From the IMG/VR virus record IMGVR_UViG_3300043409_000928, positions 1 to 64,000 of that record: DNA of 64,000 bases; one strand, 5' to 3'. Shown here one piece after another: positions 1 through 64,000 of the stretch; within the stretch, counting starts at the first letter, position 1, and every line of letters starts with the position of its first letter. Position numbers and translations under genes: made by a program. Below the pieces are notes generated by a model. That model did no database searches, had not been told where the DNA came from, and was given only the letters and a program-made list of their open reading frames with translations.

Positions 1-288
1 AGCATAACGGGCATCTTCTTCTGCACGTTCACGGGCTTCTGCTTCGGAATGCTCTTTATCCATGGCACGATCGGAAGTGCAGAAACCCATCTCACGCAAT
101 TGCACACGACCTTGCGGGGTAGAGCCCAGCATCTGCAGATACGCATGGAGACCGTCGATCTCACCACTGAGCCACACTTCCGAATTCCACTGCTCATCAG
201 TAGAACTACGCGGGCGGAAACCATGCACATCCTTGTGGAAGTCGCTGTAGTGTGACTGGAGTTCTTCAACTTTGGTGTATTCGCGCAT
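1..288 (-). CDS. Conserved phage hypothetical protein (runs off window), paralog of 811..1191
   Basis: Manual translation MREYTKVEELQSHYSDFHKDVHGFRPR...; GGAG RBS and promoter upstream; shares DxHKDxxGFRPR motif with 811..1191. Confidence 0.8.
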   Translation of the reverse strand, partial: MREYTKVEELQSHYSDFHKDVHGFRPRSSTDEQWNSEVWLSGEIDGLHAYLQMLGSTPQGRVQLREMGFCTSDRAMDKEHSEAEARERAEEDARYA

Positions 289-321
289 CTGGGTTTCTCC
301 GTTTCGCTAGTGTAAGTGTAT

Positions 322-350
322 ATTATATACCCAAAGGCTCAAACTGTCAA
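322..350 (-). promoter_or_regulatory. sigma70 early promoter
   Basis: TTGACA-17-TATAAT. Confidence 0.85.
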
Positions 351-355
351 CCGAT

Positions 356-466
356 TTAGCCTCTGGTCAGGTCGGGCATAAAACACAATAGAACAACAAA
401 TAAAACAAAGGCCACGCAGGTGATTATTTCATTAATCTTTTGGTCACGATCAAGATCATTCCACAT
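356..466 (-). CDS. Small membrane protein (36 aa)
   Basis: AGGAG RBS; hydrophobic ITCVAFVLFVVLLCF. Confidence 0.55.
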   Translation of the reverse strand: MWNDLDRDQKINEIITCVAFVLFVVLLCFMPDLTRG

Positions 467-477
467 ATTAATTCTCC

Positions 478-561
478 TTAGATTTTAGTAAGTATCCAAC
501 ATTTGACAGCAAAAATAACTGCCACCACTACCACTGTTATAAGAATTTCTACGTCTGTCAT
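478..561 (-). CDS. Small membrane protein (27 aa)
   Basis: AAGGAG RBS; MTDVEILITVVVAVIFAVKCWILTKI. Confidence 0.55.
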   Translation of the reverse strand: MTDVEILITVVVVAVIFAVKCWILTKI

Positions 562-571
562 GCTGAGCTCC

Positions 572-811
572 TTAGTTCCAGTTTTTCTTGTCGCCTAAAT
601 CTTCATTGTAGTCGTAACCTGCTTGGTAAGCTTTTACCTCTGCTGGCGTCAACTCAGTAATGCGTGGGCCGCTGGTACCACCAACACCACCCCTGTGTGG
701 CACACGACTACGACCATAATAACTGTCAGCCGAGCCGCGGTCAAAAGGACTGCCATGTTGTTGCTGATAATCAACGCCATTGAAGGTAATCGTTCTGATT
801 TCGTCTGACAT
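572..811 (-). CDS. Hypothetical phage protein
   Basis: ORF track; HGSPFDRGSADSYYGR; coupled to upstream gene. Confidence 0.75.
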   Translation of the reverse strand: MSDEIRTITFNGVDYQQQHGSPFDRGSADSYYGRSRVPHRGGVGGTSGPRITELTPAEVKAYQAGYDYNEDLGDKKNWN

Positions 812-1191
812 TATACAGTCTCCTTGACCTTAAAGTAATGGTAGGGCAAGCCCAAATCGTAGCACAAGTATTCCCAGTCGCCATTGGCACTGGAAGCTTC
901 CATGATCCAACGAAGTGCTGTAGCACGGTCACCAGCACCCATGCAGATGGTGTTGGTCACATGCTGTTCAAACTTGGCAACAGCTTCAGCTTCAGACGCC
1001 TTGCGGGCGATTTCTTCGCGGTCAATTGCTTCGCCAAGAACTTTGAACTCGGCTTCAAAATCAGCTTCTGTCCAGGTAGAGGTATCAACACCACGGGGGC
1101 GGAAGCCATATGCATCCTTGTGCATATCCCAATACTGACAAGCATACTGCTCTACAGTAGTCATCTCTTCCCAGCTTTTAAAGTCTTCCAT
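811..1191 (-). CDS. Conserved phage hypothetical protein
   Basis: Start moved to MEDFKSW after AAGGAG RBS; DMHKDAYGFRPR motif. Confidence 0.8.
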   Translation of the reverse strand: MEDFKSWEEMTTVEQYACQYWDMHKDAYGFRPRGVDTSTWTEADFEAEFKVLGEAIDREEIARKASEAEAVAKFEQHVTNTICMGAGDRATALRWIMEASSANGDWEYLCYDLGLPYHYFKVKETV

Positions 1192-1221
1192 CTTGCTCTC
1201 CTTGTTCCTTACTATGTTCAT

Positions 1222-1250
1222 AGTATAAGCGATCTAGGCCCAACTGTCAA
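1222..1250 (-). promoter_or_regulatory. sigma70 early promoter
   Basis: TTGACA-17-TATACT. Confidence 0.8.
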
Positions 1251-1290
1251 CCGTTTTCTGGGCTTTTTTGAGTCTATTTTTGTTGTATTT

Positions 1291-1521
1291 TTACAACAAC
1301 TTTAATAACCCTACGATCCCAATGGCTATTGACACCAAATTAACTGCTATTTGTGGCTGATTTTTTGCTCGAATGGCCCAGGTTAAAAATGCCACGGTGC
1401 CTACTGCAAAGACCACAATATTGTAAGGATACATAGAAGGGCCAATGGCATTCAATGTGTGGCCGGCAATAATTAATACTGCTCCGGCCCACTGTAGTAC
1501 TTCGTCAAAGTTAAACTTCAT
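1291..1521 (-). CDS. Small multi-TM membrane protein
   Basis: Three hydrophobic segments. Confidence 0.7.
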   Translation of the reverse strand: MKFNFDEVLQWAGAVLIIAGHTLNAIGPSMYPYNIVVFAVGTVAFLTWAIRAKNQPQIAVNLVSIAIGIVGLLKLL

Positions 1522-1778
1522 TAGGCAAATTCGTAAAATTTAACTGAGGAGTCAAGCTTCTGCAAGTCACGGGCCGCGGCAGTCAATGCACGATACTTGG
1601 CCTGTACTTGACTGCGGGGCAATTCACCATCGCAAGTCAAATTCTCTGGGCTAAGATCTGCATCTAAACAATCAGCAACTTCCTGACGACCTTTGGCAGT
1701 TTGGATTTCAAATTGACGACCTTTGAAGATAGCGTTCCACTGATTCTTCTTGTCGATGTAAGTTTGAAGTGCTTTCAT
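1521..1778 (-). CDS. Hypothetical phage protein
   Basis: Start MKALQ after AAGGA; LSPENLTCDGE motif. Confidence 0.75.
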   Translation of the reverse strand: MKALQTYIDKKNQWNAIFKGRQFEIQTAKGRQEVADCLDADLSPENLTCDGELPRSQVQAKYRALTAAARDLQKLDSSVKFYEFA

Positions 1779-1808
1779 TCTGGTTCCTTTTTTACTGTTT
1801 AAGTGTTT

Positions 1809-1837
1809 ATTATACTGGGTTTTGGGCCTGTGGTCAA
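1809..1837 (-). promoter_or_regulatory. sigma70 early promoter
   Basis: TTGACC-17-TATAAT. Confidence 0.8.
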
Positions 1838-1846
1838 CCAAAATTT

Positions 1847-1897
1847 TGTTGTATTTTTGCAACACTAAACCAGTACTTTTGTTGCATTTTTACAACA
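1847..1897. promoter_or_regulatory. Two copies of an 18-bp palindromic operator-like site
   Basis: TGTTGTATTTTTGCAACA (1847-1864) and TGTTGCATTTTTACAACA (1880-1897); family recurs about 10 times. Confidence 0.6.
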
Positions 1898-2426
1898 TAG
1901 CTAGCCAGCTGTTTTTTGCTTTGGTGTAGAAAATATGACGCCCAATTTGGGTCACTTTGTGCTCTTGGACTGCCCAATACGGATCTTTGATATAGTCAGC
2001 ATGGTAAAACAAACTCTTGTCAAGGCTTGCGACCCTGTGTCCGTGGATCACATCAAATGCAATTGACTGCGCTTCGAACCATAAGTTAGGGTTGGGTTTG
2101 GGTAGCTTCTTAAGGCGGGTCCAAGAAAATTGATCCTTGGCATAAACCACAGAACAAATATTTTTGCCCCAGTAACCAGTGCTGAGCCTGTTCAGTGTGA
2201 CATGGGCCACTGCATATTTGCCAATCTGGTCTTCTACGCCGGCCTCGTAGTAGATGTTGCGAGCCAGACACTCAAGTTCTGCAGTGGTGTACTTGACTGT
2301 GACTGATGTTTTAACAATCCGATTCAGGTCCTGCACCTGCTCTTGGATGTTATCTAATTTTGTTTCAATCCGGACCATAAAAATTAGTGCGGCTGTTGCA
2401 AGTGCTATCCCAATCCACTTATTCAT
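1890..2426 (-). CDS. SleB/Hydrolase_2-family cell wall hydrolase
   Basis: CLARNIYYEA, VAHVTLNR, QFSW, IGRHIFY; N-terminal anchor. Confidence 0.85.
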   Translation of the reverse strand: MNKWIGIALATAALIFMVRIETKLDNIQEQVQDLNRIVKTSVTVKYTTAELECLARNIYYEAGVEDQIGKYAVAHVTLNRLSTGYWGKNICSVVYAKDQFSWTRLKKLPKPNPNLWFEAQSIAFDVIHGHRVASLDKSLFYHADYIKDPYWAVQEHKVTQIGRHIFYTKAKNSWLAML

Positions 2427-2488
2427 CTTTACCTCGAGTAAAGTTTAACAAGTTTCTAGTATAACACAGGTCAGATCATTTTGTCAAG

Positions 2489-2512
2489 AAAAAAGGACCC
2501 TAAGGTCCTTTT
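2489..2512. terminator. Intrinsic terminator (bidirectional-looking)
   Basis: AAAAGGACC-CTAA-GGTCCTTTT. Confidence 0.7.
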
Positions 2513-2532
2513 GGTGTTGCAATGCTACAAAT

Positions 2533-2586
2533 TTATTTCTGATGCTTGTGGCCGCAAATTGGGCATTCTTCTTGTGTTAGGTACAT
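2533..2586 (-). CDS. 17-aa micro-protein with CxxCxHxH
   Basis: MYLTQEECPICGHKHQK; AGGAGG RBS; TATAAATA late promoter upstream. Confidence 0.55.
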   Translation of the reverse strand: MYLTQEECPICGHKHQK

Positions 2587-2608
2587 GATGTAGTCCTCCT
2601 AGCATTAT

Positions 2609-3709
2609 TTATAGGTCCTGGTTAATTTTGGTGGTTTGGCTCTGTCTAAAGTTAGATTTTTCAGGATGGCAGTGTTTAAAGCAGGCAACCAACTGCTGGT
2701 CAGTTCCTTGACTGTTATAAATCCAGTCAAATCCATTGTTGACTATTTGTTTAACTGTGTGATCCGCATTGGCCACTAGGTCAGCTTCTGTTAGGCCAGC
2801 ATTGGTTAATTGTTTTACAAAGTCAGGATAGCGATGGTCAAATGTTTTCTGGAATGACATTATTCCAATAAAGCAACAGGGTGCCACTGACCAGTTACCG
2901 CCAATATAAATCTGTCGAAGGCGTAGGCTATCGCAATTGTTTGCAGGGTCTGGCAATGGTAATGTTTCAACCAGTGGAGCAATTGCCTGCGGTAATTGAC
3001 CGCGTTTTATTGCTGATTCCTTAGACTGTAATTCTCTAACAGGAATGGTTCTGCCAATTTTAACAGGACTAGTTGATGCAGGCTTTAACCAGTGTGTCGC
3101 TTCTCCATTCTTATCTAGCGCAGGTACATTGTCCCTGTCAGTGTGTCTGGCGCTAAATTGTGAGAAGCCTAGTTCAATGGACAGTTGTTTACATGCATCT
3201 ACTTGGTGTTCGTTGTGTTCAAATATTGTCATGGTCCAATTGGCCGTTCCACCTGCTGACATAAATGCCTGTGCATTTTCTAATATTTGATTCCAGTTGG
3301 TTTGTCTGCGGTAAAGATGATGAGTGTCTTCTAGTCCATCAAGTGCAAAGTTAACCGCAGGCCTGAACTGTGCAAGCCTGCGCCACCATTCAGCGGTCCT
3401 TGCACTTCCATTTGTGTTAATTATTATTGACCCACCGGGACTTGCATTGTAAAAGTATTCAACAATTTCCACTGCATCTTTATTGGTAATGAAATCTCCA
3501 ACTGTTCCATTGAGCAGATAGCTTGTAATACCAACAAGATCTTCCGCGGGCAAGTTTTGTTTTACGCTGGACAAGGACCATGTGTCATTGGTTGAAATGT
3601 TAGGATGTTCAAAGTAGCTGGCTGTGGGATACCTGGCACATTGCGGACATACTGAATTGCATAGCGCACTAATTTCCAAGTGCAAGGATGTTATGTCATT
3701 CCATTTCAT
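2609..3709 (-). CDS. Radical SAM protein with C-terminal Cys cluster (SPASM/twitch-like)
   Basis: CNSVCPQC; FALDG; C-terminal C...PCC...CxxxC. Confidence 0.85.
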   Translation of the reverse strand: MKWNDITSLHLEISALCNSVCPQCARYPTASYFEHPNISTNDTWSLSSVKQNLPAEDLVGITSYLLNGTVGDFITNKDAVEIVEYFYNASPGGSIIINTNGSARTAEWWRRLAQFRPAVNFALDGLEDTHHLYRRQTNWNQILENAQAFMSAGGTANWTMTIFEHNEHQVDACKQLSIELGFSQFSARHTDRDNVPALDKNGEATHWLKPASTSPVKIGRTIPVRELQSKESAIKRGQLPQAIAPLVETLPLPDPANNCDSLRLRQIYIGGNWSVAPCCFIGIMSFQKTFDHRYPDFVKQLTNAGLTEADLVANADHTVKQIVNNGFDWIYNSQGTDQQLVACFKHCHPEKSNFRQSQTTKINQDL

Positions 3710-3760
3710 TGCAATATTTATTCAATAGAAAAGGACCCTAAGGTCCCTGGCGCTGGTAAG

Positions 3761-4375
3761 TTATCTGTTATTATCAGTATTGTTTTCATTTTTTTCTAAT
3801 ATAAATCCTATCCTATCTCCTGCTGGACTATGATAGAATTGCTCTTTCCAAATTGGAATTATTTTGTCGGCATCATGATTTGAAAAATCATCATTGTATC
3901 TGAAATGTACTTCTATTACATTATTGCCAACAGTTTCAACATTGAGCCATTCATATCTGCTGGCTATCTGTTGTATCAGTGGTGGTAACTCAAACACATC
4001 AGGAATTTTGACCCAGTGACTGAATCTGTCTAGCCTATCAGCATCAGTTCTAAATCCTTCTACTGCAAGTACTTGTTGTCCACGATGATAATCAAAGCTT
4101 CTGTGACGGCCTTGAAATATTTCACACCAAAAGTATCCTGTGGGAATCACATCTGATGCTGAGTCTAAATATACAAAGCTGGCACCCATGGCCATTGTTC
4201 TAAAATTCACACAAGGTCTTACAATGTATCGGCCAGCTGTGCCAGGCACAACTCCTGCAGGGCCGCAAACATAGCCCAGTCTTTTGGCCAGAATAAATTT
4301 ATCTATTGCCCAAAGATCTTCGGGCTCTATTAGATCTAATACATCACAATCAGATATTAATTTTGCTTTTGGCAT
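3761..4375 (-). CDS. Hypothetical protein (possible degenerate ATP-grasp fold)
   Basis: DK...YIVRP...NVE..IEVHFR pattern; fold is a guess. Confidence 0.6.
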   Translation of the reverse strand: MPKAKLISDCDVLDLIEPEDLWAIDKFILAKRLGYVCGPAGVVPGTAGRYIVRPCVNFRTMAMGASFVYLDSASDVIPTGYFWCEIFQGRHRSFDYHRGQQVLAVEGFRTDADRLDRFSHWVKIPDVFELPPLIQQIASRYEWLNVETVGNNVIEVHFRYNDDFSNHDADKIIPIWKEQFYHSPAGDRIGFILEKNENNTDNNR

Positions 4376-4488
4376 GTACCTTAAACTCTTGAACTTTAAT
4401 TGCCACTTGATTGTAAATGGTTTACCTTCGGCCTTATGTTTCAGTATCTTTGCAAACTCTTTTTGTTTGTGTTTGCATAATCTGTATT

Positions 4489-4496
4489 TATAAATA
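4489..4496 (+). promoter_or_regulatory. T4-type late promoter
   Basis: TATAAATA, 4 nt before ATG 4501. Confidence 0.7.
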
Positions 4497-4500
4497 GATC

Positions 4501-5145
4501 ATGAAGCCCACTATTGCATTGTTTTTAGCTGATCCCAAGTGTTCAGTACAAAGTGGAAATGGCATAATGAATGCACTTGGGCAATATTATAATTTTAAAG
4601 TGTTTGGAAAAAATGCAGTAGAGGATGTATTTTTCAACGATGTTGATATGATTGCTGTGCCTGGTGGCATAGGCGATGCTAGTAGTTTTGAGAACCTATT
4701 CCGATACAACGGTGAACGAGTTCAGCAATTTGTAAAAGATGGCGGGCGGTATCTAGGAATTTGCATGGGTGCTTATTGGGCAGGCTCACACTATTTTAAT
4801 ATGCTAGATAGCGTAGATGCTGTTCAATACCTGTTACAACCCGACACAGATACACGTAGACCACATGCCAAGAACATTGATGTAACTTGGCTGGGGGAAC
4901 CTGAAAAGATGTTTTGGTACGATGGCTGTGCCCTGGTTGGCGATGCAGACAAGTTTGAAAGTATTGCCACCTATGCCAACGGTGATGCAATGGCAATCGT
5001 ACAAAACCGCATTGGTTTAATTGGGAGTCATCCAGAAAGCGAACAGTTCTGGTATGACAGCTACAGTTGGATGAAGGGCAAGTACCATAACGGTACTCAC
5101 CATCAACTACTGTTGGAGTTCGCTGATCAACTCATGCTCGCTTAG
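4501..5145 (+). CDS. Class I glutamine amidotransferase-like (BPL_N family) protein
   Basis: [13 protein letters not shown] nucleophile elbow, HPE. Confidence 0.8.
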
Positions 5146-5722
5146 TCATTACGCCGTCGGCAAGTCCATAGTCTACTGCTTCCTGAGCACTTAGGAAAGT
5201 ATCACGATCCATGTCTTTTTCAAACTGCTCAAAGGTCTTGCCTGCTGTGTTATGATCAACATAAAGCTGTGTCAGCACACGCTTCATCTTGGTAATTTCT
5301 TTGTATTGAATTTCAATATCACTTACCATGCCACGAGCACCACCACTTGGTTGGTGAATCATTGTGCGACTGTACGGCAAAACAAAACGCTTGCCTTTGG
5401 CTCCTGCTTGTGCTAGGAATGAACCCATACTGCAAGCCTGTCCCATTACAATGGTACTGACATCACTTTTGATGTATTGCATGGTATCGTAAATTGCCAT
5501 GCCACTGGTGATACTGCCGCCCGGACTGTTTACAAAAAGTGTAATGTCTTTCTCTGGATGTTCTGCTTCAAGGTAAAGCAACTGTGCCACAATTAGATTG
5601 GCCATCTGATCATGCACTTCGCCTTCCAGCAATACAATGCGTTCTTTGAGCAAGCGACTGTAGATGTCATATGCTCTCTCACCTGTGCCGGTCTTTTCAA
5701 TGACCATTGGTACTAGACTCAT
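5132..5722 (-). CDS. clpP: ATP-dependent Clp protease proteolytic subunit
   Basis: [33 protein letters not shown]. Confidence 0.97.
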
Positions 5723-5766
5723 GATTTTCCTTTAGTTATAATAGATTAAGTTTGGGCTACGTGTAA

Positions 5767-6021
5767 TTATACATAGTTGGGACTGGTGTTTTTACCAAAC
5801 TTCCAGACAAAGCAAGAGTTTTTATTGGACCAACTTACTCCTACTACATACAACGCAATGTCCCAGTGTGCCAGTGTGGCGTTGGCCATGATCAACAACG
5901 AGTCTTGATGTTCTTTGTATGCATCTAGACCCAGGTACCACGCTTCGCAAAAGCTGTCGTGATATTTTGGATCTAGGTGCTCGAGGATCTTGTCGATCTG
6001 TGTTATTTCGTTTACTTGCAT
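5767..6021 (-). CDS. Hypothetical protein
   Basis: ORF track, co-oriented. Confidence 0.55.
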   Translation of the reverse strand: MQVNEITQIDKILEHLDPKYHDSFCEAWYLGLDAYKEHQDSLLIMANATLAHWDIALYVVGVSWSNKNSCFVWKFGKNTSPNYV

Positions 6022-6049
6022 AGTTCAACTATTATAGCTGAACTAATTT

Positions 6050-6367
6050 TTAATTGCAACGAGTTTCTTCCCGAGTCACTGTGCCGTATTGGTCTTGATA
6101 GATGTAACGGGTGCAACTGGGTTGTATTACCTGCGGCTGTGAATAAACTACTGGGGGCGGTGCATAGTAAACTGGGGGCGGAGCATAGTAAGGCTCATAG
6201 TATGGACGGCTTAGGCCATATCCAATAACACCACCAATGATTGCTGGCGCAATCCAATGTCCGCCGTGTCCACGGTGACCACGGTGATGATTGCCATGAC
6301 CATGATGTTGCGCCATGGCAGAGCCGGCAGTCAATGTCAACAATAAAATTGCAATTAGCTTTTTCAT
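6050..6367 (-). CDS. Secreted His/Gly- and Pro/Tyr-rich protein
   Basis: Signal peptide (SAMA), YYAPPPV repeats. Confidence 0.75.
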   Translation of the reverse strand: MKKLIAILLLTLTAGSAMAQHHGHGNHHRGHRGHGGHWIAPAIIGGVIGYGLSRPYYEPYYAPPPVYYAPPPVVYSQPQVIQPSCTRYIYQDQYGTVTREETRCN

Positions 6368-6379
6368 AACAAGTCTCCT

Positions 6380-6700
6380 TTAGACTCTAAAACTCTCACC
6401 GCAACCACAGCGGTCTTTCTCATTGGGGTTGATGAATTCAAATCCTTCATTTAGCCCTTTGCGTACATAGTCCACAGTCAATCCGTTTAGATATACGCTA
6501 CTCTTTGGATCCATAAAAATCATACAACCTTCGCAGTCAAAACATTGATCCCCTGTGGCCTGACTGTCTACATATTCTAACACATAAGCAAGCCCAGAGC
6601 AACCGGTAGTTTTCACTCCAAGTCTAATACCTAGACCCCGGCCTCTGCGGCTCATCATACTTTGAACCTTAAGCTTTGCTGGCTCAGTTAGTTGGATCAC
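6380..6700 (-). CDS. iscA: Fe-S cluster assembly A-type carrier
   Basis: GCSGLAY and CGCGESF. Confidence 0.95.
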
Positions 6701-7080
6701 TTGTGGTTCTCTTTGTAGTTTGCTACCGCGGCCTTGATAGCATCTTCTGCAAGAATGCTACAATGTATCTTAACGGGTGGAAGCGACAACTCTGTGGCGA
6801 TTTCACTGTTTTTAATACTGCCTGCTTGGTCGATGTGCATGCCTTTGACCCATTCTGTAACAAGACTACTCGATGCAATCGCAGATCCGCATCCATATGT
6901 TTTGAATTTTGCATCTTGAATAATTCCTGTAGCAGGATCAACTTTGATCTGCAATTTCATCACGTCACCGCAAGCAGGTGCGCCAACCATACCAGTACCA
7001 ATACTAAGATCACTCTTATCAAAAGATCCGACGTTCCGGGGATTTTCATAGTGGTCGATTACTTTCTCTGAATAGGCCAT
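6697..7080 (-). CDS. iscU: Fe-S cluster scaffold protein
   Basis: [40 protein letters not shown]. Confidence 0.97.
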
Positions 7081-7081
7081 A

Positions 7082-7195
7082 TTATTTCCTAAACATGCCC
7101 AACACTTTTGCCTGCATCGATTTGGCAAAATCAGGTTGTGGGAAATTCCATCCTACAAACGCACCTACTGCAAACCAAAATAAAGTTTCTAACAT
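7082..7195 (-). CDS. Small membrane protein (37 aa)
   Basis: MLETLFWFAVGAFVGWNFPQP...; AAGGAGG RBS. Confidence 0.6.
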   Translation of the reverse strand: MLETLFWFAVGAFVGWNFPQPDFAKSMQAKVLGMFRK

Positions 7196-7432
7196 AACAC
7201 ATCCTCCTTAGGATATAGAAATATATTTACCTACTTTTTCAAAGAAAATGAGGCCTTTCAGCCCCATTTCTCATCGTACTTTGCCATGGCTAGTCGACGT
7301 GCAAGCCATAATCTAAATTTTACATAATCCGATAAGTCGTCTTCAACCAACTTACCAAACTCTGCACTTCTTCGATTACGACCATAAGTGACCTCATCGT
7401 TTATGATGAGGTCACTGTCTTCTAGCTCAAAT

Positions 7433-7660
7433 TTACTTTGCTGGTGTAGCGGCTGGCTTTGCGTCTGCTTTAGGTGCGTCTTTCTTTGCACTGTCACTTT
7501 TAGCAGGCTTCTTTTCGTCCTTCTTAACTTCGGCCTTGGCTGGAGCAGGTGCTGTAACAGCAGGTGCGGCTGGCTTGGCTTCTTCTTTCTTGGCGGCAGG
7601 TGCTTGTGCAAATGCAGTAGCGGCAAACATGGTTGCGACGATGGCGGATACTAGTTTCAT
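7433..7660 (-). CDS. Secreted low-complexity Ala/Lys/Pro-rich protein
   Basis: Signal peptide (AFA), PAK repeats. Confidence 0.75.
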   Translation of the reverse strand: MKLVSAIVATMFAATAFAQAPAAKKEEAKPAAPAVTAPAPAKAEVKKDEKKPAKSDSAKKDAPKADAKPAATPAK

Positions 7661-7766
7661 AAAATACCTTTAAAGTTATATACACACATTATTGTCTGTA
7701 TACATATATAACGCTTTGACTGACACTACAGTTGACACAATCCGGACAAATTTGGTAAATATTGTT

Positions 7767-8036
7767 ATGCCTGTTACACCTCCACCTTCAATTGCCGTTC
7801 GAGCCATAATCCAAGGGTACATTCCCGGACAACGAAGAATTTTTATTCTTTGGAACGCTAGAAACACAACTAAACTAGCATGTACCGCAATTGGTAATTC
7901 ACTACCATTTAATAACACAACTGGTTTCTATGTTAATCGGATGAGATTTGGCAGAGGCGCTACTTTTTTATTCACTGCAACTGGCCCAGGTGGCAGTAGT
8001 CAAGCAGTAATATCAGTAAGCCCACAAAACTTTTAA
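7767..8036 (+). CDS. Hypothetical late protein
   Basis: TAAATA-5nt-ATG at 7767. Confidence 0.55.
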   Translation: MPVTPPPSIAVRAIIQGYIPGQRRIFILWNARNTTKLACTAIGNSLPFNNTTGFYVNRMRFGRGATFLFTATGPGGSSQAVISVSPQNF

Positions 8037-8287
8037 CAACATAGTCCGGACAATTTAAGTAAAACTTCTGTTTCTTTTTCTACATCGGCCCAAATATCTA
8101 CGGTGATACTGTGTGGTGTCATTGCTCCATTGGTCCAGTACATTTGATCTGTGGTAATTCCAAACTGTTCCACCACTTGACGACCGTCGGGCAGTTGCGT
8201 CCACTCATACACAGCGGCCGCGGCATATATTTCAACATCTGCCGGATCACCTAATTTAAGATTTACAAGCCTTACTCGCTGTCGCAT
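8033..8287 (-). CDS. Hypothetical protein
   Basis: ORF track; overlapping operon. Confidence 0.6.
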   Translation of the reverse strand: MRQRVRLVNLKLGDPADVEIYAAAAVYEWTQLPDGRQVVEQFGITTDQMYWTNGAMTPHSITVDIWADVEKETEVLLKLSGLCC

Positions 8288-8583
8288 TCAATCAGTATCT
8301 TGGCCATGGCCAAGTCCTCTCTATTTTTAAAAGCCACTGCAATACCAATGGTGTTGCCACGATTGGGATCAAGAAACTGTTGCTGTGCCACATTGATGAT
8401 GCTAATTTGGTGTTCTTCCAATTGCTGTCGAACTTCTGCAATGGCCGCACGAATCTCCTGTTGTATATTAATAAACTCGTTGCCTGTTACATCTTCATAG
8501 AAGTGAAACTTTTTATACACCATCCAGTAGTGTGACCGTTCATCGGTCCACATATGATTAAAATCGTTTATTGCTTTTGCCAT
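8272..8583 (-). CDS. Hypothetical protein
   Basis: ORF track. Confidence 0.6.
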   Translation of the reverse strand: MAKAINDFNHMWTDERSHYWMVYKKFHFYEDVTGNEFINIQQEIRAAIAEVRQQLEEHQISIINVAQQQFLDPNRGNTIGIAVAFKNREDLAMAKILIECDSE

Positions 8584-9532
8584 TTAGTGTCTCATTAACA
8601 AACTTTTTAATTTTGTCTTGCATGTCAATTGTAGTAGAATCTGATCTACAAATTGCATACTGATTATAGATATTCATTGCCTTCCCGCATTCGCCATCAA
8701 CTGAAGGGGTATGAGCACCTCTGTTTGAGGTGTCCCATCCGTGAGTTGCATCAGGATAGTGAATCCATGCAGTGGCTTCTGTAAAGATTCTAGTAGAACA
8801 CTGGCTACTTGGTGTAGCAGTATCTTTACCACCAGTGAACACAATCACAGGAACCCAGTATGGACCAAGTCTTGGGGAATCTCTATAGCCTTGACTCTGA
8901 CATACTGGGTACAAACTAATGCCGCCCTGGTAGATACCTTTGGCATTTTCTGTGATAAACTTTTCATCAGTAAATGTTCGCATTACCGTCCATCCGCCTT
9001 GACTACCACCCATTAAAAATATCTTGTTTTTGTCAACTCCTTGCGTTTGTAGCCATCGTCCTGCGGCAATAGAATCAAGCATACGCATATTGACACCAAA
9101 GCGATTAAAAGTTGCCCAATTCTCTTCTCGTCCGCGAGACCAAAAGCTGTCAAGTATCAGAGTGTTGGCACCCAATGCACTACGGGCCCACAATGCAGTG
9201 GCAAAGTCGCCAGGTACTAATCCATGACCACCATGTACTATAACAAATGTGGGCCTATCTTTTACTCCGGCTGGATGTGGATTCCAACTTGCAAGCAAAT
9301 TACCCTGCCCGTTAAAGGAAGGAATAGTGGCCTGCATAGGTGCCAAATTTACTTTAATTGTATTGTTATAAAGACTGAACGCATTTTTTAGCGGACGTTC
9401 CGGAGCAGTTGTTGTTATAATAGGTGGTTGAAAATATTCAACATCTGCAACATTAAATGCACTGGTTGAAGCGCAACCAGTTAAAGTAAACCCCAACGCT
9501 AGGACCAATTTGCAAAGCATAATACACTCCAA
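8558..9532 (-). CDS. Alpha/beta hydrolase (dienelactone hydrolase-like) lipoprotein
   Basis: Lipobox LTGC; HGGHG; GGSQGG; D and HGWD. Confidence 0.8.
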   Translation of the reverse strand: MECIMLCKLVLALGFTLTGCASTSAFNVADVEYFQPPIITTTAPERPLKNAFSLYNNTIKVNLAPMQATIPSFNGQGNLLASWNPHPAGVKDRPTFVIVHGGHGLVPGDFATALWARSALGANTLILDSFWSRGREENWATFNRFGVNMRMLDSIAAGRWLQTQGVDKNKIFLMGGSQGGWTVMRTFTDEKFITENAKGIYQGGISLYPVCQSQGYRDSPRLGPYWVPVIVFTGGKDTATPSSQCSTRIFTEATAWIHYPDATHGWDTSNRGAHTPSVDGECGKAMNIYNQYAICRSDSTTIDMQDKIKKFVNETLNGKSNKRF

Positions 9533-9574
9533 TGAGTTTAAGTACTTTGATTTTAACTGAAAATGTCAGTTAGG

Positions 9575-9811
9575 TCAACCGTTTTTTGTGTGAGTGCTTT
9601 TGGCAATTTGGGCCAAGCTACTCAGAACCAATGACTGTGCTATGGCCCAAGCGCCTTGCCAGACCCAGAACTTTACAGGATCAGTGGACCAAAATTCAAG
9701 TATCATGATTTCGGTGCCAATTGCAAGTGCAATCAATCCCAGTAGAAACAGGGCACCACCCAGCATGAACGTTCTTTCAATTAAGCGCAGTTCGGCTCCC
9801 ACATTACGCAT
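9575..9811 (-). CDS. Membrane protein
   Basis: Two hydrophobic segments. Confidence 0.55.
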   Translation of the reverse strand: MRNVGAELRLIERTFMLGGALFLLGLIALAIGTEIMILEFWSTDPVKFWVWQGAWAIAQSLVLSSLAQIAKSTHTKNG

Positions 9812-10004
9812 CGTTGTAGTCCCGGTGTTGCACAATATAACTGGCCTTGGGGAATGCCAAACGAAGAGTCTTGTCTAACTTGCGCTCTAATTCTTCTCTG
9901 CGATTGGCTAGAATCTCGGAAGCGGTCTGACTTGATTCAGTCTTCCAACGACCAATCCATTTGCCGTTTTCTTTTGCTACTCCAACTTTGATATGAACAA
10001 TCAT
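9804..10004 (-). CDS. Hypothetical protein
   Basis: GAGG RBS; promoter at 10028-10056. Confidence 0.6.
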   Translation of the reverse strand: MIVHIKVGVAKENGKWIGRWKTESSQTASEILANRREELERKLDKTLRLAFPKASYIVQHRDYNDA

Positions 10005-10027
10005 AAATTCCTCTTATAAATAATTCA

Positions 10028-10056
10028 ATTATACAATCAGTTATGCCTGCTGTCAA
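10028..10056 (-). promoter_or_regulatory. sigma70 early promoter
   Basis: TTGACA-17-TATAAT. Confidence 0.8.
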
Positions 10057-10125
10057 CCATATTTATGTGGACAAGCACCCGGCTGTTTGATTTGATATAT
10101 AAATTTTTAAAAGGAGAAGGCAACC

Positions 10126-11562
10126 ATGCCATTGTTTACACCATTTGAGGGTGCATTACTATTTGCAGGATATGGAATTTTAATGTACATTTTAACTCAA
10201 TTTTTCACTAGGACAGTATCAGGAACCAAAGAAGGTTACTTGTTGGCAGATCGGGGCGTAAGTCCATTGATTGGCGCTATTAGTATTTCTTCGGCTTGGA
10301 TATGGGCCGGCGCAATTTTCTTAAGTTCAGAAATTGCTTATAAATGGGGCTGGCCAGGCCTGTTCTATTTTTCAATCATGAACATTCTAACGCTGTTCTT
10401 ATTTGCACCGTTTGCACAGAAGATTAGAAACTTGGCACCCCAAGGCTTTACTTGGAGTTCGTTTTTGAAAGAACGATTTGGTGGCCGTGTGCAAGGTGTA
10501 TACCTGGTATTGTTTGTTATGTTTGCTATTTGCGTACTGACATTCAATATTTTTGCCGCTTCTAAACTGGTACAGACATTGACAGGCATCAGCTTTGTTA
10601 CTTCGTCTATAGTACTAACTGCTCTTGCACTACTTTATAACCTGCGAAAAGGTTTAAAGGCAACAATCGTTACTGAAACATTCAAGTTGGGTATTGTTGG
10701 TCTATCAGTATTATTAGTTGTTCCGGCATTGTTCTTTGCAACAGATGGTTGGACTACACTGGCCGCAGGTATCAATGGTGCTTCTGGCAAATACACAAGC
10801 CTGTGGGGTACACCTGAAGCCTGGACATTGTTTATCACTTATGGTTTGATCACGCTGTTTAGTCAATGGGCCAATCCTTGGGCAGATAACAGTTTCCACC
10901 AACGTGCTTTTGCTGTGCCGCAAGACAAGGTGTTTAAGACATTCTCTTTGGCCACAGTATTGTTTGCTGGTATTCCATTGTTGATTGGTACCATTGGATT
11001 CTTTGCTGTTGGTGCAGGCATCAAGGTAGAAGGTTCAGCACTGCAAATGGTTAACATTATCACAATCGGACAGTTACTACCAAGTTGGTTAGTTGTACTG
11101 TTTGCATTTGCGGCATTTGCGGCCATGGTTTCAATTGCTGACAGTCAACTTACTTCGCTGTCAAGCTTGGTAGGACACGACCTACACGAAAAGTTTGGTA
11201 GCGACACTGATCCAGTTAAGTTTAGTCGTATTGCTATGCTATTGGCAAGTGTGCTTGTTGTGGGCCTAGTAAACATTCCAGGCTTTACACTACTATACTT
11301 GATCATGATCATTGCTATGGTTCGTATTACAACGCTATTCCCAAGTTTGTTGGCACTTAACGCACCGCGGTTGGTAACAAGTGCAGGTTTATTCTGGGGT
11401 ATGTTAACAGGTATCGTAGTTGGTATTCCAATGTACGCATACGGTTCATACTTTAAAATACCAGACTTGGCCATGACAGGGTTCTTTACTACATTGGTAA
11501 TTGTACCTGTGTTTGTTCTAATCATTAGTTTTTTTACAAAAAAAAATAATATGGCAGACTAA
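10126..11562 (+). CDS. Sodium:solute symporter (SSS; urea/proline-like)
   Basis: About 13 TM; GYLLADR, SSAWIWA, FLKERFG, HQRAFA, AMVSIADSQL. Confidence 0.9.
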   Translation: MPLFTPFEGALLFAGYGILMYILTQFFTRTVSGTKEGYLLADRGVSPLIGAISISSAWIWAGAIFLSSEIAYKWGWPGLFYFSIMNILTLFLFAPFAQKIRNLAPQGFTWSSFLKERFGGRVQGVYLVLFVMFAICVLTFNIFAASKLVQTLTGISFVTSSIVLTALALLYNLRKGLKATIVTETFKLGIVGLSVLLVVPALFFATDGWTTLAAGINGASGKYTSLWGTPEAWTLFITYGLITLFSQWANPWADNSFHQRAFAVPQDKVFKTFSLATVLFAGIPLLIGTIGFFAVGAGIKVEGSALQMVNIITIGQLLPSWLVVLFAFAAFAAMVSIADSQLTSLSSLVGHDLHEKFGSDTDPVKFSRIAMLLASVLVVGLVNIPGFTLLYLIMIIAMVRITTLFPSLLALNAPRLVTSAGLFWGMLTGIVVGIPMYAYGSYFKIPDLAMTGFFTTLVIVPVFVLIISFFTKKNNMAD

Positions 11563-11624
11563 CCATACATTCTAGCACATAAATAGAAGGAGCAGTTAAA
11601 TGCTCCTTTTATTTTTGGACAAAA

Positions 11625-12395
11625 ATGCACCTTACCAATCCCGACCATCCAATTCTATTCAAACTGCCATATGCTATTTCAGCAGAAGACCAACAAGCAA
11701 TTATCAACTATGCATATGAACATTCCAACAGTTGGAGTGGACAAGTTCAAGTATGGGACGATGATCGTGCTCAGTACGATCAAACAGATTACTTTGGCCG
11801 AGTACAGATCACACGTTTAACACAGGCCAGCATTGACCGTATCGCACACGACGGTAACTTAAATTCAAATTGGATTAACTGGGCCGCACGATTAGAACCT
11901 ACACTGGATTGGGAATGGATTGATACTCCTATTACTCCCATCTTACAAAAATATGTAGACCAAATCAAACACTTGTACGTTAAATTCAATCGTGTGCTTA
12001 TTCTTGTACAAAAGCCAGGTAGTGCGATTCCCATGCACTCTGACAAGGTAGTGAAGAATCAATACTCAGAAGAAAAGTTTGCACCCGGACCTGCTGTTGA
12101 TTTAAAAATGACAGAAAACAATGCACACTGGGACTACAACAGGTACCTGACTCTGAAATGGCCGCTGACAGAACTACCAGGCAATAACGGCACTCCAGCA
12201 GTGAGCATTGACGGGCAGGAGTTTCATTACAATACACACAACAACTTGTTTGCCATCAATGAAGTAGATATACTACATGGTGCAGGTGCAGTAGATCATC
12301 GTCGTGGAGTAATCTTCTTAGACGGGTTACTAGATTACGAAGCACTACGCAAAGAAACTTGGTTACCAATGGAGTTAAGCAATGCAATTTATTAA
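11625..12395 (+). CDS. 2OG-Fe(II)/AspH-like DSBH oxygenase
   Basis: IPMHSD ... LHGA ... RR. Confidence 0.6.
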   Translation: MHLTNPDHPILFKLPYAISAEDQQAIINYAYEHSNSWSGQVQVWDDDRAQYDQTDYFGRVQITRLTQASIDRIAHDGNLNSNWINWAARLEPTLDWEWIDTPITPILQKYVDQIKHLYVKFNRVLILVQKPGSAIPMHSDKVVKNQYSEEKFAPGPAVDLKMTENNAHWDYNRYLTLKWPLTELPGNNGTPAVSIDGQEFHYNTHNNLFAINEVDILHGAGAVDHRRGVIFLDGLLDYEALRKETWLPMELSNAIY

Positions 12396-13812
12396 TGCAC
12401 GACCAGAGTTTAAAGTATACCAAGACAGCATGGTGGCTGGTGCCACACTTTATTACAACGGTATATTTGACCAAAGTATAGACTCTGTGTTCAAAACACT
12501 TGATGCAGGTGGTTTTCCCACAGGATTGCGTGGCAACTTTGCGTTTGTATTCCAAAATGAAAAGCGAGTAGTTGGCGCAGTGGATCACGCTCCTAATATA
12601 AATTTATTTTACACTGATAGTTATGTATGTCACATATTTCTAAATGTAGATGACTTGACCACAAAACAACAGTATGCTCCAGTTGTCAACCAACGCTGGC
12701 TTTTTTGGGGAGGAAGTGTAGGCCAACGTACCAGTAATCCAGACATACTGCGATTAGAGGCCGGCACCTACTTTGAAAAAGACTTAGAGTCAAATGATAT
12801 ATCAATACACACTTATATTGATTTACACACACATCATCGCGATCCTTCAATTACTGTTGGTGACATTGCGGATATTACAGAACAGATCATTGAAGAACAA
12901 ACACGCGAACCATTTAACTTATTGTGGAGCTCAGGAACAGACAGTAATTGTATTCTGGGCTTTATTCGAAAACTAAATCGCACAGACAATTGCCAACTTA
13001 TTTCGTTGTACTCGGAAGCTTCTATCACAGACGAAAGGCCACAATGCAAGTACTTAGAAGGCGTATATGGTCTGGAAGCCGAATACAAAAATCTAGGCAA
13101 GTATGTTGGTATAACAGACGAAATAGTAAGTAGGTTCCGAAGTGAAGCAGAGTCTGAAGCGTATAAAAAGAACTTTCAACGAACCTGGCGTGGTTTTTGG
13201 TATGAACCAAATGTGTTTCAAAAGTACACTACACTGTATGACATGGGAGTACATACCAAACCTACGTTCACTGGCGAAGTAGGTGATCAGATATTTGGCA
13301 GTCGATTTGGAAAACTGCTGTTAAACTATTTGTCACATGTGCCTAATCCAACCAATGATGACATAGGCGAACTATTTGCCAGTGCTGATGCGTTTCGTTT
13401 TAAACGTGCGGCAACTATACAATATCCATGTTGGATAAAATCTTTAGAAAATAATGCTGGACGCAATGCTGGATGGAACGAAGCCAAATCTTGGATAAGC
13501 CAAAAGTGGAAGGAAATAGACACTGACGGAGATATTGTTAACAAAGCAGAACTGTTACAATATCTATACAAAGGTTCGCATAGGGTGTTTAACTACGGGC
13601 AATTAATTGACTGTGATTTCCGACACCCATTCACAGACTACAGATTATTCCATACAGTGTTTAAAACACCAGGTCATTGGAAAATTACCAATGGAAAGAC
13701 ACGCAGGCTTAGCCTAAATATTATCAACAACTTTGTAGATGCTGGCCCATGGACATGGGCCAAAAGTGGTATACAATTGTCTATGCAACAAACTTATAAA
13801 CCGGTAAAATAA
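12382..13812 (+). CDS. Asparagine synthetase-like N-type ATP pyrophosphatase
   Basis: LWSSGTDS PP-loop, TGEVGDQIFG, RHPFTD; degenerate GATase N-terminus without Cys1. Confidence 0.75.
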   Translation: MQFINARPEFKVYQDSMVAGATLYYNGIFDQSIDSVFKTLDAGGFPTGLRGNFAFVFQNEKRVVGAVDHAPNINLFYTDSYVCHIFLNVDDLTTKQQYAPVVNQRWLFWGGSVGQRTSNPDILRLEAGTYFEKDLESNDISIHTYIDLHTHHRDPSITVGDIADITEQIIEEQTREPFNLLWSSGTDSNCILGFIRKLNRTDNCQLISLYSEASITDERPQCKYLEGVYGLEAEYKNLGKYVGITDEIVSRFRSEAESEAYKKNFQRTWRGFWYEPNVFQKYTTLYDMGVHTKPTFTGEVGDQIFGSRFGKLLLNYLSHVPNPTNDDIGELFASADAFRFKRAATIQYPCWIKSLENNAGRNAGWNEAKSWISQKWKEIDTDGDIVNKAELLQYLYKGSHRVFNYGQLIDCDFRHPFTDYRLFHTVFKTPGHWKITNGKTRRLSLNIINNFVDAGPWTWAKSGIQLSMQQTYKPVK

Positions 13813-13813
13813 A

Positions 13814-14290
13814 ATGACAACACAAGAAGACATTAATAACATTGACGTTCGACACGTAGTATTTCTCGACACAGACATCGCAGGCGATCTTTACATGGAG
13901 AAGATGTACCCGTTGTGGTGCGATGTAGTTGTAGTAACATTAGAAGGCAAGTATCCAGAAAATCCAGTGCTTCGTGAACGAGTACTTGCCGAGTTATCAA
14001 CTAATAAAAACATATACTGTATGTTTTTTGGCGCCCGAGCGCAAAATCAATTAAACATTGCATCAGAACGCAGATTGTTTGTGTCTAACTATCTTATACG
14101 TGATTTGCAAGTATTTGGATGGCAAAAGAAAGGCATATTTGAGCTAGACGAAAGCAGAATCATGGAACTTTGTATGGTGTTCTGCAATACAATGTTTGAT
14201 CATGGACGCCTACAATCCTATAATTCAGTAATTGATCAACTTGAAAACAATGATTCGGTAAAGTGGTATCATCACTTAATTAAGTCATAA
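13814..14290 (+). CDS. Hypothetical protein
   Basis: ORF coupled to previous gene. Confidence 0.65.
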   Translation: MTTQEDINNIDVRHVVFLDTDIAGDLYMEKMYPLWCDVVVVTLEGKYPENPVLRERVLAELSTNKNIYCMFFGARAQNQLNIASERRLFVSNYLIRDLQVFGWQKKGIFELDESRIMELCMVFCNTMFDHGRLQSYNSVIDQLENNDSVKWYHHLIKS

Positions 14291-14382
14291 TTTAAGGAAA
14301 TAGAGCACCCAAACCTATACCAGAGGTATAAATAACAACAAGCAAGTTCATAAGTAATTTGCAATTTAAAGGATTATATAAC

Positions 14383-14682
14383 ATGCCAGTTACAGTTACT
14401 ACAGTATCTACCCGTCCAAATTCAACAGTTGAATTTTGGACATTTAATGAGGAAACTCGCGCACACTTGACAGCTGAATTCAGAGATACAGGTAAGCTCA
14501 CGAGTAGAACAGACAGCATTAGCGAAGACAGTTTAACAAAAACTGTTGTTCGTACATTTGCTGACCCAGCCGCACTAGATGCGTATAGAATTGATGCGTT
14601 ACGTACGGCAGCATCTGAGTCGCAACGTGAATACAACACATTACATGGCCATACCACTACTGCCACTATTGCTGTTGTTTAA
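14383..14682 (+). CDS. Thr-rich 99-aa protein
   Basis: AAGGA RBS; TATAAATA at 14327; own terminator. Confidence 0.75.
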   Translation: MPVTVTTVSTRPNSTVEFWTFNEETRAHLTAEFRDTGKLTSRTDSISEDSLTKTVVRTFADPAALDAYRIDALRTAASESQREYNTLHGHTTTATIAVV

Positions 14683-14703
14683 TTAGTAAGAATTACTGTT
14701 CAA

Positions 14704-14732
14704 AAAAATAGGCTACTTTAAGTAGCCTATTT
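14704..14732 (+). terminator. Intrinsic terminator
   Basis: AAATAGGCTACT-TTA-AGTAGCCTATTT. Confidence 0.7.
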
Positions 14733-14750
14733 GCATTGGTAAATATTAGT

Positions 14751-15425
14751 ATGACGCCTTATTTGACAGTTCCGTTTGCCCTGACAAATGATTCATTTGA
14801 TTGGTTAAACAACTACCTGAACCCAATGGTAGAAGAGTATCAAATAAATGCTACACTAGCATCAGGGTTGATAAACTTTAGTAACAGTCAGTTACAAGAC
14901 ATTTATAGTAGCACAGCCTGGATAGAAATTGTAGAGTATACTACACAACTTAGATTAAGCAATCCACGCCCGCAAATATTCATCTACAAAAGATTGCAAA
15001 AACCTAGACCTATCACATTGGGCAATCCTCATATTGACAGTTATGGTAATGATGGGATTGGAAATATTGTTGCTGTGCGTCTTAACATCATGCTTCGTGG
15101 GGAAGACTCAACTGAAATGGTTTGGTGGGATAAAGATCGTCACGATCCGGATGTGGTACGTACTGAATTTGCTCGTCCAGATAAATCAGTTCACGGGCGT
15201 TTACAAGCTCGCGGTAACTGTCTAGCAGAGCAATGGCAAATATTAGGGGAACCGGACTTTCGTGCCACACATTTGGCCAGAGTGCAAGAACATGCCAGCT
15301 TTGTACGCACTGATGTACTACATGCCCTGAACTGGGCTGGCAATCAGCCGCGTGTGATATTCAGTGTAAAGTTTGATGACCACTCATGGGAACACATTGA
15401 GCAACTAAGACTCGAATCACATTGA
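14751..15425 (+). CDS. 2OG-Fe(II)-like DSBH protein
   Basis: PHID ... RTDVLH ... PRVIFS; TAAATA-5nt-ATG. Confidence 0.6.
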   Translation: MTPYLTVPFALTNDSFDWLNNYLNPMVEEYQINATLASGLINFSNSQLQDIYSSTAWIEIVEYTTQLRLSNPRPQIFIYKRLQKPRPITLGNPHIDSYGNDGIGNIVAVRLNIMLRGEDSTEMVWWDKDRHDPDVVRTEFARPDKSVHGRLQARGNCLAEQWQILGEPDFRATHLARVQEHASFVRTDVLHALNWAGNQPRVIFSVKFDDHSWEHIEQLRLESH

Positions 15426-15433
15426 TGTTTTAG

Positions 15434-15946
15434 TTAAAGCACTTTGGTCATTCTATAGTATTGAGGTTCAAAGTTAACTCGTTGTGCAGACTTTAAACGA
15501 CTTGCATTGTCTTTGTGTACAAACGATGCAATCCTACTGCCGCCGCGCTTGCGTACAATTTCTTCAAAATACTGATGTAGTACTTGATTCACACGCTGGC
15601 CGCGGAACTCCTTCTCTGTAAAAGAAAGCGTTAACCAACCTTCTCTTGATAGTGGTCTATATTCAAATGCTATTCCACCTACAAACTGTCCCTGTGCATT
15701 TAACGCATACACTACATGAAGCTTGGTTTGATCGCCCCATACAACAGTTCTGGCCGCATATCCTTGATCAATTAACTCTGCATAGTTGCGAAGGAATGGT
15801 GCAAGAGCCGGAGTTTGTGCAATAATGTCACAAAACCAAATTGTTAGTTCGTTGTCTTGTGCATCTGTTTCTTTTCCTACAATCTTATGCACAGGGTCAA
15901 GTGTTACCCCTGATATTTTGATAAAGTCTAAATTGGTTATGTCCAT
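15434..15946 (-). CDS. GNAT acetyltransferase
   Basis: EFRGQRV motif A; VHKDN..S. Confidence 0.75.
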   Translation of the reverse strand: MDITNLDFIKISGVTLDPVHKIVGKETDAQDNELTIWFCDIIAQTPALAPFLRNYAELIDQGYAARTVVWGDQTKLHVVYALNAQGQFVGGIAFEYRPLSREGWLTLSFTEKEFRGQRVNQVLHQYFEEIVRKRGGSRIASFVHKDNASRLKSAQRVNFEPQYYRMTKVL

Positions 15947-15974
15947 ATTATGATTCCCTCATTGTGCGTACTTA

Positions 15975-16850
15975 TTACCAATTAAACCTACTTGCTTCGT
16001 CAATATCTTCAATTTTAATCACAATAGATCTAGTGGTAATGGTATTCATATAATTTTTTAATCGTTCGCTGACCAAATCATTTCGAACCTTCTTGCTTGG
16101 ACTGCCAAGTACTATGATATCAAAGTCTTGATTTTTATAACTTACCAACATATCAATGCACCATCCAGCTGGATTGGTAAATCCTGTTTTGCCAATTTTG
16201 ATATCGTATTGGCCAGCAAATACGTTGGTGTTATAGACCACTAACTTTTGCCACATGCCCCGCCGGTTTTGTGCGTCTGCGCTGGAGGTCTTACTCATTG
16301 CAGTTTCTTTGAAAATTGCGTATTTGGTCAGGTGACGATTTAACAGGTGTAAATCCCATGCAGTACTGGTGTTTAACAGGAGTCCAGTTGGTTCAATAAA
16401 AGATGTATTCTTCATTTCCAGGCGTTGCGCCGTGGCATTCATTTCTGCAATGAATAGGTCATAACCCATTGGGTGGTGCACAGCCAGTAATTTGGCCGCA
16501 AGATTATCGCTGGAGACCAGTGCCAGGTGAAGTAGTTCTCTACGGGTAATTATCATACCTAGTTTAAGAACTCTGCTACCTTCTATTCGTTGAGGAATAA
16601 CTGGTAATTTTTCATCCAAATCGGCTCGGCTTTCCAGCACAACAAACGCAGTCATTAATTTTGTCACACTGGCAATTGGCATCACCCGGTGGATATTTAA
16701 TTCATCAGCAATTGTGTTGGTTGTTTTATTGAAAACTAATATTGCTTGAGCAGGTTCAGCAGGTGGTTTATTTGTTTTCTTTTTTGCCTGAACAGGCATT
16801 GAACACATTACAACAATAAGTGGCCCGGCCAGCAGGAATCGAACCCACAT
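15975..16850 (-). CDS. D-Ala-D-Ala endo/carboxypeptidase (peptidase S11, PBP7-like)
   Basis: ASVTK (SxxK), SDN, KTG; signal peptide. Confidence 0.9.
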   Translation of the reverse strand: MWVRFLLAGPLIVVMCSMPVQAKKKTNKPPAEPAQAILVFNKTTNTIADELNIHRVMPIASVTKLMTAFVVLESRADLDEKLPVIPQRIEGSRVLKLGMIITRRELLHLALVSSDNLAAKLLAVHHPMGYDLFIAEMNATAQRLEMKNTSFIEPTGLLLNTSTAWDLHLLNRHLTKYAIFKETAMSKTSSADAQNRRGMWQKLVVYNTNVFAGQYDIKIGKTGFTNPAGWCIDMLVSYKNQDFDIIVLGSPSKKVRNDLVSERLKNYMNTITTRSIVIKIEDIDEASRFNW

Positions 16851-16905
16851 TCTAGAGGTAGAAGCTCTATGTACTATCCATTGTACTATGGCCAGATGAT
16901 GCAAT

Positions 16906-17127
16906 TTAAACGATCTTACCAAGGACTTGATAGATAAGTTGGTCCAACTCTTGCTGATAGTCTTTGCCAAATCTACGCTTTAAATAAATTGACTCAATTA
17001 TTTCTTTAGAATCAAGATCGCATTCAGGAGGCAAGTTACCTCTGGACTCTAATTCTTCAATCAGGTCTTCGGTATCAAAATCACTTAGACTTACATCAAC
17101 TTCAACTTCTGTATAGACTGTTGGCAT
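16906..17127 (-). CDS. Hypothetical protein
   Basis: DFDTEDLIEELESRG. Confidence 0.65.
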   Translation of the reverse strand: MPTVYTEVEVDVSLSDFDTEDLIEELESRGNLPPECDLDSKEIIESIYLKRRFGKDYQQELDQLIYQVLGKIV

Positions 17128-17144
17128 GTTTGACCTTTAAATTG

Positions 17145-17228
17145 TGGTGCCCCAGGTCGGACTCGAACCGACACGCCTTTCGGCACTGGCTTCTAAGACC
17201 AGCGTGGCTACCATTACACCACCGGGGC
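17145..17228 (-). tRNA. tRNA-Leu(TAG)
   Basis: Cloverleaf, long variable arm, encoded CCA. Confidence 0.95.
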
Positions 17229-17238
17229 AAAAAAAACT

Positions 17239-17403
17239 TTACTTACGCTGTCCTTCTTTTGGCTCTCTCTTGACAATTACACCAGCGGCCAACTCTGCTT
17301 GAATCATTGCGGCCTTCCAAGCATTGCGCTTGGTTGTATCAACAATGCTACACAGCATCCGCTTGGTTGTTTTGCTTAATCGAAATGTTTTACCTGGTTT
17401 CAT
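17239..17403 (-). CDS. Small basic protein (54 aa)
   Basis: MKPGKTFRLSKTTKRML... Confidence 0.6.
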   Translation of the reverse strand: MKPGKTFRLSKTTKRMLCSIVDTTKRNAWKAAMIQAELAAGVIVKREPKEGQRK

Positions 17404-17421
17404 ACTGAGCTTTCTTTATGT

Positions 17422-17511
17422 TGGCGGAGAGACTGAGACTCGAACTCAGAAGCCGGATTACGCCGACCGACGGATTAGCAATCCGCTCCAATACCATTAT
17501 GGGACCTCTCC
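17422..17511 (-). tRNA. tRNA-Ser(GCT)
   Basis: Cloverleaf, long variable arm, G73, CCA. Confidence 0.95.
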
Positions 17512-17594
17512 AAAATCTTTTACTTTGTAAAATTTATTATAAGCTATTTAAGCCGCTATTGTCAATGTTTTTCTGTGAAATTTTTAAAATAAAT

Positions 17595-17672
17595 TGGTGC
17601 CCCTGCCCCGATTCGAACGGGGATGATTTCTCCTTTTGAGAGAGACGACTTTGCCAATTTGTCTACAGGGGC
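17595..17672 (-). tRNA. tRNA-Leu(CAA), short variable arm
   Basis: CTCAAAA anticodon loop; CCA. Confidence 0.9.
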
Positions 17673-17683
17673 TATATAGTGTT

Positions 17684-18859
17684 ATGTCTTTAAAAGAAAT
17701 AGTTGAAAAAAGAAATGCTTGTAGTATTCCTTGGATACATACCGAAGTCAACCTACAAACAAACGAAATAAAACCCTGTTGTAAGTATCGCGGGGTAAGT
17801 GGTAATTTAAATGACGGCTTAGAATCAGTTTGGAATAACCCAGGTTATCAACAGTTACGGGACGACATTGCCAACGATCGCACACATCCAGCTTGTTCTG
17901 CGTGTGCAGTGCCCGACAATGTGTTTTCTTATAAAAGCTTTAAGAATAAGAATTACATGCCGCGATTGCACCGCATAGATATTGCACAGCCAGCGTTGCC
18001 AGAAATCATTCACATTACATTAAAGAACACCTGTAACTTGGCCTGCAGAATGTGCAGTCCTTATTCCAGCAGTAGATTAAATGAAGTGGCCAATAGAAAC
18101 TCTTTTCTTAAAAGCTTTTATAATTTTAAAAGCGTTAACAATCGTTTTGATTTAAATCAATTAAAAGGATCGTTTATTAATGCTCGTCATTTGACCATCA
18201 CAGGCGGCGAGCCGCTAATGGATAATGATTGCGAACAATTGATTGAAATGGTTCAATTGGAAAGCAGTCAACTAGAAAGCATAGTGTTTTCCACCAACAT
18301 GACTTATATGAATGATGGCCTGTTGGATCGTTTAAATGCAATGCGAATAAAGGTCAAATTAAATGTCAGCATTGATGGTCCAAAACGCATACACGAATAT
18401 ATTCGTGTTGGGTGTAACTGGGACGAGCTGGCAGAAAATCTTTGTCGTTTGCGGGCTCGCTACCCATTTGAATTTGGTATTAACAGTACTATCAGTGCGC
18501 TCAACATTGGCTACATCACTGACCTAATAACTGAAGTAGAACAATTGGGTGAACAAACTGGTGTTGAGTTTGGACATATAATGGCAACTCCTGTGCTAGA
18601 ACCGCATTTACATCCGAGTATATTTGCTTGGTCTGGATTTGCTGACATTTGCTCTGAGTACAAAGATCGATTGAACAGATATTCTACCAGTAGCATAGAT
18701 GGAGCAGATACCTTGATTAAAACAGCACAGGAGTTTTTAAATAGTCCCAGTGGTGATAGTGAACTTTTTAAAACCTTTATCAGCCAATTTGATAGTGTGG
18801 CCATGACTGATGTGCGGGCTGTGTATCCTGAGCTGACTGGATTTTTACCACCACTTTAA
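17684..18859 (+). CDS. Radical SAM protein with N-terminal SPASM/twitch-like domain
   Basis: PCC...CSAC; CNLACRMC; TGGEP; SIDG. Confidence 0.88.
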   Translation: MSLKEIVEKRNACSIPWIHTEVNLQTNEIKPCCKYRGVSGNLNDGLESVWNNPGYQQLRDDIANDRTHPACSACAVPDNVFSYKSFKNKNYMPRLHRIDIAQPALPEIIHITLKNTCNLACRMCSPYSSSRLNEVANRNSFLKSFYNFKSVNNRFDLNQLKGSFINARHLTITGGEPLMDNDCEQLIEMVQLESSQLESIVFSTNMTYMNDGLLDRLNAMRIKVKLNVSIDGPKRIHEYIRVGCNWDELAENLCRLRARYPFEFGINSTISALNIGYITDLITEVEQLGEQTGVEFGHIMATPVLEPHLHPSIFAWSGFADICSEYKDRLNRYSTSSIDGADTLIKTAQEFLNSPSGDSELFKTFISQFDSVAMTDVRAVYPELTGFLPPL

Positions 18860-18866
18860 ATCACAA

Positions 18867-18941
18867 TGGTCCCACCAACAGGAATCGAACCTGTATCTAA
18901 GGTTTAGGAAACCCCTATTCTATCCATTGAACTATAGTGAG
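18867..18941 (-). tRNA. tRNA-Arg(CCT)
   Basis: TTCCTAA loop; CCA. Confidence 0.93.
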
Positions 18942-18944
18942 AAT

Positions 18945-19018
18945 TGGCGGGCCCTGAGAGACTCGAACTCCCACTAACGGTTTTGGAGACCGCAGTACTG
19001 CCATTATACTAAGAACCC
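18945..19018 (-). tRNA. tRNA-Trp(CCA)
   Basis: CTCCAAA loop; CCA. Confidence 0.93.
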
Positions 19019-19162
19019 TTAAAACTCTTTCTTGAATATAGGAATCATTATTGCCGGTATCTTTGTGCAACCTTGTTCGTTGGGTACACTACAAGTCTTT
19101 GGCATTGCACCGCAAGCGGCAACAGTTACAAGTACGCACAGGGACAATAATTTTTTCATCAT
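19019..19162 (-). CDS. Small lipoprotein (47 aa)
   Basis: MMKKLLSLCVLVTVAAC lipobox. Confidence 0.55.
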   Translation of the reverse strand: MMKKLLSLCVLVTVAACGAMPKTCSVPNEQGCTKIPAIMIPIFKKEF

Positions 19163-19166
19163 ATTC

Positions 19167-19243
19167 TGGTAGCCTCACTCTGACTCGAACAGAGGACCTA
19201 TGCGTTATCAACACATTGCTCTAACCAACTGAGCTATGAGGCT
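19167..19243 (-). tRNA. tRNA-Ile(GAT)
   Basis: TTGATAA loop; CCA. Confidence 0.95.
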
Positions 19244-19263
19244 ATAAACTTACTTATAAATTT

Positions 19264-19337
19264 TGGCACGGGAACTAGGACTCGAACCTAGAACGACACA
19301 GTCAAAGTGTGTTGTGTTACCATTACACCATTCCCGA
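19264..19337 (-). tRNA. tRNA-Gln(TTG)
   Basis: CTTTGAC loop; CCA. Confidence 0.93.
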
Positions 19338-19345
19338 ACAGAAAC

Positions 19346-19421
19346 TGGTACCAAGAGTTGGACTCGAACCAACCACACCCTGTGCTTCAAACAGGTGCTC
19401 TACCAGATGAGCTATCTTGGC
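19346..19421 (-). tRNA. tRNA-Phe(GAA)
   Basis: TTGAAGC loop; CCA. Confidence 0.93.
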
Positions 19422-19433
19422 ATAAACTTATTA

Positions 19434-19506
19434 GGGGTGACCTACGGGGGTTGAACCCGTACTAACAGAATCACAATCTGTGGTGCTACCGCTACACTAA
19501 GGTCAC
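19434..19506 (-). tRNA. tRNA-His(GTG), no encoded G-1 or complete CCA
   Basis: TTGTGAT loop; C73; -1 base is T; 3' end reads CCT. Confidence 0.9.
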
Positions 19507-19530
19507 ACCTAATAAGTCTAATATATTCAA

Positions 19531-19606
19531 ACTCATTGCGGGCAAGATTTCGAAACCTGCATTAAGCCCCAACGGGCCTTTCTTAGCCATTAGAAGACCG
19601 CGAGTT
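19531..19606 (-). ncRNA. Degenerate tRNA-like element
   Basis: D-arm TTCT-AATGGCTA-AGAA, hairpin, T-arm with TTCGAAA; no 7-nt anticodon loop, no CCA. Confidence 0.45.
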
Positions 19607-19655
19607 CCTGAGGGTAATTACTCCCCAGCATGGATGTTATCTGCAGATAACATTT

Positions 19656-19788
19656 ACCATAGAAAAACACACTTGGCTCCCCTTACAACCTTGTTCCTGT
19701 CAATTCAGGATGAAACTGGATGCACCCAGTGGCTCCCCTTGGTTGTTTGTATCTGTCAATTCAGATTGAAAGTGTGTTTATCTATGGT
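19656..19788 (-). ncRNA. Stem-closed ncRNA candidate with internal duplication
   Basis: ACCATAGATAAACACACT...AGTGTGTTTTTCTATGGT terminal stem. Confidence 0.55.
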
Positions 19789-19858
19789 AGGGGTGCTCGG
19801 GAACGATCCGAGTTTTACTGGTTAAAAGCCAGTTACTTCACCTTAAAGTTTCACCCCC
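19785..19858 (-). tRNA. tRNA-Lys(TTT), atypical
   Basis: CTTTTAA loop; A8 instead of U8; T-loop ATCGTTC. Confidence 0.85.
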
Positions 19859-20078
19859 ATTAATTTCTCTCTTTTGCGCTTGTCGTTCTGATTTCCAGAA
19901 CACACGCTTCCAATCCTTCAAGTGTTTCCACCATTGCGGACTGCGTGTCAGAATACCCTGTTGCTTATGCGCCATAAAGAGACCCCCTATACTGATTGCA
20001 AAGATCAGTCCACGCTAGTATTTCTTTTTCATTACTCTTCATTGAATCATTCCAAGACATAATTGTCTCCTTTAAATT

Positions 20079-20153
20079 TGGTGGTAATGGTAAGAATCGA
20101 ACTTACACTTGACTGCGTATGAAGCAGGCGCACTACCGTTATGCTACATTACC
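20079..20153 (-). tRNA. tRNA-Met(CAT), elongator-type
   Basis: TTCATAC loop; G1-C72. Confidence 0.88.
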
Positions 20154-20154
20154 T

Positions 20155-20232
20155 TGGAGTACAGAGTCGGATTTGAACCGACGGCTTTACTGGTTTGCAA
20201 TCAGTTCCCTTGGGCCTCTCGGGCATCTGTAC
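20155..20232 (-). tRNA. tRNA-Cys(GCA)
   Basis: TTGCAAA loop; U73. Confidence 0.93.
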
Positions 20233-20240
20233 ATGTTGAA

Positions 20241-20460
20241 TTTGTTAAAGTAGTGCTACCACATTATAAGCACCATTCACCCGAATTAACAAGCTCGAGC
20301 GGGATTCGGTAAGTTACTTGGGATACCGGGCCAGCGTATAGACCTTTCTACCTCGGACACTACGTGCCCGGGTGGGGATCGAACCCATTTGCCTTCTACT
20401 GTTTTGGTCCTTCGAAGAAACCTAGACAGCGTGACTTTCTCTTGCTAACACTTTAACAAA
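20241..20460 (-). ncRNA. YrlA/Y-RNA-like ncRNA with permuted tRNA-like module
   Basis: Long terminal stem; T-arm > closed acceptor-like stem > D-arm order. Confidence 0.5.
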
Positions 20461-20463
20461 ACT

Positions 20464-20538
20464 TGGCGCCCTGTGATGGAATCGAACCACCATCCTGAGT
20501 TTCGAAGACTCTAATTCTATCCGTTGAACTAACAGGGC
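20464..20538 (-). tRNA. tRNA-Arg(TCG)
   Basis: CTTCGAA loop; CCA. Confidence 0.93.
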
Positions 20539-20544
20539 ATAAAC

Positions 20545-20619
20545 TGGTGGGCCAGTCTGGAATTGAACCAGAACTCAACCGATTATGAGTCGGACGCTTT
20601 ACCATTAAGCTACTGGCCC
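20545..20619 (-). tRNA. tRNA-Ile2(CAT), probable lysidine type
   Basis: CTCATAA loop; GGGCC acceptor stem resembles Ile2. Confidence 0.85.
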
Positions 20620-20623
20620 AATT

Positions 20624-20697
20624 TGGCGTACCTCCAGGGACTCGAACCCCGACGAACAGTTTTGGAGACTGTCATGCTGCCATTACATTAGAGATAC
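20624..20697 (-). tRNA. tRNA-Trp(CCA), second copy
   Basis: CTCCAAA loop; CCA. Confidence 0.92.
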
Positions 20698-20704
20698 ATA
20701 AAAA

Positions 20705-21067
20705 TTAATAATTGTCCCAGAACATCGTGTTGTTGCATTGATAATCAAAGTCGTTTTTTAACTCTTCTATATCCATGCTGTCAACTCTGTACTGGTGTTG
20801 AACCCCTGCCCATATACTAATGCGAACATAGTCTGCTGGCGCACTGGTTGGACGTGGTGTGGATGTTTTGTGTTGTATAAAACCTGTGCTGTTACCTGAC
20901 TTAAAAGAATACCCACCAGGAGTATCCCAATTCTCTAACAATGCTTGCATTTCAGCCTGAGTCATTGTGTAAGTGTGTGCATAGTTGTCAGCTACTCGAA
21001 TAGTTAGATCAACTGTGCCTTTGTCTTTGAACAGGTAAATTTTAAAAGTTTTATCAAACGCTAGCAT
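20705..21067 (-). CDS. Hypothetical protein
   Basis: AAGGA RBS; between tRNAs. Confidence 0.65.
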   Translation of the reverse strand: MLAFDKTFKIYLFKDKGTVDLTIRVADNYAHTYTMTQAEMQALLENWDTPGGYSFKSGNSTGFIQHKTSTPRPTSAPADYVRISIWAGVQHQYRVDSMDIEELKNDFDYQCNNTMFWDNY

Positions 21068-21076
21068 ATTATCCTT

Positions 21077-21168
21077 TGGCGGAAGCGGTGAGATTCGAAC
21101 TCACGGGAGGTTTAACCCTCCGCTAGTTTTCAAGACTAGTGCCATAAACCGGACTCGGCCACACTTCC
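21077..21168 (-). tRNA. tRNA-Ser(TGA)
   Basis: CTTGAAA loop; long variable arm. Confidence 0.95.
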
Positions 21169-21173
21169 TAAAT

Positions 21174-21258
21174 TGGTGGAGTATCCTGGGATCGAACCAG
21201 GCGTGCCCGAAGGCGGCGGATTTACAGTCCACTGCATCACCATTGATGCTTCTACTCC
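21174..21258 (-). tRNA. tRNA-Tyr(GTA)
   Basis: CTGTAAA loop; long variable arm. Confidence 0.93.
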
Positions 21259-21266
21259 ATGTAGAA

Positions 21267-21295
21267 ATTTTAACACACTAACACGCAAATGTCAA
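21267..21295 (-). promoter_or_regulatory. Internal sigma70 promoter upstream of tRNA-Tyr
   Basis: TTGACA-17-TAAAAT. Confidence 0.6.
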
Positions 21296-21300
21296 TGTGT

Positions 21301-21368
21301 GTATTAAAGCATACTCGGCTCGTGGCCTTGTCCCCTAAACATTCTAGTTTTGGAATATGCTTTAATAC
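21301..21368 (-). ncRNA. Stem-closed ncRNA candidate
   Basis: GTATTAAAGCATATT...AGTATGCTTTAATAC. Confidence 0.5.
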
Positions 21369-21465
21369 GATCTAATTTTTCCTCCCACAAAAGGGATTCC
21401 ATCCTAGTCGCCGCCCATTTGCCCATGTTTTAAGTGCGGGCTAGGATCTCGTTTCCTACTACACT

Positions 21466-21503
21466 AAAAGAAAAACCCCTGGAGCCTTTCGAGTCCAGGG
21501 GTT
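21466..21503 (-). terminator. Attenuator terminator ahead of tRNA cluster 1
   Basis: AACCCCTGGA-CTCGAAAGGC-TCCAGGGGTT followed by TTTCTTTT. Confidence 0.85.
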
Positions 21504-21523
21504 AAGTAAACGGTCTGATTACT

Positions 21524-21640
21524 TTATCCTGGACATGCTCCTAGAATATGACGATATGACATAAACTTAGAAACGCTGAAGCTTAGGCTCTGTTGTGAGC
21601 ACCAACTTTGTTTCGATATGGATATGGTTTTGTTCATCAT
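21524..21640 (-). CDS. Leader (attenuator) peptide 1, 38 aa
   Basis: MMNKTISISKQSWCSQQSLSFSVSKFMSYRHILGACPG; ATG 7 nt after TATAAT (leaderless); 3' end pairs with terminator arm. Confidence 0.75.
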   Translation of the reverse strand: MMNKTISISKQSWCSQQSLSFSVSKFMSYRHILGACPG

Positions 21641-21647
21641 AGTAATC

Positions 21648-21676
21648 ATTATACACTTACTTAGCCTTTCTGTCAA
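21648..21676 (-). promoter_or_regulatory. sigma70 promoter of tRNA cluster 1 leader
   Basis: TTGACA-17-TATAAT; nested TAAGTA. Confidence 0.85.
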
Positions 21677-21702
21677 CCTCTGTTTGACTTATCGGCAAAA
21701 AT

Positions 21703-21915
21703 TTAACTTTTTAATTTTTCTTCTGCTTTCAGTTGTGAAAGCTTCATGTCGTACATCAACTTGATGCCAAACACCAACATGATGCTACATGCACCAATTC
21801 CAAGAATGGTCAGTGGTACAGTATTGAGCAACATGCCCGTACCTGTACCAATCACTATTGCCAAGATGAAAATTTTAACCACTTCATAAGCGGCTCGTTG
21901 TTTAAGTGTCAACAT
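21703..21915 (-). CDS. Two-TM membrane protein
   Basis: Hydrophobic; own promoter 21936-21963. Confidence 0.65.
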   Translation of the reverse strand: MLTLKQRAAYEVVKIFILAIVIGTGTGMLLNTVPLTILGIGACSIMLVFGIKLMYDMKLSQLKAEEKLKS

Positions 21916-21989
21916 AGAAATCCTTGTAAAGAACTATTATAGCACAAAAAATCAGTTTGTCAACCTGTGTTGTAAAAATACAACGGTAG

Positions 21990-22409
21990 CTATTTTGTTT
22001 TAGCCGCAATGTCCTTGTAGCCCGCGGTGCTGGGATGAATGCCATCAGTTTGTAGTCTTGTGATTGGCAGTACTGTATCTCCGTACTTGCCAGCAATTTC
22101 ACGCACTAGGCCTTGTATCCACTGTATGTTGACTTCGCTGGCTTTTAGGTTGCCAGCTGGCAAGATCCAGTACACTCGATCTGCTTTTACCTGCTCACGC
22201 ATCTTGACCAGTTCGTACTCGGTTTTGACATACTTGTGATCATTACTGCCCAAACTGATGATGACTGTGCTGGCTGGCTTCAGGTTCTTGGCATAGTCCT
22301 TGTTCCATTGTGATGTATTGATACCACCTTTGCCTACCAGCGCACAGTCCTGTCGGAACTGCTGTGTGCCAACTGCAATACTGTCACCTAGGATCAAACA
22401 TTCTAACAT
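21990..22409 (-). CDS. SGNH/GDSL hydrolase
   Basis: LGDS, GSND, DGIHP. Confidence 0.85.
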   Translation of the reverse strand: MLECLILGDSIAVGTQQFRQDCALVGKGGINTSQWNKDYAKNLKPASTVIISLGSNDHKYVKTEYELVKMREQVKADRVYWILPAGNLKASEVNIQWIQGLVREIAGKYGDTVLPITRLQTDGIHPSTAGYKDIAAKTK

Positions 22410-22471
22410 TTTGGTCTCCGTAAAAAAACAACCATTGCACAATTATACAATGGTTGTTTTAGGTTGTCAAC

Positions 22472-23617
22472 CTAATTTAAATTAGGCTTTTTGTACTGCA
22501 AGTTTGTCAACGATTGACCCCGTACTTTATCAAGCATGTTGGTGAATTCTAGAAACTTTTCCGGTTGTCCAATGGTGTCTAATTTTTTTAATATATTTGC
22601 CAGTTCCATAGTAATTTTAGATAAGTTGGCGCCTTGGAGAATCTGAATCGCATTATTAATTTCAACTCTGGCTTGGGTTTTCATCTCAGCAGGCAGATTT
22701 TCAAATTTTAACGGTATTGGTGTTGTTGCCACATGCGCTTTAAACTGCAAAGATGGAAACATATCTGACAACGACTGAAAGAATTTTGATGTTGCTGTGT
22801 AGTCTAATAATCCATAGGATGTTATTGTAGAATGAATTGCTACATTTTTAAATTCTTTACAAAATAATAAAGTATTTTTTTCTACAACTGGCCAGTCCGT
22901 TCCGTATCGCACGTATTCTGCTGTTTTTCCCACTGCATCAATGCTTAAATTTAAATGTAAATTTTTAAACTGTTTTAATCTGCCAATGAAGAGAGGGTTA
23001 TATACACTACAGTTGGTAAAGATAAACAACTCAATGTCTTGCTTGCCAATGGATATCAGATAGTCCAGCACATCGTAATATTTTTTAATCAGCATTGGCT
23101 CACCACCAGTTAAAAACAGTCTATCAGTGTCCTTTAATTGTTCAAGTATTTGGTTCCAGTTACTGGTAGAAGTTTCGTAGTCTGAGTCAGAACTAATTGA
23201 AAAGAATTTTGTTAACTCTGGGTTTGCTTCAACTTCTTTTTGCAACATTGAACTAGATTCGGTGTTGCACATTCTACAACTAAAATTACACTGATTACTG
23301 ATACGCAATTCCATCCATTTGGTGCCCAAGTGGTCAGTTGACGTCAAATCAAAATTTTCACATAACTTTGCATATTTTGTTGTGTAATATTTTCTAATAC
23401 TGTGCAGGCCTTTATCTTCTTTTTGCCAACAACTATTACAAGTAGATGGACGAATACCATCTAGAAACTGTTGTTTAATTTCCCGAAGATAATTAGATTT
23501 TATATAATCGTTTGGACTAACTAAAATTTTATCTCGACTGGTACAGCAAAGAGACGCCCGGTTAGATTGATAAAAGAGAGAAAGCCAAGGGGCTGGGCAA
23601 AAGGATGATGAAATCAT
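22472..23617 (-). CDS. Radical SAM protein with N-terminal SPASM/twitch-like domain
   Basis: CPAPW..CC..CNSC; CNFSCRMC; TGGEP; TAAGTA-5nt-ATG. Confidence 0.88.
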   Translation of the reverse strand: MISSSFCPAPWLSLFYQSNRASLCCTSRDKILVSPNDYIKSNYLREIKQQFLDGIRPSTCNSCWQKEDKGLHSIRKYYTTKYAKLCENFDLTSTDHLGTKWMELRISNQCNFSCRMCNTESSSMLQKEVEANPELTKFFSISSDSDYETSTSNWNQILEQLKDTDRLFLTGGEPMLIKKYYDVLDYLISIGKQDIELFIFTNCSVYNPLFIGRLKQFKNLHLNLSIDAVGKTAEYVRYGTDWPVVEKNTLLFCKEFKNVAIHSTITSYGLLDYTATSKFFQSLSDMFPSLQFKAHVATTPIPLKFENLPAEMKTQARVEINNAIQILQGANLSKITMELANILKKLDTIGQPEKFLEFTNMLDKVRGQSLTNLQYKKPNLN

Positions 23618-23647
23618 ACCAATACTTATCGTCGAAGTTACGAGCAA

Positions 23648-24286
23648 TCAGCAGTAGCCTAGGTGTTCCAATCTAGAGACCAAATTGGTCCAGGCAATTT
23701 GTCGTTTAACTTCTGCTGTGATTTGAATCCTGCTGACAGGGCAGTTGGGACTTTGTGCCCTGTGTGCAATTTCAGTTCTGTTCCAACATGCACCTGGATC
23801 TAGTACCGTAAATGCTGGCGTTGTACCCCAATCATCTATTAGAGATTTAAAACTGTATGCTGTTCGACCCACTCCATTTCGAAGTTCAGTGAACTCACGC
23901 TCGACAATTCGATCACTGTCAATCCCGTCATCCCACCAGTCCAGCGTCACTGGGCTTAGTCCTTGTATTGGAATATTAAAACGAGCCACCATGGCCGTGC
24001 CACGTTCAAATGCATCTATGTGAGCCACCTTGGGACATTGCTTAGGCTGTGAAATAAAACAAGCAAATCTTTTAAATTCTAATTTTAATTCATCAAAATG
24101 TGCCAGTACTGCATCACGCTGTGGCCAAGATTTAAACAATTCTTGTGGTACGTCAACTCGGTCAAATGCCCCTTTGATTAATTTTAATGCTGGATATAGG
24201 TTTGGTGTTAAATTCTCCATGCCCCATGCACAGTCTGAATCAGACGGATTAAATTTAGGCATTGGGATATGATAGTGTTTATGCAT
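23648..24286 (-). CDS. 2OG-Fe(II)-like DSBH protein
   Basis: AHID ... RTEIAH ... R; resembles 14751..15425. Confidence 0.6.
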   Translation of the reverse strand: MHKHYHIPMPKFNPSDSDCAWGMENLTPNLYPALKLIKGAFDRVDVPQELFKSWPQRDAVLAHFDELKLEFKRFACFISQPKQCPKVAHIDAFERGTAMVARFNIPIQGLSPVTLDWWDDGIDSDRIVEREFTELRNGVGRTAYSFKSLIDDWGTTPAFTVLDPGACWNRTEIAHRAQSPNCPVSRIQITAEVKRQIAWTNLVSRLEHLGYC

Positions 24287-24351
24287 TATATTACTTATTG
24301 GGAAAATTCTGGTGTAAAATTCAGATAATTAACTTATACAAGGAGTTTACG

Positions 24352-25254
24352 ATGAAGTTAAAAATATTGCTGTCCAGTTTATTAATCAGTGGAAGTGCCA
24401 TTGCTGGTCCAGTAGAATTTACGGTTACACATGCACCGGGTGGACCAAGTGATACCACCACACGCTTACTGGCCAAAACAGTGGGCGGTAATGAATTTGT
24501 AGTTGTTAATAGGCCAGGTGCTGGTGGTGCCATTGCTGTCAAGCAATTGTTGGACGAAAAGACCGTTTTGGTAGCAACTATGAGCCAAATCTATGTTACC
24601 AATCCCGTGCTATTTCCCAACCTAGGTTACGACCCAGACACTGATTTAGAACTAATTGGCGTTGTGGCAAGTATGCCCAGTGTGCTGGTATGCAATTCTA
24701 ATAAGAATATAAATTCCATCGGCGACTTGGCCAAAAGCCGATCACTTAACTTTGGTGTAGCAGGGTATGGAAGCAGTGAACATTTGGCAACTGAAGTGCT
24801 GTTTAAAAAATTAAAAGCCAATCACCTGGCTGTTCCTTATAGCAAGGGTGGTACTGCCGCAGTACAAGACATGTTGGGTGGAAACATTGATTGTATGTTT
24901 GCAAACTATCCGGTGGTAAGTGAGTGGGTTGGTAACAGTCGATTGAAGTTTATCATGAGCAGTCATGACTTGGGTCTTAAAGTTCCAACTTGGAAGTCTA
25001 GCTTTGCTGAGCCATTCCCATTTGAAAGCTACCTAGGATTAGTTGTTGCTCGTTCAATGAACGAAGCTGACAAGGAAGTGCTGAAGGCAAAGTTTACTCA
25101 AGCGTTTGGCAATAAAGAACTTGCAACTGCGTTGTCTAGGGCGGGCCTATTCCCTGTGCTTGCAATGGATAAGAAGTCTGTTGAAGCCGGGCTGTATAAC
25201 AATACAAAATTAAGAACGTTCATTTTACAGAACAATATTAAAATATCCAACTAA
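24352..25254 (+). CDS. Tripartite tricarboxylate transporter substrate-binding protein (Bug/TctC)
   Basis: PGGPSD..R, VVVNRPGAGG, VPYSKGG, DMLGG. Confidence 0.9.
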   Translation: MKLKILLSSLLISGSAIAGPVEFTVTHAPGGPSDTTTRLLAKTVGGNEFVVVNRPGAGGAIAVKQLLDEKTVLVATMSQIYVTNPVLFPNLGYDPDTDLELIGVVASMPSVLVCNSNKNINSIGDLAKSRSLNFGVAGYGSSEHLATEVLFKKLKANHLAVPYSKGGTAAVQDMLGGNIDCMFANYPVVSEWVGNSRLKFIMSSHDLGLKVPTWKSSFAEPFPFESYLGLVVARSMNEADKEVLKAKFTQAFGNKELATALSRAGLFPVLAMDKKSVEAGLYNNTKLRTFILQNNIKISN

Positions 25255-26460
25255 TTATCGTATCCACAAACAGTCGGACTGTAAGTTTGCAATAGGTCCT
25301 AGGCTGTAGGTATGTGAAACTACAACAAGCCCGTCAACGTCCTTGGCTGGATCTTGTTGTTTTTTAATGAAAGGTGTTAGGTTATTTTTAATATAATTAA
25401 TGCCCTCTAACCATACCTGGCCAGCTCTAGTGTCTTTGTATAGATCTAGAAACCATCCATCAAATTCACTGCTCCAATCATACACAGCTTTCTTTGCCTG
25501 GAACCAGTTGGGATTCCATGTGGTGTATAACAGTCCACGAAGTAGTGGATCATGATGAAGTCTATACACTTCAGTGGTAACATATGAAGTGTCCCAAATT
25601 TTTTGATTTTCAGGAAATGCTTCTAACCATCGTTTAATTACGTGCCCTTGCTTGATTATAAGCTCTGGCATGTCTGGAGTCCAGTAAAAGAACTCAACAG
25701 TACTATTTGGATACTCTTTTAGGTGTTCTGCTACAGTAATCATATTGGTAGTACGATCGCTGAATGTCATCAACAGTTCTCCGCGGTGGAGTTGCGTTCT
25801 TGGCTTTTCAATACCAACTACAATAGCAATCTTATGATCCTTGTCAAACTTTTTTCGAATCTCAGAAAAGTGTAGAAAGTTAAAGCGGGTCATACCTGCT
25901 GGGTTTAAACCTTCACGCTTGTTTAGTACCCAACTGGCATCACCTGCGGTTTCGAGTTCTGCAAATAGTGCATCACTACAGTCTGTAATTGTAATTTTTG
26001 TTTTAGGCATCCAGGTTGAAATTTCTTTTAACCTGGGAATAGTATTCAAATTGTGTTCTGACTCGGGTGCATTGTATGCATCTGTATTGGAAGGATCAAT
26101 TATCATTGCAGATGAACTGGCCTTGGTCATTGTGTTGGTAATAATCTCATCAATGTGCAGTCCTTGCCGATAAAAGCTCATTAAGATGTTATGGCTATCG
26201 GCACCGCCTGAATAACTTAAAATGAGGTAATCGTATTGCTCGCGCAACTGTCGAGCACGTTGGTCATACAACTGGTCTAATGACTGCTCGGGCTCTTTTT
26301 TCCAATCGTACTTGTTGAACTCGTCATTGTTAAAAACCCAAGTAACTGGCTTCTTTACTTCCATTGCATATATACATGCACGAATTTTTGAATCAAACTC
26401 TAGGTCACCTACAATATAGTATCCAAGTTTTTTATTAATATATGGGTTGTGTATTCTCAT
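25255..26460 (-). CDS. N-type ATP pyrophosphatase (PP-loop) protein
   Basis: LSYSGGADS. Confidence 0.7.
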   Translation of the reverse strand: MRIHNPYINKKLGYYIVGDLEFDSKIRACIYAMEVKKPVTWVFNNDEFNKYDWKKEPEQSLDQLYDQRARQLREQYDYLILSYSGGADSHNILMSFYRQGLHIDEIITNTMTKASSSAMIIDPSNTDAYNAPESEHNLNTIPRLKEISTWMPKTKITITDCSDALFAELETAGDASWVLNKREGLNPAGMTRFNFLHFSEIRKKFDKDHKIAIVVGIEKPRTQLHRGELLMTFSDRTTNMITVAEHLKEYPNSTVEFFYWTPDMPELIIKQGHVIKRWLEAFPENQKIWDTSYVTTEVYRLHHDPLLRGLLYTTWNPNWFQAKKAVYDWSSEFDGWFLDLYKDTRAGQVWLEGINYIKNNLTPFIKKQQDPAKDVDGLVVVSHTYSLGPIANLQSDCLWIR

Positions 26461-27383
26461 AGTTGCGTGAACCGTTTTACTTTGTCAGAGGACCAATTGC
26501 TTAGATGTGTTATTAGTTCATCACGTGGAACAAACACACATTTATTTTTATAGTTATGACGAAGTCGAGTGTCAGTTGGATTCATTATAAAGTCTACTTT
26601 CTCAGAGCTAACATACTTTGGAAAAATTTCTAATTCCTGACCCCAATACATTCCGTATATGATTGGTTTTACGTAGTATTCCCAACTGAAGATCAATGGA
26701 GGTGGCTCTCCTGTTTCTTTGTCTACTAGTCCGTTTCCTTTAATGTATTCCAATGCATTGATATAGCCGGTAACTACTGGATCACTTAGGTATGCCAAAG
26801 CAAAGTTATTAAATGGCGCCCTACGGTCAATACAAACAATCTTTCCCGACCGCACAACCTGCTTTAATGCTCGTTGGCTCGCAACTTCAATTGCAGTCCA
26901 TGACTCCATACAGTATGCTTTACCTTGCCTGAAGACAAAATCAAAACTTTCAATTCCTTGGCAAAAATCTCGATCTTTGGGTAATTGAGCCAGGAACTTT
27001 TTCATCATGTGATGTTCGGCTGGAATGCCCGTGGATATTGCATTTGCTTCTATTTCTTCACGAATTGCAAATGGGTCTATTTCAACAATTGTACACTCAA
27101 ATCCGTATTTCTTTTCAAGTATCTTAATGTTATTGTATTCAAAATCATTGTAACCTGGATGATACATGAATGCACACTCGTATGGCAAACCCAGCGTGTG
27201 AAATGTGTGCAGTAGCACTTGGCTGTCTAGGCCACTGGTAAGACTTATTAAAACTTTGCTTTGTGCTTCATTAGCAAGTCTAGTACATGACTTTTCCATT
27301 TCCTGCCGGACTGTGCCAATTGGTTCCGAGCAGGCTGTATATTCTACATAAAATTTGTCGTTGTCATCTAGACCATATATCAT
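26457..27383 (-). CDS. N-type ATP pyrophosphatase (PP-loop) protein
   Basis: SLTSGLDSQ; TAAGTA-5nt-ATG. Confidence 0.65.
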   Translation of the reverse strand: MIYGLDDNDKFYVEYTACSEPIGTVRQEMEKSCTRLANEAQSKVLISLTSGLDSQVLLHTFHTLGLPYECAFMYHPGYNDFEYNNIKILEKKYGFECTIVEIDPFAIREEIEANAISTGIPAEHHMMKKFLAQLPKDRDFCQGIESFDFVFRQGKAYCMESWTAIEVASQRALKQVVRSGKIVCIDRRAPFNNFALAYLSDPVVTGYINALEYIKGNGLVDKETGEPPPLIFSWEYYVKPIIYGMYWGQELEIFPKYVSSEKVDFIMNPTDTRLRHNYKNKCVFVPRDELITHLSNWSSDKVKRFTQL

Positions 27384-27391
27384 GCACTTAC

Positions 27392-27571
27392 TTACCAACT
27401 GCCGTTGTCAACAACTATCCTGACTGATAGCACGAGTATCTGTACTACAACTTCTCGACGACCGGGGCACGGCCATTCAGCCTTGGTTGGATCAATGCAG
27501 TAAGAAATACGCCAATGAAATGGATTACAAATTAATGTAACCCATATGCCACTGTATCTAAACCAATCCAT
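27392..27571 (-). CDS. Hypothetical protein
   Basis: NPFHWR motif; coupled. Confidence 0.55.
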   Translation of the reverse strand: MDWFRYSGIWVTLICNPFHWRISYCIDPTKAEWPCPGRREVVVQILVLSVRIVVDNGSW

Positions 27572-28089
27572 TAAATATTCCCTTCGTGCTTGGGCATTAT
27601 AAAACCCCACTCATTTGTGGTGCCATGCACATCGTAGGACTTTTCTTCACTGTCATAAGTCCAACCCAGCTCTCGCATCATTTTGTGCTTGACCAATAAG
27701 TTAGGAATACGAAAACGTTCGCAATCTGCAAAGCCCATCATGACACCAACTTCTACTACTGCGCCGCTACGGCAAATGCCTGCATGGCAGTGAACCACAA
27801 CATTCATACGATTTTCCCAAGCATGTTTCAACAAGCGAACCAGCTCAACAGCCTGTGCGTCTGTGATAGCAAACTCACTCATGTCAATAGTCTTACCATC
27901 ACCGGTATTGGTCATGCCATCTTCTTCAATATCCAAAAATGTAAATTGGTGCACTTCTTTGAACTCATGACGGGGTGTAGGAAATGCCATGTCGTGATCC
28001 GAAATTTGAATCAACATGCTGTTGGCACCGCAATCGTGGTGGCGCCCAGCGGCTACATTTTCTAAAGGTATGTTTTCAATCCAGGGCAT
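27571..28089 (-). CDS. Cys-based (tyrosine/dual-specificity-like) phosphatase
   Basis: VHCHAGICRS (CX5R). Confidence 0.85.
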   Translation of the reverse strand: MPWIENIPLENVAAGRHHDCGANSMLIQISDHDMAFPTPRHEFKEVHQFTFLDIEEDGMTNTGDGKTIDMSEFAITDAQAVELVRLLKHAWENRMNVVVHCHAGICRSGAVVEVGVMMGFADCERFRIPNLLVKHKMMRELGWTYDSEEKSYDVHGTTNEWGFIMPKHEGNI

Positions 28090-28099
28090 GTTCTTCTCC

Positions 28100-29581
28100 T
28101 TATAACGACATTAATAGTTGTATGTACTCGGTCAGCCGCTTGTCTTTTGCTGTGACCAGTTCAAAACGAGTCCATTTATTTTTATTTTCTTTTAAAAATC
28201 TATCTTCACTGAATCCAAGTTGAAGTAATTGCAGTATTGACCATGATCCGTGATAGGCATTAGTGGTCAGATTTATCTCCGTTATTGTTTCTTTAAGAAA
28301 TTTGCTAGTTTCTTTAAAACTCCAATAATCGTTATGCCAATTTCCACGATCTTGTTTGATAGGAAAAAAGTAACCGTATTTTTCTTTTTCTTTTTCAAAC
28401 TCACTTGGATTTCGAATCAATGATGTTGTATCGTCGGTAGCCATCATACCCAGGCAATGCCAGGAAATATTGTACAGGTTATTATCATTGAACCAGTGTG
28501 CTGTGCTCTTGATACTTTCTCTAGTGTCACCGGGTAGTCCAATGATAAAACTTAGTGTCTGGTGTATCTTGCCTTTCCAGATATTATGATAAAGTTCTGG
28601 TATATACTCTCGGGCTCGTTTCCCACTCCAACCTTTGCCTATACTGGCCGATGCTTGTTCTCCTAGTGTTTCAATACCATGAAACGTGCTTATCATTCCA
28701 GTTTCTTGCAGTATGTGAGGAACGTCGTCAAATCGCTCCAGTAGGTCGGCTCGTATATAAGATGTAAACTTAATTTTGAATGGTAAACTAGTAATCATGT
28801 CATGCCAAGCTTTCATCTTGTATTCTGTATCGTTGAAAGTGTCGCATATAACGTAGTACAGTTGTGTACCAAAGTTTTCATAGTTACTCAACATCTCTTC
28901 TTTGACCAAGTCAAAGCTTCTAAGGTAGTCTAGCTTTCCTCGACCTAATAATAGGTGATTACAAAATTTACACTTGAAGATACATCCTCGACTTATTTCA
29001 ACTGGTAGTGCTTCGCCTGGTAATATTGCATCTTGTTTGACAAATCTAAAATTGTCAGTTTCAATGTTAAAGTTTTCATGTATTGGTACTGAGTAAACTT
29101 TATATGTTTGACTTGTAATTCTTGTGTTCTCTAATGTATAAGCAGGCTCATCACCGTGTCCTGAGATATGCTTCAGGACATCTACAAATATATCTTCACC
29201 ATATTTTGAAACAACTGAATGAATATTTTGTATTGTTGAGAGTGTCAATCCTGAAAGACCGTAGCCACCAAATATTAATTTTAGATTTGGATATTTTGCT
29301 GTAATGTGATTCAAAGCCAGTGTAAAACTTGCTGTAAATTGCATCTGACCAACGGTAGGTGTAAGGAATGTTGTACTGACACCCAGTACTAATGTGTCAT
29401 TGGAAACAAATTTTTCCAGTGCTGCCACAAGTTGATCATAAGAAAAATAAACCACATGATCAATAACTTGTGCTGTGTATCCGGCTTGCCTTACTGAGTG
29501 AGCAATTTTATATGCGCCCAGAGTACGATACATTGTAATGTTACTAACGTCTGGTCCAGTGTTAAGAATAACAACATCCAT
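28100..29581 (-). CDS. B12-binding radical SAM protein (class B methyltransferase-like)
   Basis: N-terminal B12 domain (GVSTTF, IFGG, GE); SRGCIFKCKFC; GIET; IIGLPGDT. Confidence 0.85.
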   Translation of the reverse strand: MDVVILNTGPDVSNITMYRTLGAYKIAHSVRQAGYTAQVIDHVVYFSYDQLVAALEKFVSNDTLVLGVSTTFLTPTVGQMQFTASFTLALNHITAKYPNLKLIFGGYGLSGLTLSTIQNIHSVVSKYGEDIFVDVLKHISGHGDEPAYTLENTRITSQTYKVYSVPIHENFNIETDNFRFVKQDAILPGEALPVEISRGCIFKCKFCNHLLLGRGKLDYLRSFDLVKEEMLSNYENFGTQLYYVICDTFNDTEYKMKAWHDMITSLPFKIKFTSYIRADLLERFDDVPHILQETGMISTFHGIETLGEQASASIGKGWSGKRAREYIPELYHNIWKGKIHQTLSFIIGLPGDTRESIKSTAHWFNDNNLYNISWHCLGMMATDDTTSLIRNPSEFEKEKEKYGYFFPIKQDRGNWHNDYWSFKETSKFLKETITEINLTTNAYHGSWSILQLLQLGFSEDRFLKENKNKWTRFELVTAKDKRLTEYIQLLMSL

Positions 29582-29627
29582 TTACTTTTATTCCTTGAAA
29601 ATTTAGTGGCTGTGTTACTTATTGTAA

Positions 29628-29655
29628 TGGCTCCAGTGGCTGGGATCGAACTCAG
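29628..29655 (-). pseudogene. tRNA 3'-end remnant
   Basis: CTGAGTTCGATCCCAGCCACTGGAGCCA: T-arm, acceptor strand and CCA only. Confidence 0.65.
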
Positions 29656-29668
29656 GCTGAGAAGTATA

Positions 29669-29744
29669 TGGCTGGCAAACCTGGGCTCGAACCAGGGACA
29701 TTTCGGTTAACAGCCGAACGCTCTACCAACTGAGCTATATGCCA
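29669..29744 (-). tRNA. tRNA-Asn(GTT)
   Basis: CTGTTAA loop; G73. Confidence 0.95.
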
Positions 29745-29760
29745 ATAATAAATTTAATTC

Positions 29761-29890
29761 ACTTTATAGGTGCTCTCTGTGACGCTTGAATTCACGGTAG
29801 CCCTGCTCTTCCTGGCACCTCTTGACCTGCTCGAGACTAGTCAAGTGCAGTGTTGTTCCAGTGTAGCTACTCAGAAAGCACGTATAAAGT
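29761..29890 (-). ncRNA. Stem-closed ncRNA candidate
   Basis: ACTTTATACGTGCTTTCTG...CAGAGAGCACCTATAAAGT. Confidence 0.5.
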
Positions 29891-30088
29891 GTCCGGCTAC
29901 TCACACCACATGAGCCCCGGACTGAGCGGTTACTCTGTCCATAACATTTTTCTTATGGGATGGCGTTATACCACACCCCAGGCAGTTTCCAGTATCCCAT
30001 ATAGTGGGACTGTGAGGTCAGGTCCTAGTGTACCCCCTGTTCTCTCGTTTCAGGGACGCTGTTTTATAACGCAAAACAGTAAACCGGG
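29890..30088 (-). ncRNA. Structured ncRNA candidate, copy A
   Basis: Shares ordered motifs with 32545-32745. Confidence 0.6.
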
Positions 30089-30322
30089 TTATTTAATTTT
30101 ACGCATATAGTTTTTTACATTTATTTCGCCTGAATTAAATTCAAGCAATGCAGTTACCGGTGCGTTAAATTGTTCTGTCTTTCCATCATTCCTATGCTGG
30201 CTTGCTAGTTCTCTTGCTCGAGCAGATGCCATAAGAATCAGATTAAACTTGTTTCCGCCTGCATTTTCAATGCATACCTCCACATCAATTTCTGTGCCGC
30301 GACTTAGTGATTTAGAATGCAT
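30089..30322 (-). CDS. rpoZ: RNA polymerase omega subunit homolog
   Basis: NKFNLILMASARAREL...PVTALLEF..GEI. Confidence 0.8.
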   Translation of the reverse strand: MHSKSLSRGTEIDVEVCIENAGGNKFNLILMASARARELASQHRNDGKTEQFNAPVTALLEFNSGEINVKNYMRKIK

Positions 30323-30348
30323 TGTTTGCCTTTGTTGTTAACTACTCA

Positions 30349-30422
30349 TGGAGCGGGATAAGAGAATCGAACTCTTGACCGAAGATTGGAAATCTGCTGT
30401 TTTACCATTAAACTAATCCCGC
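30349..30422 (-). tRNA. tRNA-Gly(TCC)
   Basis: TTTCCAA loop; U73. Confidence 0.95.
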
Positions 30423-30955
30423 CAATGCACACCACCTACCTGTGTCAAACGTAATGCTATGCTGACTCTGGTATCAGTTACGCCTGATACGTTATGTAGA
30501 ATATTCGAGTGAAGCATCACCCATTTTCTTAACGGCACTATAGTCGAATAACATTTTTCGAGGTCGTCAAACACAGTTGTATTTGCTATGCTAGCTTTTC
30601 TAATTAAAGGAAATCCCTTTTCTATGAACCAATTTGTCTGAACATCTATGCCCCCTTGATCCAGGATATAAAAAATAGTAGTTTCACCTGCCGCGTCTGT
30701 GTGAGGAGCTTTAGTTCCGTATGGGGGGAGAATTTCTTGAATAGAACTGTCACTTAACTGGTAACCATCCAGTTGAGGCACAATATTTGCTGTTATCCAA
30801 TCTTTCATTTTTGTTGACTGCCTGTATTTCATAAAACACTGTTGTCTAGCATAGTATTGAGAAGACAGTGAAATACAGGAATATGCGTCTTGTTCTAGAT
30901 CATATGGTAAGGGTGGATAATCTAATTCTTTATAAAAATCTTCAGGACTAAACAT
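30413..30955 (-). CDS. 2OG-Fe(II)-like DSBH protein
   Basis: PHTD ... ILHNV ... R; stop codon lies inside tRNA-Gly. Confidence 0.6.
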   Translation of the reverse strand: MFSPEDFYKELDYPPLPYDLEQDAYSCISLSSQYYARQQCFMKYRQSTKMKDWITANIVPQLDGYQLSDSSIQEILPPYGTKAPHTDAAGETTIFYILDQGGIDVQTNWFIEKGFPLIRKASIANTTVFDDLEKCYSTIVPLRKWVMLHSNILHNVSGVTDTRVSIALRLTQVGGVHWRD

Positions 30956-30977
30956 TACTTTTTCTCCGTTTTAAACT

Positions 30978-31054
30978 TGGTCGGAGTACTAGGATTCGAA
31001 CCTAGGACCTCATCGTCCCAAACGATGCGAACTACCGGGCTGTTCTACACTCCG
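30978..31054 (-). tRNA. tRNA-Pro(TGG)
   Basis: TTTGGGA loop. Confidence 0.95.
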
Positions 31055-31061
31055 ACATAAC

Positions 31062-31136
31062 TGGTTGCAGGGGATGGATTCGAACCACCGATCTTCAGCT
31101 TATGAGACTGACGAGTTGCCACTTCTCTACCCCGCG
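31062..31136 (-). tRNA. tRNA-Met(CAT), initiator-like
   Basis: C1:A72 mismatch; CTCATAA. Confidence 0.9.
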
Positions 31137-31155
31137 ATAACTTACTAACTTTAAC

Positions 31156-31231
31156 TGGTGCCGCTTGTCGGATTCGAACTGACCACCTGCCGCTTACAAG
31201 GCGGCTGCTCTACCAAATGAGCTAAAGCGGC
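31156..31231 (-). tRNA. tRNA-Thr(TGT)
   Basis: CTTGTAA loop. Confidence 0.95.
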
Positions 31232-31260
31232 GAAACTTTTATAACCTTACTTATGTGTGC

Positions 31261-31335
31261 TGGTGCGCGGTGAGAGTTTCGAACTCCCGACCCTCTCGGT
31301 GTAAACGAGACGCTCTACCACTGAGCTAACCGCGC
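31261..31335 (-). tRNA. tRNA-Val(TAC)
   Basis: TTTACAC loop. Confidence 0.95.
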
Positions 31336-31345
31336 CGTTGATTTA

Positions 31346-31786
31346 TTAATCACCTAGATATTCGTAATTGGTTGACTCAGTGTTTTCTCTAAAAACAATA
31401 GCACCATTTTTTGTATGAAACCTTTTGGCCATCTCTGTTTTAGGACTCAGTGTAACAAATCTTTTAATATGTGTCTTGTGCTGTTGTATATGCTTCACTG
31501 CATCAAATATCAACTGTTTACCAGCGCCTGGCTTGTAACTCCAGATTGTATAAAATACTGCTGTGTCTGGTTCCTCTGAACTTTCAAACAATTGATCTTC
31601 GCTGGTGGGAATTCCAATTTGGTAACTCACACAAGTAATGGCTCGTGCTATATCATTTTCATCTCTTAAAACAAAAATGTCTTTGTTATCGCCCATGCGC
31701 TCTACAGTAGGAATATGCGGGCGTACTGGATCGTCCTTGAGATATTCTGCAAGTTTTTCACTTAGATTTTGAAGAAGGTATAACAT
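31346..31786 (-). CDS. Conserved phage protein, GNAT-like fold
   Basis: DDPVRP, AVFYTIWS..GAG, FVTLSP. Confidence 0.7.
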   Translation of the reverse strand: MLYLLQNLSEKLAEYLKDDPVRPHIPTVERMGDNKDIFVLRDENDIARAITCVSYQIGIPTSEDQLFESSEEPDTAVFYTIWSYKPGAGKQLIFDAVKHIQQHKTHIKRFVTLSPKTEMAKRFHTKNGAIVFRENTESTNYEYLGD

Positions 31787-31961
31787 CAGAGTTACTTAGT
31801 CGTTTATAATTGTTATTGCTATCATCTTTGATAACTGCTTCGGCTTGGTTCTCACCTTCAGCCTTTTTCTTTTTTCCAAACGCCAATTCCCAATTGCTTG
31901 TAAATGTATCTTCATCTACACTCTTTGGTCTTGGCGCGGATCCTTTGCCAGCTTCTTGCAT
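31758..31961 (-). CDS. Small conserved phage protein
   Basis: GKGSAPRP...NWELAFG. Confidence 0.6.
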   Translation of the reverse strand: MQEAGKGSAPRPKSVDEDTFTSNWELAFGKKKKAEGENQAEAVIKDDSNNNYKRLSNSDVIPSSKSK

Positions 31962-31982
31962 ACTAACTTTCCTTTAAAATAG

Positions 31983-32058
31983 TGGTGGAGGTGACAAGGA
32001 TCGAACTTGCGACATCCAGCTTGCAAAGCTGGCGCTCTCCCAACTGAGCTACACCCCC
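31983..32058 (-). tRNA. tRNA-Ala(TGC)
   Basis: G3-U70; TTTGCAA. Confidence 0.95.
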
Positions 32059-32076
32059 AAAAATTTTATGATTTGC

Positions 32077-32164
32077 ACCATAGAAAAACACACTCAAGTC
32101 CGCGGCACGGAAGGCACTATACCCGCGATGGCTTTTGACCAGGCCTAGTGTGTTTATCTATAGT
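32077..32164 (-). ncRNA. Stem-closed ncRNA candidate
   Basis: ACTATAGATAAACACACT...AGTGTGTTTTTCTATGGT, near-identical stem to 19656-19788. Confidence 0.55.
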
Positions 32165-32165
32165 T

Positions 32166-32273
32166 AGCATATTGAAACACACTATACAACAGGTTTAGGT
32201 CTGCTTCTGTATCCTGCTACGGCCGAGTATGAAGTTATCTCTGGACCTATGCCGTAATGTGTTTTAATATGCT
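32166..32273 (-). ncRNA. Stem-closed ncRNA candidate
   Basis: AGCATATTAAAACACATT...AGTGTGTTTCAATATGCT. Confidence 0.55.
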
Positions 32274-32460
32274 CTGCGAACCCCGGTGGTAATTGTAGTG
32301 CATCCTCTCCCGGGTTACCCCAGTACGACCTCACCTTCCACCCACTTCCCGGCAGGTTCCGTTAACGCATTGCCAGCGGCCTTTTGGTTCGAAGACTACC
32401 ACCCGTGGTTGTCACACCACTTCTCATCCTGCGGGTCACAGTATCCGACGACACTCGGAA
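32272..32460 (-). ncRNA. GC-rich structured ncRNA candidate
   Basis: CTGTGACCC/GGGTTCGCAG and GGTGGTAGT/ATTACCACC long-range stems. Confidence 0.5.
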
Positions 32461-32464
32461 CGTC

Positions 32465-32540
32465 TGGTTGCGGGGCTTGGATTTGAACCAAGGATGGCAA
32501 TGGCTTATGAGACCACGCTGGTGACCAGGCCCTCCCCGCG
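32465..32540 (-). tRNA. tRNA-Met(CAT), initiator-like, aberrant D arm
   Basis: C1:A72; CTCATAA; CCA. Confidence 0.8.
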
Positions 32541-32544
32541 ATTA

Positions 32545-32745
32545 GGATTAAGCTACTGGTTTCCACACCAGCCCTTAAATTGAGCAGTTACTCTGTCCAT
32601 CTCATTTATTCAAAGTCTGTGTGCAGTTGAGATTCTGCCTATCAGAGTCTGCGAGGGTAGTTTCCAGCCTCACGCTTACGGTTTTCTGCCACCGGATCTC
32701 TATCGCTAATCAAACGCTATTTTAACGAAAATAGTAACGGGATAG
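32545..32745 (-). ncRNA. Structured ncRNA candidate, copy B
   Basis: Shares ordered motifs with 29890-30088. Confidence 0.6.
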
Positions 32746-32870
32746 ATGGGCTCAGTTACAAACTGATTTAATGCTCCCTGCTCGGCGTTTTGACTTGCAT
32801 CCTTTTCAGGCTGACCTTCAAGGTCCATTTAATGCGTCCTGCTTTGCGTTCTGGAACCACCCTAAACTCT

Positions 32871-32899
32871 ATTATAGCACCAATCAACGTGAGTGTCAA
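32871..32899 (-). promoter_or_regulatory. sigma70 promoter (internal)
   Basis: TTGACA-17-TATAAT. Confidence 0.8.
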
Positions 32900-32913
32900 T
32901 TGGTGCCAAATCT

Positions 32914-32988
32914 TGGCGACTCGTGGGAGAATCGAACTCCCGTAAGCGGATAGACAATCCGCAGTAATAACCTCTATACGAACGAGCC
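32914..32988 (-). tRNA. tRNA-Asp(GTC)
   Basis: TTGTCTA loop; G73. Confidence 0.92.
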
Positions 32989-32995
32989 TAATTTC

Positions 32996-33080
32996 TGGTG
33001 CGACTGGCCGGAATCGAACCGGCACGCCCTTCAGCGAGAGATTTTAAGTCTCTTGTGTCTACCGATTTCACCACAGTCGC
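32996..33080 (-). tRNA. tRNA-Leu(TAA)
   Basis: CTTAAAA loop; long variable arm. Confidence 0.95.
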
Positions 33081-33083
33081 AAT

Positions 33084-33300
33084 ACCATATGTAAAATTAC
33101 AAAGGAACTCCACTTACCTTGCAGGACCGTCTCCTGCTACTTCTGCTTCGTCATTACGCTCTAGTAAATCCTACCGTGCCATTTGGTGATGTTGCCATCC
33201 CTCAGCTTTCATATACACTACATTGAGCCAGCCCGTCAGCTGGTTATACTCAATACAGGTACCTAGCAGTACTAGTAACCTTTATAACTTTACATATGGT
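33084..33300 (-). ncRNA. Stem-closed ncRNA candidate (~215 nt)
   Basis: ACCATATGTAAAGTTATAAAGG...CCTTTGTAATTTTACATATGGT. Confidence 0.55.
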
Positions 33301-33371
33301 ACTCGATAGGAGAATCGAACTCCTCTTTCCGGCGTGAAAGGCCAGCGTCCTAACCGATAGACGAATCGAGC
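33297..33371 (-). tRNA. tRNA-Glu(TTC)
   Basis: CTTTCAC loop. Confidence 0.95.
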
Positions 33372-33386
33372 ACAAATGCCACCAAA

Positions 33387-33399
33387 TTTTTAAAGAACA
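33387..33399 (-). promoter_or_regulatory. boxA-like antitermination element
   Basis: TGTTCTTTAAAAA vs rrn boxA TGCTCTTTAACA. Confidence 0.6.
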
Positions 33400-33430
33400 A
33401 TCACTTCAACTTTCGCTGTAGTGTTTGGTT

Positions 33431-33566
33431 ATTATATACGGACAATGCCGTAATGTCAACCGTTTTCTAACTTTCTTTTGTTGTATTTCTACAACAACTT
33501 TCAAACTGTTTCTACTGTATTGCTACAGTATGCCACTAGTATATGCTATCTACTGATTCCTGTCAA
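33431..33566 (-). promoter_or_regulatory. Tandem sigma70 promoters, each with an upstream palindrome
   Basis: TTGACA-17-TATAAT (33431-33459); TTGACA-17-TATACT (33538-33566); TGTTGTATTTCTACAACA at 33479 and 33586. Confidence 0.8.
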
Positions 33567-33607
33567 CAACTATCTGCCTTTATTTTGTTGTATTTCTACA
33601 ACAAACT

Positions 33608-33681
33608 TGGAGCGGGATAGGAGAATCGAACTCCTGACTAAACCTTGGCAAGGTTTCGTTTGACCATTAAACTAATCCCGC
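33608..33681 (-). tRNA. tRNA-Gly(GCC)
   Basis: TTGCCAA loop; U73. Confidence 0.95.
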
Positions 33682-33697
33682 ATAACCTTTCCACAAT

Positions 33698-33728
33698 AAA
33701 AAAACCCTGGAGTTTTTATTTCCAGGGC
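33698..33728 (-). terminator. Attenuator terminator ahead of tRNA cluster 2
   Basis: CCCTGGA-AATAAAAAC-TCCAGGG-TTTTTTT. Confidence 0.85.
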
Positions 33729-33751
33729 CTGTAATCTCACTATGCGTAGAG

Positions 33752-33817
33752 TTACGGCCTCGGAGTATCCTCTGTGGCTGGTCCTGTATTACCTGGTAAC
33801 AATTTTGCATTTAACAT
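33752..33817 (-). CDS. Leader (attenuator) peptide 2, 21 aa
   Basis: MLNAKLLPGNTGPATEDTPRP; ATG 6 nt after TATAAT (leaderless); 3' end pairs with terminator arm. Confidence 0.75.
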   Translation of the reverse strand: MLNAKLLPGNTGPATEDTPRP

Positions 33818-33823
33818 AGTACC

Positions 33824-33852
33824 ATTATATATCCTTTTAAACAAGAAGTCAA
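33824..33852 (-). promoter_or_regulatory. sigma70 promoter of tRNA cluster 2 leader
   Basis: TTGACT-17-TATAAT. Confidence 0.85.
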
Positions 33853-33855
33853 TGG

Positions 33856-34518
33856 TTATGGCGAAATAAATTGAGATTTTATTTTTTGCCAAACACCGTC
33901 AGTTGATCCAGTAGCACAATCTACAATGCGGGCAGTGACAGTGACTCGCCAACCTGCACCTTGGATAACATGATGGGGGAGATTGGTACGAACCAACGCA
34001 CTTGGCGTATTAGTTGTTGATTCAAAAATAACAGGAGGAACACCATCCCAATCAATTTTACCTGCCTTCAAGTCCATGACCCAAGGATACGTGTAGTCTA
34101 GAATTTTAGTTCCACCAAGGTTGATATCATAGTCATTGTATCCATCACCTGTATCCAGGAACCAGCGTATTGCACCGGCGCCTGTTGTGAGATCATAGAA
34201 ATTTATTCTAGCCTCAAGTTTGCCTGCATCCACATGTACGTTCTTATCAAACAAGTTTGGGCAAACAATAAAAATACCCATAGTCTCTGCACGTAGCCCC
34301 AATGGATTTAAAAATGCATCTGCTACTGCCCGTGTAGCATCCAGCTTACAATCTAGGGTGTGTTCTGGATTAAAATACAGGCGTTGATCATTTTTGTGAC
34401 GCTCCAACAACAACTGTACTACCCCACTTTGCAATGCTTCCTTATCCTCTTCTGGCAATGTTAGTGTTAAAGGAATAAAGTAATCGGCGTTGGGTGTTGG
34501 TAGTGCAGTAATATCCAT
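33856..34518 (-). CDS. 2OG-Fe(II)-like DSBH protein
   Basis: VHVD ... RTNLPH ... WRVT; TAAATA-4nt-ATG. Confidence 0.6.
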   Translation of the reverse strand: MDITALPTPNADYFIPLTLTLPEEDKEALQSGVVQLLLERHKNDQRLYFNPEHTLDCKLDATRAVADAFLNPLGLRAETMGIFIVCPNLFDKNVHVDAGKLEARINFYDLTTGAGAIRWFLDTGDGYNDYDINLGGTKILDYTYPWVMDLKAGKIDWDGVPPVIFESTTNTPSALVRTNLPHHVIQGAGWRVTVTARIVDCATGSTDGVWQKIKSQFISP

Positions 34519-34521
34519 CAC

Positions 34522-34980
34522 TTATTTATTTTGCGTTAGAACCAGTTTGCATGTGGCCATAAACTCATCATATGCCGCTTGTACCATTGGATGCTCTAAC
34601 AGCTTGACCGCTTCTGCTTCCATTGCTTTTAGGCCAGCTTCGGTAACTTCTCTAGCACTGGGAATTTCAATGTAATAGCGTTCGTCACCAAAGGCCTTGG
34701 CCAGGGCTTCCCATGCCTTCTTTTGTTTTACAGTGATAGGCTTGTTATGTGGTCGCATTTCGCTTGCTTGTTGTACAGCCTTGCTCATGGCATCTTCTGC
34801 AAATCTGCCTGCGGCAATCATTGGAGCCAAGGCTGGTTCAATATTGAAGCGACGAGTCTGTCCACCAGGGTAGCTCATTACTAGATGATTACCTTTAGTG
34901 AAACCATCCAGCAAGTTGCTGTCGTATTCTGAAACTGGAACATACCTGCGTCCAACTTTTTCGTAATAGATCTTTTTCAT
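34522..34980 (-). CDS. Conserved phage hypothetical protein
   Basis: YYEKVGRRYVPVSEY. Confidence 0.7.
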   Translation of the reverse strand: MKKIYYEKVGRRYVPVSEYDSNLLDGFTKGNHLVMSYPGGQTRRFNIEPALAPMIAAGRFAEDAMSKAVQQASEMRPHNKPITVKQKKAWEALAKAFGDERYYIEIPSAREVTEAGLKAMEAEAVKLLEHPMVQAAYDEFMATCKLVLTQNK

Positions 34981-34983
34981 TCT

Positions 34984-35106
34984 TCAACTCCAAAACAATT
35001 TTTTAACAAAACTAAAAACGATCATAAAAATTGAGAAGTAAGCAGCCGCGCCCACCATCAATAGCAATACAACAGCCCACCAACCTGCCCGATCGCCTTC
35101 TGTCAT
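34984..35106 (-). CDS. Small membrane protein (40 aa)
   Basis: Hydrophobic; ATGA overlap. Confidence 0.5.
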   Translation of the reverse strand: MTEGDRAGWWAVVLLLMVGAAAYFSIFMIVFSFVKKLFWS

Positions 35107-35588
35107 TCTTCAACACCTAGTAGTCTTGCAATAATTACCTTATCAAAACCTTCTTCAACTGTTGGCATTTCAAATCGAGCAACCATGTCTTGTATGACTT
35201 CTGGTGGAATGACTTTACCAGGCCGATCTAACATTTTGGCATGCACAGTTGATGATGGAGTGTTAAACACCACAGCAATTTTAATATAGGTAGCTGGCGC
35301 CATACGCAATTTACGAGCACGGGTTTTAATAGTAGTACTGGTTTGGTCCCATACCACGTCCTTGCCTTCAGCAAAGGCCAACTGTGCTGATTCAGCCATT
35401 AGCCCTATTGCTGTTGGCATGTAGTCTTCAAATACTTCATTGTAGGTCTTTCCAACCGACATAGCATACCGTTCAACAAATATATCAGTACTAACAACAA
35501 CAGTATTATCCCAATTGAATGTTTGATGGCCAATCCAGGTACTTTTACCTGATCCAGGAACTCCAACCAGCACATACAATATTGGCAT
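35103..35588 (-). CDS. P-loop kinase (AAA_33, polynucleotide-kinase-like)
   Basis: GVPGSGKST; STD; PTVEEGFD. Confidence 0.85.
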   Translation of the reverse strand: MPILYVLVGVPGSGKSTWIGHQTFNWDNTVVVSTDIFVERYAMSVGKTYNEVFEDYMPTAIGLMAESAQLAFAEGKDVVWDQTSTTIKTRARKLRMAPATYIKIAVVFNTPSSTVHAKMLDRPGKVIPPEVIQDMVARFEMPTVEEGFDKVIIARLLGVEE

Positions 35589-35589
35589 T

Positions 35590-35775
35590 TTATTTTTCTG
35601 CTCGTAGTCTACGGCAACCTTCTTTGACTTCTACAGGATAGTCAGGACTGATTTCTGCAATGCTACAGTTGTATACTTTTTCTCTTGGCCAAGGAACAGT
35701 AAACAAAAGATACACACAAACGCACATGGCAGTGATTGCTCCGCACAACTCCCAATTAATTGTCAACAGTTTCAT
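35590..35775 (-). CDS. Small membrane protein
   Basis: TM plus YNCSIAEISPDYP. Confidence 0.55.
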   Translation of the reverse strand: MKLLTINWELCGAITAMCVCVYLLFTVPWPREKVYNCSIAEISPDYPVEVKEGCRRLRAEK

Positions 35776-36340
35776 CCGTGTCCTGTTCGTATATGCCACG
35801 AGCTTCGGCATGTTCTTTGCATAAGGTAGTAATCCAACCACCGCCAACTTGCTTGCCAGGATTGCCGCACTCCTCACAGGTAACAGCACTCATCGATTCT
35901 GCCATGCTAACAAGTCCGCTGATGTAATCATCACCACCCGAGTAATAAAATCTCAGAGTACCAAACTTCTCTTTGACTTGGTCTAAGGTAACTTGGCATA
36001 CTGGCTGTTCTACTTCACGCAGAGGTTGATCAATAAGTTCTTGTTTGCGTTTTTCTTTATACTCCAGATTAATCAGATCTTTATATTCTTCGTCAAACAA
36101 CTCACTGTTACCAGCTTTGAGCTGAGTGGCTATTTTATTAATTTTAATGGCAACATCATGTTGTCTAATCTTCCAATCAATATGATGTTGGATATTGCCC
36201 ATCAGCTGATCCAAGATATTAAACCAACCTTCACCACATTCAAAGCCCCAACACATACAAGTTTCTTTCATATCCTTGTTGCGGTTCACCATCATCTTTG
36301 GGTACCGCTCGCACAACAATTTGTCTAGCTCTTGTTTCAT
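35756..36340 (-). CDS. Conserved phage protein with C-terminal Zn finger
   Basis: CGEGW, QVKEKFGTLRFY, CEECG..C..H. Confidence 0.8.
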   Translation of the reverse strand: MKQELDKLLCERYPKMMVNRNKDMKETCMCWGFECGEGWFNILDQLMGNIQHHIDWKIRQHDVAIKINKIATQLKAGNSELFDEEYKDLINLEYKEKRKQELIDQPLREVEQPVCQVTLDQVKEKFGTLRFYYSGGDDYISGLVSMAESMSAVTCEECGNPGKQVGGGWITTLCKEHAEARGIYEQDTDETVDN

Positions 36341-36341
36341 A

Positions 36342-36539
36342 TTAATCCTTGTCTACAGGCATACAATGCGTTGGGAATAAGCCCTTCTGGACCCACATGT
36401 CTCCACCTTTATCTGGTGTCATTACAATACCCCCAAGGCACATGACTTGTGGAGGCTTGCTGATAAGCATCATAAAAATGCTCACTACAACCATGAGCCA
36501 TAACAGTATCATGAAAATTCTATATACCCATTTATTCAT
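36342..36539 (-). CDS. Small membrane protein
   Basis: TM segment. Confidence 0.55.
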   Translation of the reverse strand: MNKWVYRIFMILLWLMVVVSIFMMLISKPPQVMCLGGIVMTPDKGGDMWVQKGLFPTHCMPVDKD

Positions 36540-36772
36540 AGCTTCTCTCCACAATGTGGACACAGTTTAGTATTGGCATTACGCATTTCCTTCAGTGTCC
36601 GGTTTAGTTTCTTGGCATCAGCCAGTTGACTTTTAATCAACTTACGATTTCGATCACCCTTGGCCTTGCCTAATTCTTCTTTAAGGTGTAGCTTCATTTT
36701 GTTAAGCCTGCCTTCAAAGATTTCAATAAAGCCCGTTATCCCCGGACTACTGCTGGCTGGTGTAGCACTCAT
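36536..36772 (-). CDS. Hypothetical protein with CPHCG
   Basis: ORF track. Confidence 0.65.
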   Translation of the reverse strand: MSATPASSSPGITGFIEIFEGRLNKMKLHLKEELGKAKGDRNRKLIKSQLADAKKLNRTLKEMRNANTKLCPHCGEKL

Positions 36773-37023
36773 TTTATTTCATCCGGTGTTTCAACAAAGT
36801 CACTGATGATTAGATTGAGTGCTTCAATCCTACGCATGTTGCCTACAACATCTTCGGGATGCAACCAGTAGCCGTCAGGATTTTCGTCGGTCTTGGGATT
36901 CTTCTTCCACTTGGCCAATTCACTTTTGAGATTGGCTCGATAGTCTTTCAGGTTCATACTGGTAATACGATCTGCGGCTTCGCCGTCAATCCATTGATAA
37001 GGTTTGTGTTTGGCTTTACTCAC
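36769..37023 (-). CDS. Hypothetical protein
   Basis: YWLHPEDV. Confidence 0.65.
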   Translation of the reverse strand: MSKAKHKPYQWIDGEAADRITSMNLKDYRANLKSELAKWKKNPKTDENPDGYWLHPEDVVGNMRRIEALNLIISDFVETPDEIK

Positions 37024-37213
37024 TTAGTGATCCTTTTAATATAGTATCTCGACCTTGTTCACCAATGGTGTCATCAAGTATTTCTACTGTGCGTTGTAAC
37101 ATTGCACATGCTAACATTATAAGCTCTTCTCTGTCGTCTGTCAACTGAATGGAGCTGTCTATGAGCTCCATAATTTCAGTCATTCGTTGCTGTACATTGT
37201 CACGATCCTTCAT
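37016..37213 (-). CDS. Hypothetical protein
   Basis: ORF track. Confidence 0.6.
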   Translation of the reverse strand: MKDRDNVQQRMTEIMELIDSSIQLTDDREELIMLACAMLQRTVEILDDTIGEQGRDTILKGSLSE

Positions 37214-37224
37214 CTATTTTTTCC

Positions 37225-39294
37225 TTAAAATACGCTACGGGCCATTATTGAAAATCCTGTTGCTTGTACTCCTGCGGCACCACCTGCATTGAACTGTCGT
37301 ACTACATTAAATCCAACACTTGTTTTATTAGTGTGTTTGACAGTATAACCAAGTACTAGATTCATTTCACGAACTTCTGGTGCCAAGCTTGAACGCATTG
37401 TTTGTGACTGTGGATTTGCAGTACTTGTTCCATCACCATTGTCGCTGTATGTGTAAGATGTGACTCCGGTTACTGTTGCGCCACCGCTTCGTACCTGCAC
37501 TGGTTGGGCAACAAATAATGTAATTGCATCATGTAATTTGCCTTGGTCAACAAACACTCGTTGTTGTGATGCACCCAGCTTCCAACTATCACTTACAAGT
37601 GTAGAATCCAATTGGATCATGCTACCTTGTACATTAGAGGTTTTGGTAAAGCCCACGGTATAATTGCCAATCAATGCGGTATTCTCAGCCACCTTGTAAC
37701 TGCCGCCTGCGCCGAACCAAGTGGTATTGCTACCACCAAATGCCATTGCGCCGCCACCTTGTGAACCAAGCACAGAGTTTGCTTCCTTCAAGGCACCCGC
37801 TTCAAAGCTTAACCGAGTACGCTCACTCTGTTGCCATTCATATTGAGTTGCAGTACCTGTGTCACTGGTCATCAGTGTTATTACACTATCTTTACCAAAT
37901 GGTACTGCCATGTGTCTATAGTTTGAAGAAGCCATGGACATCCACGGGCTGGCATATTGGTAACTCATTGAGTTGGTAAATGCCACTGCCTTTGTTAGGT
38001 TTGCAGTATAATTGCGGCCGATACTGTCAACCACTTGTGCGTTTTGTAACACTGAACTGGTGGCCAAACTAATTGCGCCAGATGTGGCTACTCCTGTGCC
38101 AGTGAGGCCAACTGTTTTGCCTTGTGGACCAGAGCCGTTGAGTTTGGTCATGTTGGCCAGTGTCACTGTGCCCATTGGCTGGGTGGCCTTATCAAAGTTT
38201 ACCATGCCACGGCCAGTCACATTTGAGTCTCCCATTGGAGTGGCTGTATTTAGAATCAATGAAACAATTTGTTCTGCCCTTAACTGTGGCCACGCCTGTT
38301 TCATCAATGCCACACCACCAGACACATAGGCAGTAGCACCACTGGATCCGGTAACTGGAATGGCACCGCTGGAGTTTGACTTTCCGTCAGCATCTTTCAA
38401 TCCATATTGGTTGGCCACTGAACCATACAACTGCATGCCAGGGGCGACAACATAGAAGTCCTTGACCAGATAAGGATCATTACAGGTAGAACCAGATATG
38501 TTATTGCAAATGGAACCGGCCTTGTTTGACGAAGTGGCAATGTTGCCGTTGGTGTCAGAATAGCCAACAATCAGCATCTTGCCACCCAGTACCAAATTAC
38601 CTTTGCTATCAACCTGTGTGGCAAACATTCCTGGTACCTGTGAGTATGCCAGTCCCTGATTGCCTGCGGCCGCAACAATGATACTTCCTCTGTTGGTACC
38701 TACGGCAAATGCTTGAACATCAGTGACACTGTAACCATACAATGATCCATATGCGGCAGGCGCTTTATAAATTCCTGCAGACATTTGGGAGATGCCTTTG
38801 GTAAAAGTTGAATCAAACGTAGATCCTAAACTCAGGTTAATAACCGATGCGCCGTTGGCACTGGCCCAATCCACTGCTTGCTTGACTGCGGTAAAATTAA
38901 TGCCAGTTGTCTTGCCACCAGAACCAACTTGGGCCAGCAATAGGCTTGCATCAGGTGCCGCGCCAACAGTGCCTGAATCATTTTTATTGGCGGCCGCAAT
39001 GCCAGCCATCATTGTTCCATGATGGCCCCAAGTTACCACGGATGCGGGATTATAGAAATTTTTACTGCCAACAATTTTATTGGCAAAGTCTGCGTGAGTT
39101 AAATCAAAGCCCTGGTCAACAATGGCAATTGTTATACCTTTGCCAGTGAACCCTCTGGACCAGGCAATGGGTACACCTGTTTTTGCAAGTGCAGTTGAGA
39201 TTTCCTGCGCTTCATAATTTAGTGCTTTGGTCTGTGCGTAGGCTGTACTGCCTAGGGCCAATAAAATTGCTAAGGTTAGTGCTTTGAGTTTCAT
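37225..39294 (-). CDS. Subtilisin-like S8 protease with C-terminal beta-barrel (autotransporter-like)
   Basis: Signal peptide; IVDQG, HGT, AAGN, TGSSGA; terminal Phe. Confidence 0.88.
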   Translation of the reverse strand: MKLKALTLAILLALGSTAYAQTKALNYEAQEISTALAKTGVPIAWSRGFTGKGITIAIVDQGFDLTHADFANKIVGSKNFYNPASVVTWGHHGTMMAGIAAANKNDSGTVGAAPDASLLLAQVGSGGKTTGINFTAVKQAVDWASANGASVINLSLGSTFDSTFTKGISQMSAGIYKAPAAYGSLYGYSVTDVQAFAVGTNRGSIIVAAAGNQGLAYSQVPGMFATQVDSKGNLVLGGKMLIVGYSDTNGNIATSSNKAGSICNNISGSTCNDPYLVKDFYVVAPGMQLYGSVANQYGLKDADGKSNSSGAIPVTGSSGATAYVSGGVALMKQAWPQLRAEQIVSLILNTATPMGDSNVTGRGMVNFDKATQPMGTVTLANMTKLNGSGPQGKTVGLTGTGVATSGAISLATSSVLQNAQVVDSIGRNYTANLTKAVAFTNSMSYQYASPWMSMASSNYRHMAVPFGKDSVITLMTSDTGTATQYEWQQSERTRLSFEAGALKEANSVLGSQGGGAMAFGGSNTTWFGAGGSYKVAENTALIGNYTVGFTKTSNVQGSMIQLDSTLVSDSWKLGASQQRVFVDQGKLHDAITLFVAQPVQVRSGGATVTGVTSYTYSDNGDGTSTANPQSQTMRSSLAPEVREMNLVLGYTVKHTNKTSVGFNVVRQFNAGGAAGVQATGFSIMARSVF

Positions 39295-39302
39295 GGGTGT
39301 CC

Positions 39303-39629
39303 TTAAACAGTTGTAGAAATTTGATAACCCTCAGACTTTAAAAAAGCAATAGCTTCTTTAATCTTTGTCTGTTTGCGTTCTACTGTGGCCAGGGCCTTGA
39401 CTGCACCTTCTCTAGTCCTGGCAAAGACCTTTATACCAGTACTAGTATGGACTCCAAAGTAATGTGTAGTGGCGTCGGTAAAAGTTCTTTGTGTGTAACC
39501 ATACATGCAAAATTCTGCGCTGGCTTGACCCATGGGCAGTTGTGCTTTAGTGCTTTTACTTGGAGGATATTTGGCACTCCAATATTCCTCAAAACTGCCT
39601 CTTTTACGGACTGTGTCTGTTGTAGCCAT
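39303..39629 (-). CDS. Hypothetical protein
   Basis: RBS; promoter 39653-39681 (TTGACA-17-TATAAT). Confidence 0.65.
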   Translation of the reverse strand: MATTDTVRKRGSFEEYWSAKYPPSKSTKAQLPMGQASAEFCMYGYTQRTFTDATTHYFGVHTSTGIKVFARTREGAVKALATVERKQTKIKEAIAFLKSEGYQISTTV

Positions 39630-39661
39630 TTTGGTTCCTTGTGTGTCTATATATTATACTA

Positions 39662-40048
39662 TTAAACAGGCTTGTTGTCAACTAGTCTGCGGATGCGGTG
39701 GGCCATGTCCTCGGGCGTGTCACCTTTGCCTGTAAGCATGAAAGCCACATGCTCCACCATGTCTGCGCTTTTGAACTCCAGGTCAATGCCCAAGTTCTTG
39801 AACACCAGGTTCACTTGCTTAAGAGTCTCAACAACGGTGTCGTGGACGATAGTGCAATGCTCGTTTTCAATTTCGTCCTCGTCGTAGCCGATATCTTCTA
39901 ATATAGTGTTATAGGCACACTGGTCGTCCATGATACAGAACTTACCAAAAGCCTTATTAAGGTCAGGATCCATAAAGTCATCAATGCCATCACCGATGTC
40001 ATTGGAATCAATGCTGTTAAGGTATTCTTGTTTGGTAAATGTACGCAT
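39662..40048 (-). CDS. Acidic hypothetical protein
   Basis: AAGGA RBS. Confidence 0.7.
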   Translation of the reverse strand: MRTFTKQEYLNSIDSNDIGDGIDDFMDPDLNKAFGKFCIMDDQCAYNTILEDIGYDEDEIENEHCTIVHDTVVETLKQVNLVFKNLGIDLEFKSADMVEHVAFMLTGKGDTPEDMAHRIRRLVDNKPV

Positions 40049-40220
40049 GATAGTTCCTTTGTGTGTATGTGTTTATCATACAACTACTTTGGCAAGTTGT
40101 CAACCTAGTTATTAATCGTTGCCCCACCCAAGTGCCCCAGTTCCTCTAGGGCTTGAACACTGTTCCTCAGTGTGCTTGTGTGCTCTTTCCTTCAGCAACC
40201 TTATTTTTCGTTATGTGTTT

Positions 40221-40249
40221 ATTATACGGCCTTTTGGGCCTGCTGTCAA
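40221..40249 (-). promoter_or_regulatory. sigma70 early promoter
   Basis: TTGACA-17-TATAAT. Confidence 0.8.
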
Positions 40250-40321
40250 CCGTTTTTGTGTTGTATTTTAGCCACAAAAAAGCCCCAATTAAGGGGCTAA
40301 TTTGTCTAATTTTTAAGCAAA

Positions 40322-40600
40322 TTAGAGGGTGATGCCCAAAGATTGAGCCTTGTATGCAAGTGCAACTAGACGGCGACTTGCTTCACCATGGCGATATTCA
40401 GTGACCTGAACGCCATTACCTGCTAGGCGGCTGTTTGCATAAATTGCATGACCGCGTTGACGAATAACGCTGATTGTGGCAGTTGGATTGGCAATACCAA
40501 AACGCTTGCTGATTGCGGCTTCGGTCAATGTTTCACCATTGAGAACCAGTGCCTTAAACAGTTTGTATTGCTTAGTATCTTCTTTGAATTTCTTTAACAT
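40322..40600 (-). CDS. Winged-HTH-like DNA-binding protein
   Basis: GETLTEAAISKRFGIANPTATISVIRQRG. Confidence 0.65.
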   Translation of the reverse strand: MLKKFKEDTKQYKLFKALVLNGETLTEAAISKRFGIANPTATISVIRQRGHAIYANSRLAGNGVQVTEYRHGEASRRLVALAYKAQSLGITL

Positions 40601-40717
40601 GTTGTTTCCTTAAATTATTACATCACTATGTGATGCTTTTAACATTGTAACATTACTTAAACAGAAAGTCTATGAGGTGTTAGCCACATAGACTTCTTTT
40701 GGCAAAACTACCGTTTA

Positions 40718-40984
40718 TTACTTCTGTGCAATGAACTCGTTTAGGACCTTGGCCTTCTTTATGATCTCTTCTTCAGTAGGAAAAGGTCGGAAGGTAGGTT
40801 GTGCTGGAACTGCTTCAACTGGTTGATCAATTGAATGGGCTCGAATCTGGACCAGGTTAACTTCCTGTTCCCACTGCCGAGTTAACATTTCTCGATTTGC
40901 ATGCCAGTCTTGCTCTAGCATTTCTTTTGACATCTTGAGTAGTTCAAGACGAAGTTGGTAGCCATTGGGGGCTGTTGTACTCAT
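40718..40984 (-). CDS. Conserved T4-like hypothetical protein
   Basis: YQLRLELLKM...FPTEEEIIKKA. Confidence 0.7.
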   Translation of the reverse strand: MSTTAPNGYQLRLELLKMSKEMLEQDWHANREMLTRQWEQEVNLVQIRAHSIDQPVEAVPAQPTFRPFPTEEEIIKKAKVLNEFIAQK

Positions 40985-41055
40985 TGTAATTCTCCTGTGT
41001 TTGAGTGTGTTGTAAAACTGTTGTCTTACATATTAATTATACACTACAAAAACAC

Positions 41056-41081
41056 AAAAGCCACCGTAGTGGTGGCTTTTG
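41056..41081. terminator. Intrinsic terminator
   Basis: CAAAAGCCACC-GTAGT-GGTGGCTTTTG. Confidence 0.7.
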
Positions 41082-41099
41082 GCAAAGCTAATTTAAAAA

Positions 41100-41660
41100 T
41101 TAAAAACTGCGAGTGTAGTTAACTGCTATAACATTTTGCTTTGCATCGCCTGTTACTTTATCGTAACGAACGCCAACTGCATCTTGCTTGGTAAATGCAT
41201 ACGAAACGCCGGCACGAACTGTTTGGGTTGTGTCGCCATTCAAAGCGGCATCTTGCACGGCACTACGATAGCGATAACCAACCTTTGCAGTTAAGCCAGT
41301 GCTACCAATTGGAGCAGAAAGACCTGGTTCAACTGAGTAGTACGAGAAGTTACCAGTGGCCTTAAACACCTGACCAACTGCCACTGTGGTGTATCCGCTT
41401 ACTGGACCAAGTAATTTGACCTGAGCAGTTACACCAGCTTCTGCGCGATTAGAAATTGCATTGGTATTATCAGTCTGTGTGTTTGATACTTGAAAATGAC
41501 CAGAAAAGTTTGGTGTAATACTACCACGGACTGTTAAGTTCATATTCATTGCATCATTGCCTGTTGAATTGTCGATACTGCTACCTTCAATTGATACTGA
41601 TGCGGCACTTGCGGCGCCACTTACTAATGTAATTGCTAGAATTGCTAATAGTTTCTTCAT
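41100..41660 (-). CDS. Outer-membrane beta-barrel protein
   Basis: Signal peptide; alternating beta pattern; C-terminal YTRSF. Confidence 0.8.
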   Translation of the reverse strand: MKKLLAILAITLVSGAASAASVSIEGSSIDNSTGNDAMNMNLTVRGSITPNFSGHFQVSNTQTDNTNAISNRAEAGVTAQVKLLGPVSGYTTVAVGQVFKATGNFSYYSVEPGLSAPIGSTGLTAKVGYRYRSAVQDAALNGDTTQTVRAGVSYAFTKQDAVGVRYDKVTGDAKQNVIAVNYTRSF

Positions 41661-41745
41661 TGTTTAAGTTTCCTTTTGAGTATGCACAGCAAAACACTCT
41701 GTGCTGTACATACTTAGTGAAGTAATAAAATAGCAGTATACCAGA

Positions 41746-42297
41746 CTAATCACCGTAGTGTGCTCTTACGGGCCGTTTAAGCATGACTTTTACTAGGTCA
41801 TCCAAAAGATAAGGAGTACAATTGTTTCCGTCCATGCTAACATCCATAATCCTGCCATCTACACCACACGGTCGGGCATGTAAGTGCCCGTGAAAATGTA
41901 TAGATCCACGATGCATCTGGTCCCATTCCCACATGGGATAATGGAACAGTACAATATATTCGCCTTTGTAATTAAACGCATGATAGTCATGTACTTCGGT
42001 GAAGCAGTTTCTAAACATCCGGTCTTTTAAATTCTTTATGTCATGGTTGCCTGTGATTAATACCTTTTCGCCGCGACAGCGATTGATAATTCGAGTGGCC
42101 TTTTCTACGTCTCCAAATGCCACATCTCCTAGGATGTATACTTTATCAATTGGACTTATCATGCTGTTCCACTGACTAATAATAACTTCATTCATTTCGT
42201 CAGTGTTGGCATACGGTCGTGTGGCGGCGCAGAACTTTAAAATGCCATGATGATGAAAATGGATGTCGCTGGTAATCCAGGTTTTGCTTTCAATCAT
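41746..42297 (-). CDS. Calcineurin-like metallophosphoesterase
   Basis: SDIH, LGD, GNHD, HGHLH. Confidence 0.9.
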   Translation of the reverse strand: MIESKTWITSDIHFHHHGILKFCAATRPYANTDEMNEVIISQWNSMISPIDKVYILGDVAFGDVEKATRIINRCRGEKVLITGNHDIKNLKDRMFRNCFTEVHDYHAFNYKGEYIVLFHYPMWEWDQMHRGSIHFHGHLHARPCGVDGRIMDVSMDGNNCTPYLLDDLVKVMLKRPVRAHYGD

Positions 42298-42455
42298 TCT
42301 TGCTTTCTTAGTCGATCAATTTCATCTGCGGCTTCTTCCAGCAGGTCGGCAATTCGATCCGGGGCTCCTTCTTGTACACTCTTTCGAGTCTGAATTTGCC
42401 TCCGGATCTCTGCTCTTTTTCTTAAACGAAACACAAGGTCTTGTTCGCTGATCAT
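42294..42455 (-). CDS. Small conserved phage protein
   Basis: RLRKRAEIRRQI...DRIADLLEEAADEI. Confidence 0.65.
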   Translation of the reverse strand: MISEQDLVFRLRKRAEIRRQIQTRKSVQEGAPDRIADLLEEAADEIDRLRKQE

Positions 42456-42955
42456 TTAGACACACTGGTCCTGGCTTCTGCCATTAACGTGGCATCTCCA
42501 CGAGTCAACACTTCCAACAACAACCGCTTTTCTTCCAAGTACACTTTGGCAAAGGCAACATCTTCTTTTACAATGCTTCTGGTGTTGGAGATCAAGTCGG
42601 CCAACTTTACAGTCTGTGCTCCGGCAGGTGCACCGGCAGTATGTGCCCGGTCAATTGCCTTGCGAATAGCACGATTGCCTTGTTCGGGACGACTGACATC
42701 AGTTAACCAGCCCACTAACTCAGCAACCGCGGCGCCAAATTCGGCACGGATCACTTCGTTGGTAACGCCAGTGTCTTCAACAACATCATGCAACCAAGCG
42801 GCCGCCAACATTTCGGGTGTGTGGGAAACTGTTGAAACAATGCTGGCTACTTCAGCAGGATGCACAATGTACGGCTCATTAGTGTACTTCCGTAATTGTG
42901 CCACAGCTGAATGGGCCGCTGTTGCAAAAATTCTGGCTCGTTCTACTAATTCCAT
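42452..42955 (-). CDS. HD-domain hydrolase, SpoT/Mesh1 small alarmone hydrolase-like
   Basis: AH..Q.RK..EPYIVHP, LHDVVEDT, VKLADLISN. Confidence 0.85.
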   Translation of the reverse strand: MELVERARIFATAAHSAVAQLRKYTNEPYIVHPAEVASIVSTVSHTPEMLAAAWLHDVVEDTGVTNEVIRAEFGAAVAELVGWLTDVSRPEQGNRAIRKAIDRAHTAGAPAGAQTVKLADLISNTRSIVKEDVAFAKVYLEEKRLLLEVLTRGDATLMAEARTSVSK

Positions 42956-43029
42956 ATGATTCTCCTGTTTCATATAGTATTATAGCACAAATTGGGCAGT
43001 GAAGTCAACCGTTGTGAAAATACAACAAG

Positions 43030-43375
43030 AAGAAACCCGCCGAAGCGGGTTCTGAGTTTCTGTTACGAGGTATGTCTTACCCTAAGTGGCTGTTAGGCCG
43101 CTAATGCGAACTGTGAGTCGTTTGCTTTTACTTTATTTCTTCTTTTTACATCGTTGCTGATGTGCTGTCCACTTGTTTACTTGTTGCCCTGTCGAAACCA
43201 TGACTGGCCCATCAAAAAAGGACTATAAAGAATACTACTATCAGTACGATAGATAGAACTCCACATACGAGTTGATACAGATATTCACTATCCATACAAT
43301 CCCCTTTTGGTGGACCAGGCGGGAGTCGAACCCGCGTCCAGAACACTTTTCTCTTTGCTTCATACAGCAATAACT
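43030..43375 (-). ncRNA. ssrA: Circularly permuted two-piece tmRNA
   Basis: T-arm/CCA piece (ends 43308) precedes GGGCCAG piece (starts 43210); G3-U70; tag ANDSQFALAA at 43093-43125; promoter TTGACC-17-TATACT at 43379-43407; terminator at 43030-43051. Confidence 0.92.
43212..43295 (-). CDS. 27-aa hydrophobic peptide inside tmRNA intervening segment
   Basis: MDSEYLYQLVCGVLSIVLIVVFFIVLF; AAGGGG RBS. Confidence 0.5.
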   Translation of the reverse strand: MDSEYLYQLVCGVLSIVLIVVFFIVLF

Positions 43376-43403
43376 TACAGTATATACTTATTTGATCAGC
43401 AGG

Positions 43404-45146
43404 TCAAATCAATTTAAATAGGCCAAACGCACTGCCATTTTCGTTGCTGTATGCCAGATAGTTGACATTAGAATTTCCTGGAATAGAACTTGAACCAAAC
43501 CAGTATGATGCTCGTTCTTGTTCTGTAACAACTGCCCATGTACCGTCACCATCAATTACTTCGCCATCGCTGTCTCTATTCAGTACCCACTTTTGTGTAA
43601 TTGTAGATTCTGAGTTATACCACCATACTGATTCTGTTGGTACTAGTGGCTCAACAGTTCCTGAATAAATTCTATTCTCTGCGGCAAAGTATATGTTGGT
43701 TCCAAACTCATTTGTAATTCTTCTTTGGTAGCCTTCGTCTCCTGGAATACCGTTTGCATCTTCTAATAATTCTGCTGTTTCGAGTCTGCTCAATCCTTGA
43801 TTGAATTTTACTACCTTGCCATCTCCTCCAATCATTGGTTTCAAATCTGTTCCTACTTTACAAATATAAAATTCTGGAGCAACTGATGCTGGGACTAAAT
43901 TATTGGTTGTATCAAACGAAAATCCATTTAGTTCAGCACTTGGAATTGACAGTATATGATTGTATCCTCTATGCAATGTAATTTCAGGATTCCTGTTTAG
44001 GTAAACATCTTTACGACCATTGACCACTTGTTCACTTTGTACTCCTGTCACAGCCCAACAGTTTCTATCTGCAATCCATACAAAGTTAAAATTTGTCACT
44101 GGAGGATCAATGATTGCTTCGGCTGTGGCATCACCACCATCTTGTTCGTTACCAGAAATTGTGTTTGCGTTATATCCTATGAACTTTCCGCAATAGTCGT
44201 ACAATGGTTCTAGTTGAGCAAAGAATGGATCTTGTGGAGTCAGTGCCGCAATGGCCAAGGCATAAACATCTGGGCCAACAATGCTTGGCCAAATATTATT
44301 ATTTCTTATACCGTTAATATCTGCAGGATAGTTTGCTGTTTTTCCTAGGTTAGATACGATCGACTGTGCTTGTGCTGTTGCATCTTTTAAGTTGGGACTA
44401 TCAATAGGCGGGTATGGAGGATTCCATTTAACAGCGGGCGCAGATGCTATTGTTACTGGCTGTACGTCGGTGGTCTTATACGGCTTGCCAGTTTTTAAAT
44501 TTGTTTTGTGTCTAAAGTCAGGAAACAACTGTCTGTTGATTGATTTGTCAAGTGCTTTCTTAACTCCTTGTAATCTTTTAGTTAACTGGTCAATTTTTTG
44601 ACCTGGAATATTGGCCATCTTCCCGCCGTGCTTTTGAATACTACCAAGTATACTGCTTGGATTGTAAGAACCTGTATTAAGGCCGCCGTCGCCGTTTAAG
44701 CACAATTGTGGTTTTGTCAATCGACCAATGTCATTTAAGATTGCATTCATTTCAGCAAACTCGGCATCAATGATCTGGCTCAACACATCAGGGATTTTTG
44801 GCGCCTTGAGAGGAATTTTACATAGCCCATCTAACGCCAATAAACTTTGCACTTCTGCAATTGCACTGTTTACTCTGCCTAGTATTTCTTTTGCGCCAGA
44901 TAGATCTTCTAGTGCCTTTAACTGATCTTTGATGCCGCGCAGTTCATTTTGTAAATCTTTGATCGTAGGCAAGTCAGTATTTTCAGAAATTAATGCATCA
45001 AGGTCAAGCTTTATACATAACAAAGGACCTTTGAGCATGTTACTAAGACCACCAAACAGTATGGCACATATGATGTCCTTGATTGGTTTGTTCAAGATGC
45101 CTTTGGTCGCAACCTTAACGCCTGGGATAATTGGGATGTCTGCCAT
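43404..45146 (-). CDS. Putative virion structural (baseplate/tail-region) protein
   Basis: Late promoter TAAGTA; context. Confidence 0.6.
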   Translation of the reverse strand: MADIPIIPGVKVATKGILNKPIKDIICAILFGGLSNMLKGPLLCIKLDLDALISENTDLPTIKDLQNELRGIKDQLKALEDLSGAKEILGRVNSAIAEVQSLLALDGLCKIPLKAPKIPDVLSQIIDAEFAEMNAILNDIGRLTKPQLCLNGDGGLNTGSYNPSSILGSIQKHGGKMANIPGQKIDQLTKRLQGVKKALDKSINRQLFPDFRHKTNLKTGKPYKTTDVQPVTIASAPAVKWNPPYPPIDSPNLKDATAQAQSIVSNLGKTANYPADINGIRNNNIWPSIVGPDVYALAIAALTPQDPFFAQLEPLYDYCGKFIGYNANTISGNEQDGGDATAEAIIDPPVTNFNFVWIADRNCWAVTGVQSEQVVNGRKDVYLNRNPEITLHRGYNHILSIPSAELNGFSFDTTNNLVPASVAPEFYICKVGTDLKPMIGGDGKVVKFNQGLSRLETAELLEDANGIPGDEGYQRRITNEFGTNIYFAAENRIYSGTVEPLVPTESVWWYNSESTITQKWVLNRDSDGEVIDGDGTWAVVTEQERASYWFGSSSIPGNSNVNYLAYSNENGSAFGLFKLI

Positions 45147-45156
45147 AGTGGACTAC

Positions 45157-45825
45157 TTATACTAAATCTGAAGGGAGACCACCGCCGCTCCTGGCATGCC
45201 ATGTAAATGGATTACCACCAGTTCTAGTAACGCCAATTGCCGACGCCGCATTTGATGAGCCACCCAAGGCCACATGTGTCCAGTTGCCTTCAAACAACAA
45301 TTGACTGAACGGCAACCCAGCTGACCTTACAAATTTAAAGATTTTTTTGGCACCTTCAACCCCGCCAAGTGAAAGGTCAGCGGCACGACCCCAAGTGTGG
45401 TCACCGGTACCACTGCCACCAAGCTCTTTATCAAACGCACGAGTTCGATATCCTGAATTTATGTTTAGGGCTGGAAATTCTGCTTTGAGTGGATCAAGCA
45501 CCTGCTGGCAAAGCTTTTGCCAATTACATGCAATTTCAACAGCTGGACAAGATCCTTGACCATCAACAGGCTTGTATTTCATTTGGGAAAATCTGTAACT
45601 TTTACTACAGCCAGTATCCCATTGAGCATCTGTGTATGCTGTACAATCAGTTAAATCGACTGGTGGTGCAGGAGGTGGATCAGGACGATCTTTGTCACCA
45701 CCACCACCAGTTTTTTTCTGGTCTTCTGTGGCCGCAATATACCCAGCAGGCGTGTTATCGTAGTAAATTACTCCGCTTGGTGTCTTTTTGCGGCCGCCTT
45801 GGCCTGGTGATGTTGCTGTACACAT
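45157..45825 (-). CDS. Peptidase M15 (Zn D,D-peptidase-like)
   Basis: NSGYR, HTWGRAAD, WTHV. Confidence 0.8.
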   Translation of the reverse strand: MCTATSPGQGGRKKTPSGVIYYDNTPAGYIAATEDQKKTGGGGDKDRPDPPPAPPVDLTDCTAYTDAQWDTGCSKSYRFSQMKYKPVDGQGSCPAVEIACNWQKLCQQVLDPLKAEFPALNINSGYRTRAFDKELGGSGTGDHTWGRAADLSLGGVEGAKKIFKFVRSAGLPFSQLLFEGNWTHVALGGSSNAASAIGVTRTGGNPFTWHARSGGGLPSDLV

Positions 45826-45882
45826 TGATTAAAACTCCCATGTCTAAGCCTATATTTATGGAAGTTTTACGGAATGAAAGGG

Positions 45883-46446
45883 CTAACCTTCCTCTCCTGG
45901 CGCTGGCACATAAGCAGGCGGCGGCACGCTCTCTTGCCAGTCAGGCGGATCATATTCAATTACAGCGTCTGGACTTCCTAAATTGGTCCCTTTCATTTTA
46001 ACTGCGCCAAGATCATACTCAACATAGCTAAACAAGTGACTACAATATTGTCTAGCACCAATCAGTGATTCATCTGTTAAAAGCCCTTCGGCCAGCACAC
46101 TTCCGCGGGCCCGTGCTATGGCAGTTCCTTTCGCATGACCAATTAACAATGGACCCGATGCATATCCAGAAAAGTTGACGCCGCCAAATGTAAGATTATA
46201 TCCATACTCCATAAAAGTTGTTTCAAGAAACGCTTTAACATTTTCTGGTAAACTTGCTCCAACTTTCTCTGATCTGAAATCCATCAAATATTGATGAGCT
46301 TCGACTCTGTTTAATGCAATTCTAGGATACGCTTGCATAAATTTATCTTGGGCCGCTCTACGGTTTTTACTAACTTCTAATACATAGTCCACAAAGCCGG
46401 ACTCATATTCTTGCACTAGTTCACTGCCAGTTACTGGTTCAGCCAT
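45883..46446 (-). CDS. Hypothetical protein
   Basis: ORF track. Confidence 0.65.
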   Translation of the reverse strand: MAEPVTGSELVQEYESGFVDYVLEVSKNRRAAQDKFMQAYPRIALNRVEAHQYLMDFRSEKVGASLPENVKAFLETTFMEYGYNLTFGGVNFSGYASGPLLIGHAKGTAIARARGSVLAEGLLTDESLIGARQYCSHLFSYVEYDLGAVKMKGTNLGSPDAVIEYDPPDWQESVPPPAYVPAPGEEG

Positions 46447-47405
46447 GCGTCATCTCCTCCAAAAGGTAATAATTTTTCTTTGGGCAACTTACCATCTTTG
46501 GTCATTACTTCCATAATTTTTTGTGTATACCATGCTTCTCCGGTTGCTATTGCCTTAGCACTTAGTAAGTTGTCACCTGCTACTTGATTTACAACAATGT
46601 TACTTATCGGTGTAGATGCATTGTTTAACGATAAATCGTTGTTGAATGGCAATATTTCTTCTTTAATCGCAGGTACCACATCTATAATTTTTTGCCTATA
46701 CCATGCGTCAACTGCGGCTATAACACCATTGGATAATCCAGGATTAGCATTGCCAATTGAGGATGAGGCAAACATACTAGCAGATGCAACCACTGGAGGC
46801 ACACTACCTCCACTGAACGGTAAGCCTTGTGGGGGTGCTGCCGGTATGACACCAGAATTTATTACAGTCTGTATTATTTTATCCTCAAAGGCCGCTGTAG
46901 CACTTGCTTTTGCAGTTAGAGTTATACGCTTTAAACCTTCTGGTGTGTCAAATGGTAATCCTGCCGCCGGTGCCGCTTGAAAGGATTTCTCCAATACGGC
47001 ACTGATCACTGCCGCATTTACTGCCGCGATGGCCGCATTGGAAATATTAGGAGGTCCTATCGCCGGCGATGCTGGAGGTGTACTACTTCCGTCTGCATTA
47101 CTAGAACTAGATGTAGGTGTTTGGTTACCTGTGCCATTGGCTCCATCTACATATACATCTGGACTGCCATCTTCTCTAGTATGCCCGCATTCGTCTTCAT
47201 CACCTTGACGATTTACAGGTATCCCATTGATAAAAACTGTAGGACTACCGTTTGTAGTATATGACTCTATGTGTAAATCGTGTGATTCTACAAAACTTCC
47301 ATCAATTGCAATCAATAGGCCGTTGGCATAAACAGTACCCTGGGCAATATCTCGTATTTCCCCATCGCCATCATTTATGTCGCCTAATCGTTGAACGGCT
47401 GGCAT
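46431..47405 (-). CDS. PAAR spike-tip protein (gp5.4-like) with C-terminal extension
   Basis: PAVQRLGD, GSPTVFINGIPVNRQGD..CGH. Confidence 0.8.
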   Translation of the reverse strand: MPAVQRLGDINDGDGEIRDIAQGTVYANGLLIAIDGSFVESHDLHIESYTTNGSPTVFINGIPVNRQGDEDECGHTREDGSPDVYVDGANGTGNQTPTSSSSNADGSSTPPASPAIGPPNISNAAIAAVNAAVISAVLEKSFQAAPAAGLPFDTPEGLKRITLTAKASATAAFEDKIIQTVINSGVIPAAPPQGLPFSGGSVPPVVASASMFASSSIGNANPGLSNGVIAAVDAWYRQKIIDVVPAIKEEILPFNNDLSLNNASTPISNIVVNQVAGDNLLSAKAIATGEAWYTQKIMEVMTKDGKLPKEKLLPFGGDDAWLNQ

Positions 47406-47406
47406 T

Positions 47407-47724
47407 TTAGTTGAAAACCATACCCTTTGGGGCAACTTGGATGCCGCTTAACGCTGAAGTGTATTGATCAGCAAGTTCTTTATCTGTATTTGCTACGCAC
47501 ACTACCAGTGCCTTATTGATCGACAAATCTCGAGTACTGCCAGGGGCAACTGTCATAAGGTATGGTGTTAGTGCTGGGCCACCTTTAGGGCCAACGCTGA
47601 GTGTGACTGGACGATCGATGACATAAAAGCCACTGTCTTCACTGGTGTAACATCCAATGAGTTCTTCTCCTGAACTCATTTTTAGTGTCACTACATCTCC
47701 GGCTTTTCTAATATTAAGTAACAT
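47407..47724 (-). CDS. Conserved phage protein (Sm-like beta fold suspected)
   Basis: GDVVTLKMSSGEELIG. Confidence 0.7.
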   Translation of the reverse strand: MLLNIRKAGDVVTLKMSSGEELIGCYTSEDSGFYVIDRPVTLSVGPKGGPALTPYLMTVAPGSTRDLSINKALVVCVANTDKELADQYTSALSGIQVAPKGMVFN

Positions 47725-47941
47725 TTCTTTCCTTTAAAAATTTATCTATACCAAGGCTATTTCCAACATATTGCCCCATGAACCAAAACTGCGGGACAAG
47801 ATTAGGATTGTATCCCAGTCTATGTTCCCAAATTTTAAATACTTTTTTAGTTCCTATTACATTCAAGTCGTATATATCAAACTTAAACCCTGCATCAACC
47901 AACTTACGCAACGATTCCTTGCAACCAGGGCAAAATTTCAT
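47714..47941 (-). CDS. Glutaredoxin-like protein (start uncertain)
   Basis: CPGC, VPQFW..GQYVG; next to nrdB. Confidence 0.75.
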   Translation of the reverse strand: MKFCPGCKESLRKLVDAGFKFDIYDLNVIGTKKVFKIWEHRLGYNPNLVPQFWFMGQYVGNSLGIDKFLKERNVT

Positions 47942-47960
47942 TACATACAATTCACTGGAA

Positions 47961-49061
47961 TCAGAGTTTAAATCCAGCGAAGGTACTTTTGCTAACATCT
48001 TGCTTAATTCCTCCAATGACATAACTTTCAATTTCGGTTTCTTGGGGGGCCACTTGAAGTCCCTTGCTACTTGTCCAATGCTCTGTCCAAGGTAACGGAT
48101 TATCGTTAGCACTTCGGTCATATCGTTGTTCAACTCCTAGCCCTTTAAGACGGCGATTACCAATGTATTCAACATACTGATGTAATAGACGTTCATTTAA
48201 ACCAACAATAGCACCTCGGCTAAACAAATGGTCTGCCCAATCTTTTTCTTCAGCAACAACTTGGTCATAAATTTCACCAATGGCTGAATAATTCTCTTGT
48301 GCAATTTCCTGCATTTCAGGGTCATCCCCTCTTTGCCAATTCTTAATGATGTGACTGGTAATGCTTAGATGTTGGCTTTCGTCTCGAGCAATCAAACTAA
48401 TAATTTTAGCAGAGCCTTCCATTTTTTTTAGTTCGCCAAAAGCAAAGCTACATGCAAAGCTGACAAAAAACCTAAGTGCTTCAAGTGCGTTTACATTTAC
48501 CATGGCCAAGAACAGCTTCTTTTTGACATCTCGCATTGTACCTTTGCCTGCTACTGTAAATTGCTGTGCCGCGGCAATGAATTCATCGTATGATTTGGTC
48601 ACTGATTTAGCCCTGGCAATAATCTTCTCATCATCCAGCATGGTATCAAATACTTCGCTTGGATCACTGTAAACATTTTTAATAATATGTGTGTATGACC
48701 TGCTGTGAATGTTTTCAAAGAATTGCCATGCGTTCATGCATCCTTCAAGTTCGGGCAACGAACAATATGGCATGAATGCCATTGCTGGCGCACGACCTTG
48801 TACGCTGTCAAGCAGTATTTGATACTTTAAGTTGGCAGTGAAAATAAACTTCTGTTCATCACGGAAGTCCATGTAGTCACTACGATCTTTTTGCAAACTT
48901 ACTTCTTCAGGTCTCCAGAAATATCCAAGCTGTGTTTGTGTAAGTTTATCAAACACCGGATACTTGAATACATCAAACCGTTGGGCATTTAGAGCCTCAC
49001 CAAAAAACATAGGCTGTTTGGTAAAGTCTACTTTATTCTGATTAAAAACTGTCGCTGACAT
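47961..49061 (-). CDS. nrdB: Ribonucleotide reductase class Ia beta subunit
   Basis: FWRPEEV, ENIHSRSY, DESQH, VAPQETEI. Confidence 0.97.
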   Translation of the reverse strand: MSATVFNQNKVDFTKQPMFFGEALNAQRFDVFKYPVFDKLTQTQLGYFWRPEEVSLQKDRSDYMDFRDEQKFIFTANLKYQILLDSVQGRAPAMAFMPYCSLPELEGCMNAWQFFENIHSRSYTHIIKNVYSDPSEVFDTMLDDEKIIARAKSVTKSYDEFIAAAQQFTVAGKGTMRDVKKKLFLAMVNVNALEALRFFVSFACSFAFGELKKMEGSAKIISLIARDESQHLSITSHIIKNWQRGDDPEMQEIAQENYSAIGEIYDQVVAEEKDWADHLFSRGAIVGLNERLLHQYVEYIGNRRLKGLGVEQRYDRSANDNPLPWTEHWTSSKGLQVAPQETEIESYVIGGIKQDVSKSTFAGFKL

Positions 49062-49069
49062 TCAAATCC

Positions 49070-51403
49070 TTAAATTGTGCAAGCTTCGCAAGCTTCGTCA
49101 CTATCGGGTATTAATAGTGTCGGTTGTAAATTATGATGGGTGTCTGACACAGATTGTATGTTATCTTCATCTTCACCTTTCATATCGTATGTATTCTGGT
49201 AGTAACTGGTTTTCCAACCCAATTTATATGTGGTCAACAGATCTGTGAACATCACACTCATTGGCACTTCGTTGTCTGGATAATGTTTTGGATTGTAACT
49301 CCAATTTCCACTAATGGCTTGATCAAAGTATTTTTGCATTGCGGCCACAATACGAATGTAACCATCGTTAACGCCTTCTTCATACAGGTAAGAGTACTCA
49401 TTTTTCAATGAATTATATTGAGGAACAATTTGTTTCAACGGACCTTTCTTACTCTTCTTTGTACTCATTGCGGCTCGCGGTGGCTCAATACCATTTGTTT
49501 CATTGCTGGCCACACTACTAGATTCACTGGGCATTTGTGCGCTCAGTGTGCTGTGACGCATGCCATGCTCTGCAACTTCTCTGCGTAGGGCTTCCCAATC
49601 GTAATGTAATTCAGTGCCGAGAAACTCGTCAACTTCACGCTTGTATGTGTCAACTGGTAAAATGCCTTGGCTGTATTTTGTACGATCAAAGAATTCACAT
49701 GGACCTTTTTCCTTGGCCAACTGCACACTGGCCTTGATCAAATAATACTGGAATGCTTCTGTTAAACGATTGACTGACCTGGCGGCTTCTGGATCGCTGT
49801 ACTTTAAACCTTTCTTGGCCAGGTAATGTGCCATACCAATGTAACCAATTCCAAGACTGCGACGAGCCTTGGTACTGCGCTCTGCGGCCGCAACTGGGTA
49901 ACGCTGATAGTCAATGATCTGATCCAGAGCACGAACCGCCAGTTCTGTTAGATTTTTAAGATCATCTAACTCTCTTAGATTGCCAACATTGATTGCACTA
50001 AGAATACAAAGGGCAATTTCTCCTTCGACATCATCCATGGATTGAATTGGATCTGTTGGCAATGTAATTTCTTGACACAGGTTACTCATGCGAATCATAT
50101 CTTGAAAGCTACTGTGACTGTTACAGTGGTCAATGTTCATGATATAGATGCGGCCGGTTTCGGCTCTCTCTTTCAGCATCTGCCCAAACAATGCCATTGC
50201 CTTCACAGTCTTCTTTGGAATCTTAGAATTGTTTTCGTATTTTACATACAGCGCATCAAAGGTATCGTTGTTACCAAATGCTTCGTACAGGCCAGGAACA
50301 TCATGTGGTGAGAACAGTGTGATGTCACCATCAACAATCAGTCTCTCATAGAACAGTTTGCTCAACTGGATTGAATAGTCCAACTTACGAACACGATTGT
50401 CTTCTGTTCCTTTGTTGTTCTTCAACACCAGTATGTCTTCAATTTCTTTGTGCCAAATTGGGAAATGCACAGTGGCACTTCCGCCACGCACACCATTTTG
50501 TGTACAGCTACGCACCACTGACTCAAATACTTTTAAGAAGGGAACAACTCCAGTGTGTGCCACTTCACCGCCTCGGATCTTTGAATTAATAGCACGAATG
50601 CGACCAAGATTTAGACCAATGCCAGCTCGTTGTGCAATGTAATAACCAACGGCGGTAGAACTATTAAAGATTGAAGGTAATGTGTCATCAACATCAACCA
50701 GCACACAACTGGCAAATTGTCGAATAGGGGTACGCACTCCGCTCATTACAGGAGTAGGAATATTAATTTTAAATGTAGAAATTGCGTCATAGTAACGACG
50801 AATGTAACTCAGACGCTTGTCAGCTGGATAGGTAGCAAACAATGTTGCCGCAATCATCATGTACATGTACTGTGGCGTTTCAAACACCCGACCATTGCTA
50901 CGATCTTGAACAAGATACTTGTCAACCACTTGGCGCATACCAGCGTAAGTGAAATCTAAATCACGCTGGTGGCTAATGTACACATCCAACTGGCGCCATT
51001 CTGGTTCGGTATATTGAGTCAACAATTCGGCATCATATACTCCTCGATCAACATTCTTTTTAACTAGATCATATAAAGGAATGTAATCAAATTGTCCAAA
51101 TACATCTTTGCGTAATCCGTATAGCAGTAAACGGGACGCGGCATATTGATAGTTTGGTTTTTCTAGGCTAACTAAATCGCTAGCACTACGCACTAGAATT
51201 TCTTGTATATCTGCGGTAGTGATGCCATCATTGAATTGCAAATCTGCATTCATTTCAATTTGACTTACGCTGACTCCTGCTAACCCTTCACAAGCCTCTT
51301 CTACCATTAAATGGATTTTGTTTATGTCCAACGGCTCTCGGTGCCCATCTCTCTTTACAACATTTATTATACTTTTGCTCATATCTCTTATTTGATTATC
51401 CAT
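49070..51403 (-). CDS. nrdA: Ribonucleotide reductase class Ia alpha subunit
   Basis: ATP cone VVKRDG, FASC, SNLCQEI, C-terminal CEAC. Confidence 0.97.
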   Translation of the reverse strand: MDNQIRDMSKSIINVVKRDGHREPLDINKIHLMVEEACEGLAGVSVSQIEMNADLQFNDGITTADIQEILVRSASDLVSLEKPNYQYAASRLLLYGLRKDVFGQFDYIPLYDLVKKNVDRGVYDAELLTQYTEPEWRQLDVYISHQRDLDFTYAGMRQVVDKYLVQDRSNGRVFETPQYMYMMIAATLFATYPADKRLSYIRRYYDAISTFKINIPTPVMSGVRTPIRQFASCVLVDVDDTLPSIFNSSTAVGYYIAQRAGIGLNLGRIRAINSKIRGGEVAHTGVVPFLKVFESVVRSCTQNGVRGGSATVHFPIWHKEIEDILVLKNNKGTEDNRVRKLDYSIQLSKLFYERLIVDGDITLFSPHDVPGLYEAFGNNDTFDALYVKYENNSKIPKKTVKAMALFGQMLKERAETGRIYIMNIDHCNSHSSFQDMIRMSNLCQEITLPTDPIQSMDDVEGEIALCILSAINVGNLRELDDLKNLTELAVRALDQIIDYQRYPVAAAERSTKARRSLGIGYIGMAHYLAKKGLKYSDPEAARSVNRLTEAFQYYLIKASVQLAKEKGPCEFFDRTKYSQGILPVDTYKREVDEFLGTELHYDWEALRREVAEHGMRHSTLSAQMPSESSSVASNETNGIEPPRAAMSTKKSKKGPLKQIVPQYNSLKNEYSYLYEEGVNDGYIRIVAAMQKYFDQAISGNWSYNPKHYPDNEVPMSVMFTDLLTTYKLGWKTSYYQNTYDMKGEDEDNIQSVSDTHHNLQPTLLIPDSDEACEACTI

Positions 51404-51468
51404 TGTTTGTAGTGCTCCATAGTCTTAAAACGGTCAAATACTTAACCAGGATCACTGACGTAATATCT

Positions 51469-51915
51469 TTACACTTTAACCAGCCTAGCTAGGTCGCTAG
51501 GCGCCCATATTTTTAAAATTTGCAAGTCTGCATTATTAATGTCAACTACTTCACCTACATAGTAATTTAACAATTGTTTGCTTGGCAGTAACGCCATAAG
51601 ACGCGGTTCGTTGTCAACTATGGCCAACATTAGCTCGCAGTCTTTGCCAAGAAGAGCCAATGTATAAAAAATGCCAAGTCCTTGTGCGCTGGGACAGAAG
51701 CTACCATCACCGACCAATTCCCAGGGATTGGGCCAAGTTTCTTGTCGCCAGGGATCAAATTTCTTATTAACCAATGGTACAAACTTCCACCATATAGCAA
51801 CCTTGCTATACAGTTCTGTATTGTCCAATCCGTCTAATGAGACACGCCATTCTCGCCATGCCAACAGCTTTCCTTGCTTATCAAGGAACCAATGATCTAA
51901 ATTTTGTTGTTCCAC
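51469..51915 (-). CDS. Hypothetical protein (start uncertain)
   Basis: WPNPWEL..C motif. Confidence 0.65.
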   Translation of the reverse strand: MEQQNLDHWFLDKQGKLLAWREWRVSLDGLDNTELYSKVAIWWKFVPLVNKKFDPWRQETWPNPWELVGDGSFCPSAQGLGIFYTLALLGKDCELMLAIVDNEPRLMALLPSKQLLNYYVGEVVDINNADLQILKIWAPSDLARLVKV

Positions 51916-51923
51916 GCGGATAT

Positions 51924-52601
51924 TTATACTAGCTTGTAATACTGTTCTACTCGCTGTAACCAAAGATCGCTGTAGTGTTTAAATTCTGCGCCTTCAATTA
52001 TGAATGTTTCGTATGCACCTTCCCTATCAGCCATGAATAGCACACCTTGTTGAATATCAGTGCCATGTACTTCATTGTGTGCCAATGCGTAGGCTGTGGT
52101 TTGAATAAAGTAATCTTGCATCCACTCGGGCTTCTTCATTTTCTTGGCAGTCTTATGGTCCATGATACTGGGCTTGCCCTTGTACACGCCGCACAAGTCT
52201 GTGGTACCAGCATACAGGCCGGGGTAGTAAAGACTTGCTTCCATACCCCATACTTCATCAACGCCTGGAAGGCCGTTGTTGATAATCATGTCAGACATGC
52301 TACGAGCCAGCACATGGATAGGAGTACTACCCGGTGGTCGTTCTATGCCTTCTATAAAGTTTTCAACATGCTTGTGAACCAGTGTCCCAAGCCCTGCACT
52401 TTCTGTACTGATGCGTTGAGCTTCTGCTTCGCCTACTCGCTTGCGCCATTCAATTAAGAATGTTTTATCTGCGGTGCCACTCAGGATTGTTGTTACACTA
52501 GGAACCCGCGAGCCATCGGGGGTAGCATAAAGACGACTAGGACCGTCGATCCTAGTTAATTTTTCGTATTTGTATTTGGGATTAAAAGTTATCATTGTCA
52601 T
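51924..52601 (-). CDS. PD-(D/E)xK exonuclease
   Basis: PSVTTIL, GT..H, AGTTD, DHKT, Q..AY. Confidence 0.85.
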   Translation of the reverse strand: MTMITFNPKYKYEKLTRIDGPSRLYATPDGSRVPSVTTILSGTADKTFLIEWRKRVGEAEAQRISTESAGLGTLVHKHVENFIEGIERPPGSTPIHVLARSMSDMIINNGLPGVDEVWGMEASLYYPGLYAGTTDLCGVYKGKPSIMDHKTAKKMKKPEWMQDYFIQTTAYALAHNEVHGTDIQQGVLFMADREGAYETFIIEGAEFKHYSDLWLQRVEQYYKLV

Positions 52602-52704
52602 TTAGTATAAACGATAATGATGGAAAAGTCAAGAATTATTTTAAAAAGGGTTGTAGAAATACAACAGATTTACTGGGCTCTACTTATTGTTAAGTTAGGG
52701 ATAA

Positions 52705-53289
52705 TCACAGCCGTTTCAAATAATCTACTAGTGGATCGTCTTTACTAAATGATACCTGTATTCCTGCACGTATTCCAGTCATTCCTTCAACGCTGTGTAT
52801 ACAAGTATTATTAAGTAGATACCATTTTCCTACAGGGGTGGGCATACGATATACTTCTGTTAAGTCTCTATAATTGTGAAATACTACTTGTGTCAATTGA
52901 TCTGTGAAAGCTGGTAAATCTTTATATCTCCAATACACAATGTCGCCACCGGAATGTTCTGTGTTATATATTAATGTAAATTCTCTACTAGTATCTACAT
53001 GAGGTGGATAAAAATTCTTTGTACCATCAACTTCTACTCTACGAAACAGTATACTTTGAGGCAATACAGTAATATTAGAACGTATCCACTCGGCAAGATC
53101 TGATTGCATTACCAGCCTAGTTTCAATAGTAGGCGTAAAAATAACAGGCTGATCTCCTATAATAATTTGACGGCCGGGCCAGGTATATTTTGATCTAGAA
53201 ACAGAGACATCTGTTACTAGTTCAAGTGGCAAAGGAGTTAAATGCTCTAACACCTTACAAAAATACTTTGTAGGTACAATGTTAGACAT
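52705..53289 (-). CDS. 2OG-Fe(II)-like DSBH protein
   Basis: PHVD ... WYLLNNTCIHSV ... R. Confidence 0.6.
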   Translation of the reverse strand: MSNIVPTKYFCKVLEHLTPLPLELVTDVSVSRSKYTWPGRQIIIGDQPVIFTPTIETRLVMQSDLAEWIRSNITVLPQSILFRRVEVDGTKNFYPPHVDTSREFTLIYNTEHSGGDIVYWRYKDLPAFTDQLTQVVFHNYRDLTEVYRMPTPVGKWYLLNNTCIHSVEGMTGIRAGIQVSFSKDDPLVDYLKRL

Positions 53290-53325
53290 TTTAAGTGATC
53301 CAACGCATATTGGGATCGCTAAAGT

Positions 53326-53508
53326 TTACCAGGCTCGGCAAGACCAATAACGGGCTTTCCATCTTGGTCCAGGATTTTCACAGTTGTGTCTTGCTCTAAA
53401 ACTCTTACGGCGGGCAGGATTACTTTTCTTGATACGCATATTAGGATCACCAAAGTTTACTTTGACCACTGTGCCTTTTTCGTTGCTAATTACCAAGCAA
53501 TGACCCAC
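53326..53508 (-). pseudogene. Apparently 5'-truncated conserved phage domain
   Basis: VVKVNFGDPNMRIKKSNPARRKSFRARHNC...YWSCRAW without a convincing start. Confidence 0.5.
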
Positions 53509-53837
53509 TGAAAAGTGGTTTGTGTAGTTGAGTTGGTTTGGCGATCAATTGTATAACCAAGGTCTGAAAAGTATTGAACTACCTTGTTCATTTGTAAAGT
53601 CTTTTGACGATCATCTCTTGCACCAGTCCAAGCATCAAAATATTCAGCGGCTGTGGCATATCCAACATCAGCGGCATTCTTGGCCATTGTACTTGTTGTT
53701 GCAACAATTACTTGAACTGCGCCGTCTGCTGACGCAAGTAAAACTTCTTCTTCTAGGTCGCGTATTTCGCGAAGAACAAAAATGTCCTGAAGCGCCTTGG
53801 TTCTAGCTTCGCTGGCTGTTAACATTATTCTACTCAT
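53490..53837 (-). CDS. Hypothetical virion-region protein
   Basis: Coupled operon. Confidence 0.7.
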   Translation of the reverse strand: MSRIMLTASEARTKALQDIFVLREIRDLEEEVLLASADGAVQVIVATTSTMAKNAADVGYATAAEYFDAWTGARDDRQKTLQMNKVVQYFSDLGYTIDRQTNSTTQTTFQWVIAW

Positions 53838-54175
53838 AATCCTAATTCCTTCTTAGCGGCCGCTGTTGCATCCTTGTTAATTTTTACTTTATTTTCTTCT
53901 GCTTTATCTTCAGTGTCTGCTGTTGGTATAGTGGTAAGCATGATTTCATTATTGTTTACATCAGCTACCAAATTGTTATTTTTTACTTTGAATGTGGAAA
54001 TAAGTCCACGAATAGCGTCAATCTGCCCGCTTGCACTAAAGCCCATCTTGTTTAAAGATTGTACTAAAGATTGCATAGGCATTTTTGCTACACCATCATT
54101 TTTGCCTTTAATTAAAAGCATCTTGATAGCGTTGGCAAAACTTTGATCTACACTAGACAGTTCAAGCAATATCAC
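53834..54175 (-). CDS. Hypothetical protein
   Basis: Coupled operon. Confidence 0.65.
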   Translation of the reverse strand: MILLELSSVDQSFANAIKMLLIKGKNDGVAKMPMQSLVQSLNKMGFSASGQIDAIRGLISTFKVKNNNLVADVNNNEIMLTTIPTADTEDKAEENKVKINKDATAAAKKELGL

Positions 54176-54791
54176 TCTTCATCTCCCTGCCAGTAGGTTC
54201 AGCTTCTGGGCCGGCGCTACTTGGGAAAATTGGAGCTTCGGCACCAGCTTCTTCACCAGGAACTGCTGGAGCAATTGCGGCACCGCCACTTGTCAATCCA
54301 GTAATAGCACTATCCAAACTGTCTTTGGTCTGTGTTAGTGTTTCAATTGCACCTTCCAATGCAGTCTTGACTGTTTGTGCGTATTGTTCACCTGCACCAT
54401 CACCAAAGCGAGCTTTGATTTGGTCTACTAGTGTGATCATATCGCTACCAAGCATGTCAGCTACATCTTCGATCATTCCTTGGAATTCGTTGTTCATTGC
54501 TTTGGCGGCAATAACTACTTCTGCTTGTTCTAGGTTGTCTTCGTCTAGATCTGCTTCAAAAATAACTGCACCAACATTGGCCAAATCTTCATAGACTTCC
54601 CTGTGTAAAATTGCACGAGCATAGGCTTCTCCGCCCTTACTTGATAATGTGTCAATTTCTTCGTTGATACGAGCCAATTCCTCACGCAAACGACGGCCAC
54701 CTAAGGTCTCGTCTACTACAATGCTTTCTTTGCGTAGGGCAGAACGAGCGGCTTTTGCCGTGTTAATTGTTGTGATATCATTAAATTTCAT
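54162..54791 (-). CDS. Acidic coiled-coil head/scaffold-like protein
   Basis: Late promoter TAAATA, GGAG RBS; E-rich. Confidence 0.65.
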   Translation of the reverse strand: MKFNDITTINTAKAARSALRKESIVVDETLGGRRLREELARINEEIDTLSSKGGEAYARAILHREVYEDLANVGAVIFEADLDEDNLEQAEVVIAAKAMNNEFQGMIEDVADMLGSDMITLVDQIKARFGDGAGEQYAQTVKTALEGAIETLTQTKDSLDSAITGLTSGGAAIAPAVPGEEAGAEAPIFPSSAGPEAEPTGREMKSDIA

Positions 54792-54811
54792 AATGTTCTC
54801 CAGTGATCTAT

Positions 54812-55078
54812 TTAGCGTCTTTTTTTGTTTAATCGCGTTACTCGCTTACTTAACGGATTATACTTTTTGGTTCTGCGTGTTTTCATAATAATTCTGCCGC
54901 GCATTCTTGCTTTTGTACGCTTAAACTGAATACGTTTTTTAATATCTATTTTTTTACTACAGCTACTAGCGGCACTTACAACTCGGCCTTTTCTACGACC
55001 AGAAGTACAACGTACTTTGCGCTTGATTTTTTTACCTCTGCGGGCCCAGACGATTTTGGCTTCTACTAGTATTTTCAT
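54812..55078 (-). CDS. Highly basic Lys/Arg-rich protein
   Basis: Roughly 40% K+R. Confidence 0.7.
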   Translation of the reverse strand: MKILVEAKIVWARRGKKIKRKVRCTSGRRKGRVVSAASSCSKKIDIKKRIQFKRTKARMRGRIIMKTRRTKKYNPLSKRVTRLNKKRR

Positions 55079-55081
55079 TTA

Positions 55082-55369
55082 TTATTTTGGTAAATGTGTA
55101 ATTACATATCCCAATAGTGCAAGCAATCCTACAATAATTGTTGCGGTTGATGTTACCATTATTTTAAACTTTTCGTCTTTGGCATTGGATAATAAACTTT
55201 TGATTTCATTGCAACTTTTACGATTTTCGTCTTTGAAATTGCTAAAATCATCATGTAATCTGTTTATGCGTTCTTCAACCTGCTCAAATTTTTCTTCCAA
55301 TCTCGAATAGCGTTCAGCACACAACTCAACATGCAGTTCTAAGCTCGTAGATTCAATTTTACTCATCAC
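55082..55369 (-). CDS. Coiled-coil protein with C-terminal TM
   Basis: HVELCAERY; hydrophobic tail. Confidence 0.7.
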   Translation of the reverse strand: MMSKIESTSLELHVELCAERYSRLEEKFEQVEERINRLHDDFSNFKDENRKSCNEIKSLLSNAKDEKFKIMVTSTATIIVGLLALLGYVITHLPK

Positions 55370-55479
55370 ACTCTTTCCATAGTTGTATTACACCCATTCT
55401 TATGAGTATAAATTTCAATCTGTAACGGAGCCTAGGTGAGTCGTTGTAACGGGTTTTTAATTATACTATATTTAGTCAA

Positions 55480-55890
55480 TTAGAAAGAATCGTAGCGTAT
55501 AAAAAACGTATTGGTTTTTCTTCCCTTGGTAATAATCTTGTCAGACAGCTTGGCAGTTTCTGCTAAACCAGTGGTCATAAGCTTACCTTCTGCATCGTCC
55601 CTAAGGGTGTCTTCGGTCATCTGGCCAATTGCACTGGTGATCCATTTCAAACACCATACTCGATGCGTTCCGCTATAATCCTTACCAAATAATCCATTGG
55701 TTAAGTCTTGGTCGTCAATTACTTCAACTCCAGCAAGTAAAGGTTGTCCCCTATTTGAAATAGTGTTCATAAGCTGTGCCAGATTATCTGAACTGGACGG
55801 ACCAATATCATACAATGTCCATACGCTGAAAAACTCTGGATCTGCTCCAAGGTGTGCCCCTGGAATCATGTAAGATTTTTTATCTGACAT
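55480..55890 (-). CDS. Hypothetical protein
   Basis: ORF track. Confidence 0.65.
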   Translation of the reverse strand: MSDKKSYMIPGAHLGADPEFFSVWTLYDIGPSSSDNLAQLMNTISNRGQPLLAGVEVIDDQDLTNGLFGKDYSGTHRVWCLKWITSAIGQMTEDTLRDDAEGKLMTTGLAETAKLSDKIITKGRKTNTFFIRYDSF

Positions 55891-56666
55891 TACGAAGATC
55901 TGACAAGTGCCTTGGCCAACATATGACCGGCGGCGGCCCCTACTCCTATTTTTGCCAGGGTTGAAAGAAAACCGTTGCCTGTTCGGGTTCCTGCTAGGCC
56001 TGCGCCGCCAACTGCGGCAAGTTCAGCATTGCCTACATCGGTCAATTCCATTCCCTTATTCTTTGACAGTAATTCAAGCACCGGCAGTAGTTCACTGCGC
56101 TTACCACGAAGTCTATAATACTGAAGTAACCTGGTGACGCACATGTGTTTTTGGTATGTGGTACCATTTTCCCAATCTGTGATTAATCTGCGTAGACTTT
56201 TATAGTTGCTGATATCAATGTTCATTTGTCCTTCTATGCGATACATCAACCGAATTGCAGTGGTTCTATCAAGAGTGCCTGTTGCAATTCCTCGCAAGAA
56301 GTCTTTGATCATTTTAGAATTTACTTTAATTTGATCGGATAAGACTTTATTTTGTTCTAGTGCTTTTAGTTGTGCCGCAGTCTTACTATTTGGATTAAGA
56401 ATGATATGCAGGCCCTGATATAAGTCAGTGCCACCAACTCTAGGAAGAGCAAAATTACCATACTGCAATGTTCTCTGTGCATAGTTTTGAGCAAATGGTG
56501 CTGTTTCAAATTCTTTGCTTAACATATAAAGTGTCAACAAGTTTAAAAATACACTATCTACTGCATCACGCAGAGTTAACTGAGATAGGTAGTTATTACG
56601 AAACATTTTGCTTTCGTTGCAGTTTTCTAAAATAAAACTAAAGCTTTCGTCTTTATTCTCTTCCAT
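55890..56666 (-). CDS. Hypothetical virion-region protein
   Basis: ORF track. Confidence 0.7.
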   Translation of the reverse strand: MEENKDESFSFILENCNESKMFRNNYLSQLTLRDAVDSVFLNLLTLYMLSKEFETAPFAQNYAQRTLQYGNFALPRVGGTDLYQGLHIILNPNSKTAAQLKALEQNKVLSDQIKVNSKMIKDFLRGIATGTLDRTTAIRLMYRIEGQMNIDISNYKSLRRLITDWENGTTYQKHMCVTRLLQYYRLRGKRSELLPVLELLSKNKGMELTDVGNAELAAVGGAGLAGTRTGNGFLSTLAKIGVGAAAGHMLAKALVRSS

Positions 56667-56667
56667 A

Positions 56668-59600
56668 TTATACCTTTTTCATAAACACGGGCCTGTTGAC
56701 TATCTTGATCTTGCCGTGTGGTGTATCTGCAACAAAGCCTTCGTGCCCTGGTTCGTCTCTTACACTTGCTACTACTGAATTATTTTCGCTTGCGTGATTA
56801 TCAAGTTGACTCTTTAGCATGTATTTTAAATTAACAATAGCATTGGCCAATTTAAATACAGCATCAAATCCTGCTTTGTTCTTGATCAAGTGGTCACTTA
56901 CATTTTGCAACTTGGAAGCTGTCAACTTGCTGTCTGGGCTTTGCAACCAATCAGTAAACTCTTTTTGTGTCAGCCCGTTTTCACCTCTGTATGCTTTGGC
57001 ATTTAGGAAGCTTTTAAATATGTCTGGCAAATTAGAAATCTTCATTGAGCTCATTGACATGTTATCCAATAACTTGTCAATTGACGGTCCTTTGGCAGTG
57101 ATAAACTGTTTGACTTTTTCTACTTCATTGGCTGGCAATACAAACGAACCTGTGCTAATTTGCATTACTGGACTTAGAACTACCAATCCTGGACTTGACT
57201 TTAATGTTTCAATTTCTGCTGGCGTCAGTGCTCTTGGCTCTTCTTCACTCTTATCGCTAAAATAGCTATGAACTACAATACCAGCTTGACTCTTAGAAAT
57301 TTTCTTGCCCAAGTCGCTACTGGCATCAACTGTGTATTTTACCTTTAACGGCTGGATGTCAATTACACCGTCATGCACCTGTGGGGTGTTCATCCACATG
57401 ATGTCACCTTGGATAAATCCACGGAATCTAGAAGGAACAATCTTTTCCAGCATTGGATATAGTCTGGCCAACTGAGTTGAATACTCTAGACGACCTGGTT
57501 GATCTGGCTTGCGATCAAAAATCATATCCCTAAACATTTTAGTACTTCTTGCCATACCATCATATTTCTTGGCACCAAAGCCCGACTTGTCAGTCATGAT
57601 AAAACCTTGGTCATCCCGTCCAAATATGATTGCTGGTGTGCCGTCCCATTTAACTGAGTTAACGCTGGGATTGTGTGCGGCATGTATGATTGCTTCTACT
57701 GCTCGCGTTGCTCCAGCAGATCCTTCTTCAAATACTAGATCTTCAGGATGGTCAATACGAGCCTTGGCTTCAGTTAGCATATTAATCTTAGAGTTTAAAA
57801 TTCTTCTGCTTTCTGTTTTAGTTTCTGCCTGCTGAACAATTTGTGCAATCTGTTGTTTCACTGCATCTGGTAGATCTTGTCCACTCTTTTTAATGTTTGC
57901 GTACACACTTGTCATTAGGTCTACATCAGCAAATACACTTGGATTTGTTGTTGGAGTTGCCGGTGCTGTTGGCTCAGTAGGTTCTGTGGTTGCAGTAGGT
58001 TCCGTCGTAGTCGTTGTTGTTGCAGTAGGTTCTATTGTCGTAGTTGTTGCAGTATCAGGTGCAGTATCAGGTGCAGTATCAGGTGTAGTTGGTTTTGCTG
58101 GAGCAGTAGTTGGTGCCGCAGGAGCAATTTTTAATGTATCGTATGTTGCTTTGACAACACCTTTTTCCACGCCCTGCTGTTGCAAGAAGTCGGAAATATC
58201 ATCACTGTCCATTGGACTACCAGCCTTAACCCATGCCTGTTGTAATTTATCAGCAGTTATTTTGTTAGTTAAGTTTCCACCTGTAACTGCAAGCTTTTGC
58301 AATACCTTGGTAGCACCCTTTTGTATTTGGGTAAGCATACCTGGCTCTTCGTAGATGTACTGAACTGCTTCAAATACTGCACGTTGTTGACCGCGCATCA
58401 ATCGTTTGCCTTCGAGAGTAAACAATCGTTTAGCATTGTCTTTGTCTATAAACAACTGATGCATTTTTGTTGAAGTATCGCGCTGAATGTTATTCAGCCT
58501 ATCAGTAGACGGATCGTCAATAATCCTATTAAATAATCCACCACCGATAATTTTCCACTCTTTTCCTTCTTCGCCTGTCCACTGAGCATTGCTTGGTTCA
58601 CCCTTGGCGCCAAATTGTACAATGTCACCAACCTGTCGATTACCTGGACCACTTTGTACTTTGTCTGCATCTGTGTCTAGTGTAGTACCTTTTGGTTCTT
58701 CAGCGGCTGACTTATCATCTTTACCGGGCATTGCACTTGCGCCTGCGGCTACACCTTGTGCCAATGCTATTATTGCATCACCAACTTGGTTCATGCCATC
58801 TCTAACTGTATCGTAAGTTGTGAATGCTACCTCAGTTGAGTCACCAAGAGCTTTCTGAACTATATCAGCATATTGTTGAGTTGATAATTCTGCCAATTTG
58901 GAATTAAATGCTTGTAATGCCATTGCGGCATCTGCTCCATTACCGCCCGGGGGAACTGCATCATAAAATGCGGACTTCAACCCATCAAGTTGTGTGTAGT
59001 CGGCTTTTAACATTGGCATGTCTGTTACATTGATATACTGAGTATTGTTAACAGTTACATCCATTTTAACATTGCCAACTACATCATTAATTGCTGTTAT
59101 GTTAGTAGTAATTCCAATTAAGTCTGCAATCTGGTCTGCTACTGCAATGACTGCATCTTTAACTAGCTCAAATGCTTTACCTGTTAACCAAGTAATAGCG
59201 GCTGTCTTGAGTCCTCGTCCAATTGCTGTAGACAACTTTTCGCCCTTGACCAAATCAAGGCTGGCCCGTAGTGTAAATGCTACTAGTGTGCCTGCGGCTG
59301 GACTACCTGCGATACTTGCAATCACAGTTAACAGGCCAATGATTGCGGCAGTTGTGCCTGGATTTTCTTTGGCGGCACCTGCTAGGGCATTGATGCCCAT
59401 CATAACTTTGCTGTTGTCCCCTAGCTTGCCTTTGATATCTCGTTTTAACTGTTCAAACTTTTGATCAAATGCAACTACTACTTTGGTATCTTGTAGCCAT
59501 ACTCCAACTTGATCAATAATTTTATTTGCTTCCTTGGCAACATCCACGCCCTTACCAATTAAGGTACGATTGTTACCACTGGCTGATGCACTTTGTTCTA

Positions 59601-59805
59601 CGCCTTGGAAAATTTGATTCACTTGATCCTGTGATAGAACTGCTTCTATCAATGGCGTAAACTCTTTATAAATTCTGTTTACTACATATGACTGTTCTGC
59701 TGTAAGCCCACTAACTGACTCAGCAAGGATTGCCCTACTATTAGCCAATGCTTCTGTAAGACTCTTCTTCCTAGCGGTCATTTGGTTAACTTCTTTAATT
59801 TTCAT
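56668..59805 (-). CDS. Large multidomain head-associated protein with C-terminal ligase-like nucleotidyltransferase domain
   Basis: HPED..SVKWDG..EGFV..KIVNR; Thr/Pro linker; TM-like segment. Confidence 0.7.
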   Translation of the reverse strand: MKIKEVNQMTARKKSLTEALANSRAILAESVSGLTAEQSYVVNRIYKEFTPLIEAVLSQDQVNQIFQGVEQSASASGNNRTLIGKGVDVAKEANKIIDQVGVWLQDTKVVVAFDQKFEQLKRDIKGKLGDNSKVMMGINALAGAAKENPGTTAAIIGLLTVIASIAGSPAAGTLVAFTLRASLDLVKGEKLSTAIGRGLKTAAITWLTGKAFELVKDAVIAVADQIADLIGITTNITAINDVVGNVKMDVTVNNTQYINVTDMPMLKADYTQLDGLKSAFYDAVPPGGNGADAAMALQAFNSKLAELSTQQYADIVQKALGDSTEVAFTTYDTVRDGMNQVGDAIIALAQGVAAGASAMPGKDDKSAAEEPKGTTLDTDADKVQSGPGNRQVGDIVQFGAKGEPSNAQWTGEEGKEWKIIGGGLFNRIIDDPSTDRLNNIQRDTSTKMHQLFIDKDNAKRLFTLEGKRLMRGQQRAVFEAVQYIYEEPGMLTQIQKGATKVLQKLAVTGGNLTNKITADKLQQAWVKAGSPMDSDDISDFLQQQGVEKGVVKATYDTLKIAPAAPTTAPAKPTTPDTAPDTAPDTATTTTIEPTATTTTTTEPTATTEPTEPTAPATPTTNPSVFADVDLMTSVYANIKKSGQDLPDAVKQQIAQIVQQAETKTESRRILNSKINMLTEAKARIDHPEDLVFEEGSAGATRAVEAIIHAAHNPSVNSVKWDGTPAIIFGRDDQGFIMTDKSGFGAKKYDGMARSTKMFRDMIFDRKPDQPGRLEYSTQLARLYPMLEKIVPSRFRGFIQGDIMWMNTPQVHDGVIDIQPLKVKYTVDASSDLGKKISKSQAGIVVHSYFSDKSEEEPRALTPAEIETLKSSPGLVVLSPVMQISTGSFVLPANEVEKVKQFITAKGPSIDKLLDNMSMSSMKISNLPDIFKSFLNAKAYRGENGLTQKEFTDWLQSPDSKLTASKLQNVSDHLIKNKAGFDAVFKLANAIVNLKYMLKSQLDNHASENNSVVASVRDEPGHEGFVADTPHGKIKIVNRPVFMKKV
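57950..58125 (-). repeat. Thr/Pro-coding low-complexity repeats
   Basis: gcagtatcaggt x3; EPTAT repeats. Confidence 0.7.
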
Positions 59806-61076
59806 CTTGTCATTTCCTTGAATAACGCTAGGAGTTTTGGATTATCTGCAAGGGTGCCGCCTGCGTCAGTAAACTTTTTCCATTCTGTACCAAATGCGGC
59901 TGGTTCCATTAATTGTGTATTTGCAAAAATCTGTTTATTGGCTTCTGGGCTTGCACCTGGTAACGGTGCATTAGTGCCCGGCTTGCCACCTGCGGTAGTA
60001 GCCGTGGCGGCTGTTGTTGCTGTAGTTGTAGTAGCTGTTGCGGCATCTTTCTCACCACCTACATCAGTTGATGCTGGGGAGCCGCCACCTACTTTCAATG
60101 ACTGGCTTTGTTTGTCAAATGCTATTGACCAGTCAACTACCAATTGTACACTGGCCTTTGGTCTACCAGTTTTGGCCACTTCTGCAAACGCAAGGGTAAG
60201 AAATGCCTTGAACATTCCCTGGATGGCTTCAGCCACCTGTTTTACCTTTTCTTCTACTACTGTGGTATCAGTTGAAGGATTATGCGACACTAGGAATATT
60301 TTTAAATTTCCCGGAGACACCAATTGTGGTGTATTCTGTACCAATGCTTCTAGCTTGGCTGATGGTAAATTTGCATACTTGTCTTTGATTGCTTTTGTAA
60401 TGCTAACAAAAACTAAGTTTTCAATATTGTCTTTGTAATTTTGATCTGGTGACAGGCCGCTGGTTGGATCTAATAATAGTTCTGTTACTTGTGAGCTAAA
60501 CTGTTCAAAGCTTTGCTTAACAGTCTCATCTGCTTTAAATGGGGTATTGTTTAGATCTTGCCCTTCAGACAGTACCATTGCTGATGCAATGCAAAGTGAT
60601 ATACTATCTATAGCTTGATCAAATTTTAAATTTGGTAATTGCTCTGGTGCTTCACCGTTTTGTGCAACTTGAACAATCACATCTAACAACTGGTTTATAC
60701 CACCGCCTGCAATTTGTACCACTGATTGCTTGTTCTTTTGCATGTACTCAATTATCTGGTCTGCACTAATTGGTGTATTGTCTGCTTTGGAAACATTTTG
60801 TGCCGCAGTTAATGCCAACTTAATAATTGCTGAAAAAGGTACAGGGGATTTGCCTTGCTGTACTGACATATAGGTATTGCCCAGGGCCTTACGAAGTTCT
60901 CCACCAAATCCATTTTTAATGGAATCTGCAAGTTTTTTCATTGCGGCGCCTTGGCCTTGAAGACTTCTAATAAAACCAGTGATACCATCTCCGCCGCTTG
61001 CGGCCTGTGCAGAAGCTATCAGATTATCTAAAAATCCTTCTTCAAGTTGAATCTTTTTTATTTCATTAACTTTCAC
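59802..61076 (-). CDS. Putative internal virion protein
   Basis: MKVNEI..LEEG start; Thr/Ala run. Confidence 0.7.
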   Translation of the reverse strand: MKVNEIKKIQLEEGFLDNLIASAQAASGGDGITGFIRSLQGQGAAMKKLADSIKNGFGGELRKALGNTYMSVQQGKSPVPFSAIIKLALTAAQNVSKADNTPISADQIIEYMQKNKQSVVQIAGGGINQLLDVIVQVAQNGEAPEQLPNLKFDQAIDSISLCIASAMVLSEGQDLNNTPFKADETVKQSFEQFSSQVTELLLDPTSGLSPDQNYKDNIENLVFVSITKAIKDKYANLPSAKLEALVQNTPQLVSPGNLKIFLVSHNPSTDTTVVEEKVKQVAEAIQGMFKAFLTLAFAEVAKTGRPKASVQLVVDWSIAFDKQSQSLKVGGGSPASTDVGGEKDAATATTTTATTAATATTAGGKPGTNAPLPGASPEANKQIFANTQLMEPAAFGTEWKKFTDAGGTLADNPKLLALFKEMTR

Positions 61077-61324
61077 TGTTCGCGTTCCTTAATGGCTCTG
61101 ATGCCGCGAGTAAACTTCGCAATATCTCCGTTTTTAATAGCCAACTGCAATCGTCGGATTAGTTCCTCAGATTGATGCTGTGGATAGTTCTGTTCAATTA
61201 CTTCCATTAGGTTAACAATACGGGCAATGGCTTGCACAGCCAGGCCTTCAACAATCAAATTCTTGTCTTGTTTAGGTACTAGCCCTGTAATTTCGTCTAA
61301 TATACTACGAGTGTGTTTACGCAT
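61073..61324 (-). CDS. Conserved phage hypothetical protein
   Basis: TRSILDEI; late promoter. Confidence 0.7.
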   Translation of the reverse strand: MRKHTRSILDEITGLVPKQDKNLIVEGLAVQAIARIVNLMEVIEQNYPQHQSEELIRRLQLAIKNGDIAKFTRGIRAIKEREQ

Positions 61325-61370
61325 GATCGTTGTTATTTATGCTAAATAATGTTAATAGGAGATTGTACAA

Positions 61371-61814
61371 ATGCAATTATCGCCAAGTGCCCAAGAGTTA
61401 AGAGACTTATCCAACCGTATTGCTCGCATAACCGAGTATAATACGCAAGATGATACAAATGAACCAGATGTAGACATTACGCCTACTGATTTATCACGTT
61501 TAAAAATAGCATTACGACCCCTTGTAAGCGATGATTTGCAAAGTCGCTTTATGCAGGTGCTAAACAAAATGGTTAGCGGACAACCAGTCACCTTTTCTGA
61601 AAGTAAACTTTTAACTTCTGCATTTATTAGTATGGCTGACATTATTTCAGGCGATAACTCTTTAATTTCGCGCTTACGCAAAGACATTCGTGATTACAAT
61701 GACCAGCATGACGCAGATAGCGAAGAAGATATTGCGGCTGATGTTTCTCCGGACATGTCTTTTGATGCTTCCGCAGACGAAGAATTACCAAAAGACAACC
61801 GCGAACTAAAGTGA
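61371..61814 (+). CDS. Hypothetical protein
   Basis: TAAATA plus AGGAG RBS. Confidence 0.7.
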   Translation: MQLSPSAQELRDLSNRIARITEYNTQDDTNEPDVDITPTDLSRLKIALRPLVSDDLQSRFMQVLNKMVSGQPVTFSESKLLTSAFISMADIISGDNSLISRLRKDIRDYNDQHDADSEEDIAADVSPDMSFDASADEELPKDNRELK

Positions 61815-63281
61815 TTAAGTTTCACGACTTACAATAGCACGTAGCGCATCTCTATTGGCATTGCTGGCAACCGCTATCCCAGAATTTGGCTTTAATATAT
61901 CAAATCCTTCTTTGGCTTGAGGCTTTTCCCATTTGGTCGATTGTGTACTTGTTTCGGTGGGCGTAACTGTTGTTCCTAAGTTTGTCCTAGACTTAATCTT
62001 CTCATATACATCTGATGCTTTACTTGCAGTTGTTGTACTATCGCCATCCATGTCAGTAATACGCAAGGTATCTGGATTAAAACTTAATTCAATTTTCTGT
62101 CCAACTGAACCAGAACTACGAGTTTTCATAAACTGCAATTGTACCATGCAACGCTCACGCATTGTGGGTGTGCTGTAAATACCAAACACATTGTCAGCAG
62201 TTTGAATCTTACTCAAGCCACCTGCAATCATACTGTGGTCAAACTCCACACTTTCAACTGCACTACGATTTAATTGACTGGCAGTTGCCAATAACAACTG
62301 TTCACCAACAACCAAGTTTCGCAATTCTTCTGCAACAAGTTTATCCTTGACAAACATGTCACTGACGCTGATCTTTTGTCCTGCTGGCATCATCAAGTCA
62401 AGATAATCAACTAAAATTGCATCAACTTTGATCTTGCGCTGAGTCTGAAATTCTCTAATCCATGCTAACAAATCGTTTGGGGTTACGCCATTTGTCAACT
62501 GCACAATTTGTAGTATGCCTGCTTTCTTACCTGCCATACGCACTTTAAGATCCACATGTTCTAATTTCTTAAACACTTCTCGAGTGGGAGTATCCGACAG
62601 CATTGCATCCATACGCATTGCACACAGTCCCTCACTGAGTTCTAAACTAAAGTAAACTGTATTCAAACCTGTCATTGCCCAGTTGAGTCCTAGGTTTTGC
62701 AAAAACAAACTCTTGCCTGCACCCGAGGCACCTGCAAAAATGTTTAACTCGCCTTTGTTAAAGCCACCATATAGCTTGTCATCAAGACTTTTCCATCCGG
62801 TACTCAACTGTCCATTATTATCTTTGAGTGCTGTTAACCTGCCCTGTGGATCAGCAAAGTAATCTGTGCCGAATGTCTTTGGTAACCCTACTTGTACTGC
62901 GTCCTTAATTAATTTTTCAACAGCACCATACTGACTTTTATCCAGTAGGTCTGCACTTTTTAAAATTGCCTGTTCCAATGCTTTGTGTCTAGCAAACCCT
63001 TCAAACTCATCAAGGAACCAAGTTGCATGATCCACTGCTGTTTGTCCAGCATCTGTTAACTCTACGCCTGTGATTGCTTTAACTTGTGTTATGTCTGGAA
63101 TGTTACCATGTTCATTTACATAGTTCTTAATAAACTCTGCCGCGGCACGGAGCCTACGATCAAAATGATCTGGATCCAATACATTCTGACAGCGAGCGGC
63201 CAGATCCCTGTTGGAGATTAAAAAGTTCAGAAACAGCTTTTGGGTTTCGTGGTTATATTCTTTTATATCATCTGCCATCAA
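61815..63281 (-). CDS. DnaB-like replicative helicase (T4 gp41-like)
   Basis: GASGAGKS, SLELSE, VDYLDLM, SQLNR. Confidence 0.93.
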   Translation of the reverse strand: MMADDIKEYNHETQKLFLNFLISNRDLAARCQNVLDPDHFDRRLRAAAEFIKNYVNEHGNIPDITQVKAITGVELTDAGQTAVDHATWFLDEFEGFARHKALEQAILKSADLLDKSQYGAVEKLIKDAVQVGLPKTFGTDYFADPQGRLTALKDNNGQLSTGWKSLDDKLYGGFNKGELNIFAGASGAGKSLFLQNLGLNWAMTGLNTVYFSLELSEGLCAMRMDAMLSDTPTREVFKKLEHVDLKVRMAGKKAGILQIVQLTNGVTPNDLLAWIREFQTQRKIKVDAILVDYLDLMMPAGQKISVSDMFVKDKLVAEELRNLVVGEQLLLATASQLNRSAVESVEFDHSMIAGGLSKIQTADNVFGIYSTPTMRERCMVQLQFMKTRSSGSVGQKIELSFNPDTLRITDMDGDSTTTASKASDVYEKIKSRTNLGTTVTPTETSTQSTKWEKPQAKEGFDILKPNSGIAVASNANRDALRAIVSRET

Positions 63282-63475
63282 TTATTCCCCCATCGCAATG
63301 CAGTTATTGCGGCATCATCTCTATTGTTAAAATCAAATATCATATAGTTTTCGTTTAGTTCTGTTTTATACTTGCCACCTGGAAGACCAAATTCTTCTAT
63401 CACCCAGGCACATACATGGTTCCACCACTCTGTGGTATCCTGGCCTATTTTCCAACTTAGTTTGACTTTATACAC
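63278..63475 (-). CDS. Hypothetical protein
   Basis: WVIEEFGLPG..F...ALRW. Confidence 0.65.
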   Translation of the reverse strand: MYKVKLSWKIGQDTTEWWNHVCAWVIEEFGLPGGKYKTELNENYMIFDFNNRDDAAITALRWGNN

Positions 63476-64000
63476 ACCACCGCCTACATAGTAATTTAAT
63501 CTTCAATGGTGAGCTCTCAATCGCCGATAACACACTTTGTAGCACAGCAATCCTTCCAAACTTCTGTGCGGCCTCATTTGCATCTTTAATACCATCTGGC
63601 CATTCTGGAAAACTAACACTCCATCCCAACTCTGCCGCTTGCATTGCAAGTACTAAACCAGCTTTGTCTCTATCAGGCAATACCACTGGCTCATTGTCAA
63701 TGTCTTCAATAATTTTTGCTTGCTCTGGGCTAATTGTGTTGGTCATAATAGCAACACCATCCAGTGTCAATGCATCATACTCGCCTTCAGTTACAATTGT
63801 GTATTTGCGACTATGACTTTGATGATCCAAATTGAATACAAAACTTGGAGGACGACTTGTGACCATCTTTGCAGTTTTCTTGTCCGGTACGTCACCTATC
63901 CAGCGGGCACTATATCCTACAATTTTACCATCACTTATATAAGGTAGTATAACACGATTATCCATGCCTTGTACAGGACTTGCACTAGTGTACCAATCGC
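63468..64000 (-). CDS. DNA primase (TOPRIM), N-terminus outside window
   Basis: EGEYD, PDRDKAG, KDANEA; frame open to window edge. Confidence 0.9.
   Translation of the reverse strand, partial: DWYTSASPVQGMDNRVILPYISDGKIVGYSARWIGDVPDKKTAKMVTSRPPSFVFNLDHQSHSRKYTIVTEGEYDALTLDGVAIMTNTISPEQAKIIEDIDNEPVVLPDRDKAGLVLAMQAAELGWSVSFPEWPDGIKDANEAAQKFGRIAVLQSVLSAIESSPLKIKLLCRRWCV

Follow-up and report, generated by a model that had tools for sequence, protein, structure and literature searches.

Within the tRNA gene arrays of a large uncultured phage, two stretches of about 200 nucleotides resemble each other without being tRNAs, and the question they raise is what kind of gene they represent. The window in which they occur is the 64,000-nucleotide stretch formed by positions 1 to 64,000 of the IMG/VR record IMGVR_UViG_3300043409_000928, whose genome comprises 285,304 bp. 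An earlier note had placed the two stretches at 29890-30088 and 32545-32745, and had interpreted them as two diverged copies of a structured non-coding RNA with conserved cores and swappable stems, with 5' TTACT able to pair with 3' AGTAA, possibly ribozyme-like or protein-binding and of a family that its author did not recognize. The observation itself was confirmed: both stretches exist and the ordered blocks they share are real, although they read on the minus strand, which is the strand of all 30 tRNAs and of the tmRNA. The refined limits are the following:

30088..29883 (minus strand): copy A, the whole RNA (206 nt, A1 subtype), which starts right after the stop codon of the ORF at 30089-30322 and ends in an 8-nt tail before the next conserved RNA.
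32743..32541 (minus strand): copy B, the whole RNA (203 nt, B subtype), whose 7-nt tail abuts tRNA-Met (32540..32465).

Is this similarity more than chance? The core 14-mer ATGGACAGAGTAAC occurs exactly twice in the genome, both times in these copies, and a covariance model of the 3' domain finds exactly these two places (E 4.6e-19 and 8.0e-17) and nothing else at E<=1. The blocks also recur in other phage contigs of IMG/VR, from which at least 135 distinct members were collected, in two main subtypes that match copies A and B. One qualification concerns the CTGGAAACT(G/A)CC block, which is shared by the two copies of the window but is not family-wide, since most B-type relatives carry a short unrelated loop at that place. 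Each of the 16 phage records searched, among them eight complete genomes of 162-525 kb, has one or two copies. Hundreds of uncultured large phages carry the RNA inside their tRNA gene arrays.

The next question is whether the family had already been catalogued. A match to Rfam had been named beforehand as the result that would remove its novelty, and none was found: at gathering thresholds the only Rfam 15 hits in the window are tRNAs and the tmRNA, and with permissive filters and E<=10 over 29400-33800 nothing falls on either copy. No model hit was obtained for RNase P RNA, group I intron, tmRNA, HDV-like ribozymes, GOLLD, ROOL or Y RNA. In the case of group I introns, in which a P3-P7 pseudoknot core (RF00028) and a split host gene would be expected, the flanking tRNAs are complete. 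In the case of RNase P RNA, whose P4 helix is formed by a conserved GGAAAGUCC-like strand and an ACAGAA..GGCUUA strand, the GGAAAC block is absent from most B-type members, and the ACAGAG..GCUC stretch folds on itself as a 3-bp hairpin with a covarying closing pair. ARAGORN and Rfam place the tmRNA of this phage at 43031-43421 and find nothing at the two copies. Among cultured relatives, no blastn match was obtained in 50,697 GenBank phages. An exact 18-mer scan of 185,579 prokaryote species genomes, aimed at host-encoded homologues, gave 12 matches, of which only one is real, a 3-kb MAG contig at 86.7 bits, while the rest score 12-20 bits.

A protein-coding origin was also considered and rejected. 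No frame stays open across members, the longest open stretch having a median of about 50 aa and a minimum of 29-31 aa; the AUG-GAC-AGA frame gives peptides of varying length and is shifted by loop indels, and the changes in stems are compensatory. Likewise, no protein gene is consistently adjacent to the RNA: the upstream ORFs differ between members, with an Rpb6/omega-like 77-aa ORF here and a 191-aa coiled-coil ORF elsewhere, neither of which has an informative family.

If the sequences do not encode a protein, do they encode a fold? In 93 B-type sequences, 92.9% of cells pair, against 35-41% when the partners are slid; 23 pairs change on both sides, and the covariation score is 0.219 against 0.095 in shuffles, with 0 of 500 shuffles reaching it. 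In the 3' domain of all subtypes, 82% of cells pair against 18-42% slid. Covariation thus supports a chain of helices with three H-type pseudoknots, and a fourth in A-like members, together with a 3-bp hairpin presenting an invariant GUAAC loop and a terminal hairpin with a fixed GG/UAG internal loop. Single-sequence folding gave unremarkable minimum-free-energy z-scores (-1.3 and -1.05), although that method ignores pseudoknots. It is important to note that a window-based helix test on non-B members was uninformative because the shuffled controls scored nearly as high, so that the A-type pairings rest on named examples read from the alignment rather than on a formal count. In copy B, the parts are:

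32717..32739 (minus strand): 5' pseudoknot PK-C, in which CG at 32739-32738 pairs with CG in the loop of hairpin P2 (32734-32717); the pair of columns 10-27 is CG77/GC9/UG4/AU3 and the P2 pairs covary.
32695..32716 (minus strand): pseudoknot PK-A, a stem CGUU/AGCG whose loop GAU pairs with AUC after the conserved AUAGAG; columns 45-57 are UA71/CG12/AU9.
32679..32694 (minus strand): hairpin Pc (CGGU/ACCG) with the invariant loop GGCAGAAA; it never varies within B, but the equivalent GGU/ACC helix changes to GGC/GCC in C-type members.
32651..32673 (minus strand): variable hairpin Pd, whose loop here carries CUGGAAACUA; 5 of 6 pairs change on both sides and the loop content is not conserved.
32599..32646 (minus strand): hairpin Pf (UCUG..GCAG / CUGC..CAGA), whose loop AUCUC pairs with GAGAU just 5' of the core (PK-B), the two being joined by the A-rich GAAUAAA; 4 of 5 pairs of the corresponding helix change on both sides, while the Pf stems are invariant.
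32582..32598 (minus strand): core GGAC plus a 3-bp hairpin (A-U, G-C, X-Y) with hexaloop GUAACN; X-Y is A.G in most members and AU/UA/GC/CG in 14.
32548..32578 (minus strand): terminal hairpin with an outer stem, the fixed GG/UAG internal loop, an inner stem and a loop with UGG; the covariation score is 0.429 against 0.133 in shuffles, and 0 of 500 reach it.

In copy A, the corresponding parts are:

30059..30086 (minus strand): PK-C (CG at 30086-30085 with the P2 loop) plus hairpin P2 (30079-30059); the 5' strand/loop pairs in relatives are CGGU/ACCG, CAGU/ACUG, CGGA/UCCG, GGGC/GCCC and GUAG/CUAC.
30035..30058 (minus strand): PK-A, a stem CGU/ACG whose loop CCCUG pairs with CAGGG after AGAGAA; the pairings read from the alignment are CCCUG/CAGGG, GGCA/UGCU, GGCC/GGCU, UUGGC/GCCAG and UUGGU/ACCAG.
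29978..30034 (minus strand): Pc (GGU/ACC), which encloses the 5' strand of Pd (CUAGG), a strand that pairs with CCUGG at 29982-29978 and makes the fourth pseudoknot; inside lie UGACC, hairpin Pe and GGAAACUG. The Pd strands are CUAGG/CCUAG, CCAGG/CCUGG, CAGUGC/GCAUUG and UACGAU/AUCGUA.
29941..29977 (minus strand): short hairpin Pf, whose loop AUAAC pairs with GUUAU just 5' of the core (PK-B), with an A-rich linker between them; AUAAC/GUUAU stands against AUCAC/GUGAU in the sequences labelled L072, L001 and L013.
29924..29940 (minus strand): core GGAC plus the hexaloop hairpin.
29891..29922 (minus strand): terminal hairpin with the GG/UAG internal loop.

The interpretation given in the earlier note was thus only partly supported. 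A structured non-coding RNA with conserved cores and swappable stems, without a match in Rfam, is in agreement with the data, whereas the proposed closing helix is not supported. Its two strands are complementary in the window, but in relatives the 5' segment varies freely and without compensation (GUGAUC, GGGCGC, GUAGUC, GGUCC) while GUAAC stays fixed; the 5' segment covaries instead with the loop of the first hairpin, and GUAAC sits in the loop of its own 3-bp hairpin. A kissing interaction between the P2 loop (CGUUA) and the hexaloop (GUAAC) was also rejected, given that the 3' part of the P2 loop varies (UUAA, UCAA, UAAA, AUAA, UGAA) while the hexaloop stays fixed, and that variants with a changed hexaloop keep CGUUA. 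The suggestion of a ribozyme-like or protein-binding RNA remains a guess, and nothing here shows catalysis or a partner.

The genomic context gives further indications. All 1,081 tRNAs within 1.5 kb of members lie on the same strand, and none is opposite. In B-type members a tRNA usually ends just before the RNA: in 73 of 93 a tRNA ends 133-150 nt before the core, and in 67 of 93 the next tRNA starts 59-62 nt after the core start. A consensus sigma-70-type promoter (32871..32899, minus strand; TTGACA, 17 nt, TATAAT, with TG; 12 of 12 positions match) is found about 120 nt upstream of copy B, although this is a pattern match only, and no terminator-like site lies on that strand. According to the explanation preferred here, which is held with moderate confidence at most, each copy is a gene for a compact, multiply pseudoknotted non-coding RNA of about 205 nt. 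It would be transcribed by the host polymerase as part of the polycistronic tRNA transcripts of the phage and cut out by the enzymes that mature the neighbouring tRNAs: RNase P, cutting at the next tRNA, would leave the roughly 10-nt A/U-rich tail, and maturation of the 3' end of the preceding tRNA would free the 5' end. A pseudoknot at the 5' end and a long hairpin at the 3' end should make it resistant to exonucleases, and it would therefore accumulate like a tRNA. It would then act in trans through its invariant unpaired nucleotides (AUAGAG, GAAUAAA, GGAC, the GUAAC hexaloop, the GG/UAG loop and the UGG loop), which would form a docking surface for a protein or another RNA of the translation or RNA-processing machinery. 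What the analysis establishes is the family, the fold, the strand and the spacing, whereas transcription, excision, stability and action in trans are inferred, and several helices (Pc, Pf) enter the model without variation that could test them.

The very constant spacing to the next tRNA would also fit a role in cis, as a folding insulator, an exonuclease block or a positioning device for RNase P or RNase E in the tRNA precursor, with no function once released. The position flush with the preceding tRNA and the conserved A/U-rich tail, of the form CUAAUUU, point in the same direction. However, sequence and structure are far more elaborate and conserved than a spacer needs, A-type members often follow a protein gene and precede a non-tRNA RNA instead, the identities of the neighbouring tRNAs vary, and most tRNA junctions in the same arrays lack the element; this reading is considered unlikely. 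A ribozyme, for example a self-cleaving or processing RNA that frees itself or the neighbouring tRNAs, is likewise a doubtful alternative. In its favor, many invariant unpaired nucleotides are held in a knotted fold, the RNA begins within about 6 nt of the CCA end of the preceding tRNA, and the HDV-like theta ribozymes next to phage tRNAs are a precedent (PMC10879173). On the contrary, no known ribozyme family matches at E<=10, the size is larger than that of the small self-cleavers, the pseudoknots are serial instead of forming the nested double pseudoknot (P1, P1.1, P2, P3, P4) of HDV-like ribozymes, which cleave themselves at their 5' edge, host RNase P and RNase E already suffice for such operons, and three B-type members replace the core and otherwise stay intact.

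Another possibility, also considered unlikely, is that the RNA is the protomer of an RNA-only assembly, a smaller counterpart of the ROOL and GOLLD nanocages. The genomic niche, phage tRNA islands, is the same, the RNA has multiple pseudoknots and no associated protein (PMC12286853), and RNAs under 200 nt can form cages (bioRxiv 10.64898/2026.07.01.735769). Nevertheless, no conserved self-complementary loop was found, the one candidate loop-loop pair (P2 loop with the hexaloop) shows no covariation, and the idea has no structural data behind it. A very improbable reading is that the core hairpin mimics helix 44 of 23S rRNA (the L11/GTPase-associated centre) and titrates a ribosomal protein or translation factor. 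E. coli 23S has AGC-GUAAUA-GCU-CA and the family has AGA-GUAACN-GCU-CA, with the same 3-bp stem and hexaloop, but a 12-of-14 match is estimated to be expected about three times by chance in a comparison of this size, the surrounding helices do not resemble helices 42-43, and the model designated R1 does not hit the rRNA fragment. A bolder and rather unlikely possibility is a new class of natural catalytic or self-assembling RNA, a compact four-pseudoknot fold with no relative among known RNA families, that large phages would express together with their tRNAs to act on tRNAs or ribosomes during infection.

Several known systems share part of these features. The theta ribozymes are also structured, pseudoknotted RNAs placed directly beside phage tRNA genes, but they are short nested double pseudoknots with proven cleavage. 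The tmRNA is also encoded by this phage and is a string of H-type pseudoknots matured by tRNA-processing enzymes, as inferred for the present RNA, which has no tRNA-like domain and no conserved tag reading frame. The species 1 and species 2 RNAs of phage T4 (rnaC and rnaD) are small stable RNAs of unknown function lying flush with a tRNA (tRNA-Arg) inside the T4 tRNA cluster, on the same strand, and are a precedent for the explanation preferred here; they are shorter (139 and 119 nt), rnaC ends in a tRNA-like arm, no similarity is seen by eye, and the model R1 finds nothing in the T4 tRNA region at E<=1. The ROOL and GOLLD RNAs (Rfam; PMC12286853) are encoded by phages and prophages, often near tRNA islands, and have elaborate folds with several pseudoknots, no known protein partner and no known function, but they form homo-oligomeric cages, are 3-4 times larger (about 600-800 nt) and show no sequence or model match; oligomerisation of the present RNA is only conjectured. 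Phage tRNA islands already harbour ROOL, GOLLD and the T4 species 1 and 2 RNAs, which are among the best-conserved RNAs whose purpose is still unknown. The same arrays studied here hold at least two further conserved non-tRNA RNAs, so these islands may encode a wider RNA toolkit. The size of the RNA makes it tractable for structure probing, cryo-EM and pull-downs, and it could therefore give a handle on why phages place structured RNAs among their tRNAs. To the RNAs of these islands the present family adds a third, much smaller and very abundant class, confined to uncultured large phages and with an unusually knotted fold of three to four pseudoknots in about 205 nt.

The window is the first 64 kb of a single 285,304-bp virus record with 41.5% G+C, and it carries 30 tRNA genes and a tmRNA, all of them on the minus strand. 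The two stretches singled out in the earlier note lie in the second tRNA cluster and are read on that same strand. The features of the window considered here are the following:
30088..29883, minus strand: copy A of the RNA (refined limits)
32743..32541, minus strand: copy B of the RNA (refined limits)
29760-29881, minus strand: a further conserved RNA of about 120 nt, directly after copy A
32250-32464, minus strand: a conserved non-tRNA element of about 215 nt, just after tRNA-Met
30089-30322, minus strand: a 77-aa ORF ending at the 5′ edge of copy A
32871-32899, 33431-33459, 33538-33566 and 33824-33852, minus strand: four near-perfect sigma-70 consensus promoters
43031-43421, minus strand: the phage-encoded tmRNA
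21177-21258, minus strand: a weak 31st tRNA (33.6 bits), called by Rfam and not reported by ARAGORN
28100-29581 and 2609-3709, minus strand: two radical-SAM ORFs assigned at the level of the superfamily only, one of them bordering the tRNA cluster

The observation made in the earlier note, that of two stretches sharing a series of ordered blocks, holds. On the RNA sense the two copies share, in this order, a 5′ hairpin with a CGUUA-containing loop, the sequence AGCG, a GGAAAC block, a 20-nt block identical at 19 positions around GGACAGAGUAAC, and a terminal GGGCU-hairpin-GUAGC. The core 14-mer occurs exactly twice in the genome.

The two copies belong to a large family. A scan of IMG/VR contigs for the 14-mer gave at least 119 loci, and more than half of these 119 carry the whole downstream signature. 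A second scan, based on an 18-mer specific to copy B and lying outside the core, likewise gave only a lower bound; among 113 B-type copies taken from it, 77 keep the exact core, 33 differ at one or two positions and 3 replace it. These three (the loci L128, L131 and L163) keep the whole B-type body but replace GGACAGAGUAAC by a different 4-bp hairpin (AGUG-UGAAU-CACU), and are either degenerate copies or a functional variant. In all, at least 135 distinct members were extracted, 93 of B-type and 42 others, the latter falling into subtype A1 (like copy A), subtype A2 and more distant forms. B-type and non-B copies co-occur in the window and in at least six other contigs. Rfam 15 gives nothing on either copy, even at E<=10 with permissive filters, and blastn finds nothing in 50,697 GenBank phage records. 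An exact 18-mer scan of one genome for each of 185,579 prokaryote species gave one true member, on a 3-kb MAG contig, while the other 11 were chance matches. The family may be among the 8,495 unnamed candidates described from IMG/VR (PMC10690425). A covariance model of the 3′ domain finds one or two copies in each of 16 phage records, eight of which are complete genomes of 162-525 kb, six with one copy and two with two. With regard to the host, the closest cultured phages share only about 25% identity in one protein, and the phage tmRNA scores as the betaproteobacterial, permuted type, with the tag ANDSQFALAA, which is a weak hint.

The fold was examined on the 93 B-type sequences, for which a structure of 50 pairs in 12 helices was written out. 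In this structure 92.9% of cells pair, against 35-41% when the 3′ partners are slid by 1-3 columns; 23 pairs change on both sides, and the covariation score is 0.219 against 0.095 in shuffles, none of 500 shuffles reaching it. The helices supported by double-sided changes are: P2, the first hairpin; PK-C, in which two nucleotides of the 5′ segment pair with the P2 loop (one pair reads CG in 77 sequences, GC in 9, UG in 4 and AU in 3); PK-A, in which the loop of a CGUU/AGCG stem pairs just after a conserved AUAGAG (UA in 71, CG in 12 and AU in 9); Pd, the variable hairpin; PK-B, in which the loop of hairpin Pf pairs with the 5-6 nt immediately 5′ of GGACAG; and the terminal hairpin. Hairpins Pc and Pf, on the contrary, never vary within B, so that they are neither supported nor contradicted there. 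Across all subtypes (129 sequences) the terminal hairpin covaries strongly, with a score of 0.429 against 0.133. The core also resolves into a 3-bp hairpin, formed by A-U, G-C and a third pair that is A.G in most members and AU, UA, GC or CG in 14, which presents the hexaloop GUAACN. This core hairpin resembles helix 44 of 23S rRNA, but the match is within chance expectation and is regarded only as a lead.

In the non-B alignment the same pseudoknots recur with different sequences. PK-C is found as CGGU/ACCG, CAGU/ACUG, CGGA/UCCG, GGGC/GCCC and GUAG/CUAC; PK-A as CCCUG/CAGGG, GGCA/UGCU, GGCC/GGCU, UUGGC/GCCAG and UUGGU/ACCAG; and PK-B as AUAAC/GUUAU against AUCAC/GUGAU. In these members the Pc helix (GGU/ACC, or GGC/GCC in some) encloses the 5′ strand of Pd, which makes a fourth pseudoknot. 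The non-B pairings are read from the alignment rather than formally counted, since MAFFT shifts registers between subtypes, and a window-based test of them was uninformative. The interpretation offered in the earlier note is only partly supported: the RNA is structured, but the closing helix proposed between the 5′ TTACT and the 3′ AGTAA is not supported. The two segments are complementary in both window copies; in relatives, however, the 5′ linker is free to vary while GUAAC stays fixed. The RNA is instead a chain of knotted modules.

The genomic context is that of tRNA operons. All 1,081 tRNAs found by ARAGORN within 1.5 kb of family members are on the strand of the RNA, and none is opposite. 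In 73 of 93 B-type members a tRNA ends 133-150 nt before the core, that is, a few nucleotides before the RNA, and in 67 of 93 the next tRNA starts 59-62 nt after the core start. A-type members more often follow a protein gene. In the window, the 77-aa ORF that ends at the 5′ edge of copy A has a sub-threshold match to RNA polymerase Rpb6/omega (E 3e-5), and homologous ORFs precede the A-type copies of two other loci, L058 and L078. In ten loci, as in the window, A-type members are followed, at exactly the spacing at which the next tRNA follows B-type members, by another conserved RNA. This RNA of about 120 nt, which in the window sits directly after copy A, is closed by a 10-bp stem and found in 14 loci, in 10 of which it starts exactly 60 nt after the A-type core. 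One arm of its long hairpin resembles the Ro60-binding strand of animal Y RNAs, although Rfam gave no Y_RNA or YrlA hit there and the phage has no TROVE protein. The element of about 215 nt just after tRNA-Met is 71-89% identical in 54 loci, always on the same strand, and sits 149-2173 nt downstream of B-type copies; it has no Rfam match and no significant single-sequence fold. Regarding expression signals, the four promoters interspersed in the tRNA array match the consensus at 11-12 of 12 positions, which suggests several strong host-polymerase units. A perfect one sits about 120 nt upstream of copy B, and no terminator-like site lies on this strand across 29300-34200.

Taken together, what the data show is a conserved, non-coding, highly structured RNA gene embedded in tRNA operons, in which no reading frame is conserved. 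In the absence of expression evidence, the remaining steps are inferred: that the RNA is co-transcribed with the tRNAs and released by the tRNA-maturation enzymes, that it is stable because both ends are locked in structure, and that it acts in trans through its many invariant unpaired nucleotides. A ribozyme, an RNA-only assembly or a purely cis processing element cannot be excluded. The arrangement in tRNA operons is that of the phage T4 species 1 and 2 RNAs, and it is also the niche of ROOL and GOLLD (PMC12286853); none of these is related to this family in sequence or model.

Follow-up and report, generated by a model that had tools for sequence, protein, structure and literature searches.

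A predicted leader-peptide attenuator ahead of a tRNA gene cluster in an uncultured freshwater jumbo phage

Classical leader-peptide attenuators of amino-acid operons (trpL, hisL, leuL, thrL, pheL, ilvL) have a short ORF at the start of the transcript and an intrinsic terminator before the regulated genes. An antiterminator shares a strand with the terminator, and the stop codon is placed so that a finishing ribosome prevents antitermination. The codons of the leader name what the operon supplies. Leaderless sensory short ORFs are known in mycobacteria, in which a ribosome stalled on a polycysteine short ORF remodels downstream RNA structure to switch on operon genes (10.1101/834739). Why phages carry tRNA genes, and how these genes are controlled, is an open question. 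Recent work ties phage tRNAs to escape from tRNA-cleaving defences, which gives a biological reason for a phage to supply tRNAs when host tRNAs are lost (PMC11555353; PMC12409363). Here we examined a short unit at the head of a phage tRNA cluster for which an earlier note had proposed an attenuator. The note had further proposed common ancestry with a second such unit nearby, followed by retuning of the leader codons to the local tRNA set.

The window, i.e. the whole stretch of DNA analysed, comprises the first 64 kb of a 285,304-bp IMG/VR virus record (IMGVR_UViG_3300043409_000928), an uncultured freshwater jumbo phage. All 30 tRNA/tmRNA genes of that genome lie in the window on the minus strand. 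The features of the unit, of its sister unit ('attenuator 1') and of the two tRNA clusters are collected in Table 1. The hairpin and the antiterminator were present as the earlier note had described them. The note had not mentioned the promoter, the ATG that lies only 6 nt after the -10 so that the mRNA is leaderless, or the tRNA-Gly(GCC) that begins shortly after the U-run with no promoter in between.

Table 1. Coordinates of the attenuator unit and neighbouring features in the window.
Feature	Position	Strand	Detail
Sigma-70-type promoter	33824..33852	-	TTGACT-17 nt-TATAAT, 11 of 12 matches; -35 at 33852..33847, -10 at 33829..33824
Leader ORF	33752..33817	-	21 codons plus TAA (33754..33752); MLNAKLLPGNTGPATEDTPRP
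Conserved core codons	33767..33799	-	LPGNTGPATED; proposed sensing part
Possible segment 1 (tentative)	33770..33777	-	CCACAGAG; could pair with the start of the antiterminator 5' arm as an anti-antiterminator
Antiterminator 5' arm (segment 2)	33749..33764	-	TCCGAGGCCGTAACTC; covers the last three codons and the TAA stop
Antiterminator 3' arm (segment 3)	33721..33738	-	GAGATTACAGGCCCTGGA; contains the terminator's 5' arm CCCTGGA (33727..33721)
Intrinsic terminator	33698..33727	-	Hairpin CCCTGGA-AATAAAAAC-TCCAGGG at 33727..33705; 7-bp stem (extendable to 9-10 bp), 9-nt loop; U7 at 33704..33698
tRNA-Gly(GCC)	33608..33681	-	First regulated gene in the proposed model; 16 nt after the U-run
tRNA cluster B	29669..33681	-	Gly-GCC, Glu, Leu-TAA, Asp, Met, Ala, Val, Thr, Met, Pro, Gly-TCC, Asn; internal promoters at 33566, 33459 and 32899
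Sister unit (attenuator 1)	21470..21676	-	Promoter 21676..21648; leaderless 38-codon ORF 21640..21524, ATG 7 nt after the -10; antiterminator GTCCAGG..AAGTAA/TTACTT..CCTGGAC; terminator 21503..21477; about 200 nt upstream of cluster A
tRNA cluster A	16821..21258	-	Tyr, Ser, Trp, Met, Arg, Cys, Met, Lys, His, Phe, Gln, Ile, Trp, Arg, Leu, Ser, Leu, Arg; a promoter at 21295 lies behind attenuator 1
Permuted tmRNA	43031..43421	-	

The antiterminator forms 14 standard pairs and includes the TAA stop. Alone it scored -16.2 kcal/mol compared with -11.7 kcal/mol for the terminator hairpin, and its core is part of the MFE of the nascent transcript. On this single sequence, however, the pairing was not beyond chance (shuffle p=0.08; z=-2.3 for the whole leader). 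Taken alone, these weak tests would leave room for a chance arrangement of a terminator for the upstream operon, an unrelated promoter and a random short ORF. A 21-codon ORF is about the mean length of a random ORF, and an ATG at the start site can arise from the CAT start-site motif of this phage. The significance comes from relatives.

Using a peptide-level DNA pattern and a terminator-plus-tRNA pattern the unit was found in 15 other contigs, which together with the window gave eight sequence versions. Every version had a consensus promoter with the ATG 5-6 nt after the -10, an ORF of 21-22 codons, a stop codon directly after the 5' arm, the terminator, tRNA-Gly(GCC) 5-16 nt later and the same tRNA set downstream. 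In the core the only replacements seen were Thr to Leu and Gly to Ala, which stay within the amino-acid set of the cluster. The 5' arm differed between versions (GAGGCCG, AGGGTCG, AGGGCCG), yet each pairs with GGCCCTGG; the orthologue arms TCTAGGGTCG and CTAGGGCCG keep the pairing. In the diverged clade the helix reaches 10-11 pairs and dominates the nascent fold. A variant of the terminator 3' arm, TCCGGGGC, also still pairs with the 5' arm. The orthologue of the upstream 221-aa gene was not syntenic downstream. Further, 105 contigs share the tRNA-Gly sequence of the window, yet none has the leader; that tRNA is a mobile allele. GenBank phages had no DNA match to the unit or to a family member, so no cultured carrier was found. 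A neighbouring 689-aa protein found only distant Bacillus phage proteases.

The unit belongs to a larger family. We identified 99 distinct small ORFs of 18-62 codons that end 13-45 nt before a CCC...GGG terminator. Of these, 75, with ORFs of 21-55 codons, are followed by at least three tRNA genes on the same strand. Among loci chosen only by the hairpin sequence, 28 of 39 small-ORF units had tRNAs within 2 kb, whereas none of 43 terminators after large genes did (p=2.5e-13). In 68% of units an in-frame ATG was located 4-12 nt after the -10 of a promoter scoring at least 10 of 12, and this phage has other apparently leaderless genes of 54-485 codons. In the 75 units the stop codon lies 22-38 nt before the terminator, i.e. 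just beyond a ribosome footprint; in the unit studied here it lies inside the 5' arm, 27 nt before the terminator. The earlier note had pointed out the CCCTGGA/TCCAGGG stem shared by both terminators. It occurs only once more in the window and in the whole 285-kb genome (21500..21477; 0.00 occurrences expected by chance). Nevertheless, it is weak evidence of ancestry by itself because the same stem ends ordinary genes in more than 120 unrelated phage contigs. The better evidence of relatedness is the family architecture and a covariance model of the family, for which the attenuator-2 terminator was the best hit in the window (36.7 bits, E=1.4e-7). Because MAFFT did not align the antiterminator 5' arm across the family, the model recognizes only the terminator part of attenuator 2 and barely finds attenuator 1 (E=0.11). 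Common ancestry is plausible.

Next we asked whether the alternative fold is a property of the family. Pairing of the terminator's 5' arm with the 75 nt upstream gained 10.3 kcal/mol on average in the family compared with 1.3 kcal/mol in 56 control terminators of the same stem type after ordinary genes (Mann-Whitney p=3e-22). Of the family units, 88% beat 95% of their own dinucleotide shuffles, against 5% of controls. For attenuator 2 the ddG was -6.2 kcal/mol and for attenuator 1 -9.0 kcal/mol. When sequences were anchored only on the last GGG before the stop and on the CCC of the terminator, the adjoining triplets covaried (TCC/GGA 23, TCT/AGA 6, TTC/GAA 6, TTT/AAA 6; permutation p<2e-4). 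In a simple equilibrium model with a masked ribosome footprint, median P(terminator) was 0.34 for the free RNA and 0.98 with a ribosome at the stop, while controls stayed at 0.99 in every state. In this window's own version the antiterminator is weaker than in relatives: P(terminator) was 0.94 for the free RNA, fell only to 0.54 with the A site at codons 13-14 and was 0.98 at the end. Possibly it relies in the classical way on a weak 1:2 helix, CCACAGAG / CTCCGAGG, that appears in the MFE. In the orthologue sequences L343/L347 an ACA to TTA change adds two pairs to this helix, yet most family members lack an obvious one. Family members are related to each other, so the statistics overcount independent events. 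The comparative data nonetheless contradict a chance arrangement, which we consider very unlikely.

The earlier note had suggested that the leader codons were retuned to the local tRNA set. Of 20 leader-2 codons 16 are decodable by cluster B tRNAs (background 0.45; p=0.0015; rank 2 of 1709 random small ORFs) and only 3 by cluster A. Leader 1 has 25 of 37 codons decodable by cluster A (binomial p=9e-4, but only rank 171 of 1709 among random small ORFs) and 7 by cluster B. The 2x2 table of cluster-specific residues yielded Fisher p=9e-6. The first ~5 and last ~5-7 codons fall outside the amino-acid rule. Leaving aside the first five and last seven codons, leader 2 uses only residues of its own cluster, and ten amino acids (CFHIKQRSWY) are absent from both peptide and cluster. 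Leader 1 contains all twelve amino acids of cluster A plus one extra (Val), and seven are absent from both. In 24 units with complete clusters, agreement between peptide set and tRNA set was 0.83-0.87 compared with 0.67-0.70 for permuted pairings, and none of 3000 permutations reached it. Independent split-cluster clades showed exact matches in what is missing from both (ADEG, DEY, DE). Where the cluster is undivided, the leader tends to hold every amino acid: 39% of leaders (mean 42 residues) contain all 20, against 1.9% of equally long windows of the phage's own proteins. Trp is present in 95% of leaders (49% expected), in 67 of 75 exactly once, Cys in 83% (33% expected) and His in 95% (59% expected). 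The match holds at the amino-acid level; synonymous codon choice was not tuned to the anticodons present (z=1.3).

Two rival views were considered in the light of these data. First, the unit may sense overall translation activity, such as ribosome availability, initiation, host shut-off or translation inhibitors, with a real fold switch but no sensing role for the peptide composition. In most family members the antiterminator is the default state and only a ribosome that reaches the end restores termination; any slowing of translation would therefore give read-through. The absence of synonymous-codon tuning also fits. However, the amino-acid set of each leader follows the tRNA set behind it, including in genomes with a split cluster, and the rare residues Trp, Cys and His are kept, mostly once each. 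A pure activity sensor would not need this, and we regard this view as unlikely. Second, the ORF may be an ordinary small-protein gene whose peptide acts in trans, the pairing with the terminator arm being incidental. The ORFs are conserved with some, albeit weak, purifying selection (pN/pS 0.49; Ser codons switch between TCN and AGY), and promoter and terminator delimit a unit of about 120 nt. Yet no Pfam or PHROG family matched the peptides, and their sequences diverge freely while composition, stop position and antiterminator are kept. The units are tightly linked to tRNA clusters, the amino-acid sets match, RNA runs through the terminator (see below) and control terminators after real genes show no such pairing. 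This explanation, too, is improbable.

Three lake or freshwater metatranscriptomes contained contigs of a close relative. These begin at window positions 33808, 33803 and 33770 and run through the terminator, tRNA-Gly and tRNA-Glu; the two that reach furthest end inside tRNA-Leu. Depth was 32-70 just inside the leader, about 3 in the bin that holds the promoter, and 0 over the upstream protein genes in three of the four runs. So the promoter is active, the transcript starts at about the ATG and read-through into the tRNAs occurs in nature, although the fraction that terminates cannot be read from contigs. The internal promoters of cluster B and the one behind attenuator 1 mean that most tRNAs do not depend on read-through; only tRNA-Gly(GCC) has no promoter of its own.

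Taken together, the data support the interpretation of the earlier note, and we consider it likely, in the absence of experimental evidence for translation or regulation, that the unit is a ribosome-mediated transcription attenuator which gives demand-driven tRNA transcription. In this model 70S ribosomes initiate on the 5' AUG. A ribosome that translates the leader quickly to its stop would cover the 5' strand of the antiterminator, the terminator would fold and transcription would end. A ribosome that lags or stalls in the central codons would leave that strand free, and the polymerase would read on into the tRNA genes. A spacing of 25-35 nt between stop and terminator fits because it lets a terminating ribosome cover the antiterminator without covering the terminator. 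The phage would therefore raise tRNA synthesis when the matching aminoacyl-tRNAs run short, for example after host tRNA loss or cleavage, and lower it once supply recovers, i.e. a negative feedback loop. The second unit would do the same for the other cluster with the complementary amino-acid set. Alternatively, antitermination may be carried out by a protein or small RNA that binds the A-rich terminator loop or the long hairpin, and the ORF may not be what is read. The loop AyTAAAAAC is conserved across the family, which is unusual for a terminator loop. Against this, open frames starting at the transcript start and ending at a fixed distance from the terminator are kept in 75 divergent units, peptide composition tracks the tRNA set and no candidate binding factor was identified. 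As the sole mechanism it is very unlikely, but it cannot be excluded as an additional layer.

More broadly, it appears more probable than not that freshwater phages, many of them jumbo phages, carry a widespread and previously undescribed device, a leaderless 'test peptide' whose residues list the amino acids served by the tRNA genes behind it. The peptide would hold all 20 amino acids when the cluster is complete, with one complementary peptide per half when it is split. Thereby the phage would measure the decoding capacity of the cell amino acid by amino acid and transcribe its tRNA genes on demand. Such a leader would be the first regulatory sensor described for viral tRNA genes; searches of an incomplete body of literature found no description of leader-peptide control of phage tRNA clusters. 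It would also extend leader-peptide attenuation from single-amino-acid sensing of biosynthetic operons to multi-amino-acid sensing of the decoding apparatus itself. The all-20 leaders could serve as compact natural sensors of translation capacity, and a further gain is an annotation rule for a recurrent, so far unannotated element in metagenomic phage genomes.

How does the unit compare with the systems introduced at the outset? The abstracts of the studies on tRNA-cleaving defences concern which tRNAs rescue infection and do not mention a sensing leader or attenuator ahead of the tRNA genes (PMC11555353; PMC12409363). Rfam searches at gathering and at permissive thresholds gave only tRNAs and the tmRNA. 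No T-box, other leader or sRNA family was found, and the best leader hits had E>3. The mycobacterial short ORFs share with this unit a leaderless mRNA and, in our model, the remodelling of downstream RNA by a stalled ribosome; however, they act on translation by unmasking a ribosome-binding site, sense cysteine only and control cysteine metabolism (10.1101/834739). With the trp, his, leu, thr and phe leaders the unit shares the short ORF at the start of the transcript, the terminator before the regulated genes, the antiterminator that shares a strand with it, the placement of the stop codon and leader residues cognate to what the operon supplies. It differs from them in that it is phage-encoded, that the downstream genes are tRNAs instead of enzymes and that the mRNA is leaderless. 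Instead of runs of a single codon the leader samples many amino acids, each occurring once to three times, and in most family members read-through, not termination, is the default fold.

The residues just after the start codon (Lys, Arg, Ile, Phe, Asn, Thr; A-rich codons) fell outside the tRNA-set rule in both leader types. This may reflect requirements of leaderless initiation. In the whole phage genome, many consensus promoters had an ATG 5-9 nt after the -10 that opens ORFs of 54-485 codons with no Shine-Dalgarno alternative. Therefore, leaderless genes seem to be common in this phage. Notably, 48 of the 57 strong promoters lie on the minus strand.

Some relatives carry two leader units in series, each followed by its own tRNA sub-cluster (contig L068, with two units in tandem, and contig L092). 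The first unit is followed by Glu, Asp, Tyr, Ile, Met. The second is followed by the rest, and its leader lacks Asp, Glu and Tyr before its tail. The 9-nt terminator loop AyTAAAAAC is conserved across most of the family. Such conservation is unusual for a terminator loop and is unexplained; possibilities are a binding site or a tuning of folding speed.

Behind nearly identical leaders, the tRNA-Gly(GCC) gene in the window (GCGGGATTAGTTTAATGG...) is a different sequence from that in the relatives L335-L339, L342 and L344 (GCGGGTGTAGCTCAGTTGG...). In addition, the window has 11 extra spacer bases. This looks like the replacement of a tRNA gene by another allele that is widespread in phages. Between tRNA-Gly and tRNA-Glu a module consisting of the hairpin TTGTTGTAGAAATACAACAA plus a consensus promoter occurs twice. 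The first of these promoters has no gene before the next hairpin.

Coordinates of the additional features (window positions unless another sequence is named)
Feature	Position	Strand
Permuted tmRNA	43031..43421	-
tRNA-Tyr(GTA)-like gene	21177..21258	-
Structured spacer behind the attenuator-1 terminator	21296..21466	-
Structured spacer, relative L002	about 560..390	-
Structured spacer, L184/L203		
Hairpin-promoter module, two occurrences	33606..33431	-
First promoter of the module	33566..33538	-
tRNA-Gly(GCC) region compared with relatives	33608..33697	-
Terminator loop	33720..33712	-
First five codons of the leaders (example)	33814..33803	-
Examples of promoters with a close ATG, whole genome	279064, 273277, 238032, 237028, 174270, 70424	-

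A tRNA-Tyr(GTA)-like gene was found by Rfam only (33.6 bits) and was missed by ARAGORN. Its sequence heads tRNA clusters in more than 119 IMG/VR contigs. Between the attenuator-1 terminator and the tRNA-Tyr promoter lies a conserved structured spacer which is also present in the contigs L002 and L184/L203. Its MFE is -48.9 kcal/mol (z=-3.3), with a 16-bp hairpin that shows compensatory changes in L002. An Rfam match was absent. Possibly the spacer is an unknown small RNA or a processing element. The phage encodes a permuted (two-piece type) tmRNA with the tag peptide ANDSQFALAA (Rfam beta_tmRNA, 132 bits; tmRNA_permuted, 120 bits). The relative L002 also carries one next to its tRNAs.

Follow-up and report, generated by a model that had tools for sequence, protein, structure and literature searches.

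Does the intervening sequence of a phage tmRNA, the segment that is removed when the precursor of a two-piece tmRNA is cleaved, carry a protein-coding gene of its own? The question is raised by a locus in the window, i.e., the stretch of 64,000 nucleotides from the virus record IMGVR_UViG_3300043409_000928 that was analyzed here, for which an initial annotation had described a permuted tmRNA with a hydrophobic micropeptide encoded between its two pieces. Two-piece tmRNAs in aquatic phages have already been reported (PMC9004378), and the tmRNA database paper names no intervening-sequence content beyond tRNA genes and repeat elements (PMC11915505). A literature search, which did not cover the founding two-piece tmRNA papers, returned no account of open reading frames (ORFs) in tmRNA intervening sequences.

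The permuted tmRNA and its tag were confirmed by both gene calling and covariance models. ARAGORN called a permuted tmRNA with the tag ANDSQFALAA at 43002-43400 (-), and the Rfam models beta_tmRNA (RF01850; 132.2 bits, cut-off 84) and tmRNA_permuted (RF04321; 119.6 bits, cut-off 47) each matched over their full model length. The entire locus, including the spacer ORF, is encoded on the minus strand (Table 1), in the order of an acceptor/T-arm piece ending in CCA, a spacer, and a piece with the acceptor 5' strand and the tag frame. The acceptor piece comprises the P2 5' strand, the T-arm, the acceptor 3' strand CTGGTCC, the discriminator A, and CCA (43310-43308), and the coding piece comprises G1 (43210), the acceptor 5' strand GGGCCAG (43210-43204), the P2 3' strand, the tag frame, and 3' hairpins; the two acceptor strands form the G3.U70 pair of alanine identity. 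The spacer measured exactly the 97 nt given in the initial annotation. A single promoter and a single terminator flank both the tmRNA and the spacer ORF, with the terminator hairpin also forming the last helix of the Rfam tmRNA model, and metatranscriptome contigs ended at ~43372-43378, the start site expected downstream of the promoter. As a simple -35/-10 regular expression matched upstream of the acceptor piece in only about one-quarter of the relatives, we do not infer conservation of the promoter type. An SmpB gene was not found in the 285-kb record (86% complete), and the partner of the phage tmRNA is presumably the host's own SmpB.

Table 1. Features of the tmRNA locus and its spacer ORF, in window coordinates and in the order of transcription.
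Feature	Position	Strand	Details and basis
Sigma-70-like promoter	43379..43407	(-)	TTGACC 43407-43402, 17 nt, TATACT 43384-43379; 10/12 matches
Acceptor piece	43308..43369	(-)	Rfam alignments, ARAGORN, sequence
Intervening sequence (spacer), 97 nt, CCA to G1	43211..43307	(-)	Sequence
Closing stem 5' strand, AAAGGGGATTGTA	43295..43307	(-)	Folds, consensus fold
Shine-Dalgarno (SD) AAGGGG	43301..43306	(-)	Sequence; 5 nt before ATG 43295; within closing stem 5' strand
Micro-ORF, 27 codons, MDSEYLYQLVCGVLSIVLIVVFFIVLF	43212..43295	(-)	ATG 43295; TGA 43214-43212; sequence
Closing stem 3' strand, TATAGTCCTTTTT; anti-SD, encodes final residues I-V-L-F	43215..43227	(-)	Folds, consensus fold
Terminal UGAU	43211..43214	(-)	ORF stop codon; in the precursor pairs with the ACCA tail (A73/C75/A76; folds)
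Coding piece	43031..43210	(-)	Rfam alignment to model position 331/331; ARAGORN
Tag reading frame ANDSQFALAA	43093..43125	(-)	Resume codon GCA 43125-43123 to TAA 43095-43093; ARAGORN, sequence
Intrinsic terminator hairpin, 8 bp (5 G-C), then T-rich tail	43033..43052	(-)	Sequence

We found the spacer to be almost filled, as first described, by a 27-codon hydrophobic ORF that starts 5 nt after an SD motif and whose TGA sits 1 nt before G1 of the coding piece. Its 27-aa product combines an acidic N-terminus (MDSEY) with a 19-residue hydrophobic helix that reaches the C-terminus (mean hydropathy of 2.1). The ORF and its hydrophobicity were conserved in related spacers: homologous peptides of 23-24 aa, with an acidic head and one transmembrane helix, occupied the same slot in about 36 other viral contigs (27 contigs with same-position homologues plus 9, each in a tmRNA slot, that a motif scan at the protein level added). 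Family members outside tmRNA slots were not found, an apparent restriction that the search motif, itself shaped by the stem, may partly cause. Within the family, the window peptide diverges most, with 21-57% identity and three extra residues; in the alignment, M1, F22, and L26 are invariant, and G12 and V25 are conserved in at least 90%. Among cultured phages no close relatives were found, the match being confined to the T-arm region, and the micropeptide family was without a match in PHROGs.

Could the ORF be no gene at all, but a by-product of a spacer that is structured and rich in AT, with its conservation reflecting RNA structure or recent descent? It is short, the stem limits what its first and last codons can be, and shuffled spacers still yielded slot-filling ORFs, at 5.6 +/- 2.2 (maximum 13 in 1000 shuffles) versus the 22 observed in 95 unique related spacers. 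Nevertheless, selection was frame-specific when only interior codons were used: across nine independent pairs, pN/pS was 0.31 (p = 2e-6; Sd 35, Nd 32) in the family frame versus 0.92 and 1.61 in the shifted control frames, and a consensus fold detected no conserved secondary structure in the ORF interior. Recent descent is countered by a pS of 0.4-0.8 between subfamilies, near saturation, at which the hydrophobic pattern, G12, and F22 are still kept. The hydrophobicity had been flagged at the outset as a possible chance product of T-rich sequence, a concern that is countered by the confinement of T enrichment to codon position 2 (T fraction of 0.66, versus 0.18 at position 1 and 0.31 at position 3). 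For the window ORF itself, the selection signal consists of its family membership and one strain variant in the RNA data, which differs by one synonymous substitution and by a Leu>Phe change that leaves the stem pair intact as G.U. We therefore regard a mere by-product as highly improbable, and the comparative data argue that the ORF is truly coding and conserved, and that its product is a hydrophobic membrane peptide with a single helix. Since purifying selection acts on the amino acids and the hydrophobicity is frame-specific, the peptide product itself appears to be selected.

Looking beyond this family, we found an ORF in 42 of 107 unique phage spacers (39%), the other 65 being ORF-less. 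The SD motif was present at this position in 33 of the 42 ORF spacers versus 3 of the 65 ORF-less ones (Fisher p = 5e-16), a co-occurrence that again speaks against a by-product, and slot-filling ORFs were nearly confined to the frame of the terminal stop. These cargo ORFs encode 23-84 aa, and the slots of other phages hold unrelated, non-hydrophobic small proteins. One cargo ORF matches the known phage protein family phrog_13558 (E = 1e-12), and the ORFs of L054 and L074 form a homologous pair (83/84 aa). Most longer cargo ORFs were without a family match in profile searches including PHROGs, and no endonuclease or maturase domain was found in any cargo ORF. ORF cargo was scattered over the tmRNA tree: two spacers, L012 and L082, sit in tmRNAs of identical mature sequence, one with an ORF and one without, and the sister of the window tmRNA (L026) lacks an ORF. 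The micropeptide cassettes were found with 17 different tag sequences and in tmRNAs with divergent flanks, which likewise speaks against the by-product reading. Of the Xanthomonas/Stenotrophomonas phages matched in the T-arm region, four (BUDD, JGB6, QDWS359, and Bhz51) also have a permuted tmRNA, its spacer essentially free of ORFs; a 27-codon ORF in JGB6 that begins right at CCA lacks an SD and was left out of the count. Bacterial counterparts that share the acceptor piece (Accumulibacter, Rhodocyclaceae) have a gap between CCA and G1 of only 3-4 nt, versus stem-closed spacers of 51-279 nt in the phages. From these comparisons, the phage spacer appears to have grown out of the 3-4 nt bacterial state, and we take it to be an exchangeable cargo site for small ORFs in phages with beta-type permuted tmRNA.

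The ends of the spacer pair in a 13-bp stem including 4 G.U pairs (MFE of -24.6 kcal/mol, z = -2.15), which covers the SD as the initial annotation had stated and which stacks on the acceptor stem in the whole-precursor fold. The same stem was also present, and stronger, in the 65 ORF-less phage spacers (-10.8 versus -8.6 kcal/mol). Hence, of the notion of a stem-sequestered peptide ORF, the placement of the SD inside a stable stem stands, but the stem is not specific to the ORF. Each spacer paired with its own end at -9.7 kcal/mol versus -3.7 kcal/mol for mismatched partners, and the spacer termini were alike whether an ORF was present or not, with TGA in 76, TAA in 17, and a last base T in 93 of 95 unique spacers. 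In the consensus fold, the opening base of the spacer covaries with the final sense base (U-A in 19, A-U in 2), restricting the C-terminal residue to Leu or Phe. The closing stem is thus common to phage tmRNA precursors in general, and the ORF has had to accommodate it: as the stem and UGAU are generic and UGAU pairs with ACCA, it is to the tmRNA precursor that the ORF owes both its occluded SD and its stop codon. Our data show that the gene architecture is set by the precursor, with the SD formed by the purine-rich 5' strand and the last three codons by the pyrimidine-rich anti-SD strand, and that the ORF stop is the conserved UGA of the UGAU paired to the ACCA tail. The closing stem of the window copy (-11.6 kcal/mol) equals those of ORF-less spacers in strength, so translation from the window copy may be very inefficient.

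The position of the stop also invites a reading in which the act of translation matters and the peptide does not. By geometry, a ribosome terminating 1 nt from G1 would have to cover the acceptor 5' strand, and a ribosome at the UGA of such a cis-acting leader ORF would unfold the closing and acceptor stems and tune tmRNA maturation; if true, tmRNA supply would be coupled to ribosome availability. The sharing of the SD position, and often of the same stop, by very different ORFs would fit this idea. It does not account for the purifying selection on the amino acid sequence or for the frame-specific hydrophobicity, and in several cargo ORFs the stop lies 9-13 nt or more ahead of G1. Moreover, the 65 of 107 spacers that are ORF-less belong to tmRNAs that look intact, indicating that translation is not needed for maturation. 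We consider a leader ORF of this kind quite unlikely.

When might the SD become available to ribosomes? The initial annotation had proposed that tmRNA processing gates peptide expression. We computed the cost of opening the SD-start region and obtained, for the window copy, 13.4 kcal/mol in the precursor, 9.3 kcal/mol in the excised spacer, and 7.0 kcal/mol in the nascent transcript, with family means of 11.3, 8.1, and 4.1 kcal/mol, respectively. By this calculation, the spacer ends remain paired to each other after excision and keep the SD occluded, and gating by processing thus appears unlikely. As excision lowers the cost only from 13.4 to 9.3 kcal/mol, versus 7.0 kcal/mol for the nascent state, the modeling favors co-transcriptional translation, most likely within a window in which the transcript is still nascent. 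The nascent-state value of 7.0 kcal/mol for the window copy is still not low.

Metatranscriptomes from lakes provided RNA evidence, in the form of assembled contigs that carry neither strand information nor read ends. In four of these metatranscriptomes, contigs spanned from the coding piece across the whole spacer into the acceptor piece, indicating precursor RNA over the ORF, and in two of the runs the genes flanking the tmRNA had zero depth. The precursor was covered 4-28x across the spacer, versus hundreds to thousands for the tmRNA pieces (at 90% stringency, with related tmRNAs adding depth). For a second family member (L131), both mature pieces were covered by contigs, one of which begins at G1+1, and the spacer interior had zero depth in 4 RNA runs.

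These data bear on whether the peptide is a membrane toxin resembling those of type I systems, with an mRNA silenced by the SD stem and activated once processing releases the spacer. Type I toxins (Hok, TisB, IbsC, ShoB, DinQ, and Fst) are hydrophobic single-helix peptides of 20-50 aa. The likeness noted in the initial annotation holds for size, as the small, purely hydrophobic single-helix peptide is in the range of IbsC, ShoB, and DinQ, and for hydrophobicity and SD occlusion, since long-range pairing in the folded precursor blocks the SD, much as 5'-3' pairing does in hok mRNA; in addition, the stem covering the SD is G.U-rich and excision cuts the opening energy by ~3-4 kcal/mol. The likeness ends at the level of family and regulation. 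Pfam searches with 10 family members at E <= 10 returned only weak unrelated matches, all with E >= 0.06, and no toxin family, and the peptide lacks the charged or polar tail of type I toxins. Evidence for an antisense antitoxin RNA was likewise not seen: a single promoter-like site was found on the opposite strand (43272-43300), one of 4 sites in the region versus 1.9 expected; this is no more than chance would give, and the site faces away from the ORF. The sequestering stem is part of the tmRNA precursor and is present, even stronger, in spacers without any ORF, and unrelated soluble proteins occupy the same slot in other phages. Activation by release would also be difficult, because the ends of the excised spacer remain paired over the SD (9.3 kcal/mol in the window copy), 3' trimming of the anti-SD strand would also delete the last codons and the stop, and a stable excised mRNA was not seen, given the zero depth of the L131 spacer interior. 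A toxin of this type is therefore unlikely.

The reading that we prefer, with a probability of roughly 60%, is that of a protein gene nested in the spacer of a freshwater jumbo-phage tmRNA, in a swappable slot, with the peptide made mainly on the nascent precursor. The tmRNA promoter would produce one transcript carrying the tmRNA pieces together with the ORF, and a ribosome would load onto the SD only before the 3' strand of the stem, ~80 nt downstream, emerges, or alternatively during rare breathing of the G.U-rich stem. As the terminating ribosome would cover G1 and the acceptor stem, translation and tRNA-like folding would be mutually exclusive on any one molecule. Helix formation would then close the precursor to translation, after which cuts at G1, probably by RNase P, and after CCA would yield the two tmRNA pieces and leave the spacer to be degraded. 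Transcription of the tmRNA would thereby be coupled to a low output of the membrane peptide, which is expected to enter the host inner membrane and there to affect a membrane protein of the host or the integrity of the membrane. A bolder extension holds that the slot is a dedicated, recombination-exchangeable expression site, translated on the nascent precursor only so that the ratio of cargo to tmRNA is fixed and small, and that the micropeptide works with the phage tmRNA and is not a mere passenger; if true, its target might be, for example, the machinery at the membrane that deals with tagged or stalled products, but we view this as rather doubtful.

The phage RNA shares its piece order, G3.U70, T-arm, P2 pairing, and ALAA-type tag with betaproteobacterial two-piece tmRNA (RF01850/RF04321), and departs from it in that the bacterial gap is replaced by a long, stem-closed spacer that often holds an ORF. 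Dual-function RNAs such as S. aureus RNAIII/delta-hemolysin, E. coli SgrS/SgrT, and B. subtilis SR1/SR1P similarly provide a functional RNA and a small peptide from one transcript, delta-hemolysin being a membrane-active peptide of 26 aa; unlike these, the phage ORF is located in a stretch that the mature RNA no longer contains, and the RNA that hosts it is a tmRNA and not a base-pairing regulator. Homing endonucleases encoded by group I introns, which occur in tmRNA T-loops, are also ORFs in excised RNA. There too a protein gene in a loop is tolerated through its removal, and the content is swapped between similar host genes. In contrast to such introns, the phage spacer is removed by end-processing of two pieces and not by splicing, and its small cargo, free of endonucleases and maturases, shows no sign of self-promoted mobility.

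The intervening sequence of two-piece tmRNA has so far been viewed as discarded filler, whereas here it is a gene slot in many aquatic phages, including jumbo phages of 280-350 kb. Annotation pipelines overlook the slot genes because their ORFs span just 23-84 aa and are nested within an RNA gene. The same bases carry protein and RNA constraints at once, in that the SD is a strand of the stem, the last codons are its other strand, the stop is the partner of CCA, and the C-terminal Leu or Phe is tied to the covariation. The locus offers a natural system for translation limited to a co-transcriptional window, as well as a family of phage membrane micropeptides for functional study. Overall, it suggests that conserved RNA genes can serve as homology arms by which small cargo genes are swapped between otherwise divergent phages.

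ARAGORN identified in the window a permuted tmRNA on the minus strand with the tag ANDSQFALAA, and Rfam returned full-length matches to both beta_tmRNA (132.2 bits) and tmRNA_permuted (119.6 bits), bearing out the gene as the initial annotation had described it. Its account of the spacer between the two pieces, a 97-nt segment almost filled by AAGGGG and a 27-codon ORF, also held on the minus-strand reading, with the stop codon lying 1 nt from G1, the start of the coding piece. Spacer nt 1-13 pair with the 13 nt before the terminal UGAU (-24.6 kcal/mol, z = -2.15 for the fold), and in the whole-precursor fold this closing stem extends the acceptor stem via A73-U, C75-G and A76-U into a single long helix.

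Features of the tmRNA gene and its surroundings (window coordinates)
Feature	Position	Strand	Detail
tmRNA promoter, sigma-70-like	43407-43379	minus	TTGACC, 17 nt, TATACT
Acceptor piece	3' end 43308	minus	terminates in CTGGTCC-A-CCA
Spacer	43307-43211	minus	exactly 97 nt
Spacer ORF	ATG 43295; TGA 43214-43212	minus	AAGGGG, 5 nt, ATG; 27 codons
GGGCCAG	43210-43204	minus	yields G3.U70
Tag frame	43125-43093	minus
Terminator	43052-43033	minus
Second promoter, near-consensus sigma-70	42979-43008	minus	TTGACT, 18 nt, TG-TATAAT; 11/12 matches
HD phosphohydrolase gene	42452-42973
580-aa ORF	43404-45146	minus
PAAR-like protein	46431-47435
nrdA/nrdB	47961-51403
tRNA array	16821-33681	minus	29 genes (ARAGORN)
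Weak extra tRNA-like match	21177-21258		Rfam, 33.6 bits; no ARAGORN call

The IMG/VR record, of which the window forms the first 64 kb, spans 285 kb at an estimated completeness of 86%. It is of freshwater origin: the runs, both DNA and RNA, in which the window occurs are lake and freshwater metagenomes. The window carries 29-30 tRNA genes (29 by ARAGORN, with one added by Rfam), the array covering most amino acids with four tRNA-Met(cat) and two tRNA-Trp genes, and also encodes a class Ia ribonucleotide reductase, an HD phosphohydrolase and a phosphoesterase. The second promoter sits immediately after the tmRNA terminator and before the HD phosphohydrolase gene. On the other side, the 3' end of the 580-aa ORF, which has no PHROG match, falls within the tmRNA promoter's -35 region, with the PAAR-like and nrdA/nrdB genes upstream of it. 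No SmpB gene was found in this 86%-complete record, which means that the tmRNA would have to rely on SmpB from the host.

Comparison with related phage tmRNAs strongly supports the spacer ORF as a protein-coding gene. Scanning viral contigs with the acceptor-piece sequence gave at least 119 loci, the downstream 5' piece could be placed in 107 of the matches listed (spacers of 51-279 nt), and ARAGORN, as an independent check, called a permuted tmRNA at 114 of 116 testable loci. Among the matches listed, a related peptide of 23-24 aa follows a Shine-Dalgarno (SD) sequence and ATG at 8 loci; a second scan, anchored on the junction of anti-SD strand and 5' piece, added ~19 micropeptide loci, and a third, context-blind scan with the back-translated C-terminal motif added 9 members, all in tmRNA slots and some with different T-arms. 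This motif scan found no free-standing copy outside a tmRNA, its remaining matches being unrelated ORFs. Shared by the family are an acidic N-terminus (such as MND(E/D) or MDNEY), a hydrophobic helix in which a Gly and a Phe are conserved, and VLL or VLF just before the stop. Close pairs differ mostly at synonymous sites (14 synonymous against 4 non-synonymous differences between the ORFs of loci L013 and L082), and nine phylogenetically independent pairs gave a pN/pS of 0.31 with a synonymous excess of p = 2e-6. Only interior codons were counted, because the ends are constrained by the stem; shifted-frame controls yielded 0.92 and 1.61, both non-significant, and no conserved RNA structure was detected inside the ORF interior. 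The T fraction peaks at codon position 2 (0.66, versus 0.18 at position 1 and 0.31 at position 3), indicating that the hydrophobicity is not mere T-richness. Aligning related spacers, the check that the initial annotation had proposed, revealed a conserved ORF and hydrophobic pattern under purifying selection; the opposing case of a chance T-rich ORF appears unlikely in view of the homologues in the same slot and their pN/pS.

The SD had further been proposed to be sequestered by the paired spacer ends. The sequestration is real, but the stem is a general property of such precursors rather than one peculiar to ORF-bearing spacers. End complementarity is specific to each spacer (-9.7 kcal/mol for own ends versus -3.7 when ends of different spacers are combined; the 5' 10-mers comprise 68 different sequences), and the stem is stronger in the absence of an ORF (-10.8 versus -8.6 and -7.3 kcal/mol, p = 0.0017). 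Whether or not they hold an ORF, 93 of 95 unique spacers terminate in TGAT or TAAT, which pairs with the ACCA tail. The last three codons, GUC CUU UUA/U, form the anti-SD strand and the SD is the purine-rich 5' strand, with G.U, G.U, a mismatch or G-C, and then G-C across the SD. Given a generic stem and terminal UGAU, the RNA structure therefore either provides the stop, the last three codons and the SD or shares them with the ORF. Covariation between spacer base 1 and the final sense base (U-A in 19 sequences, A-U in 2) makes the C-terminal residue Leu (UUA) or Phe (UUU), the window copy having Phe. In bacterial contigs with the same acceptor piece (L145-L202; Accumulibacter, Rhodocyclaceae, Sulfuritalea, Sterolibacterium and others), CCA and G1 lie only 3-4 nt apart, with CTGC, CTGG or the like between them in most cases, so the long stem-closed spacer is an expansion seen in phages.

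The spacer is present in environmental RNA. Upon comparing the window with contigs of four lake metatranscriptomes at 90% stringency, we observed unbroken contigs from 43183-43188 to 43340-43372 that begin inside the coding piece and span G1, the entire spacer and CCA at depths of 3.8-27.6, one of them without mismatches. Neighbouring protein genes were at zero depth in two runs, which argues against DNA carry-over, and coverage stopped at 43372-43378, in line with the promoter. The mature pieces reached depths of hundreds to thousands, a figure that at this stringency includes related tmRNAs. A common strain variant combines GTA>GTG (codon 20, synonymous) with CTT>TTT (Leu26Phe), the latter converting a stem G-C pair to G.U. 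For L131, another member of the family, four runs, each from a different study (97% stringency), covered both pieces, with one contig starting at G1+1 and zero depth in the spacer interior in all four; in one of these runs an acceptor-piece contig enters a different spacer with SD and ATG. This pattern, from assembled contigs that carry neither strand nor read ends, fits a spacer that is removed and turned over, and cassettes that are diverse in nature. Contigs that match the tmRNA pieces but run into other spacers were seen at 43219/43308 (run X16), and there were loose ends at 43219 (run X15) and at L131:3687 (run X27); one of these other spacers has its own SD and ATG, and several spacer variants thus co-occur in the same lakes.

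The initial annotation had suggested that tmRNA processing gates the peptide. The computed free energy to open the 15-nt SD-to-start window was lowest in the nascent transcript, in which the 3' stem strand is absent (family 4.1, window copy 7.0 kcal/mol), highest in the full precursor (11.3 and 13.4), and still 8.1 and 9.3 in the excised spacer, whose ends stay paired together, so that excision relieves occlusion only partly. Were the excised spacer trimmed at the 3' end, the SD would become accessible, but the stop and last codons would be lost. We therefore prefer a co-transcriptional window over a processing gate. Translation would be roughly one-shot, on the nascent precursor, and a ribosome terminating 1 nt from G1 would cover the acceptor 5' strand, making translation and tRNA-like folding mutually exclusive for each molecule.

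As for the product, the window peptide has an acidic N-terminal head of ~8 residues followed by 19 hydrophobic residues to the C-terminus, with no basic residue, and no family match in Pfam or PHROGs. The ORF has no linked lysis or toxin-antitoxin genes. The peptide is expected to act as a small inner-membrane peptide made in low amounts alongside the phage tmRNA, with a host membrane protein or the membrane itself as its target. A toxin-like, membrane-damaging activity, as first suggested by analogy with type I toxins, appears rather unlikely, whether processing-gated or not; neither toxin status nor a processing gate gained support from these analyses.

Spacers appear to move between tmRNAs. 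When mapped on a tree built from the mature parts of the tmRNA, the cargo is scattered, the micropeptide label needing at least 6 changes even on well-supported branches. The mature parts of L012 (no ORF) and L082 (micropeptide) are identical, and L026, sister to the window's tmRNA (92% identity, support 100/90), contains a spacer of 66 nt with no ORF; in both pairs the spacer is swapped entirely, with flanking genomes 77-80% identical or unalignable. L135 and L117 similarly combine (near-)identical mature tmRNAs with wholly different spacers, one bearing the micropeptide gene, their flanks being just as divergent, and the tmRNA seems better conserved than the phages carrying it. We infer that the conserved tmRNA parts serve as homology arms for spacer-cassette exchange between phages. 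The tags of micropeptide-bearing tmRNAs comprise 17 different sequences. Some of these tags, at L125, L129, L131, L132, L134, L136, L140 and others, are unusually long, with 26-31 residues (e.g., ANADTFDFSAMSFTGNTVSGKSKVALAA) versus the usual 10-13.

The cargo is not restricted to the micropeptide. Among 107 unique spacers from the loci collected, 21 hold the micropeptide, 21 another ORF (start within ~20 nt of CCA and most of the spacer covered) and 65 none. An SD-like motif lies within spacer nt 1-12 in 33 of the 42 spacers with an ORF versus 3 of the 65 without one (Fisher p = 5e-16), ORFs run from the spacer start to the terminal stop in 22 of 95 (5.6 +/- 2.2 in shuffles), and ORF coverage of at least 70% is reached by 25 spacers in the terminal-stop frame, compared with 4 and 0 in the two remaining frames and 1 on the reverse strand. 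Besides the micropeptide, the slot holds a range of cargos: soluble-looking proteins (44-80 aa) and a homologous pair (L054 and L074; 83 and 84 aa) that carry a hydrophobic stretch at either end. A 44-aa Cys-rich cargo matches phrog_13558 (E = 1e-12), and one resembles DUF6552 below the cut-off (E = 1e-4). Some ORFs with good SD and ATG (L021, L080 and L090, with 117-nt spacers; L063 and L108; L034; L052) are out of the terminal-TGA frame and extend 31-90 nt into the coding piece; cleavage at G1 would strip the stop from such messages, so their products would themselves be targets of tmRNA tagging. In the cultured Xanthomonas phage JGB6 (L122; OQ436456.1), an 86-nt spacer holds a 27-codon ORF, MGLGISAARWFLAILSNQPVYMTARSS, that starts 1 nt past CCA (locus position 1265) without an SD and uses the terminal TGA as its stop; chance or a leaderless-type ORF could account for it.

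Two-piece tmRNAs are established in alpha-, beta- and cyanobacteria, where they are processed by tRNA-end enzymes (PMC11915505), and are already known from aquatic phages (PMC9004378). The tmRNA database paper, which covers only 79 phage tmRNAs, names two unusual contents of intervening sequences, a tRNA-Ala gene and a repeat element (PMC11915505), and we found no description of protein genes in this position in the literature searched. The closest parallels are type I toxins whose SD is sequestered, ORFs carried in the loops of group I introns, and RNAs with a dual function such as RNAIII/delta-hemolysin. The more interesting finding is the broader one, that phage tmRNA genes contain a swappable slot for small genes.
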